Part shown: in pieces, positions 1-64,000 of the stretch
Layout of the letters: every line of letters starts with the position of its first letter
Numbering within the stretch: position 1 is the first letter of the stretch
Origin: Squalus acanthias
Lineage: Eukaryota
Length of the DNA stretch: 64,000 nt
NCBI GenBank assembly: GCA_030390025.1
Contig: CM059432.1
Location: forward strand, 36,768,001-36,832,000
Direction of reading: 5' to 3'
Position numbers and translations under genes: made by a program
Notes under the pieces: model-generated
Database searches by the model: none
Seen by the model: the letters and a program-made list of their open reading frames with translations, nothing else
Told to the model about the DNA's origin: nothing

Positions 1-43
1 TTCTGTTAGGTTCAGGAGATGGTTCTGTGATAGTAGATTGGCG

Positions 44-146
44 GTTAGGATCAGATCAGCCATGATCTTATTGAATGGCGGAGCAGGCTCGAGGGGCCGA
101 TTGGCCTACTCCTGCTCCTATTTCTTATGTTCTTATGTTCTTATGT
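44..146 (+). mobile_element. CR1 LINE 3' UTR with (TTCTTATG)n tail
   Basis: Same gatcagccatgatcttattgaatggcggagcaggctcgagg...ttcttatg tail as the CR1 copies ending near 4500, 21255 and 38388. Confidence 0.85.
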
Positions 147-239
147 ATGTTCAGCACAGACTAGGAATCGAACCCAGTACCTTCTGGTCTGTATGGCCCA
201 GCTTCATTTACATTTTTTATCTACTCTTTTCACGCGAAA

Positions 240-490
240 CAGAAGAACTTGCACTTATGTAGAGCCTTTAACATAGAAAAATGTCCCAGGATGCTTCACT
301 GAAGCATAATCAGACAAAAATTGATACCGAGCCAAAGAAGGAGACATCATGAGGTGTTACGATAAGTATGTTCAGAGGTGGGTTTTAAGAAAGGTCTTGG
401 AGGATAGAGGGAGGTGGAGAGGTTTAGGGAGGGAATTCTAGAGCTGAGGGCCAAGATGGCTTTAGGCACGGCCGCCAATGGTTGGGACAA
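240..490 (-). mobile_element. L2 LINE 3' end fragment (degenerate)
   Basis: Reverse complement resembles the L2 3' end at 21600-22120 (attggcggccgtgcc...tggaattccctccctaaacctctcc). Confidence 0.65.
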
Positions 491-629
491 ACATGTACAT
501 ATAAAATTAGGGCCTAGCAAATGTCTTCATCCTTATTTGTTTGGCACAAAATGAATCATTTAACCGGGAAGCCCGGCCAAGCAGCAGCTGGCGGTTCAAA
601 TGCCTCAGAACAAGTTAAATAAAAAGCTT

Positions 630-766
630 CTGATGAAAGGTCATCGACCTGAAACATTAACTCTGTTTCTCTCTCCACAGATGCTGCCTGACCTGCTGAG
701 TATTTCCAGCATTTTCTGTTTTTATTTCAGATTTCCAGCATCCGCAGTATTTTGCTTTTGTGTGGG
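630..766 (+). mobile_element. Solo Penelope family A terminal fragment starting at hammerhead motif
   Basis: Matches the terminal sequence of the GIY-YIG-bearing copies at 8279-9135 and 23822-24606; 10-bp TSD taaaaagctt at 620-629 and 767-776. Confidence 0.85.
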
Positions 767-959
767 TAAAAAGCTTATTCAATGATGCTCAATCCTCACA
801 TCTACATCTCCATGCCTGAGGAGGCCTGGGTGGTGCAGCAGATGAGAACATGAGTCTCATACACTTGTCAGTGGGCCTGAGTCCAAAGCACAAACCAAAC
901 CACTAATTTGACATGAAATTGTCAGTCTTAAAGTGTGGAAAGGAGAGGCTGGAATGTTA

Positions 960-1215
960 AGTACTGCTGCAATAGGAGTTGATCCTGTCTGTGGTTAGGA
1001 TTAAGGAAAGCTGTTGTGACAGAGGAGAGAGAGCGTTATTCTGTGCTGTACCTGACTTGGTAATGGGGCAATGTAGAGAGAGCTGTACTTTGCACCTAAG
1101 CACTGTTGTACCTGATCCAGGGATGAGGCAGGTTAGAGAGGGGTGTCCTCTGTACCTAACCACTGCTGTACTTGACCTGGGAATGGGGCAGTGCAAAGGT
1201 GTGCTGTACTGGACC
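960..1215 (+). repeat. Degenerate ~60-nt tandem repeat
   Basis: About 4 units of ctgtacctga...ggg.atggggca.tgtagag...ctgtacctaa; related units at 1840-1955 and 2824-2940. Confidence 0.65.
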
Positions 1216-1544
1216 TGAAGAAAGGCTTGAAAAATTGATGGCTTTTTCATTAGACAAAGCAGGTTAAGGGAAGATTTAATGCAGGATTTCAAGATTATGA
1301 ATGGTTTTGAGAGGGTAAACATGAAAGAATGTTTCTACTGGATGACTGATCAGCAAAGAGGGCAGATTCAAGCTCATCACCAAAACAAAGTGTTAAGTTA
1401 GAAGATTTATTTTCATACCAAGTGTTAGTAGAACAGAGAGTGTTTTACAAGTGGCTACTGAAGCAGAGACTAGAAGAAGAAGAATATAATATGACATGGG
1501 GGGAAAGACAGGGAAATGGGATTAGATTAAAGAGCTCAACTTTC

Positions 1545-1651
1545 ATTTATAATAAAAACAGAAAATACTGGAAATACTCAGCAGGTCAGGCAGCATCTGT
1601 GGAGAGAGAAACAGAGTTAACGTTTCAGGTCAATGACCCTTCGTCAGAACT
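1545..1651 (-). mobile_element. Solo Penelope family A terminal fragment
   Basis: Reverse complement of the 630-766 type; TSD aactttc at 1538-1544 and 1648-1654; sits in an old CR1 3' remnant (about 1235-1540). Confidence 0.8.
1615..1651 (-). ncRNA. Minimal type-I hammerhead ribozyme motif (PLE family A)
   Basis: AGUU CUGACGA A GGGUC AUU GACCU GAAA CGU U AACU: core boxes, stem I, stem II and palindromic ACGU in place of stem III. Confidence 0.75.
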
Positions 1652-1955
1652 TTCTTTGAAGTAGTTACAGGTCATCTGACTGACACTTCTTGTTTCCCCT
1701 CCCATTTTATTCTGATTATTAAAATGTTGGTCATCTTTCATTTTTATCAGTTCTGATATAGCTGCATAGCTGCTTGTTTTCTCCAAAGATGCTGACTGAC
1801 CTACTGAGTATTGCCAGTATTTTATGAATTTGTATCAGATTTGGGACCGTATACAAGGAGGTTTGTTCTGTATCTAACCCATGGTACAGTTGACCTGTGA
1901 GTATTTGATGGGACAGTATAGAGCGTTTTACTCTGTATCTAACTCATGCTGTACA

Positions 1956-2823
1956 TTTTTTAAATTCGTTCATGGGATGTGGGCGTCGCTGGCAAGGCCA
2001 GCATTTATTGCCTATCCCTAGTTGCCTTCGAGAAGGTGGTGGTGAGCCACCTTCTTGAACCGCTGCAGTCCGTGTGGTGAAGGTACTCCCACAGTGCTGT
2101 TAGGGAGGGAGTTCCAGGATTTTGGCCCAGCGACGATGAAGGAATGGTGATATACTTCCAAGTCAGGATGGTGTGTGCCTTGGAGGAGAACTTGGAGGTA
2201 GTGGTGTTCCCATGCCAGCTGCCCTTGTCCTTCTAGGTGGTAGAGGTCGCAGGTTTGGGAGGTGCTGCAGAAGAAGCCTTGGCGGGTTGCTGCAGTGCAT
2301 CTTGAAGATGGTACACACTGCAGCCACGGTACGCCAGTGGTGGAGGGAGTGAATGTTTAAGGTGGTGGATGGGGTGCCAATCAAGCGGGCTGCTTTGTCC
2401 TGGATGATGTCGAGCTTCTTGAGTGTTATTGGAGCTGCACTCATCCAGGCAAGTGGAGAGTATTCCATCACACTCCTGACTTGTGCCTTGTAGATGGTGG
2501 AAAGGCTTTGGGGAGTCAGGAGGTGAGACACTCACCACAGAATACCCAGCCGCTGACCTGCTCTTGTTGCCACAGTATTTATGTGGCTGGTCCAGTTAAG
2601 TTTCTGGTCAATGGTGACCCCCCAAGATATTGATGGTGGGGGATTTGGTGATGGTAATGCCGTTGAATGTCAAGGGGTGGTGGTTAGACGCTCGCTTGTT
2701 GGAGATAGTCATTGCCTGGCACATGTATGACGCGAATGTTACCTGCCACTTATCAACCCAAGCCTGAATGTCGTCAAAGTCTTGCTGCATGCGGGCATGG
2801 ACTGCTTCATTATCTGAGGAGTT
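1956..2823 (-). mobile_element. CR1/L2-group LINE, 5'-truncated, A-rich tail (YKAQVRSVMEYSPLAW family)
   Basis: ORF2 C-terminal remnants (IQAWVDKWQVTF, IYKAQVRSVMEYSPLAW); same family as 43766-45094; splits the ~60-nt tandem repeat. Confidence 0.85.
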
Positions 2824-3317
2824 GCTCTGGTAGTGTTTGTTGGGGCAGTGTAGAGGGTGTATACTCTAACCTGTGCTGTACCTGCTCTGGGAGTGTTTGA
2901 TGGGTTAGTGCAGGGGGAGTCTCACTGAACGTCTAACCAATCTCACCACACGTCAGTGACACCGTTTACATTGATGACCATTATTACACAAAATGTTTAA
3001 AAAATCCAAGTTCAAGTAACAAGTCACTATTTAAATCTGCTCCTTCCGAAGGCGCAGCAAATTTTAACACCATTCAGGCGGCTGGACAGGATATAAGTTC
3101 TCTCTCAGCCTTTGGGTATCAAGGGATACGGATTAAATGCTCTAACCTATTCGCTGCCAGGACATCAAAACTCTGCAATTATTTACCTCCTTCGATGTTC
3201 CTTTCCTTCTACAATCTGCAGATTTTTAAAACCAAGTTTGCCATCATTTAATCATTACTTTTTCTCTTCTACTTATGTCAGCTTTGCTCTGTTGGTTGCA
3301 CTCTCGCCTCAGAGCCA

Positions 3318-4502
3318 GATTTCCAGAAGGCATTCGATAAGGTGCCACATAAAAGGATACTGCATAAGATAAGAGCTCACTGAGTTGGGGGTAATATATT
3401 AGCATGGATAGAGAATTGGCTAACTAACAGAAAGCAGGGAGATGGGATAAATGGGTCATTTTCCAGTTGGCAAACGGTAACTAGTGGGGTGCCACAGGGA
3501 TCGGTGCTGGGGCCCCAACTATTTACAATCTACATTAATGACTTGGATGAAGGGACCGAGTGTAATGTAGCCAAGTTTGCAGATGGTACAAAGATGGGTG
3601 GGAAAGCAAGTTGTGCAGAGGACTCAAAGAATCTGCAAAGGGATATAGACAGGCTAAGTGAGTGGGCAAACATTTGGCAGATGGAGTATAATGTGGGAAA
3701 GTGCGAGGTTATCCACTTTGGCAGGAAAAATAAAAAAAGCAAATTATTTAAATGGAGAGAGATTACAAAATGCTACAGTTCAGAGGGACCTGGGGGTCCT
3801 TGTGCATGAAACACAAAAAGTTAGCATGCAGGTACAGCAGGTAATCTAAAAGGCAAATGGAATGTTGGCCTTTATTGCAAGGGGGTTGGAATATAAAGGC
3901 AGGGAAGACCTGCTACAACTGTACAGGGTATTGGTGAGACCGCACCTTGAGTACTGCGTACAGTTTTGGTCTCCTTATTTAAGGAAGGATATACTTGCAT
4001 TGGAGGCAGTTCAGAGACGATTCACTAGGTTAATTCCAGAGATGAGGGGGTTGACTTATGAAGAAAGGTTGAGCAGGTTGGGCCTATACTCATTGGAATT
4101 TAGAAGAATGAGAGGTGATCTTATTGAAACATATAAGATACTGAGGGCGCTCGACAAGGTAGAGGCAGAGAGGATGTTTCCCCTTGTGGGGAAATCCAGA
4201 ACTCAGGGGCATAGTTTCAGAATAAAGGGTTGTCTTTTTAGAACTGAGATGAGGAGGAATTTCTTCTCTCAGAGAGTCGTAAATCTGTGGAATTCTCTGC
4301 CCCAGAGAGCCGTGGAGGCTGGGTCATTAAATACATTTAAGGTGGAGATAGACAGATTTTTGCAAGATAAGAGAGTGAAGGGTTATGGGGAGCTGGCAGG
4401 GAAGTGGCTTTGAGCCCAAGATCAGCCATGATCTTATTGAATGGCGGAGCAGGCTCGAGGGGCCAAGTGGCCTATTCCTGCTCCTATTTCTTATGTTCTT
4501 AT
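3318..4502 (+). mobile_element. CR1 LINE, 5'-truncated (RT C-terminal half plus 3' UTR)
   Basis: PQGSVLGP, FAD(G)TK and RPHLEYCVQFWSP motifs with frameshifts and stops; ttcttatg tail. Confidence 0.92.
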
Positions 4503-4504
4503 AT

Positions 4505-4850
4505 TGTAGGTTCAAGCTCACTACGGACTGGAGCGCGTAATCCAGGCTGACACTTCATTGCAGTACTGAGGGAGCGCTGTACTGTCAGAGGTGCAGTATT
4601 TCAGAAGAGACGTTAAACCGAGGCCCCATCTGTCCCATTCAGTTTGATGTAAAAAATACTATGCTCTATTCGAGGAAGAGCAGGGTGTTCTCCAGTGTGT
4701 AGATTAGAAATTGTCCCTCAAAACCAACACCACCAAAAACAGATGATCTGGTCACTTATCTTATTTGCCTTTTGTAGGACCTTGCCGTTTGCAAATTGCA
4801 AAACAACAGTCTCTGTAGTTTAGAAGTATTCAATTGATTGTAAAGTGCAA
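4505..4850 (+). mobile_element. Deu-domain SINE (SacSINE1/AmnSINE1-like), degenerate
   Basis: cagtactgagggagcgctgtactgtcagaggtgc...gagacgttaaaccgaggcccc shared with the full copy at 63348-63792. Confidence 0.75.
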
Positions 4851-4932
4851 GCTCGCGGTAACATGGCTGGTGTCCTGCAATGTGGCCCTGCACCTACATA
4901 ACTCATTTAAAAAAATTGAGCTGACAACTTAC

Positions 4933-5100
4933 TGGCTGACGTGAGGATGGATGAAGCAAGTTTTTGACAGACTTTCTTTGCAGAGTCCTGGGGCCTCTGC
5001 TTCACTTGGGACAATAACTTCAAAGACTTCAATTTCTGAGGTGGTTTCTGATATTCTTCCTGTTTGAGTAAAGCTTCAAAGTGCACATGAAGAGGCGTGT
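4933..5100 (-). CDS. KANSL1L: KANSL1-family internal exon F
   Basis: 168 nt, phase 1-1, ttttcag|AC...GCCA|gtaagt. DTPLHVHFEALLK matches KANSL1L DVPLHFHFETLLK; DSAKKVCQKLASSILTSA matches KANSL1 DSARKDRHKLVSSFLTTA. Confidence 0.9.
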
Positions 5101-5199
5101 CTGAAAACAAAACAAGTCAACCTCATCAACATGCTTACCCCTTACATACACTACTGGTAACTAAGAACCTTATTCATTACACTCAACGTATCAACAAGG

Positions 5200-5655
5200 T
5201 ACAGTAGCCAAGTGGCTGTGGTACTAGACGAGCAAACATGAGTCCAAAATCCACCAAGGCAAGGTGGGAAAACGAACTCGATAAATCTGGCCATTTGTAG
5301 GCTGGCAACAGACTGCCATAAAAACCCAACTGGTTGACAAATATCCTTCAGGGAAGGGAGTCTTCCAGCCCCATTTGGTCTGGTCTGCACAAGACATCAG
5401 TCCCACACTACGTGGCTGACTCCTAATGTCACCAGGGCAACTAGGGATGGGCAATAAATGCTGCTTTGCCAGCAATGTCTCCTCTAATTTTTTTTGGGCC
5501 ACGTGGCCCCTTCAAAATTCTGCGCATGTGCGGTTTTTCGATTTAAAAGCCGGTGAGCTGGCTGCGCAGGACCTCCAGAGCGCTGCGCAGCCACGTGGCT
5601 TAAAGGGAACATTGCTTGCCAGTATTGCCCACCTCCCGAACAAATGAAAAAAAAA
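5200..5655 (+). mobile_element. MetaSINE-like SINE with tail of the YKAQVRS LINE
   Basis: Core ccttcagggaagg...tggtctg...cagtcccacac; tail ggcaactagggatgggcaataaatg...cccacctccc..aaaa matches the LINE end at 45020-45093; interrupted by a MITE. Confidence 0.65.
5473..5614. mobile_element. hAT-type MITE, 142 bp
   Basis: 15-bp imperfect TIRs caatgtctcctctaa / ttaaagggaacattg; 8-bp TSD tttgccag (5465-5472) and cttgccag (5615-5622). Confidence 0.8.
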
Positions 5656-6179
5656 GGTGGGATGCAGTTAACATTTCCAACCACTGATGAAACCAGAAGG
5701 TTGCATTCAGTGTGATGTACAACCTTCCTATTTATTTTCAATTTCATATTATTTTACCCAGCTCAATGAAGTTTGCTCTGACAGTCTGTCTCATTGGGAT
5801 ACTGGTCACTCTCTGGTAAAGAGGCCCCTCCAATTGGCCATTCTTCAATTACAAACTAAGACTGTGACTTCTGCAGGAGATTTGACTGTTCACAAGATAG
5901 ATATGGATGAGGGAGGTTATTAGTCTCATCATAGCCAACTCATCCAAAATAAAAGTACACTCCCTCCCCCTTAAAGATGGTGGCGGGGGGGGGAAGGTGG
6001 TAGTAGGAAAAAAAATACGGAATAAAAAAAAGGGCAGAAAATAGAAAGACTAAATAGTGGGAACATACACGTTTAATTTAATGCCAAATACATGGAACAT
6101 TCAAGAGAAAGGGCATTAAAAACCCATGAAGGCTAACAGCAATTAGTTTTAAATATAATAGTGACATTGAAACACCAAC

Positions 6180-6345
6180 CTTGAGGGAGCGACAGTATGG
6201 AGTGGTAGCAGGGCTCCATTATAGCCACACGTTCCTGTGGAGGCATGCTGGGCTGATCCATAGTCTGCATCAGGGTTTTGGAGCCACACAAAATGCACAC
6301 GTTGGGCCAGTCACAGCTACACTTGACACTGAGTGGGCGCTGGGC
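6180..6345 (-). CDS. KANSL1L: KANSL1-family internal exon E
   Basis: 166 nt, ttttgcag|GCC...CAAG|gttggt. AQRPLSVKCSCDWPNVCILCGS...ERVAIMEPCYHSILSLPQ is similar to KANSL1 GCDVNPSCALCGS...ERLSQLDSCVHPVLAFPD. Confidence 0.9.
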
Positions 6346-6477
6346 CTGCAAAAAGGGACCACATGATGTAAGTGCTTCTGTACTTTCGTATACACTGTAG
6401 CTGCTTCAGATACGAGGAACAAATTAACTACTAATGTCAACAGGAATAAACTTTGAAACGTTATCATGATCTTTCCT

Positions 6478-6880
6478 TTCTTTCTCTCCTCTCCTCCTGA
6501 AAGTGCTGACTTGTGTTGGGATCTGTTTTCATAGCCAGTGAGCACCCTCTGGTACATCACCAACACAGCCATTTTTCAGGTGCGAGCCTAGACAGCAAGT
6601 GTCGAAAAGCTGTTTGAGCATTTGAGATCATAGCCAAGCCTAATACTATACAATGTGCACACATACACATATTCCAGCAGGGATTGGTGGATAGTGGTCA
6701 GGCTTGGGGATTCTGCAATTTTCCCCTCTCAAACACACAGGCCAAATATAGCCTCCCTACTATTGCTGTCTTAATTGAGATCGTCAAATTTAGTGCCAAT
6801 AGGTGAACACATCTGGGATCTTCCTAGTCTCATTCTACTGGACTGGAGAGAATGCTAGCATTAGTTTGGTCTCTTTATGC
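6478..6880 (-). mobile_element. LF-SINE-like element (degenerate, near full length)
   Basis: Minus strand carries ctgtctaggctcgcacc...ggctgt...gtaccagagggtgct...agtcagcactttcaggaggagaggagagaaa, matching the recalled LF-SINE 3' half. Confidence 0.7.
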
Positions 6881-6959
6881 TGTTGCTTTTCTACAATCCA
6901 GTTGGTTGAGAGTGGGCAGGACATTTCTCTCAGCCAATTAACTCACCACACATGCTCTT

Positions 6960-7388
6960 CTCAAGTTTTCCCTTCCCTTTGGGAAGGAGCTGACTCATGG
7001 TTGGGTAAAATTCCATGCATACCAGCAGCCCTCTGGTACCTCATTCAAGTGACCATTCTTCAAGTATGAATCTATATAGTGGGAGGCTATTCGATCACTG
7101 CTGGGGTGAGGGATGAGGAAGGGCACGGCAGCTATGCCAGCTGAGACCAATCTCACCCACCCACCCATAGTTTACAGCAGAAGTCACTATCGCGCAATCA
7201 GGAGCGAGAACTTCAGCTGCCTTTTCTGTTCTGTGGAGTGGGAACACTGACGCCAATTGCAGCCCGACACCACCATCCTGGCTGTGATCAGCTAACTCAG
7301 CACAGACCAGGGGCTGAACCTTGGACTTTCTGGGCTACAAGTTTCACTACAGTACCACGTAATGCACTCAGCTACTGAAGCACTGGGA
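6960..7388 (-). mobile_element. LF-SINE-like element (near full length)
   Basis: Minus strand cctggtctgtgctgagttagctgatc...gctgcaattggc...ctcgctcctgattgc...tcgaatagcct...tgaagaatggtcactt...ggtaccagagggctgc. Confidence 0.8.
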
Positions 7389-7447
7389 GAATTTACAGCA
7401 GCCACAACCTATGCAATATTCGATAACTGTCAGCGAGAGTCACGTAC

Positions 7448-7652
7448 CTTTCTGCCAAGGTAACATGCCAGGCTAGATCTGACCAGCCTCCTCTTCCTGT
7501 ACCTCCGGACAGGACGAACTCTGGCGGCAACACAGCTGTTGTCCGGTGGTGATGGAGGGACGGTAAGACCATCCAGTCGCTGTCTTTTACTCAAGATCTC
7601 CTCTGTGTCTGAGCTGTCTAGTGAGCTGTTGTCCAAAGGACTGGAATGCAAA
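7448..7652 (-). CDS. KANSL1L: KANSL1-family internal exon D (WDR5-binding WIN motif)
   Basis: 205 nt, ttacag|T...AGAAAG|gtacgt. DSSDTEEILSKRQRL...DNSCVAARVRPVRRYRKRRLVR matches KANSL1 DSSDAEEQLHKKQRL...[22 protein letters not shown]. Confidence 0.92.
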
Positions 7653-7848
7653 CTGTAATATTAAAAAAGGAGATAAAAGCCAGTGAGGCAAATGATGGGA
7701 ACATTCCAAATCTTTTTTAAAAGAAATGTTATTTACACAATTAAGTCGATAACAAATCCTAAATGCTGAGTGGAAACAGTAGTGCAAAACACTACTACGT
7801 CCTTTTTTATCTCAGCCACAAGGACCTGTGCAGCATAAAGCAACTCAC

Positions 7849-7979
7849 CTGTTCAGCAGTCCGTTTAGTTGCCTTGGCGGCGTGCAGACTTTAGACAGTA
7901 GTGAAGAGCTTGAGGGGGAGCTACAGGAAGGGCTGGAGGGGCAGATGAGATTTCCCAGAGACTGTGTAAGGCGAGAACT
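7849..7979 (-). CDS. KANSL1L: KANSL1-family internal exon C
   Basis: 131 nt, tttcag|AGT...AACAG|gtgagt. SSRLTQSLGNLICP...LSKVCTPPRQLNGLLN resembles KANSL1L SAQLTEIINSLIAP...SSKSCSHKCLANGIY; phase consistent with neighbours. Confidence 0.87.
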
Positions 7980-8278
7980 CTGAAAGAGAAAATAAACATG
8001 TTGTCTTGGCTGCCTGTTGTTGACTAATAACAACCAACCCGCTCACCCGGATTTTTTTTTAATTGCAAAGAAATGAGAAGAGATTTTCACTCTGTATCAC
8101 TTTAAAGGACTTAGATTAATGGTTTTGCTTAAACAGCACATCACATTCTGGCTCGGAGGAGCTACACAGCCTTGCCAGTGAGCATATCATTGAGTGACAC
8201 CTTCAGTCAGCTAATCAGATACAGGCACACAAGCATCACAGGTAGAGACACGGCAGCACACAGCCTGCTCACACTCTT

Positions 8279-9135
8279 ACGATAGCAAAATACTGCGGAT
8301 GCTGGAAATCTGAAATAACAACAGAAAACGCTGGAAAAACTCAGCAGGCCAGGCAACATCCGTGGAGAGAGAAACAGAGTTAACGTTTCAGGTCGAAACC
8401 CTTCGTCGGAACTGAGAGAGCAAGAAATAAACAGATAAAAATGCAAGGGGGAGGCTGGGGGGAGGAATAAAAGAACAAAAGGGATGATCACGAAGCAGTC
8501 TCCTCTACATTGGGGAGACCAAACGCAGATTGGGTGACCGCTTTGCGGAACACCTCCGTTCAGTCCGGAAGGGTGACCCTGAGCTTCCGGTCGCTTGTCA
8601 TTTTAATTCACCCCTCCACGCTCACTCAGACCTCACCGTCCTCGGCCTCTTGCATTGTTCCACGGAAGCGCAGCGTAAGCTCCAGGAACAGCACCTCATC
8701 TTCCGTTTAGGCACTTTAAAGCCTTCCGGACTCAATATCGAGTTCAACAATTTCAGATCATAACCTCGGCCCCTACCACATATGTATACATTTTATCCAC
8801 TCTTTTGGTCCGTGCCTTTTTCCTTTTTTTCTCTCTCTCCCCCCACGGCAGCTGTCTATGATTCTGCCAGCATTTCACACCTTACCTTTTGTTTCTCAAC
8901 CTGTCCCATTACCATCTCATCTTGCCTTGAGCATCTCTCAATGTCTCTGCTCACTAAAGACCATCCCTTTTGTTCTTTTATTCCTCCCCCCAGCCTCCCC
9001 CTTGCATTTTTATCTGTTTATTTCTTGCTCTCTCAGTTCCGATGAAGGGTTTCGACCTGAAACGTTAACTCTCTTTCTCTCTCCACGGATGTTGCCTGGC
9101 CTGCTGAGTTTTTCCAGCGTTTTCTGTTGTTATTT
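8279..9135 (+). mobile_element. Penelope-like element family A with inverted terminal copy and GIY-YIG remnant
   Basis: LYIGETKRRLGDRFAEHLRSVRK...HFNS (about 8500-8763); near-perfect ~175-bp inverted arms at about 8312-8486 and 8962-9136; 14-bp TSD ctgctcacactctt at 8265-8278 and 9136-9149. Confidence 0.92.
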
Positions 9136-10796
9136 CTGCTCACACTCTTGGCTGGGAGATGATTCTTTTGCAACGGGTTGGTCAAGGAACATAGAGAATT
9201 AAAAACATTTTAGTAAATTAAAATGAAAAACGAGCAACTGTAGGGATTTCACTTCGCCAGCAAAGAAAAAGTTTAACACACACAGAGCCTGAGGTTCAGC
9301 TCGCTTGGAAGTTAAATCTAGAAAGTAGTGGAATTACAGTGGGTCAAGGTAGAGTCTGGAAGAGAAAGGCAGGTCTGGAATTGTGAAGGGCCTCCATCCA
9401 ATACTTAACCTGTCATTTCTCTCTCTCATACTGGCGAATCTGCTGCATATTTTCAGCAGTTTTTGTGTTTTCTTTCAGTATTCACATTTCATTTAAAAGA
9501 GACTGTGCATTTCCCATTGCTGCCACAAGAGGTCACTTTGAAGACTGAAGTCCTTGGGATAAACACTTTAAAAACAGCCAATTAAATAGAAGCCTGGCAC
9601 AAACTTTGCCCCACCTCCCCAAATCTTCACCAACTCTCTGAAAGGGAACAATTTTGGATAAGATATGGTTCCACATATTGTTACACCCATCTGTCACCTC
9701 ACCTTGCCAATTGTTCTGTAACATATGATTCTAAGGACAGGTATGAGATTTCCCGATATTGCTTCTCTCTCCAGGTCGAGGGGCTAGCACCTGCGCAACA
9801 CCAACCGAACAAAGCGACGGAGAACATGTTTTGTGTGGGCAATCCAACACACCAGTGCTTTGTTAGTTGTATCATCAGAACATAAGAAATAAGAGCAGGA
9901 GTAGGCCATATGGCCCCTCGAGCCTGCTCCGCCATTCACTGGCTGATGATCGACCACAACTCCACTTTCCCGCCCCATCTCCATATCCCTTGATTCCCCT
10001 AGAGTCCAAAAATCTATCTATCTCAGCCTTGAATATACTCAAAGACTCAGCATTCACAGCTCTCTGGGGCAGGGAATTCCAAAGATTCACAACCCTCTGA
10101 GTGAAGAAATTCCTCCTCATCTCAGTCTTAAATGGCTTACCCCTTATCCTGAGTCTATGCCCCCTAGTTCTAGACACTCCAGCCAGGGGAAACAACCTCT
10201 CAGCATCTACCCTGTCAATCCCCTTCAGAATCTTGTGTGTTTCAATGAGATCATCTCTCAATCTTCTAAACTCCAGAAAGTAGAGGCCCATTCTACACAA
10301 TCTCTCATCATAGGACAGCCCTCTCATCCCAGGAATCAATCTAGTGAACCTTCGTTGCACCGCCTCCAAGGCAAGTATATCCTTCCTTAGATAAGGAGAC
10401 TAAAACTGTGCACAGTACTCCAGGTGTGGTCTCACCAAGGCCCTGTATAATTGTAGCAAGATCTTCTTACTCTTATACTCCAACCCCCTTGCAATAAAGG
10501 CCAACATGCCATTTGCCTTCCTTATTGCTTGCTGTACCTGCATGCTAGCTTCCTGTGTTTCTTGCACGAGAACACCCAAATCTCTCTGAACACCAACATT
10601 TGAAAGTTTCTCACCATTTAAAAAATATTCTGTTTTTCTATTCTTCCTACCAAAGTGAATAACCTCACATTTCCCTACATCTGCCACCTTACTGCCCCCT
10701 CACTTAGTCTGTCTATATCCCTTTGCAGACTCTTTGTGTTCTCCTCACAGCTTACTGTCCCACCTAGCTTTGTATCATCAGCAAACTCGGATACAT

Positions 10797-11206
10797 AGAA
10801 ACATAGAAACATAGAATCTAGGAGCAGGAGTAGGCCATTCGGCCCGTCGAGCCTGCTCCACCATTCAATACGATCATGGCTGATCATCCAAATCCAGTAG
10901 CCTGTCCCTGCTTTAATCCCCACAGTACACATATCCCACCCTACCCCCGTAACCAATTCCCCCTAACATATCCCATCCTATCCCCACATATTTAATACCC
11001 CCCTAACACTAAGGGTCAATTTATCATAGCCAAATCAACCTAACCCGCACATTTTTGGACTGTGGGAGGAAACCGGAGCACCCGGAGGAAACCCACGCAG
11101 ACACGGGGAGAATGTGCAAACTCCACACAGACAGTCACTCGAGGTCAGATTCGAACCCGGGTCCCTGGCGCTGTGAGGCACCAGTGCTAACCACTATGCC
11201 ACCGTG
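10797..11206 (-). mobile_element. V-SINE (HE1-like): tRNA head, V domain, CR1-derived tail
   Basis: A box TGGCATAGTGG (11191-11201), B box GGTTCGAATC (11148-11157), V core tggagtttgcacattctccccgtgtctgcgtgggtttcctccggg, CR1-type tail ending (tttctatg)n. Confidence 0.88.
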
Positions 11207-11216
11207 TACAGCCAGT

Positions 11217-11316
11217 GTCCGACGAAGGGTTTCGACCTGAAACGTTAACTCTGTTTCTCTCTCCACGGATGTTGCCTGGCCTGCTGAGTTTTTCCAGCGT
11301 TTTCTGTTGTTATTTC
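11217..11316 (+). mobile_element. Penelope family A terminal fragment with CCGACGA hammerhead variant
   Basis: Near-identical to 9038-9136; ends at the same gttgttatttc terminus. Confidence 0.85.
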
Positions 11317-14300
11317 GGATACATTACACTCGGTCCCTTCATCTAGGTCATTAATATAGATTGTAAATAGCTGAGGCCCCAACACTGACCTTTGCGGCAC
11401 CCCACCAGTTACAGCCTGCAAACCTAAAAAAGATCCGTTTATCCCTACTCTCTGTTTTCTGTCCATTAACCAATCCTCTATTCATGCTACTATATTACCT
11501 CCAACCCCATGAGCCCTAATCGTGTGTAATAACCTTTTATGTGGCACCTTATCGAATGCCTTTTGGAAATCCAAATATACTACATCCACTGGTTCCCCTT
11601 TATCTACCCTGCTAGTTACATCCTCAAAAAACTCTAATAAATTTGTCAAACACGATTTCCCTTTCATAAAACCATGTTGACTCTGCCTAATCATGTTACG
11701 ATTTTCTAAGTGACTTGATACCACTTCCTCAACAATGGATTCCAGCATTTTCCCGACGACTGATGTCAGGCTAACTGGCCTGTAGTTCCCTGTTTTTTCT
11801 CTCCCTCCTTTCTTGAATAGCGGTGTTACATTTGCAACTTTCCAATCCGCTGGGACCATTCCAGAATCAAGGGAATTTTGGAAGATCAAAACCAATGCAT
11901 CCACTATCTCTTCAGCCACCTCTTTTAGAACCCTAGGATGCAGGCCGTCAGGGCCAGGGGATGTGTCGGCTTTTAGTCCCATTCGTTTCTCTAGTACTTT
12001 TTCTCTACTTATATTAATTACGTTAAGTTCCTCACCCTCATTAGACCCTTAGTTCCCCACCATTTTTGGTATGCTTTTTGTGTCTTCTACTGTGAAGACA
12101 GATACAAAATATTTGTTTAACGTTTCTGCCATTTCCTTATTCCCCATAATAATTTCTCCTGTCTCAGCCTCTAAGGAATCAACATTTACTTTTGCTACTC
12201 TTTTCCTTTTTACATACTTGTAGAAACTCTTACAATCTAATTTTATATTTCTTGCTAGTTTTCTCTCATATTCTATTTTTTCCCTTTTTATCAATTTTTT
12301 GGTCAACCTTTGCTGGTTTCTTAAACTCTCCCAATCCTCAGGTTTACTATTATTCTTTGCAACATTATAAGCTTCTTCTTTCAATCTAATGCTATCCTTA
12401 ACTTCTTTAGTTAGCTACGGTTGGATCACTTTCCCCGTGGACTTTTTGTTTCTCAATGGAAAGTATTTTTGTTGAGAGTTATGAAATATTTCTTTAATGC
12501 TAGCCACTGCTTATCTACCGCCATACCTTTTAATCTATTTTTCCAAGCTATCTTAACCAACTCGCCGCTCATACCTATGTAATTGGCTTTATTTAAGTTT
12601 AAGACTCTAGTTTTGGACTTAGGCAAGTCACTCTCAAAATTAATGTGAAATTCTATCATATTATGATCATTCTGCCCCAGAGGATCCTTTACTATGAGAT
12701 TGCTAATTAACCCTGTCTCATTACACAATACAAGATCTAAAATAGCCTGTTCCCTGGTTGGTTCCATGACATATTGTTCTAGGAAACTGTCCCGAATGCA
12801 TTCCATGAACTCGTCTTCCAGACTACCTTTGCCAATTTGATTTGTCCAGTCTATATGAAGATTAAAGTCCCCCAAGATTATTGCATTACCTTTGTTGCAA
12901 TCTCCTACTATTTCTTGATTAATATTCTGTCCAACGGTATAGCTACTGTTAGGGGGCCTATATACTGCTCCCACCAGTGTTTTCTGCCCCTTGTTATTCC
13001 TTATCCCCACCCATACTGATTCTACTTCCTAATCTTCCGAGCCGAGATCCATTCTCGCGACTGTCCTTATGTCATCCTTTATCAGGCTCCTCCCCCTCCT
13101 TTTCCATTCTGCCTGTCTTTTCGAAACGTCAAGTACCCTGGAACATTTAGTTCCCAACCATGTCTCTGTAATGGCTATTAGATCAAACCCATTTATCTCT
13201 ATTTGTGCCACTAGTTCGTCTATCTTGTTACGAATGCTTCGTGCATTCAGATAATGAGCCTTTAATTTAAATTTTTTACCATTATTCCCTGCTTTGACCT
13301 TATTCTCTGCTGCACTGCAACCATTAAACTCTTTATTCCTTCCTGTCACACTGTTTATTTTTACCCAAATCGCTACACTGCTCTATTGCCTTGACCTTTC
13401 TCTTTAGATTTCTAAATATTCCCTCACCTGACCCCTTCCCCCGCCTTTTTTAGTTTAAAGCCCTATCTGCAGCCCTAGTTATTTGATTCGCCAGGATGCT
13501 GGTCCCAGCCCTGTTTAAGTGGAGCCTGTCCTGACGGAACAGCTCCCTCTTTCTCTAGTACTGGTGCCAGTGCCCCATGAATTGAAACCCCTTTTTCCCA
13601 CACCACTCTTTGAGCCATGCATTTAACTCTCTGATCTGCTTGACCCTATGCCAATTTGCACGTGGCTCAGGTAGTAATCCAGATATTATTACCCTTGTGG
13701 TTCTGCTTATTAATTTAGACCCTAGCTCCTCAAACTCCCTCAGCAGAACCTCATTCTTAGTTCTACCTATGTCCTTGGTTCCTACATGGACCACGACAAC
13801 TTCATCGTCCTACATCGTCCCCCTCCCACTCCAAGTTCTTCTCCAGCCATGAGGAGATATACTTAACCCTGGCAACGGGCAGGCAACACAGCCTTCGGGA
13901 CTCTCTTTTGCGGCTGCAGAGAACAGTATCTATCCCCCTGACTATTCTGTCCCCTACTACTACCACATTCCTTCATTCTCCCCCAACTTGGATTGCCCCC
14001 TGTACCACAATGCTGTGGTCAGTTTGCCCATCCTCCCTGCAGTCCATTTCCTCATCCATACAGGTAGAAAGTACCTCGTACCTGTTGGACAAGGTCCAGG
14101 GCTGAGGCTCCTCCATCACTAAGTATCTCCATCCATCAATAAGTGTTAGAGAGACACTGAATCAGCATGAAGACTTTCTACCGGCCATTTCAAAGCACTC
14201 AAGTTCACAAAGTACAAGTGAAAAAAGTGTTGCTGCTGGGTTCATACAGCATATTGGCAACAATATGTTCCATGAAAAGCAAACCTACTAAAAAAAAAAC

Positions 14301-15086
14301 GATACACAAAAGCTCCTTTGCAATATCCTCCAGTTCCAAATCTTATCTCAAACCCTCTTCTATATCTGTACTACTGTGCGCTTCCCAGTTCCTCCCTCTT
14401 CCCCAGCCACTGGCAGGGCCTTTAGCTATCACAGTCGGTCTCTCCTGCAGCTCTTTCTCTAAACCCCTCCGGCCTCTCTCCCCACCTACAAAAACCATCT
14501 CGCAGCCTACTCTTTCGACTACGCCTTTGATCACCTGTTCTAACCTTCTCCTGATTCCTGCTTGGTATCTGATCAGCCCCCTTCCCCCGTATCCTGCCTT
14601 GAGCTCCTGAAGGTGCTATGCAGGAGAGATTTTCCTCTTGAACATTACTCAGGTGCAGTGAAGTGGAAAATGGGGCAGAGGCCCGTTACATCAGGCCTGC
14701 ACCACCATCGTGCTGCCCCAGATTTCCCCACTGGACATAACTGTATGCTGTTGTAAGGAGGTGGGAGAAGCATTATTGGCCTTCCTCTTCTTTTTCCTGT
14801 GCAGCTAAGCATTGGGCCTCCCAGTGAAGGAGCATGGCCCTTGAATTCCCCACAAACTGGAAAGTCTGCAGGATTGTGCCGTAGGCTGAAGACATGAAGA
14901 CAGGCATTCAACTTTATTTATTTTTTAAGGTAACCCCCTCTCGCCCTGGCCTCAGGACAATTTGAAGTAGTCAGAAGACCCCAATCTTAGTGGACAAGTG
15001 CGTTGTGCCTAAAATGCGCCCTTGTAAGTGCCAGCGTTGTTATTACTGTTGGGTGTTTCCCACAGGTTAAATATGCTAACATGATT

Positions 15087-15525
15087 TAAAAAAAAAAAAA
15101 ATTCTCAGGATGTGGGCATCACTAGGAAGGCTGGCATCTGCTGCGCATCCCTAGTTTCCCTGAGAAGGTGGTGGTGGGCCGCCTTCTTGAACCGCTGCAG
15201 TCCGTGTTGTGAAGATGCTTAGTTTGACACAACTAAGTGGCTTGGTTTGCTCGGCCACTCCAGAGGGCAGTCAAGAGACAACTACTTTGGCGTAGGACTG
15301 GAGTCACATATAGGCCTGACCGGGTAAGGACGGCAGGTTTCCTTCCCTAAAGGACATTAGTGATTCAGTTGGGTTTTTACAACAATCCAAGAGCTTGATG
15401 GTCACTTTTACTGATACCAGCATTTTATTACCATTTAAAAAAAAACTGCATTCAAGTTCTCAAACTGTCACGGTGGGATTTGAACTCACATTCTCTGGAT
15501 TATTAAACCACTACACTACTGTACC
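15087..15525 (-). mobile_element. MetaSINE-like SINE
   Basis: Minus strand cctttagggaaggaaacctgccgtccttacccggtcaggcctatatgtgactccagtcc core; tail shared with the YKAQVRS LINE; poly-T end. Confidence 0.75.
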
Positions 15526-15683
15526 CTGCACGGATCAATATACTTTACAGAAATCTGACAGACACTGTCAGTGCCATAATAATCTGACAGACCAATTAAA
15601 ATTGCACTAAAGCACAGAATTTTTGTTTTTAAAACTTCAGAAACATTTTGGACTACCGATACTTCAAACGAGTGATCACACAC

Positions 15684-15893
15684 CTGTTTATCAATGTTCC
15701 GTAAAAGGAGAGATGGGCTGCAGGGTGAGAGTTCACATTTGTTATTGGCGATAGGGGCCTTCACTTCGGCAGAAGAGGAGTTGGAGTATGTCTCAGGGCC
15801 CTGCGAGCTGACTGCCGACGATGTCGTTACTAAGCGGCACTGGTGCTTCATCAGATCTTCTGGCAACTGAGCATCACCAAGGACAACCGGGCC
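15684..15893 (-). CDS. KANSL1L: KANSL1-family internal exon B
   Basis: 210 nt, phase 0-0, ttctcag|GGC...AAACAG|gtgtgt. GPVVLGDAQLPEDLMK...ELSPCSPSLLLRNIDKQ matches recalled KANSL1L GIVVLEECQLPKDILKK...EMSPSSPTLLLRNIEKQ and joins in frame to exon A (ANK|GPVVLG). Confidence 0.9.
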
Positions 15894-16261
15894 CTGAGAA
15901 CAGAAAGTCAAATCAATCAAATCTCTCCAATTAAGTCTCCTTGCAGAGAGTGCCATAAATCTGCTGGGACACAACAGAGTACACAGCAATCAAGCGATCT
16001 TTTTAACCATCATGAGTACTCAATTATCTTTCCAGCTTCTCAAATGTCCACAAAAATGTATTTGTAATTTTGTCCCTGCAACTTTCACTCCCTTTTCTTG
16101 TTGGTTCCCTGGGCACGAGCAGACATCCAGCACCTTGGCCACATGCCCCCATCCTATCCTAGCTCATCCACCCCAAAGTCCTAGCCATCATAGCACAATT
16201 GTTTTTTTAAAAAATGATTCTGGATTTTTGGCTCCAGTCTCTTACCTAGATGTCCCCATCC

Positions 16262-17022
16262 ACATAGAGTCATAACGGCACAGGAGGCGGCCATTTGGCC
16301 CATCGAGTCCGTGCCGGCTCTCTGTAGAGCAATCCAGTCGGTCACATTCCCCCGCTCTATCCCCGTAGCCCTGCAAGTTTATTTCCCTCAAGTGCCTATC
16401 CAGTCTCCCCTTGAAAACATTGAGTGTTTCCGCTTCAACCACTTCCGTCAGCAGCGAGTTCCAGGTCCTCACCACTCGCTGCGTAAAAAAGTTTTTCCTC
16501 ATATCCCCACTATATCTCTTGCCCAAAACCTTAAATTTGTGTCCCCTAGTCCTTGTACCATCAACTAGTGGGAACAGCCTTTCCCTGTATAACCTATCCA
16601 AACCCGTCATAATCTTATACACCTCTATCAAATCACCCCTCAACCTCCTTTGCTCCAATGAAAACAAATCCAGCTTCTCCAACCTGTCCTTGTAGCTAAG
16701 ATCCCCCATCCCCAGAACCATTCTGGTAATTCTCCTCTGCACCCGCTCAAGGGCCTTCCTGAAGTGTGGTGACCAGAACTGGACACAATACTCCAGTTGT
16801 GGCATAACCAGCGCTTTATAAAGGTTCAGCATAACTTCCCTACTTTTGTACTCAATACCTCTATTTATGAAGCCCAAGATCCCATATGGTTTGTTAACCA
16901 CTCTCTCAATATGTCCTGCCACCTTCAGGGACCTATGCACATTAACTCCCAGGTCCCTCTGTCCCTGCACACTCTTCAAAACTGTGCCATTAAGTGTATA
17001 TTGCCTCTTCCTGTTCCTTCTG
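16262..17022 (-). mobile_element. CR1 LINE 3' fragment
   Basis: Open frame QRDLGV...MPQLEYCVQFWSP...FFTQRVVRTWNSL; same subfamily as 24684-27850. Confidence 0.92.
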
Positions 17023-17429
17023 TTGATCATGTTGATCGCATCTGGTATGAAAAGAAACTTCCTGCCATCAGTCCTAAATTTGCCTTTTGCCAGTTTCAAC
17101 CTTAACACTCTTGTCCAACTGTCACCAGTTAACATGAAGTAGTGCCCCTGGATTGAAGTTTTCTACATCTTTTACTATCTTAAATATCGCCACAGGTCAC
17201 CATCTTTCAAGACTGAAAAGCCAAAATTTCTGAGGTCCTTACTTATGACTTAGTTCTCTGACGCCAAGGATTAATCTTTGTCACTCTTCTGCACCATTTC
17301 CAGAGCTTCAATGTCTCTCATGTGTCTCGGTGTCTAAAACTGGACACTGACTCAAGGTGTAGTCTGACCAGAGCACTGCACAGCATACTCTGCCACTGTC
17401 TAATTTATATTTAAAATTAACTCAAAGTA

Positions 17430-17750
17430 AATTGAGTGTTGTTGCTGAGCTGTGGAGACCAGAACTTCCCAAAGTCAATTGTTGAATTGTGTTGAGTCAC
17501 CTGGCCTCAGCTGTAAGGATTCCTGCTCCTGATCATGAATGAGTGAACCCTGCTGGGAAAGGAATAGTATTGGGCAGAATTACAATTCCCCCACCCGCCT
17601 CATGGTCAAATATTCCGATGACCCGCGTTGTGCATATGAAGAACGGTTGCTTGGGAGGAGAACTGGGTTTGGCTGGGGAGGATTTAGGTAGAGACTATGG
17701 AACTGTATCCAAGGGAGTCGGTACCTTCAGGAGATGAATGGAGAAAACTG
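17430..17750 (+). mobile_element. LF-SINE-like element (internally deleted)
   Basis: ttcctgctcctgatc...ccctgctgggaaag...catatgaagaacgg...gagtcggtaccttcaggaga...gagaaaa. Confidence 0.65.
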
Positions 17751-18505
17751 GAGTGATACAACACAGCTAATGCCGCACAAAGGAACAGAAACGCAAATAC
17801 TTTAGAGTTTAGATGCAGAGAAAACCCCACATAACAGTGATGAAAATTGAAGGCTGACAACCAGTTAACAAATAATTAAAATGCAATGGCTCTACTGACG
17901 TCATGAGCTGCAACTGAAAGCCTACACTCGCCCTCTTGGCCCACATCTTTGAGACATTTACAAATAGCAGCACAGCATTAAGACTGAATTAATGCCACAG
18001 CCACTTAATGTCTTCCATCTTACTGGAAGCAGGATCGCAGTCAGTGATAGACTCTCGAGCCTCTCTGGTGTACCACACATTGCGCCAAGGACTGGTAGGA
18101 CAAGGGCCTGCACTCAATTCCAAACTTGCTCCTGCCATTACAGGCAGTGAACAAAGCCCAGATGTTGTCCTTGGGTTGATGTACTGTACCGGCACCAACA
18201 CATGATTGGAAAATCACTCTCATACAGTGTGACACCAATGTCACTGGTGGAGGAGGGAGAAATCACACATATTGTGTAGCGGTACCAACATACTTTTGGA
18301 AAAATCACACTTGTAGGGTAACACAAATGCTATTGGAGAAGGGTGGAAATAAAAAAAAACACACTTCTATTGTGCACTGCCACCAACATGCTACAGTATA
18401 ATCCCATTTAATGTGGCGTACTGGCACCAACACACTATTGGGGAAAGAAAAATCACACATAGCATGTTAGCACCAACACTCCGACTGCAAAACGGGTCAC
18501 ACTTA

Positions 18506-18607
18506 TGGAATAAAAACAGAAAATGCTGGAGATACTCAGCAGGTCAGGCAGCATCTGTGAAGAGAGAAACAGTTAACGTTTCAGGTCGATGACCTTTCGT
18601 CAGAACT
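18506..18607 (-). mobile_element. Solo Penelope family A terminal fragment
   Basis: Same sequence as 1545-1651; short TSD actta at 18501-18505 and 18605-18609. Confidence 0.8.
18571..18607 (-). ncRNA. Minimal type-I hammerhead ribozyme motif, intact (PLE family A)
   Basis: AGUU CUGACGA A AGGUC AUC GACCU GAAA CGU U AACU with perfect stems I and II. Confidence 0.8.
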
Positions 18608-18824
18608 TACGTAGTGTGCTGGCATCAACACGCTATAGGAATATCGGGCTTCAGCCAACATGGTTTAATGTTGTGCAAACTCTTAATTCATCATTTCTAA
18701 TTGCTCCAACCACTACCATGCCAGTAAGAGACCTGTGACCACCAGAATGACACAGCTCAAAACACTCTCTCCAGAAACAGCCAAAATTTTGAACACCAAA
18801 ATCTAGAGGATTTTTTTTTTTTTT

Positions 18825-21505
18825 AAATCATAGAATTACAGAATGATACAGCAGAGGAGGAGGACATTCGGCCCATCGTGTCTGTGCTGGTTCTTTGGTA
18901 GAGCTATCCAACTAATCCCACTCCCTTGCTCTTTCTCCATAGCACTGTAATTTTTTTCAATTCAAGTATTTATTCAATTCCCTTTTGAATGTTTCTGTTG
19001 AATCTGCTTCTATCACTTTCAGGCAGTGCATTCCAGATCACAACTTGCTGTGTAAAAAAAAGTTTTCTCATGCCGCCTTTTTTGCCAATATCCTTAAATC
19101 TGTGTCTTCTGGTTACTGACCCTTCTGCCACTGGAAACAGTTTCTCCTTATTTACTCTATCAAAACCATTCATGATTTTAAAAACTCTTATCAAATCTCC
19201 TCTTAACCTCTCTGCTTTAAGGAGAACAACCCTAGCTTCTCCACATAACTGAAGTCCCTTATCCCTGGTACCATTCTATGAAATGTCTTCTGCACCCTCT
19301 CCAAGGCCTTGACATTGTTCCTGCCCAGAATTGAACACAATAATCCATCAGAGGCCTAACTAGTGTTTTATAAAGGTATAACTTCCTTGCTTCTGTACTC
19401 TATTCCTCCATTAATAAAGCCAAGGATACCATATTTTTTTTTTTAAACAGGCTTCTCAACTTGTCCTGCCAATTTCAAAGATTTGTGTACGTACACCCCC
19501 AGGTCTCTTTGTTCCTGCACCCCCTTTAAAATTGTATAATTTAGTTCATATTGCCTCTCCTCATTCTTCCTACCAAAATGGATCACTTGACAGTTCTCTG
19601 CATTAAATTTCATCTGTCATGTGTCTGACCATTTCACCATCTGTCTATGTCCTCCTGAAGTCTGTTACTAACCTCATTCTTTGCTACATTTCCAAGTTTT
19701 GTATAATGTGCAAACATTGAAATTATGCCCTGTATACCCAATCCGGGTCATTAATATGTATCAAAAAGGGCAATGGTCCTAATACAGACCCCTGGGGAAC
19801 ATCACTGTACACTCTGCTCCAGTCTGAACAACAACCGTTCACCACTATTATCTGCTTTCTGTCCCTTAATCAATTTTGTATCCATGTGGCAACTATCCCT
19901 TTAATCCCATGGGCTTTAATTTTGCGAACAAGTCTATTATGTGGTACTTTATCAACGCCTTTTGAAAGCCAATTAGGCAGAGTCAACATGGTTTTATGGA
20001 AGGGAAATCGTGTTTGACAAATTTATTAGAGTTTTTTGAGGATGTAACTAGCAGGGCAGATAAAGGGAACCAGTGGATGTAGTATATTTGGATTTCCAAA
20101 AGGCATTCGATAAGGTGCCACATAAAAGGTTATTACACACGATTAGGGCTCATGGGGTTGGGGTAATATAGTAGCATGGATAGACGATTGGTGAATGGAC
20201 AGAAAACAGAGAGTAGAGATAAACGGATCTTTTTCAGGTTGGCAGGCTGTAACTAGTGGGGTGCCGCAAGGATCAGTGTTGGGGCCTCAGCTATTTACAA
20301 TTTATATTAATGACCTAAATGAAGGGATCGAGTGTAATGTATCCAAGTTTGCTGATGATACAAAGCTAGGTGGGACAGTAAGCTGTGAGGAGAACACAAA
20401 GAGTCTGCAAAGGGATATAGATAGACTAAGTGAGTGGGCAGTAAGGTGGCGGCAGATGGAGTACAATGTAAGGAAATGTGAGGTTATTCACTTTGGTAGG
20501 AAGAATAGAAAAACAGAATATTTTTTAAATGGTGAGAAACTTTCAAATGTTGGTGTTCAGAGAGATTTGGGTGTCCTCGTGCAAGAAACACAGGAAGCTA
20601 GCATGCAGGTACAGCAAGCAATAAGGAAGGCAAATGGCATGTTGGCCTTTATTGTAAGGGGGTCTTGCTACAATTGTACAGGGCCTTGGTGAGACCACAC
20701 CTGGAGTACTGTGCACAGTTTTAGTATCCTTATCAAAGGAAGGATATACTTGCCTTGGAGCCGGTGAAACGAAGGTTCACTAGATTGATTCCTGGGATGA
20801 GAGGGCTGTCCTATGATGAGAGATTGTGTAGAATGGGCCTATACTCTCTGGAGTTTAGAAGAATGAGAGGTGATCTCATTGAAACATACTAGATTCTGAA
20901 GGGGATTGACAGGGTAGATGCTAAGAGGTTGTTTCCCCTGGCTGGAGTGTCTAGAACGAGGGGGCATAGTCTCAGGATGAGGGGTAGGCCATTTAAGACT
21001 GAGATGAGGAGGAATTTCTTTACTCAGAGGGTTGTGAATCTTTGGTATTCTCTGCCCCAGAGGGCTGTGCATGCTGAGTCTTTGAGTATATTCAAGGCTG
21101 AGATAGATAGATTTTTGGACTCTAGGGGAATCAAGGGATATGTAGAATGGGTGGGAAAGTGGAGTTGAGGTGGATGATCAGCCATGATCTTATTGAATGG
21201 CGGAGCAGGCTCGAGGGGCCGTATGGCCGATTCCTGCTCTTATTTCTTATGTTCTCATATACACAACATCAACCCTCTCCGTTACTTCATCAAAGAACTT
21301 GATCAAGTTAATCAAACATCATTTGCCTTCAACAAATCCGTGCTGACTTCTCATTTATTAGCCTATACTTTTCCAAATGCCAATTAATTTTGTCCCGGAT
21401 TATTGTCTCTAAAACTTTCCCCACCACCACCAACGTTAGCCTGACTGGCCTCTAGTTGCCGGGTTTATCCCTCTCCCCCTTTTTAAACAGGGCTGTAACA
21501 TTTAT
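18825..21505 (-). mobile_element. Older CR1 LINE, split by a younger plus-strand CR1
   Basis: Minus-strand RT and 3' UTR at 18825-19970 continue at about 21256-21505 (atatacacaacatc...ttcatcaaagaac). Confidence 0.85.
19971..21256 (+). mobile_element. CR1 LINE, 5'-truncated; same subfamily as 9878-14115
   Basis: FADDTKLGGTVSCEENTKSLQRDIDRL and GEKLSNVGVQRDLGVLVQETQEASMQ are identical in both copies. Confidence 0.92.
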
Positions 21506-21599
21506 GGTTCAAGTGAACATAGTTTGAAAATTCTAATGAAAGCTGACCTTCCGACCCCACATTCTCTTTCACACAAAGATCGTTGGCTTCCACCTCTGC

Positions 21600-22120
21600 A
21601 ATTTTGTCTGTCCTTTGTTACCTCCAGACTTGACTATTCCCATGTTCTCCTGGCTGGTCTCCCATCTTCTACCCTCCATAAACACAAGGTCTTGGAAAAC
21701 TCTGCTGCCTGTATCCTAACCTGCACCAAGTTCCGCTCACCCATCACCCGTGCTCGCTGAGCTACATTGGCTCTTGGTCCATCAGTGCCTCAAATTTCAA
21801 ACTCCCATCTTCATGTTTAAATCCCTCCATGGCCTTGTCCCTCCCTATCCCTGTAACCTTCTCCAGCCCCACAACTCTCCGAGAACTTTGTGTTCCCCCA
21901 ACTCTGGCCTCTTGTGCATCCCCCACTCTCTTCACCTCACCATTGGCGGCCGTGCCTTCAGCCCTCTTGGCTCTATGCTCTGGAATTCCCTTCCTAAAAT
22001 TCTACAGATCTCCACCACTCCCCCCCTCCTTAAAACCCATCTCTTTGACCAAGCTTATAGCCACCACACCTAATATTTCAACCTTTGGCTCAGCTATATA
22101 AAGGCAAATTGTTGTTGAAA
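21600..22120 (+). mobile_element. L2 LINE 3' end
   Basis: FVTSRLDYSHVLLAGLP...ENSAACIL...LAELHWL...GGRAFS motifs; tail gctatataaaggcaaattgttgttg. Confidence 0.85.
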
Positions 22121-23821
22121 GAAAAATCCTCCAAACATGGGTGCAGCAGACCAAATGAATTTAAATAAAGACAAATACTTGTTCAAGTTATTGCATAACC
22201 TTGCTCATTAAGAGAGGGGCGATTTTATTTCAAGTTTCATGACACGACTACAAAATAAAAAGTTGATTCAAGAATTGTTACATCTGTTGTGTCCTGGATG
22301 AACGCAGAAAAAAAAAACAGTTTGATTCCAACTCTGCACTAAGATTGCTGTTCTCAGCCAGTGCAGCGATTGGGGCACTACAGTTGACAAGAGTTCCCTG
22401 GGGACACAGCACATCCAAGCTTGATCCTGCTCTCACATGACAATCACACAAACACACTTTCTAACAGGGTCACTGGGTGATGATTAGGAACATGACTCCT
22501 GGCTATTTTTTTTCGAGCTCTCTCCAGCCAGTTGCAGCATCTTCTATTACTGTTCCAGCTAACATAACCAAACTCTCCACAGACCAGGGATTCAAAATAG
22601 GACCTTACTGGTCTGGATAGTTCATTTACTCAGTACCAAAAGGGGTGGCTAATTGCTTATTCATCTTATCTTTGTGTAAATTGCCAATGATTTAAGCACC
22701 AAGAATGGATTTAAGAACTTTGCCAGTCTTTTCAATGAACTGCAAGAAAGTGGCATGTGACACAACTAACCTGTTCAAAGCCGCTTGAGCAGCTGGTATT
22801 GGGTAAGGGCACATGTCCTATGAAGCAGGATTTTGCTATTCCCATCCACTGTCTCAACCCAACACCACCGGCAAGAGCTCTATGATGGGAACTGACGGCG
22901 ATAGTCTTCAGGATGCAATATGATGTATCACTGCACTTCCTGACGTAATACATTCCAAACAGCTGCTGCACTACACATGGTCTAAAAGAGTTAAACTCCT
23001 TTCGCTCTTCCCTCATTCTTTGGCTGCAGTTTGAATGATTTATCAGAAATGCAAACGTGGGGACAATCCCTTTAAAACTTAAATACTCCGGCAACCAATG
23101 TGCAGGATCCACAACTCACAGTGGAAGACATCTCATATCTGCACTTCCACCTCAGTTCCCTTGATAGAGACGAAATATGGACTATTTTATAATGCATTTT
23201 TGTTAGGTGGGAGAAGGAAGTAACTTTGTACATAGAAGCCCAGTATTCTTCCTTTTTGTTTGGCCCCTCTTTACGGAAGGAAATCTGCCATCCTTACCCA
23301 TTCATAGAATCATAGAATGATACAGCACAGAAGGCCGTTCGGCCCATCGTGCCTGTGCTGGCACTTTGGTAGAGCTATCCAATTAATGCCATTCCCCATC
23401 TCTTTCCCCGTAGCCCTGTAAATTTTTTTCCTTCAATTATTTATCCAATTCCCTTTTCAAAGTTACTATTGAATCTGCTTCCACCACCCTTTCAGGCAGT
23501 GCATTTCAGATCACAACAACACGCTGTGTAAAAAAATGTTTCCTCATGTCGCCTCTGGTTCTTTTGCCAATCATCTTAAATCTGTGTCCTCTGGTTACCG
23601 ATCCTTTTACCACCAGAAACAGTTTCTCTTTATTTACTCTATCAAAACCATTCATGATTTTGAACACCTCTATCAAATCCCCTCTTAACCTTCTCTGCTC
23701 TAATGAGAACAATCTCAGCTTCTCCAGTCTTTCCACATAACTGAAGACCCTCATCCCTGGTACCATTCTAGTAAATTTAAGCCAGCACAGATTTGTTGAA
23801 GGCAAATCGTATTTAACTAAT

Positions 23822-24606
23822 ACAATAGCAAAATACTGCGGATGCTGGAAATCTGAAATAACAACAGAAAATGCTGGAAACACTCAGCAGGTCAGGCAGC
23901 ATTGAGGAGAGAGAAACAGAGTTAACGTATCGAGTCGGGGACCCTTCGTCAGAACTGGAAAAGGTTAGAGAAGAGAGATTTTTAAGCAGGGGCAGGGAGG
24001 AGGGGAAGAACAAAGGGAAGGTCTGTGATAGGATGGAAGGCAGGAGAGATTAAAAGACAAAAGGGATGATGGTGCAAGGCAAAAGGAGATGGTAATGGAA
24101 CAAGTTAAGAAACAAAAGATGACTCTAGATGAGGTGTGAATGATGAAGGCAGTAACATTAACAGCTACCATGAGAGAAAACAAGAGAAAAAATATATAAA
24201 GAAATACAGGGGCCGAGGTTATGGTCTGAAATTGTTGAGCTCGATGTTGAGTCCAGAAGGTTGTAAAGTGCCTAATAGAAAGATGAGGTGCTGTTCCTCG
24301 AGCTTACGTTGAGCTTCGTTGGAACAATGTAAGAGGCCGAGAACGGAGAGATCAGAGTGGGAGTGGAGCAGAGAATTAAAGTGACAGGCGACCGGAAGCT
24401 CGGGGTCATGCTTGCGGACTGAACGGAGGTGTTCCGCAAAGCGGTCACCCAATCTGCGTTTGGTTTCCCCAATGTAGAGGAGACCGCATCGTGAGCAGCG
24501 AATACAGTATACTAAATTGTAAGAAGTCCAAGTAAATCGCTGTTTCACTTGGAAGGGGTGTTTGGGGCCCTGGACGGTGGGAAGGGAGGAGGTAAAAGGG
24601 CAGGTG
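23822..24606 (-). mobile_element. Penelope-like element family A, 5'-truncated, GIY-YIG endonuclease domain
   Basis: ORF 24219-24548 NLVYCIRCSRCGLLYIGETKRRLGDRFAEH...GLN; terminal region with mutated hammerhead (GAUA) at 23920-23956. Confidence 0.93.
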
Positions 24607-24683
24607 TGAAGGCCTTAGAGATGGTGCAGTAAAGCTTTACAAGAATAGTTCCAGGGATGAGCGACTTCAGTTACGTGGATAGA

Positions 24684-27600
24684 GTCATATTGGCACAGGA
24701 GGCCGCCATTCGGCCCATCGAGTCCGTGCTGGCTCACTGTAGGGCAATCCAGTCAGTCCCGTTCCCCCGCTCTATCCCCGTAGCCCTGCAAGGTTATTTC
24801 CCTGAAGTGCCTATCCAGTCTCCCCTTGAAAATATTGAGTGTTTCCGCTTCCACCACGTCCGTCGGCAGCGAGTTCCAGGTCCTCACCACTTTCTGCGTA
24901 AAAAAGATTATCCTCACATCCCCACTATATCTCTTGTCCAAAACCTTAAATCTGTGTCCCCTAGTCCTTGTACCATCAACTAGTGGGAACAGCCTTTCCC
25001 TGTCGAGCCTATCCAAACCTGTCAGAATCTTGTACACGTATATTAAATCATCCCGCAACCTCCTTTGCTCCAATGAAAACAAATCCAGCTTCTCCAACCT
25101 GTCCTGGTAAATCTCCTCTGCACCCTCTCAAGGGCCTTCCTGAAGTGTGGTGACCAGAACTGGATGCAATATTCCAGTTGTGGCCTAACCAGCGCTTTAT
25201 AAAGGTTCAGCATAACTTCTCTACTTTTATACTTAATACCTCTATTTATGAAACCCAAGATCCCACATGCTTTGCTAAACACTCTCTCAATATGTTCTGC
25301 CACCTTCAGGGACCTATGCACATTAACTCCCAGGTCCCTCTGTCCCTGCACACTCTTCAAAACTGTGCCATTAAGTATATATTGCCTCTCCCTGTTCCTT
25401 CTGCCAAAATGCATCACCTCACACTTCTCTGTATTAAATTCCATTTGCCACTTGTCTGCCAGCCTTTCTATATCCTGTTGCAGTCGATTGGTATCATCCT
25501 CACTGTTTGCCACACCCCCAAGTTTGGTGTCAGCGGCAAATTTAGAAATTCTACTCTGTATTGCAATATCCAGGTCACTTATATATATAAAAAAAAAAGC
25601 AGTGGCCCCAGCACTGAGCCTTGGGGAACACCACTGTCTACCATCCTCCAGTCTGAAAAACAGCCATTTACCACAACTTGCTGTTTTCTGTCCTTAAGCC
25701 AATTCCTTATCCAAGCTGCCACTGACCCACCTATTCCGTGAGCCTCAATTTTGTTAACCAGCCTTCTATGTGGTACTTTGTCAAATGCCTTCCTAAAATC
25801 CATGTAGACAACATCCATTGCATTCCCTTCATCGATCCTCCCTGTTACTTCATCAAAAAATTCAATTAGATTAGTCAAACATGATCTGCCTGTAACAAAT
25901 CTGTGTTGGCTCTCCTTAATTAGCTTAAACCTCTCCAAGTTCCCATTAATTTTTTCCTTGATTATTGTTTCTAAAACTTTACCCACCACTGATGTTAAAC
26001 TGACCGGCTTGTAGTTAGTTACTAGGATTGTTCTTGCACCCTTTCTTGAACAATGGTGTCACATTTGCCACTTTCCAATCCTCAGGCACCTCCCCCGCAT
26101 TTAGGGAAGATTGGAAAATTATGGCAAGCCCTTCCGCTATCTCCTCCCCCAATTCCCTTAGCAATCTGGGATGCAAGCCATCCGGACCAGGCGACTTATC
26201 CACTCTAAGCATACCCATCCTTTCACGTACATCCTGTCTATCAATTTTCACCCTTTCCATTGCTTCTATCATTTCCACTTCTACCGATATTTTGTCTGCA
26301 TCCCGCTCCTTAGTAAACACCGATACAAAGTACTCATTGAGTATTCTAGCCTTGCCCCGCGCCTCTAAGCATATAACACCTTCTTTGTCGCTAATAGGCC
26401 CCACCCGCCTCTTATTACCCGCTTACTGTTTACATGCCGGTAGAAGATTTTTGGGTTCCCTTTTATGTTAACCGCCATTCTACTCTCATATTCTCTCTTT
26501 GCCAATCTTATTTTCATCTTCACATCCCCTCTCAACTTATTGTATTTGGTCTGGTTCTCCCTTGAAGAATTCACCTGACATGCATCATACACCCTCTTTT
26601 TTTGTTTCATCGTCTTCTCTAACTCCCTCGTCATCCAAGGAGCCCTTGCTTTGGTTCCCTTACCCATCCCTCTTGTTGGAATGTACCTAGCCTGTACTTG
26701 GAACATCTCCTCCTTAAAGATCACCCATTGTTCCGTTACAGTTTTTCCTGTCAGTCTTTGGTTCTATTTTACCGTGGCTAGATCCCTTTGCATCCCATTG
26801 AAGTGAGCCCTATTCCAGTTTAAAAGTTCCAACTCTAGATTGTTCCTTGCACCTCTCCATTGCTAATCTAAATCTTTCGATACAATGATCGCACGCAAGT
26901 GTTCTCCCACAGACACTTGGTCGACCTGGCCCACCTCATTCCCCAGCACCAGATCCAGCAATGCCTCCTTCCTAGTTAGGCCAAGAACATACTGGTCAAG
27001 GAAATTCTCCTGAACACATTTCAGAAATTCCTCCCCCTCCTTTCCCTTTACCCTAGCATTATCCCAATCGATATTTGGGTAATTAAAGTCCCCCAGTATC
27101 ACCACTCTATAGCTCTTGCACATCTCTGCGATGTCCCTGCAGATTTGCTCCTCTACCTCCCTCTCACTATTTGGAGGCCCACAGAATACCCCAAATAGCG
27201 TGATCATACCCTTTTTGCTCCTCAACTCTAACCAAATGGATTCTGTCCTTGTTCCCTCAAGAACATCCTCCCTTTCCAACACTACAATGTCTTCCTTAAT
27301 CAGGATGCGGAGATGCCGGTGTTGGACTGGGGTGGACAAAAGTGAGAAGTCGCACAACACCAGGTTATAGTCCAACAGCTTTATTTGAAATCACAAGCTT
27401 TCGGAGCGCTGCTCCTTTGTCAGGTGAAGTGAAGAAATACAAATGGGCACAGCATATATAGACAGAGAACAATGCCTGTGCAGAGAACAATGCCAGACAA
27501 CTACAGTTAATCTTTCTAACTGCCCTTTATCACACCTCGGCAGAGAGACAATCACGGCAATCAAATTCCTTAATCAGCACTGCCACCCCACCCCCCTTTT

Positions 27601-27850
27601 TTCCTTCCTTATCTTTTCTGAACACCTTGTACCCTTGAATATTAAGTGCCCAGTCCTCACCGTTTTTAAGCCACGTTTCCGTTATTGTCACATCATCATA
27701 TTGCCACACGGCTAATTGTGCTTGTAGCTCACCAACCTTATTCACCACACCTTGTGCGGTTACGCACATGCATTCTAAACCCATTTTTGAATTTTTCGTA
27801 GTCTTTCTTACTCTGCTCCTATCTAATGTGGTACTACTTCCGCCTCTAGT
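24684..27850 (-). mobile_element. CR1 LINE ORF2 (EN plus RT), degraded
   Basis: ITETWL, GDFNYP, DLVL, KSPGPDG, DFRKAFDKVPH, PQGSVLGP and RPQLEYCIQFWSP motifs. Confidence 0.92.
27304..27565 (-). mobile_element. Penelope-like family B terminal fragment
   Basis: Ends ccaccccagtccaacaccggcatctccgcatc; 12-bp TSD ttccttaatcag at 27292-27303 and 27566-27577; hammerhead with CUGACAA at 27391-27427. Confidence 0.85.
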
Positions 27851-27919
27851 ACTACTTTCTTCTCTAGTACTATCCTGGTCTAATCTGGTTCTGTAACTTC
27901 CAGAGAGCTCACTTATTTA

Positions 27920-29065
27920 AATCTCAGCAGTATAAATAAGGGAGGCGAGAGTTTGTCACGGGAGTGCAGCTCGGAACAGGGTGTAAACCTGTGAGTTTGG
28001 TGAGTTCGTGAGTTTGGGGAGGGAGGTGCTCCTTTCTTTTTCTATCTTTGCCAGCCTCCAGGAGAGCAGGAGTTAAAAAGCTGCACGAGAGGGGACAGAA
28101 AACCAGCGGGAATTCAGCTCTGTGACACCCCCCAACCGCATTCAGAGAAAAATAAAAGGTGACATCACGGAAAAGGTAAGTGATTGATTGGTTGGTGAGT
28201 ATTTTGCTCACTTCTCTTATCTTTTAAAGCCCAGGAAATGTATGAGTAATTGTAAGGTTTCATTAGTATTAGTAAAGTTTACTAGCAGTAATAAATTTTA
28301 TTGGGTGTAGTAGGGTTCATAAAAATAAATTAATTAAGACTCAATAAAGATGCCAGGGCAGGTGATGTGTTGCGACTGCAGTATGTGGGAGCTCCTGGAT
28401 GCCAGTGTGATCCAGGATGAACACGTCTGCGGTAAGTGTCTGCGGCTCGAGGAGCTTCGGCTCAGAGTTGATGAGCTGGAGCCGAGCTGCGGACACATGA
28501 TGCATCAGGGAGGGGGAAAGTTACCTGGACACTTTATTCCAGGAGGCATTAGGATAGGGTCTTCTGATTTGGTCAGTGGTCAGGAACAGAAGGATGTGAC
28601 TGCGAGTGAGGCAGGTATGGGGACCCAGGAGGTGGAGGAGCCTCAGCCTTTGCAATTGTCCAACAGGTTTGAGGTTCTTGCGGCCTGTATGGATGAAAGC
28701 GGTGGCTGCAGCGTGGATGAGCAAACTGGTCATGGCACCGAGGTATAGGAAACCATTCAAGCGGGGGGGAGTTAATAGGAATGTAGTGGTAATAGGGGAC
28801 AGCATAGTCAGGGGGATAGATACAGTTCTCTGCGGCCAAGAGCGAGAGTCCAGACGGCTGTGTTGCCTGCCCAGTGCCAGGGTTCGGGACATCTGGTCTG
28901 TGCTGGAGAGGAACTTGCAGTGAGAGGGGGAGGAGCCAGTGGCCGTGGTCCACGTAGGTACCAACGACATAGGTAGAACTAGGAAAGAGGTTCTGCTGAG
29001 AGAGTATGAGCAGCTAGGGACTAAATTAAAAAGCAGAACCTCAAGGGTAATAATGTCTGCATAAT
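27920..29065 (+). mobile_element. CR1 5' end: 5' UTR plus ORF1 (Zn finger/leucine zipper and SGNH esterase)
   Basis: MPGQVMCCDCSMWE...VCGKCLRLEELRLRVDELE, LSNRFEVL, VIGDSIVRG, HVGTNDIG. Confidence 0.88.
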
Positions 29066-29420
29066 AATGTCTGGCTTGTACAGGTCCCACCTTCCCCAGA
29101 AACGGTCCCAATGCCTCAGGAATCTAAAGCCCTCCCTCCTGCACCATCTCTCCAGCCACGTATTCATCTGTTCTATCCTCCTATTCCTGTACTCACTAGT
29201 ACATGGCACTGGGAATAATCCAGAGAATACTACCTTTGAGGTCCTGCTTTTTAATCTCTCTCCTAGCTCCCTAAACTCTGCCTGCAGGACCTCAGCCCTC
29301 TTTCTGCCGATGTAATTGGTACCGATATGGACAACGACCTCTGGCTGTTCACCCTCCCCCCCTCAAGAGTGTCCTGCAGCCGCTCAGTGACATCCTTGAC
29401 CCTAGCACCAGGGAGGTAAC
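29066..29420 (-). mobile_element. CR1 ORF1 (SGNH) fragment
   Basis: LPGARVKDVTERL...MNTWLERWCRREGFRFLRHWDRFWGRWDLYKPD. Confidence 0.85.
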
Positions 29421-29834
29421 ATAGACTGGAGAAGCTGAGGTTGTTCTCCTTAGAGCAGAGAAGGTTGAGAGGAGATTTGATAGAGGTGTTCGAAATCGTG
29501 AGGGGTCTAGACAGAGCAGAGAGAGAAACTGTTCCCATTGGCAGAAGGGTCAAAACCAGAGGACACAGATTTAAGGTGATTGGCAGAAGAACCAAAGGGG
29601 CCATGAGGAAAAACTTTTTTACGCAGTGAGTGGTTAGGATCTGGAATTCACTGCCTGAAAGGGTGGTGGAGGCAGATTCAATCGTGGCTTTCAAAAGAAT
29701 TGGATAAGTACCTGAAGGAAAAAAATTTGCAGGGCTATGGGGAAAGGGACTAGCTGAAGTGCTCTTGCAGAGAGCTAGCACTGGCTTGACGGGCCGAATG
29801 GCCTACTTCTGGCTGTAACCATTCTATGATTCTA
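29421..29834 (+). mobile_element. CR1 3' end (continuation of plus-strand CR1 pieces at 23777-23821 and 24606-24683)
   Basis: ttacgtggataga resumes as atagactggagaagctg; FSLEQRRLRGDLIEVF; (attctatg) tail. Confidence 0.82.
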
Positions 29835-31169
29835 TAAATCTCTTCTGCACCCTCTCCAAGGCCTTGACTAAAGTGTGATGCCTAGAATTGAACACAATAC
29901 TCCAGTTGAGGCCTAACCAGTGTTTTTTAAAGGTTTAGCATAACTCCCTTGCTTTTGTACTCTATTCCTCTATTAATAAAGCGAAGGATCCCATATGCTT
30001 TTTTAACAGGCTTCTCAACTTGTTCTGCCACCTTCAAAGATTTGTGTACGCACTCGCCCAGGTGTCTCTGTTTCTGCAGCCCCTTTAAAATTGTACCAAT
30101 AAGGTCTATATGTGACTCCAGTCCCACACCAACATGGTTGACTCTTAACTGCCCTCTGAACTGGCATTGCTGCTACAAAGATTTACAAGAATAAAACCAA
30201 ACGGACTACAGCGGTTCAAGAAGGTGGCCTACCATCACCGTCTCAAAGTCAACTAAGGAGGGAAGCCGATGTTGGCCTTGCCAGACAACTACATCTCTGG
30301 AATGAAAAAAAAACATGCAAATGTACAATACAGAGGTAGGCAATTAGGTAACTTAATTCTGAGTCTACAGGAAGTACAAAGTGCTGCAGTTGCAACAAAA
30401 AATATTTTGAGTAGCATTCATATTATTTAGACAGATTTGAAAGAAATCATTTGGATATCTGCCTACGTAGCCATTAACCAGAAGAATGAGTCTTAACTTC
30501 GTCTAATGGGTCATGACCAGGTGAACAGGTAAACCACGTAAGTTAATAATCAACCTATTTAGCCATACATTCATTCCTTTGTCATGAGCTTACCGGCTTT
30601 TATTGAAAAATCAGAATCACTCACACAGTCAATTATTCTCGATCCAGTCATGCAGTCAAGCATAGGATTTGGGCACTTAATTTTGAGATAAACTAAACTC
30701 AAAATGACCCCCAAGACAAGTGGAATTCATAAAGAAATAAGCCCATTAGGGAAACCAGCAGGCCATCAAAAGCAACTCCTTTACTCTAATGATTCCTGCA
30801 AAATAAAACCATAGCAGTATTTTCTCTAAAGTGGCACTGCATTCTGTCTCCAAATAACTCTACAAATCAAATATATGGCACATCAACCCCAATTAGAGAA
30901 CCCCACTGCAATAAACTGCTGCTCCACTACAGTCGCGAGCAGAAAGGATTGCAAACTTCCAGTCAAACCAATTCCATCTGCTTTGTTTCTATAAAGTACC
31001 CACATAGGGCACTGCACCACAGCTTCACTGAGCATCTGATTATTATTTCAAATGACTTGTATTTCTACAATGGTCATCATGTGCAAATTAGAGCATTTTA
31101 TAGAGAGAAAGAGAAAAAGGATACACGAGCAGAAGAGCAAAGGGGAAACGGAAAAGATAAGGATGAGGC

Positions 31170-31690
31170 CTGAAGAAACATTGAAGGAGAAGGGTCTTTA
31201 AGGCGGCTTTTGAAAGGTGGGAGAGAAGTAGCAAGGCGGAGGGATTTAATGAGTACTACCAAGGACATTGTGACTGAAAAGAGCAGAGGGAGTGAGGAAA
31301 AAGGAATAAATTAGTGTTGGAGAAGTAGAGGAAGTGTGCATGAAATTATGGTTGGGTGAGGGGAGGCCGTTAATTTGAAAGGGCAAGGATCTTAAAATCA
31401 CCAGTAAGGAATGGTAGCCATTGGAGGTTGGCAAACACAGGAGGGTGGGTCTCTGTGTTGGTGAAGAAGCAAATTGTGGTATTGATTGAAATGGAATTTG
31501 TGGGCATGAGGACAATGGCTCGGAGAGTTCTGATGTAATAAAGGCATAGATTATAGTTTTGGCTGCGGTAAGGGAGAGGCAGGGGTGAAGAAAGGCAATG
31601 TAGCAAAGCTGGAAGTATTGGTAATGGAACAGTCGTGGAGAAGGAAGCTCAGCTCAGGCTTCAGCAGTAGCCCAAGATTTAATCTTCCCA
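31170..31690 (-). mobile_element. L2 LINE 3' fragment, old
   Basis: Minus strand THPPVFANLQWLP...FKIL remnant and L2-type 3' region. Confidence 0.6.
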
Positions 31691-32074
31691 ACATAGCCTG
31701 AGATGCCACAGATGGTGTCAAGAACAGGGAAACTGTCTCCAGATATATCCGTAACTGAGCGGAAAAGCAGATCCTGTGCTATTTCTACTGAGGTGAAATC
31801 CCAGCTTCTTTAACTTGCCGACCTGTGTTAAGTTCTAAGATGCAGCTAATATGAGCCAGGTATCTTGGCAAGTGTAGGTGTGAACATGCTATAGTCCAAG
31901 GCTGTCACGACTGACAAGTGATTATAAACAATCCGAGCGCAATCCTTCTACGCTGAACAGATGCATAGCAATCCAGAGGGGTCATTTTAAAACTGTATTT
32001 GGCCCTGGTCAGACCACAACTGGAGCACTGAGCACAGTTTTGGCCTCCCTATTTCAAAAATGATATTCAGTTAT

Positions 32075-34205
32075 TGGTGGATAGGCAATGGCAAACATTC
32101 AAAGACCGCATGGACGAACTACAGAATTTGTTCACCCCAGTTTGGCATAAGAATAAAACAAAAAGGGTGACTCAACCGTGGCTAACAAGGGAAATTAGGG
32201 ATAGCATAAGATCCAAGGAGAGGGCATATAAATTGGCCAGAAAAAGCAGTAACCCTGAGGATTGGGAGCAGTTTAAGATTCAACAAAGGAGGACAAAGAG
32301 ATTAATTAAGAAGGGGAAAATAGAATACGAGAGTAAGCTTGCAGGGAACATAAAAACTGACTGTAAAAGCTTTTATAGATATGTGAAGAGGAAAAGATTA
32401 GTGAAATCAAGCATAGGTCCCTTGCAGTCAGAATCAGGGGAACTTATAATGGGGAACAAAGAAATGTCAGACCAATGAAATACATATTTTGGTTCTGTCT
32501 TCACAAAGGAGGACACAAATAACCTCCCAGAGATGTTGGGGAACATAGGGTCTGATGAAAGGGAGGAACTGAAAGAAATCAGTATTTGTAGGGAAATGGT
32601 GTTAGGGAAATTGAAGGGATTGAAGGCCGATAAATCCCCAGGGCCTGATAATCTACATCCTAGGGTACTTAAGGAAGTTGCCCTAGAAATAGTAGATGCA
32701 TTGCTGATCATCTTCCAACATTCGATGGAATCTAGAACAGTACCCATGGATTGGAGGGTAGCTAATGTTACCCCACTATTCAAAAAGGGTGGTAGAGAGA
32801 AAACGGGGAATTACAAGCCTGACATCGGTAGTGGGGAAAATGCTAGAGTCCATTATAAAAGATGTAATAGCTGAGCACTTGGAAAACAGTGACAGGATCA
32901 GACAAAGTCAACATGGATTTACAAAAGGTAAATCATGCTTGACTAATCTCCTGGAATTTTTTGAGGATGTAACTGGTAAAATAGATAAGGGAGAACCAGT
33001 GGATGTGGTGTATATGGACTTCCAAAAGGCTTTTGATAAGGTCCCGCATAAGAGATTAGCGTGTAAAGTTAAGGCACATGGGATTGGGGGCAAGGTATTG
33101 ACTTGGATAGAGAACTGGTTGGCAGACAGAAAGCAACGAATTGGAATAAACGGGTCTTTTTCCAAGTGGCAGGCAGTGACTAGTGGGGTACCGCAGGGAT
33201 CGGTCCTTGGACCCCAGCTATTCACAATATATATTAATGATCTAGACAAGGGAACTAGATGTAATATCTCCAAGTTTGCAGATGACACAAAACTGGGTGG
33301 GCGTGTGTGCTGCGAGGAGGATGCCGAGAAACTCCAGGATGATTTGGACAGGTTGGGTGAGTGGGCAGAAGCGTGGCAGATGCAATATAACGTGGATAAA
33401 TGCGAGGTTATCCACTTTGGTGTCAAAAACAGAAAGGCAGATTATTATCTGAATGGCAATAAATTGGGAGAAGGGGAAGTGCAACGAGACCTGGGTGTCC
33501 TTGTGCACCAGTCGCTGAAGGTAAGCATGCAGGTGCAGCAGGCGGTTAAGAAGGCAAATGGTATGTTGGCCTTCATAGCGAGAGGGTTTGAGTACAGGAA
33601 CAAGGATGTCTTGCTGCAGTTGTACAGGGCCTTTGTGAGACCACACCTTGAGTAGTGTGTGTAGTTTTGGTCGCCTTATCTGAGGAAGGATGTTCTTGCC
33701 ATGGAAGGAGTTCAGCGAAAATTCACAAGGCTGATACCTGGGATGGCAGGAATGACGTACGAAGAGAGATTGGGTCGATTGGGCTTATACGCGTTGGAGT
33801 TTAGAAGAATGAGAGGGGATCTCATTGAAACTTATAAAATTCTGACAGGACAGGACAAACTAGATGCAGGAAGGATGTTCCCAATGGTCAGGGAGTCCAG
33901 AACCAGGGGTCACAGTCTAAGGATAAGGGGTAAGCCATTTAGGACAGAAATGAGGAGGAATTTCTTCACCCAGAGAGTGGTGAACCTGTGGAATTCTCTG
34001 CCACAGAAGGCAGTAGAGGCCAATTCATTAAATAGATTCAAGAAGGAGTTGGATATATTTCTTAAGGCTAAAGGGATCAAGGGATATGGGGAGAAAGCAG
34101 GGACAGGGTACTGAATTTGGATGATCAGCCATGATCGCATTGAATGGCGGAGCAGGCTAGAGGGGCCGAATGGCCTACTCCTGCTCCTATCTTCTACGAT
34201 TCTAT
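32075..34205 (+). mobile_element. CR1 LINE, 5'-truncated, inserted into an older CR1 (about 31990-32074 and 34206-34670)
   Basis: 296-aa RT frame (QHGF, DFQKAFDKVPH, PQGSVLGP, FADD) plus 3' UTR; the flanking old CR1 frame resumes at tggaggaggtacagagaagg. Confidence 0.93.
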
Positions 34206-35068
34206 GGAGGAGGTACAGAGAAGGGCCACAAGGTTGATCCGAGAACTCAAAGGAATGACATACGAGGAAAGATGGATTACTCTGGGAATTTTCTCTCTTG
34301 AAAAGGGAAGACTGAGGGGACATGATGGAATTGTTTAGAATTATGAAAAGTTTGGACATATTGGATCCAAGTAAGTTTTTCTGCTGCGTACAAAATTTAA
34401 GCACAAGGGAACATATTTACCAATTGAGAACAAAAGAAAACAGGAAATATGGGAGGAACTGTTTTTTAAAAAACTAAGAGGGTGGTAAGTATGTGGAACC
34501 AATTACCGACACGGGTGATGGAACAAGAAACTTTAATGGGTCTCAAGAAGGAACTGGACAGGTTCTTGTCAACATATGAGATTCAGGGTTATTAGAAAGG
34601 CACCAAGGGAATACTGTGGATAGGTGGGCTAGATGGACTGAAGATCTTCTCCTGCCTGACATTGTTACTATGCAGCTTCGAGAACATTTAACCACACAAC
34701 CGTATCTAGCACAAAGACACATGTCCTCGAGTTGGCAGCTGCCAAATCAGCTGAATGTTATCAGTTCAAGACCTTTGGGTATATTCTGTGACAGACCATC
34801 TGTCCAACTAGCATAAAGAGGCTCAATTCTGAACAACTTTAAAAAAAACAAATATTCATTGCTTCCTCTTGTTCAATTGTTTTTGATAATGTAATTTATT
34901 TAAAAAAGTCATTTTTTCAGGCACCCCGTCCTCTACTGAAGAAAGTATAAACTACAAACAAGACAAGCAAACAAAGATTTGGATTTTTATACATTTTCCC
35001 ACATTACAACAGTGACTACACTTCAAAAGTACTTAATTGGCTGTAAAGCGCTTTGAGACGTCCGGTGG

Positions 35069-38000
35069 AGGATATTTCAAATGAATACGTGGCTAGAGGA
35101 ATGGTGCAAGGGGGAGGGATTCAAATTCCTGGGACATTGGAACCGGTTCTGGGGGAGGTGGGACCAGTACAAACCGGACGGTCTGCACCTGGGCAGGGCC
35201 GGGACCGCTGTCCTAGGGGGAGTGTTTGCTAGTGCTGTTGGGGAGGGTTTAAACTGAAGTGGTAGGGGGTTGGGCACCTGAGCAGGGAGACAGAGGGAAG
35301 CGTGTCAGGAAGGGACAGAAGGTATGGAGTAAAAGGTAAAGTGTTAAAAAAGGAAAAAGCAGGAACTAAGTGTCACAAAACATATTTGAAAGTTCTTTAT
35401 CTGAATGCACGTAGCATTCGTAACAAAATGGACGAGTTAACGGCACAAATAACTACGTATGGGTATGATCTTGTGGCCATTACAGAAACATGGCTGCAGG
35501 GTGACAACGACTGGGAACTAAATATGCCAGGGTATTTAACAATCAGGAAGGACAGGCAGGAAGGAAGGGGAGGTGGGGTGGCTATGTTAATAAAGGAAGG
35601 AATCACTGTAATACAGAGAAATGATATTGGGTCAAAGGATCAGGATAATGAAACAGTTTGGGTGGAGATAAGGAATAATAAGGGGAAAAAAACACTAGTG
35701 GGAGTAGTATATAGGCCTCCTAATAGTTGCAACTCTGCTGGAAGAAGTATTAATCAGGAAATAGTTGGGGCATGTAATAAGGGAACAGCTATAATTATGG
35801 GGGATTTTAACTATCATATTAACTGGACAAATCAAATTGGGCAGGGCAGCCTTGAGGAAGAGTTTATTGAGTGTATTAGGGATGGATTTCTTGAGCAGTA
35901 TGTAACTGATCCTACAAGGGGGCAAGCAACCTTGGACCTGGTCCTGTGTAATGAGTCAGGATTAATTAATAATGTCCTAGTTAAGGATCTCCTTGGAATG
36001 AGTGACCATAACATGGTTGAATTCCATATCCAATTGGAGGGTGAGAAGGTTGGTTCTCAAACAAGCGTACTGAGCTTGAATAAAGGAGACTTTGATGGTA
36101 TGAGAGTGGAATTTATTAAAGTGGACTGGGAAAATAGATTAAAGGGTAAGACGGTACATGAGCAGTGGTGTTCATTTAAGGAGTTATTTTACAACTTTCA
36201 AAAGAAATATATTCCACTGAGGAAAAAAGGGTGTAAAAGAAATGACAGCCATCCGTGGCTAAGTAAAGAAATTAAGGATAGTATCCGACTAAAAACAAGG
36301 ACAGAAAAGGTAGCCAAACTTAGTGGGAGGATAGAAGATTGGGAAGTCTTCAAAAGACAGCAAAATGTAACTAAAGGATTGATTAAGAAAGGGAAGATAG
36401 ATTATGAAAATAAATTAGCAAAAAATATAAAAACAGATAGCAAGAGTTTCTATAGTTATATAGAAAGAAAAAGGGTGGCTAAGGCAAACGTAGGTCCCTT
36501 AGAGGATGAGACCGGGAAATTAATGGTGGGAAACATGGAGATGGCAAAAATGCTGAACAAATATTTTGTTTCAGTCTTTACGGTAGAGGACACTAAGAAT
36601 ATCCCAACACTGGACAAACAGGGGGCTCTAGGGGGGGAGGAGCTAAATACGATTAAAATCACGAAGGAATTGGTACTCAGTAAAATAATGGGACTCAAGG
36701 CGGATAAATCCCCTGGACCTGATGGCTTACATCGTAGGGTCTTGAGGGAAGTGGCAGTAGGGATTGTGGATGCTTTGGTAATAATTTTCCAAAATTCCCT
36801 GGACTCAGCAAAGGTCCCGGCAGATTGGAAAACTGCTAATGTAACACCCTTATTTAAAAAGGGTAGTAGGCAGAAAGCTGGAAATTATAGACCAGTTAGC
36901 CTAACATCTGTGGTGGGTAAAATTTTGGAGTCTATTGTTAAGGAGACAGTAACGGAACATTTAGATAAACATAATTTAATAGGACAAAGTCAGCATGGCT
37001 TTATGAAGGGGAAGTCATGTCTGACAAATTTGCTTGAGTTCTTTGAGGACATAACGTACAGGGTGGATAAAGGGGAACCAGTGGACGTAGTGTATTTAGA
37101 CTTCCAGAAGGCATTCGACAAGGTGCCACATAAAAGATTATTGCTCAAGATAAAAATCATTGGATTGGGGGCAATATTCTGGCATGGGTGGAGGATTGGT
37201 TATCTAACAGGAAGCAGAGAGTTGGGATAAATGGTTCATTCTCGGACTGGCAACTAGTAGCCAGTGGTGTTCTGCAGGGGTCGGTGCTGGGTCCCCAACT
37301 CTTTACAATCTATATTAACGATTTGGAGGAGGGGACCGAGTGTAACATATCAAAGTTTGCAGATGATACAAAGATGGGAGGGAAAGTAGAAAGTGAGGAG
37401 GACATAAAAAACCTACAAGGGGATATAGACAGGCTGGGTGAGTGGGCGGAGATTTGGCAGATGCAATACAATATTGGAAAATGTGAGGTTATGCACTTTG
37501 GCAGGAAAAATCAGAGAGCAAGTTATTATCTTAATGGCGAGAAACTGGAAAGTACTGCAGTACAAAGGGATCTGGGGGTCTTAGTGCAAGAAAATCAAAA
37601 AGTTAGTATGCAGGTGCAGCAGGTGATCAAGAAGGCCAACGGAATGTTGGCTTTTATTGCTAGGGGGATAGATTATAAAAACAGGGAGGTATTGCTGCAG
37701 TTATATAAGGTATTGGTGAGACCGCACCTGGAATACTGCGTACAGTTTTGGTGTCCATACTTAAGAAAAGACATACTTGCTCTCGAGGCAGTACAAAGAA
37801 GGTTCACTCGGTTAATCCCGGGGATGAGGGGGTGGACATATGAGGAGAGGTTGAGTAGATTGGGACTCTACTCATTGGAGTTCAGAAGAATGAGAGGCGA
37901 TCTTATTGAAACATATAAGATTGTGAAGGGGCTTGATTGGGTGGATGCGGTAAGGATGTTCCCAAGGATGGGTGAAACTAGAACTAGGGGGCATAATCTT

Positions 38001-38388
38001 AGAATAAGGGGCTGCTCTTTCAAAACTGAGATGAGGAGAAACTTCTTCACTCAGAGGGTAGTAGGTCTGTGGAATTTGCTGCCCCAGGAAGCTGTGGAAG
38101 CTACATCATTAAATAAATTTAAAACAGAAATAGATAGTTTCCTAGAGGTAAAGGGAATTAGGGGTTACGGTGAGCGGGCAGGAAATTGGACATGAGGCTG
38201 AGTTCGGATCGGTCAGGGCCCTGTGGGTGGTGGAGCGGGCCCAGGGGCTGAGTGGCCGGGTCCTGCTCCTACTTCTTGTGTTCTTTAGATTTGAGGTTAG
38301 GATCAGATCAGCCATGATCTTATTGAATGGTGGAGCAGGCTCGAGGGGCCGATTGGCCTACTCCTGCTCCTATTTCTTTTGTTCTTAT
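35069..38388 (+). mobile_element. Near-intact CR1 LINE (ORF1 end plus almost complete ORF2)
   Basis: ORFs 35302-37230 (EN, tether, RT start) and 37188-38195 (rest of RT) separated by one frameshift near 37150-37160; inserted into a Deu-SINE tail (gtccggtgg | tatgaaaggcgctat). Confidence 0.96.
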
Positions 38389-38518
38389 GAAAGGCGCTAT
38401 ATAAATGCAAGTCTGTCTTTCTTTTAGAAGAAAAAGCAGGAAGGCTGCTCCCTTGCTTATAAAAAAAGGCACAAATCAGTTGCGAGGAAATCCTCGAGAG
38501 TGATCCACCCAACACGAT

Positions 38519-38550
38519 CTACACTTGAACTTAGCCAAAAGCCAAAGGCA
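38519..38550 (-). pseudogene. U2 snRNA 5' fragment
   Basis: Minus strand CTTTTGGCTAAGTTCAAGTGTAG matches recalled U2 CTTTTGGCTAAGATCAAGTGTAG at 22 of 23 positions; similarity stops after GTGTAG. Confidence 0.7.
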
Positions 38551-40084
38551 CCCCCCCGCCCCGCTTAGTTGCTCCAGCCTTGTGGCAAAGGCCCTTGGGG
38601 AGCTGGCGGCTTCCTGCGTCAGGCACCAGCGGTTTAGTGAGTTGCAACTCTCAGGGCTTTCTCCTAGGTTTGTGGGAAAGCAAAAAAACACCTAAGACAC
38701 AGCAGGTACTGACTTACAACACAACTATGTATGAATATTTTGGTAAATAGTTAAAATTACAAAAAAAACTTTTGGGGTGAAGCTTTTATGTATGTGCCAC
38801 CCAACAACTATACCATGGAAAAATGAAACGATTGTGTACAAAGGTTAAAAGGGAAATGACGATTCGCTAAATTGCTCTGTAACTCCTCAATTACAAAGGG
38901 ACATATAATTACGACTGCATTTGTGTTGTTCCTTTTTACCACTGGTGGTTGGATGCAGAGATGTTATGCATGCAGAACAGGCAGTAATGTCCTCTGCTCC
39001 TATATATGATGTCATATCAAAATAGCGGATGAGTGCAAATTCTTTCCAAATATCTGATCAGAAGCTACCTCAAACCAGCTGCTTGAAAGTAAACATGCTG
39101 CAACAAAGCACAGCCAATGCTGCACTTCTATCTAACTTAAAACCTATTGCTCAAGGTTGCAGATGGTGTGGAAACTGCACAATTTATACTGCAAGGGAAA
39201 GTCCATCACACCAGAGCAAACACTATGCTTGTCTGTAAGCCATGATGCAGTACCTTTCTTTTTCTAAGGATCCGTATTGACCAACAATCAGAAAACTGCA
39301 TTAAATGGGTTCGATCACTCAGTCTGAAGCTGACAGTAAAGAACGTCAGACTGTAACTCCAGAGGCAACCATCTTTTCCTCCTATGTATCAATTTCAAAA
39401 TTCTCATTTATAAATCCCTCCGTGGCCTTATCACAACCTACTGCTGCAACCATTTCCAGCCCTACATCCAAGCTCATACATTCGGCTCCTCCAATTCAAG
39501 TGAAATGCGCATCTCCCCACTTAGTTGTTGGTGGCAGAGCATCTGAATTCTGGAATTCACTCCCTCAACCTTGCTAGGTATACCGCTCTCCAGTTTCAAA
39601 CCTTCCTAAAAATCTAACATTTCCAACAAGACTTTGGACACCTGCCAAAAATATTCCAACTCCTGCCACTGAGGGCAAAGTGGGGACTGCAGAGTCAAGC
39701 AGAGTTGGAAGAGCAGAGGGTGCAAGCAGGGATGTGGGGCTGGAGTAGGACAAGATATTTGAGGTGGATAGGGATGGTAGAAATAGAGGGTATGCGCATA
39801 AAATGCATAGGCAAAGAGTTAGGCTAGATGCCAGGAAGTATTTCTTTACAGAGTCATCGCCATCTGGGACAGACGACTGAAACTACAGTCTTTAAAAGGG
39901 GAACTTGGCAAGTTTCTGAGAGAAGAGGGCATTTTTGGTTATTGAGTGAAAGGTGCGAGTTAACTGCAATTATGAGGAACTGTGGGCTCCGATGGTCTTC
40001 TGTAGTCTTGCTTGATGGCTTTAGAAAATTTACCAGAGTCCTTTATGAAGTTGCTGCAGGTTTTTTCCTTCTTTTCAAGTCTTT

Positions 40085-40455
40085 GGTGTCTCAGGTGTCA
40101 GCCATGCTTCAGTGGTAGCAGCCTCGCCTGAGTCAGAAGGCTGTGGGTTCAAGCCCCACTCCAAAGACTTGAGCATAAAAACGTTGACACTTCAGTGCAG
40201 TACGAAGCACTGTCGGAGGTGCCGTCTTTCAGATAAGACGTTAAAACTGAGGCCCCATCTGCCCTCTCAAGTAGACATAAAAGATCCCATAGCACTCTCA
40301 GGTAAACATAAATGATCCCATGGGAACTTGCTATGCGCAAATTTGTTGCTGCATTTCCTACTTTACTACTCTTCAAAAGTACTTCATTAGCTGTAAAGCG
40401 TTTTGCGACATGCCAGAGGTCGAGAAAGGTGCTATATAAATGCAAGTCTTTCTTG
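40085..40455 (+). mobile_element. Deu-domain tRNA SINE (internally deleted)
   Basis: Head with ggttcaagcc B box; gtcggaggtgccgtctttcagataagacgttaaaactgaggcccc; tail gctatataaatgcaagtctttc. Confidence 0.82.
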
Positions 40456-41889
40456 CTTTCTGATCATCTCCGTGAAGCTTTTTGGGATGTTTCACTATGT
40501 TGAAGGCAAGTTTTTATTTTTAATGTTGATGTTTGCAGCAATTCTGCTTCCAGAGGCATCAATTGAAACCAGCTCTCTACGTGGATCTAGGCACCCCCGA
40601 GGCAGCAGTATAACATTACAGCTATGCCACCACAGCCAGGGCTACCATCTGCTATAATGCTAATCTCGGCATGCGGCACCAATAACAGTACAGATCTGTG
40701 AGGCAATTCAATAGAATTCACTCCCCTTTGTTCGTATACAGTTTAAAACATCGGACTTGCTGCCTAATGAACACCGCTGATTTCTTACTTAACAAGTTGA
40801 TCCTGTGCTCGTGTTTCTGTGAAAGGTGATCTGCTGCTCTGCAGAATCAGAGAGTAGAATAGCTGGTTTGTCAGCTCTGCTACTCAAAGGCTGGGTGTGG
40901 CAAAAGCCATTGTCCTGCAGGAGATTAAATGAATGAAGCTTTGTCCATTACTATTTTTTGCAACTGAAACAAAACACTTGCTGCCTTTATGGAACATTGA
41001 AAGTTGAAGGCGGTTAAAAAAAATGTTCGCAGAAGTTGTCTTTCTTACAGGGTCAGGATTATTTTTCGACGAGGCACAATCCATTTACAGGGAATGGACA
41101 CGAAGTACAGAACTCTTTCCAACACCAAAACACTCAGCTCCAGTACACAACCATTTCGACATGAACGATGGTCTGAGAACAACCTGAAACAGTGCGACAG
41201 ATGCTGATTTCAGCAGTGACGATTGAGGATGACTAGGATGTAGGACTGGGTATTTGCTTTGCAGGGATGTTAGAGGAATCATAGAATGGTTACAGCACAG
41301 AAGGAGGCCATTCGGCCCATCGAGCCCATGCCAGCTCTCTGCAAGAGCACTTCAGCTAGTGCCACTCCCTCACCCTTTCCCCGTAGCCCTGCAAATTTTT
41401 TTTCCTTCAGGTACTTATCTAACTCCCCTTTGAAAGCCACGATTGAATCTGCCTCCACCACCCTTTCAGGCAGTGCATTTCAGATCATAACCACTCGCTG
41501 CGTAAAAAAGTTTTTCCTGATGTCGCCTTCACCTTAAATCTGTGTCCTCTGGTTCTCGACCCTTTTGCCAATGGGAACAGTTTCTCTCTATCTACTCTGT
41601 CTGGACCCCTCATGATTTTGAACACCTCTATCAAATCTCCTCTCAACCTTCTCTGCTCTAAAGTGAACAACCCCAGCTTCTCCAGTCTATCCACGTAACT
41701 GAAGTCCCTCATCCCTGGTACCATTCTTGCAAATCTTTTCTGCAGCCTCTCTAAGGCCTTCACATCCTTCCTAAAGTGCGGTGCCCAGAATTGGACACAA
41801 TACTCCAGTTGAGGTTGAGGCCGAACCAGTGTTTGATAAAGGTTCATCATAACTTCCTTGCTTTTGTACTCTATGCCTCTATTTATGAA

Positions 41890-42095
41890 ATTGAGAGGTC
41901 GCACAACACCAGGTTATAGTCCAACAGTTTTATTTGAAATCACAAGCTTTCGGAGCTATCGATTTGCTCCTTCCTCAGGTGAAGATAGCTCCGAAAGCTT
42001 GTGATTTCAAATAAAACTGTTGGACTATAACCTGGTGTTGTGCGACCTCTCAATTTTGTCCACCCCAGTCCAACACCGGCATCTCCGCATCATGA
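41890..42095. mobile_element. Penelope family B palindromic mini-insertion
   Basis: 73-bp perfect inverted repeat (41888-41960 / 41984-42056); 14-bp TSD cctctatttatgaa at 41876-41889 and 42096-42109. Confidence 0.9.
41940..41982 (-). ncRNA. Minimal type-I hammerhead ribozyme motif, intact (PLE family B)
   Basis: UCAC CUGAGGA A GGAGC AAAUCGAUA GCUCC GAAA GCU U GUGA. Confidence 0.78.
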
Positions 42096-43765
42096 CCTCT
42101 ATTTATGAAGCCCAGGATCCCGTATGCTTTTTTAACCACTTTCTCAACCTGCCCTGCCATCTTCAACGATTTGTGCACTGATACCCCCAGGTCGCTCTGT
42201 TCATCACCCCTTTAGAATTATACCCTTTAGTTTATATTGCCTTTCCTCATTCTTCCTACCAAAATGTATCAGCTGAAAGAGCAAATAGGGAGGGAAGAGA
42301 GAGAGAAATTGGAGGCTAGATGTGAGAGAACGATCGTTATTCAGATGACAAACTATTGCTTATATCCCTGTAAAAAGAGGCCATTCAGCCCATCAAGTCT
42401 GTGCTAACTCTCCTGCGCTTTACCCAAACTGTTTAAAATTCTTTTTCAAATATTTTCCCATCATTTGCATTAAAAAAATTGTCAGAATAACTTCATTCTT
42501 TTGATAATATTAAATGTAAACAAATATTTGCTACTATCCATTATTTTTAGCCACCTTCACATAATTCACCATATATTATCTAGTTAACCATAAAAAAGTT
42601 TTGGGTGCATCCTTCACAGTTTGAAGTGTCAGGACTGAATACTGGTGAGGGTGATGGTTCCTCCAGGGTGTGCAGCCAGAGCCAAGGCCACAGATCCATG
42701 GGTAGCTCAGCTGTATTGGGGTGGGGAGGAGGAAGGTCAATAATGCAGTAGTGATCGGGGATGCAATAGTTAAAAGAACAGGCAGGCATTTCTGGTGCCA
42801 GGGTCAAGGATGTCACTGAGCGGCTGCAGGACATTTTGAGGGGGGAGGGTGAACAACCAGAGGTCGTGGTCCATATTGGTACCAATAACATAAGCAGAAA
42901 GAGGGATGAGGTCCTGCAGGCAGAATTTAGGGAGCTAGGAAAAAGATTAGTAAGCAGGACCTCAAAGGTAGCAATCCCCGATTACTCCCGGTGCCACGCA
43001 CGAGTGAGTACAGAAGTAGGAGGATAAAGCAGATGAATGCATGGCTGGAGAGACGGTGCAGGAGGGAGGTCTGTAGATTCATGATGCATTGGGACCGGTT
43101 CTGGGGGAGGTGGGACCTGTTCAAACCAGATAGGTTGCACCTCAACAGGGCCGGGACCAATATTCTCGCGGGGCGGGGGGGGGGGGTTTGCTAGTGGTGT
43201 TGGGGAGGGTTTAAACTAGCTTGGCAGGGGGATGGGAATCTGAGCGTAGATTTAGTAAGGAGAGAAGCAAAGTTGGAAATGGAAGGCAGTCAATTAGTAA
43301 GTGAGTTTGGAAGGCAGAGGAAGCAAAGGCTAGAAAATAGAAAATGAAGGAGTTTGGCAGTGCTTAATGGTATATACTTCAATGCAAGGAGTCTAGTGAA
43401 CAAGGCAGATGAGCTGAGGAAACAGATAGACATGTGGAAGTATGATAACATAGCTATTACTGAAACATGGCTGAAAGAAGGATAGGAATGACAGCTCAAC
43501 ATTCCTGGTTACAGCGTTTTCAGACGAGAGAGAGGGGGATAAAAAGGGATGGGGGGGTTGCAATACTGGTTAAAGAAACAATTACAGCTGAGAGGAAGGA
43601 TGATATGTTGGAAGGATCATCAAATGAGGCCGTGTGGGTTGAACTGAAGAACAAAAAAGGGGCAACCACACTGCTGGGAGTGCATTATTGACCTCCAAAC
43701 AGTCAGAGGGAGATAGAAGAGCAAATATGTAGGCAAATTTCTGAGAAGTGCAAAAACAATAATAA

Positions 43766-45094
43766 AACTGGATGGACCACCCGGCATCGACCTCGGCACC
43801 GACTATGGACACGGCACACCCAACCCAGTCGACTCTGCAAAGTCCTCACCAACATAAAGGGACTTGTGCCAAAATTGGCCTTGGTCCAAACATGGACAAA
43901 AGAGCAGAATTCCAGAGGTGAGGTGAGAGTGACTGCCCTTGACATCGAGGCAGCATTTGACTGAGTGTGGCATCAAGGAGCGCTAGTAAAACTGAAGTTA
44001 ATGGGAATCAGGGGTGGGGGGGGAGGACTCTCCACTGGCTGGAGTCATACCTAGCACAAAGGAAGATGGTTGTGGTGGTTGGAGGTCAATCATCACAGCC
44101 ACCGCAGGACACCGCTGCAGGAGTTCCTCAGGGCAGTGTCCTAGGCCCAACCATCTTCAGCTGTTTCACCAATGACCTTCCCTCCATCATAAGGTCAGAA
44201 ATGGGGATGTTCACTGATGACTGCACAGTGTTCAGTGCCATTCGCAACTGCTCAGATAACGAAGCCCGACATTCAGGCTTGGGCTGATAAGTGGCAGCTA
44301 ACATTTGCGCCAGACAAGTGCCAGGCAATTACCAATATCCAACAAGCGAGCGTCTAACCACTGTCCCTTGACAGTCAGCGGCATTACCATCACCGAATCC
44401 CCCACCATCAATATCCTGAGGGGGTCACCATTGACCAGAAACTTAACTGGAGCAGCCACATAAATACTATGGCAACAAGAGCAGGTCAGAGGCGAGGTAT
44501 TCTGCGGCGAGTGTTTCACCTCCTGACTCCCCAAAGCCTATCCACCATCTACAAGGCACAAGTAAGGAGTGTGATGGAATACTCTCCACTTGCCTGGATG
44601 AGTGCAACTCCAACAACACTCAAGAAGCTCAACACCATCCAAGACAAAGCAGCCCGCTTGATTGGCACCCCATCCACCACCTTAAACATTCACTCTCTCC
44701 ACCATCAGCGTACCATGGCTGCAGTGTGTACCACCTACAAGATGCACTGCAGCAACTCGCCAAGGCTTCTTCGGCAGCACCTCCCAAACTCGCGACCTCT
44801 ACCAACCAGAAGGACAAAGGACAGCAGGCACATGGGAGCACCACCACCTCCAAATTCCCCTCCAAGTCACACAGCCATCCTGACTTGGAAGTATATCGCT
44901 GTTCCTTCATCGTCGCTGGGTCAAAATCCTGGAACTCCCTCCCTAACAGCACGGTGGGAGTACCTTCACGACACGGACAGCAGCAGTTCAAGAAGGCGGC
45001 TCACCACCACCTTCGCAAAGGCAACTAGGGATGGGCAATAAATGCTGGCCTTGCCAGCGACACCCACATCCCATGAACGAATATAAAAAAAAAT
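43766..45094 (+). mobile_element. CR1/L2-group LINE (YKAQVRS family), A-rich tail
   Basis: ALDIEAAFD, GVPQGSVLGP, FTDD, IYKAQVRSVMEYSPLAW; tail cccatgaacgaatataaaaaaaaa. Confidence 0.88.
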
Positions 45095-45310
45095 AGGCCA
45101 GTAATAGTAGGGGATTTCAACTACTCTAATATTAACTAGGATAGAATTAGTGTAAAAGGTATAGAGGGTGCCGAATTCTTAAAATGCATTCAGGAGAATC
45201 TTTTAGCCAGTACGTAGCAAGCCCAACAAGAGGGGGCAGTTCTGGACTTAGTTTTAGGGAATGAAGCTGGGCAGGTGGAAAGGCTATCAGTGGGAGAGTA
45301 TTTTGGTGGT

Positions 45311-45783
45311 CCTCATGGGTGCGGCCTCAACCGGGATCTTGGTTTCATGTCACGCTACATGACGTAGAGTCATCCAGACTCGAGTCGTCGTTGGCTTGTT
45401 CACAGATGTGGTTTCCAGTTTTAAAAAAAAGTAAAAAGCTTAACCATACAGACTGCAGCATTTGACACGTTGGACCCCCGTGACCCCACCTCATTGTCTT
45501 AGCTGTATTTTGCTGTGTCTTTGATGTAATGCCTTCCTGACTAGCCTGATTGTATCTCTGCCGAGGTGTGATGGAGGGCAGTCAGAAAGTCGTCTGACAT
45601 TGTACGCTACACATTGTTCTCTGTCTATATATGCTTTGCTGATTTGTATTCCTTCACTTTACCTGACGAAGGAGCAGCGCTCCGAAAGCTCGTGATTTCA
45701 AATAAAACTGTTGGACTATAACCTGATGTTGTGCGACTTCTCATTTTTGTCCACCCCAGTCCAACACCGGCATCTCCGCATCA
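45311..45783 (+). mobile_element. Penelope family B 3' fragment
   Basis: Starts in GLNRDLGFMSRYMT* (GIY-YIG C-terminus), ends catctccgcatca; closely matches 48791-49305 in reverse. Confidence 0.85.
45659..45695 (+). ncRNA. Minimal type-I hammerhead ribozyme motif, intact (PLE family B)
   Basis: UUAC CUGACGA A GGAGC AGC GCUCC GAAA GCU C GUGA. Confidence 0.78.
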
Positions 45784-46253
45784 TAGAGAGAGAGGACATA
45801 TTAAGAGGTTTAGCATCTTTGAAAGTAGATAAATCAGGCCCGGATGAAATGTATCCCAGGCTGTTGAGAGGTAAGGGAGGAAATAGCAGAGGCTCTGGCC
45901 ATCATTTTCCAATCATCTCTGGCTACAGGCGTGGACAGAGGACAGCCAACGTTGTGCCATTGTTTAAAAAGGGAGAAAGGGATAGACTGAATAATTACAG
46001 GCCGGTCAGCCTAACCTCAGTGGTGGGAATATTATTGGAAAAAATTCTGAGGGTCAGTATAAATTGTCATTTAGAAAGTCACGTATTAATCAAGGACAGT
46101 CAGCATGGATTTGTTAAGGGAAGGTCGTGTCTGACTAACATGACTGAAATTTTTGAGGACATAACGAGGAGGGTCGATGAGGGTAGTGCATTTGATGTAG
46201 TCTACATGGATTTTAGCAAGGCCTTTAACAAGGTCCCACATGGAGGGTTGGTC

Positions 46254-47094
46254 ACAGAATCATACAATGATGATAGCACAATAGGAGGCCATTTGGCCCG
46301 TCGAGCCCGTGCCGGCTCTCTGCAAGTACACATCAGCTTGTCCCAATCCCCTGCCCTTTCCCCGTAGCCCTGCAAAATTTTTTCTTTCAGGTACTTATCT
46401 AATTCCCTTTTGAAAGCCATGATTGAATCTGCTTCCACCACCCTTTCAAGGCAGTGCATTCCAGATCATAACCACTCGCTGCGTAAAAAAGTTTTCCCTC
46501 AAGTCGCCTTTGGATCTTCTGCCAATCACCTTAAATCTGTGTCCTCTGGTTCTCAACCCTTTTGCCAATGGCAACAGTTTCTCTCTATCTACTCTGTCTC
46601 GACCCCTCATGATTTTGAACACCTCTATCAAATCTCCTCTGCTCTGAGGAGAACAACCCCAGCCTCTCCAGTCTATCCACGCAACTGAAGTCCCTCATCC
46701 CTGGAACCATTCTTGTAAATCTTTTCTGCACCCTCTCTAAGGCCTTTATATCCTTCCTAAAGTGCGGTGCCCAGAATTGGACACAATACTTCAGTTGTGG
46801 CCGAACCAGTGTTTTATAATGGTTCATCATAACTTCCCTGCTTTTGTACTCTATGCCTCTATTTATGAAGCCCAGGATCCCGTATGCTTTTTTAACCGCT
46901 TTCTCAACCTGTCCTACCACCTTCAATGATTTGTGCATATATACCCACAGGTCTCTCTGTTCATGCACGCCCTTTAGAATTGTACCCTTTAGTTTATATT
47001 GCCTCTCCTCGTTCTTCCGACCAAAATGTATCACTTCACACTTTTCTGCATTAAACTTCATCTGCCACGTGTCCGCCCATTCCACCAGCCTGTC
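46254..47094 (-). mobile_element. CR1 LINE 3' fragment nested in opposite-strand CR1
   Basis: EWADTWQMKFNAEKC...RPQLKYCVQFWAPHF plus 3' UTR. Confidence 0.9.
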
Positions 47095-48790
47095 TTTGTC
47101 AAAAAAGTAAAAGCCCATGGGAACTAAGGGAAAGTGGCAAGTTGGATCCAAAATTGGCTCAGTGGCAGGAATCAAAAGGGAATGGTCGACAGGTGTTTTT
47201 GTGACTGGAAGGCTGATTCCAGTGGGGTTCCACAGGGCTCAGTACTAGGTCCCTTGCTTTTTGTGGTATATATCAATGATTTAGACTTCAATGTAGGGGG
47301 CATGATTAAGAAGTTTGCAGATGATACCAAAATTGGCCGTGTTGTTGATAATGAGGAAGCTAGTCGACAACAACAACGTGCGTGGATTCTTTAGCGCAGT
47401 CAAGACCATCTACGGCCCAAGCACCCAAGGCCCTACCCCACTGCGGGCCAAGAACGGAGAGGTACTCATCAAGGACAGAGAGGCAGTCAGTGCCCGCTGG
47501 AAGGAGCACTTCGAAGATCTCCTTAACCGAGACTCTGTCTTCGACGCGAGTGTCCTCAACTCCATCCCACAGCATGCTACCCGCCACCATCTCAGCACAA
47601 CCCCAGCCCGACATGAGGTTGAAAAGGCCATCCGACAACTGAAGAACAAGGTGGCCTCAGGAGCAGATGGAATCCCTGCCGAGGCACTAAAGCATGGCAG
47701 AGAAGCACTACTGGTGCGAATTCATGAACTCATTTCTCTTATATGGAAGGAGGAGAGCATGCCAGGGGATCTCAGAGATGCCGTAATTGTGACCATCTTC
47801 AAGAAAGGTGACAAGTCCGATTGCAGTAATTACAGAGGAGTTTCCCTGCTGTCTGCCACAGGGAAAGTCATCGCAAGAATCCTCCTCAATCGTCTTCTCC
47901 CAGTGGCCGAAGAGCTCCACCCAGAGTCGCAATGCGGATTCCGCCCACTAAGGGGCACAATGGACATGATCTTCACCGCACGTCAATTACAAGAGAAATG
48001 CAGGAAACAGCACCAACCGCTGTACATGGCCTTCTTTGATCTCACAAAGGCCTTCGACACTGTCAACCGTGAGGGATTATGGAGTGTCCTCCGCAAATTC
48101 GGCTGCCCTCAAAAGTTTGTCACCATCCTCCGCCAGCTTCACGACGACATGCAAGCCGTGATCCTGACCAACGGTTCCACCACAGACCCAATTCACGTAC
48201 GAACCGGGGTCAAGCAAGGCTGGGTCATCGCACCAACACTCTTCTCGATCTTCCTTGCTGCAATGCTCCATCTCACCCTCAGTAAGCTGCCCGCTGGAGT
48301 GGAGCTAATTTACAGAACTAACGGGAAACTGTTCAATCTCCGTCGCCTCCAGTCCAGATCCAAGGTTGTCCCATCCTCTGTCGTCGAATTACAGTATGCA
48401 GACGACGCTTGTGTCTGCGCTCACTCGGAGGTCGAACTCCAAACCATCGTCAACACCTTCACCGAAGTGTACGAGAGCATGGGCCTTACACTAAACATCT
48501 GTAAGACAAAGGTCGTCTACCAACCTGCCCCCGCCACACAGTACTGCTCCCCGATTATCAAAATCCACGACAAGGCCTTGGACAACGTGGACCACTTTCC
48601 ATACCTCGGGAGCCTACTGTCAACAAGGGCAGACGTCGATGACGAAGTCCAACACCGCCTTCAGTGTGCCAGTGCAGCCTTCGGTCGCCTGAGGAAGAGA
48701 GTGTTTGAAGACCAGGACCTCAAACCCGGCACTAAGCTCATGGTCTACAGAGCAGCAGTGATACCCGCCCTGCTGTATGCCTCAGAGACA

Positions 48791-49305
48791 TGATGCGGAG
48801 ATGCCGGTGTTGGACTGGGGTGGACAAAAGTGAGAAGTCGCACAACACCAGGTTATAGTCCAACAGTTTTATTTGAAATCACAAGCTTTCGGAGCCCTGC
48901 TCCTTCGTCAGGTAAAGTAAAGGAATACAAATCGACAAAGCACATATAGATAGAGAACAATGCATGTGTAGCGTACAATGGCAGACGACTACATTTAATC
49001 CTCCTGACTGCCTTTTGTCACACCTCGGCAGAGAAACAATCAGGTCAGCCAGGAAGGCACCACATCAAAGACATAGCAAGATACAACTGAGACAATGCGG
49101 TGGGGTTACAGGGGGTCTAATGTGTCAAAAGCTGCAGTCTGTATGGAAAACGATAAACTTTAAAATTTTTACTTTTTTTGACTGGAAATCACATCTGTGA
49201 ACAAGCCAACGACGACTCGAGTCTGGATGACTCTACGTCATGTATCGTGACATGAACCCTAGATCCCGGTTGAGGCCGTCCTCATGAGTGCAGAACTTGG
49301 CGGAA
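48791..49305 (-). mobile_element. Penelope family B 3' fragment inserted in the RTE ORF
   Basis: AKFCTHEDGLNRDLGFMSRYMT* then terminal region; TSD cagagacatg at 48783-48792 and 49306-49315 (last 2 nt overlap the element end). Confidence 0.9.
48879..48915 (-). ncRNA. Minimal type-I hammerhead ribozyme motif, intact (PLE family B)
   Basis: UUAC CUGACGA A GGAGC AGG GCUCC GAAA GCU U GUGA. Confidence 0.78.
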
Positions 49306-51374
49306 CAGAGACATGGACCATGTACAGCAGGCACCTCAAAGCACTGGAGAGGTACCACAAGATCCTGCAAATCCATTGGCAGGATAGACGCACCAACGTC
49401 AGTGTTCTCACTCAGGCCAACATCCCCAGCATCGAAGCTTTGACCACGCTCGATCAGCTCCGATGGACGGGTCACATCGTTCACATGCCCGATACAAGAC
49501 TATCAAAACAAGCGCTCTACTCGGAGCTCCGGCACGGCAAGAGAGCCCCAGGTGGGCAGAGGAAACGCTTCAATGACACCCTCAAAGCCTCCTTGAAAAA
49601 GTGTAACATCCCCACCGACACCTGGGAATCCCTGGCCCAAGACCGCACAAAGTGGAGGAGAAGCATCCGGGAAGGCGCCGAACACCTCGAGTCTCTTCGC
49701 CGGGAGCAAGCGGAAGCCAAGCGCAGGCAGCGCAAGGAGCGCACGTCAACCCAAGCACCCCACGCACCTGCCCCTTCAACCACCGTCTGCCCCACCTGTG
49801 ACAGAGACTGTAGGTCCCGCATTGGACTCATCAGTCACCTGAGAACTCATTTTTAATGTGGAAGCAAGTCATCCTCGGTTCCGAGGGACTGCCTAAGAAG
49901 AGTTGTAGACTGCAGGTCAGGTGGGCAGAAAAGTGGCAAATGGAATTCAATCCGGAGAAGTGTGAGGTAATGCATTTGGGGAGGGCTAACAAAGCAAGGG
50001 AATACACAATAAATGGTAGGATACTGAGAAATGTAGAGGAACAGAGGGACCTTGGAGTGCAAGACCACAGATCCCTGAAGGTAGCAGGACAGGCAGATAA
50101 GGTGGTTAAGAAGGCATACGGGATACTTTCCTTTATTAGCCGAGGCACAGAATATAAGAGCAGAAAGGTTATGCTAGAATTGTATAAAACACTAGTTAGG
50201 CCACAGCTAGAGTACTGCATACAATTCTGCTCACCACATTACAAGAAAGAAGTGATTGCACTAGAGCGGGTACAGAGGAGATTTATGAGGATGTTGCCAG
50301 AATTTTAGCTACGTGGAAAGATTGGATAGGCTGGGGTTGTTTTCTTTGGAACAGAGGAGGCTGAGGGGAGACTTAATTGAGGTGTATAAAATTATGAGGG
50401 GCCAAGATAGAGTGGATAGCAAGGACTTATTTCCCTTAGCAGAGAGGTCAATAACCAGGGGGCATAGATTTAAAGTAATTGGTAGAAGGATTAGTGGGGA
50501 GTTGAGGAGAACTTTTTTCCACCCAGAGGGTGGTGGGGGTCTGGAACTCACTGCCTGAAAGGGTGGTAGAGGCAGAAACACTCATCACATTTAAAGTACT
50601 TAATTATGCACTTGAAGTGAATTGCGGAACAGACTCAGGGGGGCTGAATGGCCTACTCCTGTTCCTATGAACCAGAATCTTAAGTCAACCTCCCTCTTTT
50701 TATTGGTGCACATTCGATGGAGGCACTTTTGCAACATTAAATGTAAATTAGAGGAAGCACCAAATGATTTGGCATCAAGACAAAGTGAACAGACATGGAT
50801 GCAAACTACCAGACGAAAATTAAAATCATTGTAGAAATCCAGCTTGTGTTTGCAGTTGATGAAAGTAGTGTCTGATTATGATACGGTAATAAGAATGTAA
50901 ATTTTGTATAAAGTGGGGGGAAAAGGCAAGAGCGTGCTGACATAGAACTACAGAAGCCATCTGGCCCATGTTGTCTGTGCTGGCTCTTCCCTCGAGTAAT
51001 TAAAAACACATCACACTGCATTGCTCTCTCCCCATAGTCTTGAACCTTTCCCTGCTTCAGAATGTAACTACTCTTTCGTTAAAAGACACAACCATCTCAG
51101 TTGAATGAAAGTTAATAACTGCCAACATTTAAAGTCATGTACAAGAGCATTTCCATCTCCCTCCTGCAGACATGGCATCAAAGTGGTGCCCAAAAACACA
51201 CTGAATGTCATGCCTGGAACATATTGGCTAAAGGAGAACAGCATACCCCTGCCACACCACACATCTAAGTTTCTGAACCAACACTGAAATGTACAACCAT
51301 TTAAATAGCTGGAGTTCTCCTGTAATGGGGAAAAATAATGAAACTACTGCTCCTGCGTCAACCTCTGCACCTAC

Positions 51375-51516
51375 CTTGTTGGCACGGATCTGTCTGTATA
51401 TGTCTGTCTGCTGCCTTATTCGGTATTCCAGGTCGGAGACCTGAGCTTGCAACCATGTCCAACGGTTGACAATCGCTGCCCTTTCTGTGGCCCATCTCCA
51501 CTCTGATCGGCGTTGT
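51375..51516 (-). CDS. KANSL1L: KANSL1-family internal exon A (coiled-coil region)
   Basis: 142 nt, cacacag|A...AACAAG|gtaggt. Encodes [47 protein letters not shown], near-identical to recalled human KANSL1 ([30 protein letters not shown]). Family assignment is secure; the paralogue symbol is less so. Confidence 0.93.
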
Positions 51517-53321
51517 CTGTGTGAACAAATGTAAATGTCAGGACTTCTGTGGGAATAAATGCATGACATATCTTGAATATTAGTTTCAAGTAGATTAGCA
51601 CAAATGTCAAAAAACATTACAGTTGTTATAACAGAGACCAAAAAAGGTACAATACAACACAGGGTTCTATCATGGTAAGATAAACGGCAAAACAGGGGGG
51701 CGCAGGTTGAAGATTCATTCACGATCTTTTACTATGGAAGCTCCCCTCCCACTCTATTGGAATATGCATATTCTAGAAGATTCGATATTCTGTGATATGG
51801 GAAATGGAGTGAGGAAGGAACAACAAAGGAATTGCAGATAGCTCTTAGGATACATATGAGGAGCTTGCCTCCGTTTTTTTTTAAATGTGAGGTGGATATC
51901 TAAGCATACATCAGGTTCCACATGACAAGACAACAAATTTTGAAGCAACTTTTAAAAATTATTCATTCTCAGCTTGAGTGTCTCCGGCAAAGCCTGCATT
52001 TATTGCCCATCCCTAGTTGCACTGATTTGATCCAGAGTGGCTTGTTAGGCCATTGCAAAGTACAGTTAAGAGTTGATTGCCATCACAGTGTACAACAATA
52101 TTAAATACCCTCTCATCCCTTCCCCGCCCTCGAGCAGCAAAGCCTGGTGTCTCTGTGTACTTGCATGTGACAGACAAGGAGAAGAGCCCATATTTCAGTG
52201 CTTGGTATCAACACCCACTAAAATGTTGGGCATGAAAACACACACAGGTATAACCTCACATACTAGCCTTCAGCAGTTGCACAACGTTTCATCAGTACAA
52301 TCTGACCTTCACCATCCACTAACGGATGCTGGAGTGTGCCATCAACCTGCCAATTCACAACAGGGTCTAAAGCTGAAGGACAAGTTGGAAGGTCAGCTGC
52401 ATCAACCTTTCAGTCTTCCCCTGCCCTGCCGTCGTGCCCCCGCCCACCCCACCCCCCGAGAGATTCAGGAGCACACTGAACTCATTATAGTTAACACAAA
52501 GGGCAACTTACAAGCTGTCCCCCCCCCCCCCCCCGCCCCCCCGCCCCTCCACTCTGTTGTTAGTTTCTGGCGCTTGAGGCTACAGTGCCCCACAGTAACA
52601 GCATAGCAAGATCGTATACCAAAGTTGTACTGTTCAGTCAATGGGATGTTAATATCCACAGGACGAAATTAAACCTTTTTTACATCGACACATCAAACGC
52701 TTCACTTTAACTGTTATCTCTATTTTGCTAGCACACCAGAGAAAATTTTGCACCAAACAATTGTTTCCCTGGCAACCAGGCTGCCACCAAAAGATCCCTG
52801 CAATCAAAGCCACAGCAAGAACAGAACTTCATTTTTTGGTGGTTTGAAAAGAGCTACAGTTTCTGTGATGCCACCACATCCTTACTCTGTGGTATTTTGC
52901 TCTCATCTTTACTATTTATTGATCTACTTTAAGCTCGAAAATGTACTTATTTATGCTTTTAGGCCGTGAACAGAAAACACATAAATGTGTATTTATTTTG
53001 CTGGTTAAGTGCGAGTTCCCAGCAGGCATAATACAGAATTGACATTTTCTGAGTTGAGTAACTCAGCAGAAAGCCCAATGGCTCAGTAAATAGAGGGAGC
53101 TCAGCCACGGAGAACAGAATGTTCCGGGTTTGAAACCTGATCTGCGTGGAGTTCAATAATCTCAGTTGGGGTCTAGCTCCAGGGAAGTTGGCTGACCTCC
53201 TTTAATTTCCACTTGTGCCCAATTCTTCTTTGTGGGTGTCAGCAGGTAATTCGATTGTGGGTTGGGGGGCCATCACAGCTAAACACAATCCCACTCTCAC
53301 CTGTTTCTAGTGGCAGAAGGG

Positions 53322-53616
53322 TCGGTAACCAGAGGACACAGATTTAAGGTGATTGGCAAAAGAATCAGAGGTGACAGGAGGAAACATTTTTTTACACAGC
53401 GAGTTGTTGAGATCTGGAATGCACTGCCTGAAAGGGTAGTGAAAGCAGATTCAATATGAACATTCAAAAGAGAATTGGATAAATACTTGAAGGGAAAAAA
53501 ATTACAGGGCTATTGGGAAAGAGCAAGGGGGTGGAATTAATTGGATAGCTCTACCAGAGAGCCAGCACAGGCACGATGGACCGAATGGCTTCCTTCTGTG
53601 CAGTATGATACTATGA
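53322..53616 (+). mobile_element. CR1 3' end fragment
   Basis: accagaggacacagatttaagg...tggaatgcactgcctgaaagg...ccgaatggcttccttctgtg. Confidence 0.85.
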
Positions 53617-54882
53617 AATGCACCTATGTGCCCTTTCCAGCAGGAGCTAATGGACAACGATCTGGAAACATGTCCAAGATCAGGTAAATTGGCACAGATC
53701 AGGAATCAAACCTGGGGCCTTGTGATCTGTACAGCTTGGTGTTACACTGGATGGCATATTCACCCACTTGGCTGTTGAGGGAGCTAACTGCCTGACTTTT
53801 GTAACTGAAGATTTTTGGTGCCAACTTCAATCAAGCACCCCTCTTGGAAGATGCATATGATCATTCAAGGCGTACTGCTTCTGGTCTCAAGGATCCGAAC
53901 TTCACAGGGGCTGATTAAATCAGACTGATGTGGGAAGTATTAGATCAAAGCTATGACACACAGCCTATAGGCACCTGCAGGAGGTACTGAGCAGAAAGTG
54001 AGGCATTTTCCCAGGAGGGACAGGGAAAAACTGCATGGCAAGTCTCACACAGCTGATTTGAAATCAGCAACATAAGAAGCTTCTGAACAGGTCATCCAGC
54101 CTCCTTAAGTGTGAATGGCGCAGTGCAGAGGGAAGGGAAAACCCCCCAAAAAACCCTCTGTGGCAAAGTGCAACCCTCCCCACAATAAACACGTGACTGA
54201 AGCACATGTGGGACATATCAGAAAGTAATGTTCATCCTCTGCCTGGAACTGCAGAAATACCATAACTGTCGGGGGCCCCTTTTTGGAGGTTCACTCAGCA
54301 CAAACCACTCCCTCTCATGGCACAGTAACCTATACACTGATCATGAATGCTAACGATCCCAACCAACATAACCATTCGTATGCAGGGTCTCCCACCAGGC
54401 ATAATTATTCCCCAGAAACCAAGGCCCAAGTTGCCACAACCTCTTGACTTCCATTGCTTCCAGTGTTAAGTCGTTATGCCAAGTTTCATTGTATTCGTCC
54501 TGAAAGCACCATGCAACTAAAATGTACAATGGCTTCACATATGTGAATTCAGTTTTGAGAGAAGAATGCAATTGAAAAAAAACCAACTATAACTTGGAGA
54601 GAAATACAATTGCATTTGCTGTCTTTACACATCCAGGTCACCCCCCAGGAGCTGGGCTTGAATCCAGCGAAGACTGATGGAATGATGACCTCTTCCCTCT
54701 GCTGGTTGTAAGCCTGAAATAAGTTTGAACAGTTTTATGCCTGATCCCAGGTGGCATGGGGTAACAACAAAGTTCACTGTAGTATAAATGCATGAGCTTC
54801 TGACCTGTATTGGTACAAAGGCAATGTTCAGTTATTTTTAAAACAAACACTCTAGGATAGATTATTATTCCTCTAATTGTCC

Positions 54883-55700
54883 TGCTGGTGAAATCGGCAG
54901 ACACATGGCAGATGGAATTTGATGCAGGGAAGTGTGAAGTGATGCATTGTGGAAGGAAGAATAAGGAGAGACAATATAAATTAAATGGTAGCATTTTAGA
55001 GGAGTGCAGGAACAGAGAGCCCTGGGGATCTGTGTACACAAACCTTTGAAGGTGGCAGGAGAAGTTGAGAAGGCTGTTAAAAAGACACACGGAATCGTGG
55101 GCTTGAAAATTAAAGGGATAGAGTACAAAAGCAAGGAAGTTATGTTAAACCTTTAAAAAACACTTTTAGGCCTGAGCTGGACTAGTGTGTCCAATTCTAG
55201 GCACCAGACTTTTAGGAAGGATGTCAAGGCCTTGGAAAGGGTGCAGCGGAGATTTACTAGAATGGTACCAGGGATGAGGGACTTCAGTTATGTGGAGAAA
55301 CTGGAGTTGTTCTCCTGAGAGCAGAGAAGGTTAAAGGGAGATTTAATAGAGGTGTTCAAAATCATGAAGGGTTTTGATAGTCAGTAAGGAGAAACTGCTT
55401 CCAGTGGCAGAAGGGCTGGTAACCAGAGGACACAGATTTAAGGTAATTAGCAAAGAGCCAGAGGGGAGCTGAGGAGAATTCTTTTTATGCAGCAAGTTGT
55501 TGTGATCTGGAATGCACTGCCTGAAAGGGTGGTGGAAGCAGATTCAATAGTAACTTTCAAAAGGGAATTGGATATATACTTGAAAAGGAAAAACTTGCAA
55601 AGCTATGGGAAAAGAGTGTGGTACTAATTGGACAGTTCTTTCAAAGAGCCAACACATGCGTGATGGGTTGAATGGCCTCCTTCTGTGCTGTATGATTCAA
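54883..55700 (+). mobile_element. CR1 3' fragment, degraded
   Basis: ADTWQMEFDAGKCEVMH and downstream CR1 ORF2 end plus 3' UTR. Confidence 0.88.
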
Positions 55701-58464
55701 GATGTTTAAAACTTACGATTTTGGATTTCTGGATAAAGTGCTCAATAATTATTCAAGTACATACCCAGGTAATGGTCAGATGTGGGCACGTGTACAATTT
55801 CATAACTGAAGCAAGGTCATGGAGAAGCAGGCAAAAATTTAAATCGTGGAGTGGCACTGGACAAAAAAGAAAATTACAAACGTCAATGACGTAGCTTTGC
55901 TGATAGTGGGTAAACCGTGCGGTGTGGCACTGAGCCGTACAGACCCAAGGTCCCAGTTCAATCCTGGCCTGTCGAGTTAACTGATCTCAGTTCAGATGCT
56001 ACAATAGGCCTTAAAGCCATTGGGCTAGGAAAGACTAGTCGCCCCTTTCCCGAGTGAAAACTCAGAAAATAATTCCCTTAAAAGTTACATACAACGAGGT
56101 CAGAGCTCCAGAGACCATGGAAAGTCCAGGTTATAAGAGCCAGTTACATGACGTGATTGTGAAGTGACTCAATTACTACTGACTTTAAAAAAATAATTCT
56201 CGTAGTTAACTTGGTAAATGACACAACAGCAGAGAAATACTTGAAATATTCTGAAAACTAGGTGATTATTAAGTGGCAGATTTTATTGCCAGTCACCATA
56301 ATTTCTGGATTCACATGTAGCAAATCACCAGAATTAGGAATTCTGAGATTTGTCACATCATTTTCAAACATAAACCAAAATATTATTGCAATCCATATTG
56401 GGCAACAGGCCAAATTACTCTTTTTCAAAACAACAACCACTTCTAAGTTGACAGAATGGCCCAAGTGGGTACAGTGTGTCACAATGTGACGCTGGGCCAC
56501 ACAGAGCAGGGAAATCCCAGTCTGTGCTGAGTTAGTTAACTTCAGCAATGGTGGCACCAGTTTGCTAAGGCAAAAAACAAAACTCTCAAGTCATTGTTGC
56601 TAAGTGCAAAGTGATGCAACTAGAGATGTGGAACTAACACTGGAACTATGCACTAAATGGTGTTAGTCTACAAGATATAGAACTGGAAAAGGATATGATT
56701 TAAACAGTCTGCATAGTCTGTGCAGCACTGGAAAATAAGACAGACAGGACAATGGGCTGTATAGCATATGCTAAACATACTGAGCCTTCACAGGGCATTG
56801 ATTCGCTCAACTCCAGTTGCTGTATTACAGGAAGGACATGATGCCACATCAAAAGGGCTCCCCATCAGACACCTAGCATCAGGCACCTGAACTAAGGAGA
56901 AACTACATAAGGTGAGTTTGTTTACACTACAGAAGACTTAGAGGGGATTTTATTGAGGTGTTCAAGATCATTAAAGATACCAACAAGCCTAATCTTGTGA
57001 AACTACTTATCATAACCCTGAGAACGACCATGAAGGGGCTTGGCTTGAAGTTCAAAAGAGGCCAGGGGAATGGACAGATTATAACTGAGGTTTAGAATGA
57101 ACTGTCCAGGGAGGCAATCAAGGCTGATAACACAGCACTTGGCAAGAAAACCATTTTTTTTCTATTAACTGCACGTGGGTGTCACTGGCAAGGCCTCATT
57201 TATTCATTCGATACTTGATGCTGGACAAACAGTGGATAGCATGGAGGCAGTCGGGCATCAGGCAAAATTGAGAAGAGTTAGACTGAGTATTATCAGTGTA
57301 CATGTGAAAGCTGACCTCGTGCTGATGCTGTCAAAGGGCAGCATGTAGGGGATGGGGCAACTGGAGATCCTTGGGGTGACCCTGCAGGTGATGGGAAGAG
57401 AAGCCATTGCTAGAGATATACTGGCTGCACTTGGATAGATAGGAATGGAATTATGCTAAGCAAGTCCCATGGAGCTAGATAGTGGAAGAGAGTTATTGGA
57501 GGAGGATGGCATGGTCAACTTGTATTGAGCACTGCAGAAAGGCGAGAGAGATTCGAGGAGTTACAACACTAGTTACAATCACAAACTATGCCATTCATGA
57601 CTTTTCTGTGAAAAGGGTGGAAGCTGGATTGAAGGGATTTAAACAAGGAATTTCTAGAGAGATGTGCACAGACCTGGGAGACAACATGGTGGAGGGTAAA
57701 TGCCGATACACTGGTTGGGCCAAAAAGCCAGTTTCTGGTGTTGTCACTTCGATGTATTTCTATGTATGTATTCTCCCTCCCTTGTTGCCCCTCTGGAACC
57801 TCTGCAGCCCTTATGGTGATGGTGCTCTTATACTGGCATTTGTCAGGGAATTCCAAGATCTTGATCCAGCAATATATGTCCAAGCCAGGATGGTCTATCA
57901 CTTGTTAGGGAACTTGGAGCTGATGGTGTTGAAGGATACAGATGGTAAAATGTCTACCCTGTTTTTGAACTCTGTCCTGCAGAATCCTATGTTGCAAGGA
58001 TTCCTTTTCCTGATCACTATTCAACAACTGATACCAGAAAATGCACGTGTATATAGCGGAGGAGATCAGCTATGACGCCCTCTGTGATTGAATAACCCGA
58101 TGATGCTCACCATCCAGGCTCGTACATGAAGAACTGTCACTGTCAGCTACTTTTGGACTCAGACCATTGCTGAAGTCACTGCTTTTGAGGGGGAATGGGA
58201 GAAAATGGGGGGGGGGGGGGGGGGGGGGGGAGAGAGCGGGGTATGTATATCTGGTGCCATCGACAGAATCAGGTAGCAAGAGACTTTTTTTGCGAATAGT
58301 TACTAAGTCAGGGAGATAAGAAAAGGTAATTCAGCCCACTGATCCCCACTTCTCTAGAATATTAACTCCCCCACCATGGCAACAAATTGTATTCTGAATT
58401 ATATCAGGGTAAAGTAAAGGAAACAGTGATATAAGTACAGGATACAATGCTGTAATTGTCATGG

Positions 58465-58775
58465 ATGAGAACTGAAGTTTGAGCCACTGGGGAATCGGGA
58501 AGCAATGTATGTGAGCAATGACAGGGGTGATGGGCGACTTGGTCTTGGTGCAAGATATGATACAAGCATCACAGTTGTGGATTATGGAGGGTGGATGATA
58601 GGAGGCTGGCATGAGAATAGTTGCGTGTGCAGCTAATAAAAGCACAGATGAGTTTCAGTAGCCGAGGTAGAGCCAGAGGTGGGTGATGGTATGGAAGTGG
58701 AAGTAGGCGGTCTTTGTGGTGGAGAGGAAATGGGTTAGGGAGCTCAGTTCAGGGTTGAATAGGACGCTGAGGTGA
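58465..58775 (-). mobile_element. L2 LINE fragment
   Basis: Minus strand ACIISCTKTKSPITPVIAHIHCFPIPQWLK resembles the L2 C-terminus. Confidence 0.7.
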
Positions 58776-58999
58776 CTGACAAAATAAATCCAATGTTATT
58801 GCTTCTTTTACCTTGCTTCGTGCATCATTCCAAAGATTTAGCAGTAGCTAAGATCATTTCATAAAATGTAGTGCTGTCAATGCACCACTCATTGTGGTGC
58901 TGAGCTGTACAGACTCAAAAAGCCTATGGCAGTTCAGTCAAACATTTGGCTCTGTATTTGGGGTCAGTGCACCTTGAACAAGGAGGACCAAAAATAATG

Positions 59000-59920
59000 G
59001 AACTATAGAACTTGAAAGCACAAGAGGCAGCCATTCGGCCCACTGTGTCTGTGCTAGAGCAATCTACAACTAACTCCACTGCCCTGGATCATCATCTGCT
59101 TTACATATTTATCTACTTTTCTCTTAGAAGATGCAATCATTACAGTCTCAACCACTCCCTGTAGCAAAACATTCCATGCTCCAACAACCCAATGCAGAAA
59201 TTAATTTTTCCTAACTGCTCTCCACACTTTCAATGATCATTTTAAATGAACAACTCTTGTCACTGACTCTCTAATCAGAGGAAACAGCCTTTCCCTATTC
59301 ACGCCATCAAAATGCTTATTAATCTTAAAATCTTCTCTGCTCCAGTGCAAATAATCTCAGTATCTCAAGTATCTCCTCTTAACTATATCTCCCAGCTTGG
59401 TGAATTTATGTTGCTCCCTATGGCTTTAATGTTCTTTCTATAATAGGGCACCCAAAACTGCAAACTACTCTAACTGTGACCAAAGTGATATTTTCTATAA
59501 AATCATGACTTCTTCACCTTTTTATAAACCCCAAAAATTCTATTGGGCCTTTTTAATGGCTTTATATACCTACACTCGCTCTTTCATGGAATTATGTCTT
59601 TGAACACACAGGTCTCAATTTATTCAAACTCGTCCATGTTTTCCCGTCAAGTATATACTCCCATTCCTTGTTTTCTTTTCCTCCCAAATTGTATTAGCTC
59701 ACACTTAAGATACATTAAATTACATCTGCTACCTGCCTGCCCACTTTGCTAATTTGTCTACATCTTCTTCAAATCTTTTACAGTGTTCCTCACTGTTTGC
59801 CGAACCTCCCACTTTGGTGTTGTCAGCAAATTTTGAGATTGTTTTCCCTATACCAGAGTCCAATATTCCTCATATATCAAGAACAGAAGTTCTTAACTCT
59901 TGGGGTACACCTGAATTTAC
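59000..59920 (-). mobile_element. Old CR1 fragment
   Basis: Plus strand actttggtgttgtcagcaaatt (minus KFADNTK) and CR1-type 3' UTR near 59000-59100. Confidence 0.7.
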
Positions 59921-60464
59921 TATCCACAGTGCTACATTTCTTCTTACAACACACACCTGAATTTCTCTCATAAATCTCTTATGAGGCACCTATTTCATTA
60001 GTCAGGGTTCCTCCTAATCATCATCTGGTATCAAATGGAAAGTGGCCTTGTGTGAGAGAGTAACAGGTGAGAAACCGGCTCAGTTGTGATGTTGTCTGTA
60101 GTTGAAAATCCTGTTCGGGGCTCCAAGCATAACAGTCAATTGGTATTAGAGGCCTACTACCTCCTCTACAACTATATTTGTAGCATAGGTCAAACAACTT
60201 TCAGAAGAGCTAAGAAAATTAGGAAATTAAAATTATTGGTGGCCATTAACACCATTGCTCTCAGGGGTAAGTGAAAGGAGTGTGTACTAACCCACTGTGT
60301 CATTAGGCCCTCTTTTTAAAAAAAAACATAACTCTTTTTGGACAAAAGGACAGGGTAAGAGGACCCAAAGCCAGTGACTTGCTATTTTTTGATCATGCCG
60401 AATATTAGCAAAATCACAAACTGTGAACACGAGGCTCTATGTGGCTGTGTGTCCCAATTTTTGT

Positions 60465-60800
60465 CCCAACTCTCCTGTAGGTGCTGACTCTTTCTGGGAC
60501 ATAATTCTATGAGCATCAGCAACCCTCAACACTGCTCATTTTTCAACAGGCTCGACAAGAAGTTGCAGGCTTCTGAAAACGCAACCCAGCCCATAGCTGT
60601 CCTTCCAGATGTTCATATATGCGCACTTTCAATTAGGGATCAGCAGGCACTTCCTTCTCTAGCCCAGGAGCTCTGAATTGACTTTTGAAGCATCAATTGT
60701 TGAGATTAACAGACTCAGCACAAAAAAGCAATTGTGCCCAGGCCCTCCTGGGCTGTATGGCTCACAACTACACCAGGTGCTGCCTCTGTGAACTGGGCCA
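60465..60800 (-). mobile_element. LF-SINE-like element
   Basis: Minus strand gagccatacagcccaggagggcctggg...gctgagtc...aatctc...ctgggctagagaagg...gagtcagcacctacagga. Confidence 0.65.
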
Positions 60801-62584
60801 CTGGAAGAGTTATGTAAAATCCTCAACCTTCAGTCTGCAACAACTAGTCTTTGGAAACTCCCATCATACAAACTCAAGTTTCACCCCAACAACAGAAAGC
60901 CTTTCTTGGTCGGACACTACTGAGTAAATGGCTCACAATCCTGGGAAAAGCTTTGCAGCAATCAGGCTTCAAAAACCTTTTCATGCTTTAGAGTAAATCA
61001 CAGTTCAGAGTTGACAACCCTTCTCAAAGATGTTGCGCAATCGATGCCAAAAGATCCGACTGCAACAGCGTTGGAAAAAGACAATCAGCGTTCCAGGGTG
61101 TTTTGAGTGCAACAAGAAATTTATAAATAGGGGACAGTTAGAGCTACAAACCTTATCAGTGAAAAATTAGTGAACAGATCTCTCCGCAAACACATTCTCA
61201 GTAGCAGCTGCTGATTTATGAGCCCTTCCTTCACAGAAAGACATTGCATATTGTAGTGGAAAGGGGGAGAGGAAAGGGTTCAAAAACTAGCGTTCAATTA
61301 TTAATTTTCGCCCTTTCCTTCCTCCTTTCCTAAAGACACTGATCCCACTGGTGTATGATTCATGCCCACCACAGCCCTCAATACCCAAGCTTCAGATAGA
61401 TATGGTAAATTCTTCACTTCAAAATATTCTAACTGGCTTCATAATGATGCTGGTCTCTTTGATCTTCAGTTTTACTTGGCCTTACTTCAAGGCTTTGCTG
61501 GCACCTTCCTCTTCGAGCTCAATCAGGCAGTTTTTTTATAAAAACTCTGCCTGTGTCAGTTCCTCATCCACCCTGACCCCAGCACAATACATAGAATGCT
61601 ATTACCTAAATGTGCAGAGAACTAAAGCCAGATATGACATCACATCTGTTGCTGGCAAATAGAAAACTGTCAAGAACAGAACAACCCATTCTACTTGAAA
61701 CACAGCTAGAATAAGGGAGGCTGGAGTGTGTGTTCCAGGGATGTAAAAGGTGGGTTCAGATAGCACTGATAAATTGCTTGAGCTTTGCAATCATCTTCAC
61801 AACCTCTCAATGCATTACCTAGTAATACACTCCAGTCCATGCAATGCCAGCTCCACATTTACTCCATTCTGTGGTGCCAAACTTGGAATTTTATCAATTA
61901 TATGGTCACAATGTGCCTGATGCAGAGAATAAAACACCACAGTACATATCACCACAATGCTGATAGTCGTGGCCCAGTAATGAAGTCCTGTGTTGGAATA
62001 ACTATGCAGCATTTTATTTCTCACTTGTATTATTAGTCATAACTCATACTGTCCTTCTGGAAAACAGCTAAGGTATCTTTACATTACCTCTCCTCCTCAG
62101 AAACCATCATACTGAAGCTGCATAACATGGGGCTGGAAGTACAACTGAACATATCACTGGAACAAACCATCATCAATTAGGACAGACGAGTGTCAAAACT
62201 CGCAAGACTGCGTCAAAGCAGGTCAAATCATAATTAGACTGTCTTACTGCATGAAATCTGTGTGGCTTCTGATCCTTCCCAGACTTCTTAATCAGATTTA
62301 CTATTTCCTCGGTCCTGTTGCCTTTTTTCCCCTCAAACCTGAGCTGGATTATAAGGCTTCACAATTCCAGGAGTTTGATAACACAGTCCATTTTGTTTGA
62401 AATGGCGTGATTCTTAGTCTGCACCAGTTCTTTAAAAAAAGCATTTACATAATCAACAATTTGTTAACTGTTGTTTTTTTGGGGACTATTTTCTTTATAC
62501 AGGATGTGCTGATCACCAGTTGAAGAAAAAAAAAGATGTTTTGAGTTAGGAAGAATTATGGAAGTTCTTCCTACCAAGTTGAAC

Positions 62585-62915
62585 CTGGCGCAGTTGCGAG
62601 CCTGAAAGACCCACAAACGTTACAGGTCAAATCTCTGAATTGTGCCAAGTTCGCCAATCTCAGCCACAAAACTTTCCTCACTGCCTCCAGCAGGGGGAGG
62701 TTTAAAAGAAACTCCTACAGAATTCCCACACTGACTCCTACTGGAAAGTGTTCACCTGTGACTATCAGGTGGGGAAAGAATCGGGCTTGATTATGGTGGG
62801 CCCTATTGTTAAACAGTCCCCCATCTATCATTGTCTAAGCTGACCCTTAAAAGCAAGGTATGGGGAACCATACATCAGCATGCATCACTGCCTTCAGGGG
62901 AGGAAGGGAGTAAAA
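62585..62915 (+). mobile_element. LF-SINE-like element
   Basis: gatc-like head...actggaaagtg...gaatcgggctt...ttgtctaagct...gccttcaggggaggaagggag. Confidence 0.65.
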
Positions 62916-63347
62916 GAGAGGGGCAACAACAAATCGATTAATATATTAAAAATCATACACCTACGTGCTTTTCGTCAACTTCTTCTATAATAAACTTCTA
63001 TGTCCACATTTATAATGAAAACTGCCTGTTAACTTGTTGCATTGTATTTACACTCTCCTGCCACTGGTGGTGTGGGAGAATCATCACTGGCAGGAGGATG
63101 CAATTACAGTGCGACAAGTTTACATGGGCAGTTTCCATTATAAATGTGTACACATAGGAAATGATAATGGAAATATAAAAATAAAGATAGAAAGCGTGAC
63201 ATGTATGATCGATTAGCACTTTATAAAGTTGAAGTAACAAGCATGGCGGATTGCCCTATGTACCCCTTTAAATCTAGTTTGGTGAGGTATTGATAATTAC
63301 AAAGAAGCAGACCACGGAATGTCCAAACACTGCACTCATTTGGCTAC

Positions 63348-63792
63348 TGTGTCAACCAGTGGCTCAGTTGGTAGCACCCTCGCCTCTGAGTCAGAAGGTT
63401 ATGGGCTCAAGTCCCAATCCAGAGACTTAAGCACAAAAATCTAGACTGAGACTCCAGTGCAGTGCTGAAGGAGTGCTGCACTGTCGGAGGTGCCATCTTT
63501 CGGATGAGACGTTAAACTGAGGCCCCGTCTGCTCTCAGGTGAACATAAAAGATGCCATGGCACTATTTTTGAAAAAGAGCAGGGGAGTTATCCCCAGTGT
63601 CCTCAATCAACATCACTAAAACAGATTATGTGGTCATTATCACATTGCTTTTGTGGGAACTTGCTGTGCGCAAATTAGCTGCCGCGTTTACAACAGTGAC
63701 TACACTTCAAAAAGTATTTCATTGGCTGTAAAGTGCTTTGGGATGTCCGGTGGTTATGAAAGGCGCTATATAAATCCAAGTCTTTCTTTCTA
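63348..63792 (+). mobile_element. Deu-domain tRNA-derived SINE (SacSINE1-like), near full length
   Basis: A box TGGCTCAGTTGG, B-box-like GGCTCAAGTCC, Deu core gtcggaggtgccatctttcggatgagacgttaaactgaggccccgtctgc, tail ggcgctatataaatccaagtctttctttc. Confidence 0.88.
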
Positions 63793-64000
63793 GCAATGAC
63801 ACGAGGAAATACAGGGTCAATACAGTGCATTGTCCCTGCACAGAATTCATACGCCACAATAAAGACTGAAAGTCTCTGTCACATCCTGAATTTTTATGTT
63901 CTATAAGTCAAACTTGTGTAAATCTTTTCAGTAGCAGCCACTCATTTTTTTTTTTTTTAAAAAGGGTTCAAGTCCATTTCTGAAGCAGATGATACGGCGA

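Follow-up and report, generated by a model that had tools for sequence, protein, structure and literature searches.

The short hammerhead-bearing inserts found in the window (the whole 64,000-nucleotide stretch of DNA that was analysed) quite probably represent copies of the opening 100-135 bases of a transcription unit belonging to a Penelope-like element (PLE), which would have been made by a reverse transcriptase (RT) that was primed internally and ran off the capped 5' end of the mRNA. Their 5' ends share an edge beside the hammerhead core, and the start of transcription, a cause not named in the original prediction for this region, is likely the best fit for that edge as far as sequence can tell.

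Inserts in the window and their parent elements

All four predicted family-A solo fragments exist in the window, and their homology to long copies ends beside the core (Table 1). With the C of CUGANGA counted as 0 and microhomology allowed, the junctions lie at -2..0 for the solo at 630, -4..0 for the one predicted at 1545-1651 and -4..-1 for the one at 18506-18607; the junction of the solo at 11213-11316 lies at about -5. The proposed position by the CUGANGA box is therefore borne out. Three solos had been credited with a TSD of their own. This holds for the solo at 630 (10/10, 620-629 / 767-776; 0 of 400 null draws as good) and for that at 1545-1651 (9/10, 1648-1657 / 1538-1547; 3 of 400), but not for that at 18506-18607, whose 5 exact bases are indistinguishable from chance because 66 of 400 null draws were as good. 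The fourth solo does share a TSD with a head-to-head SINE, as had been claimed, both lying inside one 10-bp TSD (10787-10796 / 11315-11324); we take the SINE to be of the tRNA-headed class. The core of this solo, CCGACGA, is a subfamily trait common to the long copy 8278-9136, and its first 98 nt are identical to the arm 8278-8488. For the family-B palindrome, an inversion junction at the 5' edge of the ribozyme had been described; this is right for the minus arm, which reaches -6, whereas the tailed plus arm begins within stem II.

Table 1. Positions of the inserts, an adjoining SINE, longer copies and predicted promoter elements in the window.
Feature	Positions	Strand	Details
Family-A solo with tail	630..766	+	Hammerhead core 630-658; PLE homology to ~761
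Family-A solo, tail-less	1548..1651	-	Core start 1647; AGTT 1651-1648
Family-A two-armed insertion	8278..9136	.	14-bp TSD
Tailed arm of the 8278..9136 insertion	8278-8488	-	From -79
Tail-less arm of the 8278..9136 insertion	8486-9136	+	From -553
SINE	10797..11207	-	LINE-type microsatellite tail; ~5 nt of usual 5' start absent
Family-A solo, tail-less	11213..11316	+	Core CCGACGA at 11219; head-to-head with SINE
Family-A solo, tail-less	18506..18607	-	Core start 18603
Long family-A copy, 5'-truncated	23821..24605	-	GIY-YIG coding end, promoter region, hammerhead, tail
Family-A predicted core promoter	23956..23985	-	TTAAAAA 23985-23979; initiator-like A, putative +1, 23956; putative function
Truncated family-B copy	27300..27554	-	
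Family-B palindromic insertion	41888..42095	.	14-bp TSD 41876-41889 / 42096-42109
Long family-B copy	45312..45784	+	TATATAT 45626-45632; initiator-like A, putative +1, 45656; core from 45663; putative promoter function
Long family-B copy	48789..49288	-	

Both families appear to be EN+ PLEs of the Neptune/Nematis type, an assignment made from ORF, linker and pLTR features. A single ORF with RT, plus GIY-YIG at its C terminus (L248:2890-5901; 1,004 codons, no stop) was found in a partial tandem where the hammerhead and tail run on into the intact RT and GIY-YIG frame; its Pfam matches (RVT_1, E 2.5e-5; GIY-YIG, E 4e-4) are both below the curated cut-offs. A CX4CxxC linker was found in family A and in the family-B fragment L253, the definition of this linker as CX2-5CxxC before the endonuclease being that of PMC8557442. 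The partial tandem forming pLTRs, the optional tail, the inverted arm and the TSD are all present. A minimal type I hammerhead, predicted to cleave, was recognised in the pLTR of 103 family-A and 76 family-B copies by patterns matching its core and its stems I and II; Rfam gave no hammerhead match. Both full units (L248 and L105) start upstream of the edge, so longer templates also exist.

Clustering of 5' ends beside the hammerhead

The endpoint sample consisted of 120 arms, namely those in 1.4 Mb at fixed positions together with the first 30 tail-bearing copies on C1, from which 34 were dropped (16 with <85% identity, 13 belonging to one old insertion inside another repeat and 5 cut by nested insertions). 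Thirty loci biased to whole solos were left out of the endpoint statistics, some being used in the nearest-neighbour and promoter sets. Out of the 86 family-A arms kept, 24 end at -7..+2, twelve of them at direct junctions and twelve at inversion junctions. Ends occur there at 0.052 per nt at risk and in the flanks at 0.004 (ratio 12.5, p ~2e-15), and the random set alone, with 12 of 59 arms in the peak, gives a ratio of 7.6 (p 1e-6). The clustering is real and beyond chance, and it is not the product of random truncation, as had been argued; the distribution over the 86 sampled arms peaks at the hammerhead boundary and is neither flat nor exponential. The accompanying argument that self-cleavage fails to explain the boundary also holds, as ends do not pile up at the ribozyme cut site in these arms (1 end in 702 nt at risk, +24..+33).

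The 5' edge lies at -4 in family A and at -7 in family B. In family B it is sharp, with 2,360 matches ending at -6, 2,824 at -7 and 549 at -8 when the same anchor was used in every search pattern. The family-A edge is soft, with 2,036 matches at -3, 1,650 at -4 and, with the upstream base restricted to G/T, 1,282 at -5 (T in 84 of 100 listed); microhomology trimming, snap-back at TCAG-TT-CTGA and mutated long copies may have contributed to this softness. The 3' ends are fixed at ~+95-100 and +131 in family A and at +80-87 and +122 in family B, and the TSDs of the inserts measure 10-17 bp. The proposal that PLE enzymes make the inserts is supported.

The peak might arise from local palindromes only (TCAG-TT-CTGA, stems I and II), through snap-back or microhomology joining of inverted arms. 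Many of the -5 junctions are perfect palindrome centres, and self-priming is the explanation offered for PLE palindromes in PMC3846280. We regard this origin as highly improbable, since half of the 24 ends in the peak (12) join flanking DNA directly, direct TSD-flanked solos in the sample already show the same edge, and fold-back gives no reason for the extra G and the TATA spacing described below. Local palindromes probably shape the junctions but do not set the edge.

The original prediction had also raised a discrete, retrozyme-like mini-element. Put more broadly, the solos would be a non-autonomous element, retrozyme-like or SINE-like, that propagates itself when PLE proteins mobilise it in trans. 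The discrete length, the own TSDs and the high number of the solos (5 direct solos per 1.4 Mb, ~13,000 genome-wide by simple scaling) would suit such an element, and non-LTR retrozymes are reported as pLTR-derived (bioRxiv 10.64898/2026.07.22.740005). It is nevertheless very unlikely. The nearest neighbour of a short copy was another short copy in a proportion of 0.533, where shuffling the labels gave 0.524 and 43% of shuffles reached the observed value, in a test of 147 cores (78 short and 69 long, targeted copies included) for which 98 nt gives little resolution, and every main subfamily variant was found in both the short and the long class. Because short and long copies are intermixed, there is no sign, at this limited resolution, of a retrozyme lineage apart from the autonomous element. 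The solos end away from the cut site and have no TATA-like box, and the same edge is also found where one arm of a two-armed insertion adjoins a distant partner (L232, L238, L241). Tandems of at least 2 consecutive hammerheads, a retrozyme trait, were seen neither among the window solos, which are single and dispersed, nor in the clustered regions checked, where three are satellite arrays with PLE fragments and the other two are a partial-tandem PLE and an inverted pair. Nor do the ends of the sampled arms coincide with self-cleavage, as the unit ends of a retrozyme would (1 end in 702 nt at risk). The clustered copies at ~7.0-7.1 Mb of C1 were considered as retrozyme tandems and rejected, being satellite arrays with embedded PLE fragments.

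Extra G, promoter-like context and the origin of the edge

The base preceding the edge was found to be a G that is not in the long copies in 71 of 100 family-B and 56 of 100 family-A matches listed. In family B this G was counted 71 times at -7 versus 15 at -6 and 39 at -8 (Fisher 5e-16 and 9e-6), and in family A 56 times at -4 versus 37 at -3 (Fisher 0.011); the tallies were made by hand on the first 100 matches listed per position, with 28-31% G expected. A script check of 30 family-B loci gave G at 23, A at 5 and T at 2. When 24 family-B G junctions were checked by hand, the G was supplied by neither the partner arm nor the target in 9, while in 14 the partner arm could be its source. Both arms of a single palindrome carry the extra base at 3 loci among the 100 family-B matches listed, and none of the four solos in the window has a G at -5. 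The extra G is specific to the edge, strongly in family B and moderately in family A. Since an RT is able to add C at any blunt template end, the G is a firmer sign of run-off than of a cap.

Both family edges fall on an initiator-like A located 29-33 nt downstream of a TATA-like box. This box starts at -29..-32 in 49 of 57 family-A upstream regions and at -30..-33 in 18 of 21 family-B ones, and in most family-B subfamilies the edge lies precisely 30 nt downstream of TATATAT. Degeneracy is a feature of initiator motifs, and TTAAAAA, the box of family A, departs from a perfect TATA.

A second suggestion of the original prediction was that the ribozyme fold sets where reverse transcription ends. 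In its wider form, the template end would be made after transcription, either by a 5'-to-3' exonuclease that digests a longer RNA and is halted by the hammerhead fold or by bound PLE protein, or by the fold itself ending RT. The family-A edge is the first base of stem I and is spread across several bases, complete pairing of stem I is seen in 78 of the 103 family-A copies and in 62 of the 76 family-B ones, and a terminal transferase activity could append the extra base wherever a template ends. We nonetheless judge this origin unlikely. The family-B edge lies 3 nt before stem I, is sharp to a single base and keeps its spacing from TATATAT; the single-strand folds are no more stable than shuffles (z -1.1 to +0.8); and an RT moving 3' to 5' pauses before a hairpin, not past it. 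The fold-stop reading in particular fits poorly because it predicts neither the extra G nor the TATA spacing.

It is extremely improbable that the edge is a 3' splice site, with a spliced RNA bearing a tiny or foreign first exon as the template. Long family-A copies do have a pyrimidine tract and a CAG ending at -3, and the Penelope intron of D. virilis extends as far as the 5' end of helix I (PMC4209133). However, family B has a sharper edge without an AG, the TSDs abut the junction and leave no room for an exon, and no upstream exon is shared among the 100 family-A matches listed. In the contigs of four runs of uncertain type, the family-A acceptor showed no GT..AG joint that recurs; contigs cannot show starts, so we give this result no weight.

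For run-off at the mRNA start, the following steps can be proposed. The PLE mRNA would start at the edge through RNA polymerase II, and the RT would prime at an internal site ~100 or 130 nt downstream and copy its own mRNA until it runs off at the capped 5' end, the extra G being the cap copied by the RT. Priming at the sites of the first unit would give solos, priming one unit further down would give long, randomly truncated copies, and priming from both DNA nicks would give head-to-head palindromes whose junction lies at the two cDNA ends or close to them. Without the TATA box and the ORF sequence further down, which they have lost, solos would be dead ends. According to PMC11167929, synthesis by a PLE RT begins at two internal sites, which delimit the tail, and both strands are extended; the RNA used is uncleaved, and the first 172 nt of the ORF are required. 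This biochemistry is that of a Poseidon element and the elements here are Neptune-type. In D. virilis the hammerhead follows the start by ~120 nt (46 + 75 nt; PMC2377424 with PMC4209133), so the start-at-hammerhead geometry is not universal.

On balance we favour a broader picture of Neptune-type PLEs in which the hammerhead would be the first structure of a capped mRNA, with a priming site ~100-130 nt from the cap. Integration of a strong-stop-like cDNA, either alone or as a pair of arms placed cap to cap, would then have happened tens of thousands of times, and the genome would record the start to one base. Sense, uncut, capped RNA would template both arms, and the ribozyme would be a possible self-decapping switch rather than a cutter that matures the template.

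PLEs are the closest mobile relatives of telomerase. The fixed edge and the extra G on solos and on both palindrome arms argue for a sense, capped and uncleaved template, probably primed from two nicks; the choice between sense and antisense templates is left open in PMC3846280. Two exact bases, -4 in family A and -7 in family B, can be named as candidate starts. Were the mRNA to begin with the ribozyme, cleavage would strip the cap and ~33 nt, suggesting a regulatory role for a ribozyme whose function is called unclear in PMC8557442. In annotation, such short repeats are better filed as PLE by-products than as SINEs or retrozymes. Within the open-access literature, subscription papers and repeat-database entries being outside the scope, we found no paper stating that the edge of PLE solos is a transcription start.

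Comparison with known systems

The elements resemble known Neptune/Nematis EN+ PLEs in their ORF with RT and C-terminal GIY-YIG, CX4CxxC linker and pLTR partial tandem (PMC8557442; PMC3846280), in the optional 30-40 nt tail, inverted 5' arm, TSDs and solo pLTRs, and in the TATA and initiator motifs of a pLTR. These sources ascribe solo pLTRs to recombination or deletion, and for palindromes they invoke self-priming with an antisense template, whereas the solos here have TSDs and a fixed 5' edge with an extra G, a combination that suggests copying of a sense template as far as its end.

The Anolis Poseidon element PAc shares two fixed priming sites bounding the tail, extension of both strands, a hammerhead overlapping the ORF start and an uncleaved RNA substrate (PMC11167929). 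It belongs to a different PLE clade, and the available text of that paper gives no mapped start or 5' ends of short copies. The minimal type I hammerheads of metazoan PLEs (PMC4209133) are similar in their short stem I, palindromic stem III and thousands of scattered singles; these singles are called only probably related to truncated PLEs, and the available text reports no fixed 5' edge. Non-LTR retrozymes are also non-coding, with a type I hammerhead, a PLE pLTR origin and dispersed monomers, but they are defined by tandem units, at least two ribozymes and circular RNA (bioRxiv 10.64898/2026.07.22.740005), whereas the inserts here are single or head-to-head and start ~30 nt before the cut site.

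LINE-1 and processed pseudogenes are alike in the extra G at cap-complete junctions, which is taken to reflect the cap at full-length LINE-1 junctions (PMC11702581). Because LINE-1 primes at its RNA's 3' end, its cap-complete copies are the longest, whereas those here are the shortest. Retroviral minus-strand strong-stop DNA is likewise a short cDNA running from a fixed priming site to the cap, but it is transferred and not integrated, while the inserts described here are integrated.

Clustering of 5' endpoints

Minimal type I hammerheads were found in two mutually unrelated PLE repeat families, A and B (window on contig C8; 3.71-Gb genome, its repeats resembling those of cartilaginous fish). 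Positions are numbered from the first base of CUGANGA (C = 0), which puts the predicted family-A cut directly 3' of +28. All four family-A solos predicted to have their 5' junction beside the core are present, their homology to long copies stopping at -5..0. The TSD that one solo was said to share with a SINE was recovered, and the family-B palindrome has one arm stopping at -6, beside the ribozyme 5' edge, and a TSD of 14 bp. Among the three solos credited with their own TSD, those at 630 and 1545 are solid whereas that at 18506 is not above chance.

Coordinates of the annotated features (window positions unless a contig is named)
Feature	Position	Observation
Family-A solo	630	TSD 10/10
Family-A solo	1545	TSD 9/10
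Family-A solo	11217	TSD shared with SINE, 10/10
Family-A solo	18506	TSD 5 bases, matched by 66/400 null draws
PLE solo and tRNA-headed SINE, head to head	10787-11324	one 10-bp TSD; LINE copy split
PLE arm	8278-8488	98 nt identical to solo 11213-11316, 3 kb apart
Acceptor-like pyrimidine tract plus AG	660-680	family A +30..+50
Acceptor-like pyrimidine tract plus AG	715-730	family A +85..+100
Satellite arrays L246, L247, L249	C1 about 6.99-7.13 Mb	~35-bp unit; PLE fragments every 1.2-1.7 kb

The head-to-head pair would represent either two different RNAs primed at two nicks of one event or a later SINE landing at the TSD edge. The arm and solo of identical sequence belong to a rare subfamily (4 of 147 sampled cores, three of them in the window) and possibly reflect local hopping. 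Two solos elsewhere (L240, L245) begin right after a LINE/SINE microsatellite tail, and a search for their TSDs found none.

Family-A arm endpoints were called by comparison with natural long copies in 140 segments, each 10 kb long and placed at fixed positions along contigs C1-C15, and in the first 30 of 16,155 exact tail-motif matches, a selection neutral as to 5' ends. A total of 120 arms were found, of which 34 were excluded (16 for their age, 13 as copies of a single insertion multiplied within another repeat, and five because nested insertions cut them). Twenty-four of the 86 retained arms end at -7..+2, at a rate of 0.052 per nt at risk, a 12.5-fold excess over the flanking rate of 0.004 (p about 2e-15), and direct junctions account for half of these ends; the random-position set by itself places 12 of 59 arms in the peak (ratio 7.6). 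The clustering is thus confirmed, and random 5' truncation would not produce it. Between +3 and +20 there is a lesser excess: 12 ends, or about 0.011 per nt. Self-cleavage was likewise correctly dismissed as the cause of the boundary, as only one end falls at +24..+33, around the cut site. By hand count, about 24 core matches end at -7..0 among the 100 listed of 32,655.

Seven loci (L039, L040, L049, L054, L076, L134, L168) share flanks and represent one old two-armed PLE insertion inside another repeat, its arms starting at about +12 and +50, that was amplified along with its carrier. In five copies (L044, L051, L115, L138, L173) the hammerhead is broken at +24..+27, right after GAAA, by other insertions, possibly because a small DNA element favours this target.

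Base composition and context of the 5' edge

What fixes the 5' edge is easier to read in family B. About 41 of its cores stop at -10..0, most often at -7 (hand count among the 100 matches listed). Genome-wide matches to one anchor end at -6, -7 and -8 in 2,360, 2,824 and 549 cases, and many of the -6 rows represent partner arms of -7 events. The long-copy base at -8 is C; in copies ending at -7 the non-C base there is G in 71, A in 12 and T in 17 (four of the last being mutated long copies), and G precedes 15/100 junctions at -6 and 39/100 at -8, all hand tallies among the matches listed. A script check found G in 23 of 30 loci. Among 24 G junctions examined, the G derives from neither partner arm nor target in nine, the partner arm is a possible source in 14 and one is ambiguous. 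Three loci among the matches listed carry an extra base on both arms. TG precedes the edge in six independent insertions (L278, L293, L296, L297, L302, L303) and GAC in about 16/100 of the -8 matches listed, possibly an extra untemplated A or first bases re-copied after run-off. In LINE-1, an extra G marks insertions complete to the cap, according to PMC11702581.

The family-A edge is softer than that of family B, with 2,036 ends at -3, 1,650 at -4 and 1,282 at -5, the last mainly palindrome centres preceded by T or mutated long copies. Outside -4 the base is G in 56, A in 21 and T in 23 of the 100 matches listed (hand tally; eight T copies are mutated long copies), compared with 37 G at the -3 junction among matches listed (Fisher 0.011); direct-looking rows alone give G in about 33/62 at -4, again among those listed. 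At 23 loci inspected at -4, most direct junctions with another base than G share 1-3 nt of microhomology with the target. In G junctions the G sits within microhomology or filler, or there is no adjoining TSD. The extra G was sought in the four solos of the window and found in none.

The edge base is A in both families, within an initiator-like YYANWYY context. In 49 of 57 family-A regions a TATA-like box begins 29-32 nt 5' of this base; in family B one begins 30-33 nt 5' of it in 18 of 21 regions. Splicing as a common cause of both edges was ruled out because there is no AG at the family-B edge.

Origin of solos and palindromes

Solos and palindromes are probably internally primed cDNA run off the capped 5' end of an uncut PLE mRNA starting at the edge. 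RNA polymerase II would initiate 4-7 nt 5' of the hammerhead core; the PLE protein would nick both strands about 10-17 bp apart, a spacing reflected in the TSDs, and then prime internally. After priming in the first unit only 100-135 nt would remain to the cap, so that reverse transcriptase would run off and a base be added opposite the cap, the junction then being blurred by a few bases through trimming and microhomology joining. A single arm would yield a solo, and two arms a palindrome joined head to head. Long copies, with their scattered ends, would come from priming one unit downstream. Because ends do not accumulate at the cut site, the template is considered uncut. Against this run-off mechanism count the soft family-A edge, the full units L248 and L105 that start upstream of the edge, and the differing geometry in D. 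virilis (PMC2377424).

The original prediction had also proposed a discrete retrozyme-like mini-element. Among 147 cores (78 short and 69 long, with five ambiguous and five satellite-embedded excluded), short copies have another short copy as nearest neighbour at a frequency of 0.533, versus 0.524 when labels are shuffled, and both classes share the main subfamily variants; solos are not set apart as a lineage and the retrozyme reading is not supported. Nothing points to master solos at the limited resolution of this comparison. Solos have no TATA-like box and, by analogy with PMC11167929, would be without the downstream ORF sequence required by the PLE protein.

Parent element and known PLEs

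The partial-tandem element L248 contains a 1,004-codon open frame that extends from the hammerhead and tail, across RT, as far as GIY-YIG, with weak Pfam matches to RT and GIY-YIG. Since this frame runs from the hammerhead, solos correspond to the first part of the transcription unit, which recurs where the unit before it ends. One of the two further acceptor-like motifs within the solo sits just 5' of an in-frame ATG, and dispersed solos could serve host introns as cryptic splice acceptors.

A transcription-start explanation of the edge was not found in our search of open-access papers. The L248-type (family A) element and one family-B fragment carry a CX4CxxC linker, associated with Neptune/Nematis in PMC8557442. 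Family-A 3' ends lie at +95-100 or +131 and those of family B at +80-87 or +122, pairs that agree with the two internal priming sites demonstrated biochemically for a Poseidon element (PMC11167929). As elements these are ordinary PLEs, and earlier papers already describe both solo pLTRs and single hammerheads (PMC3846280, PMC4209133).
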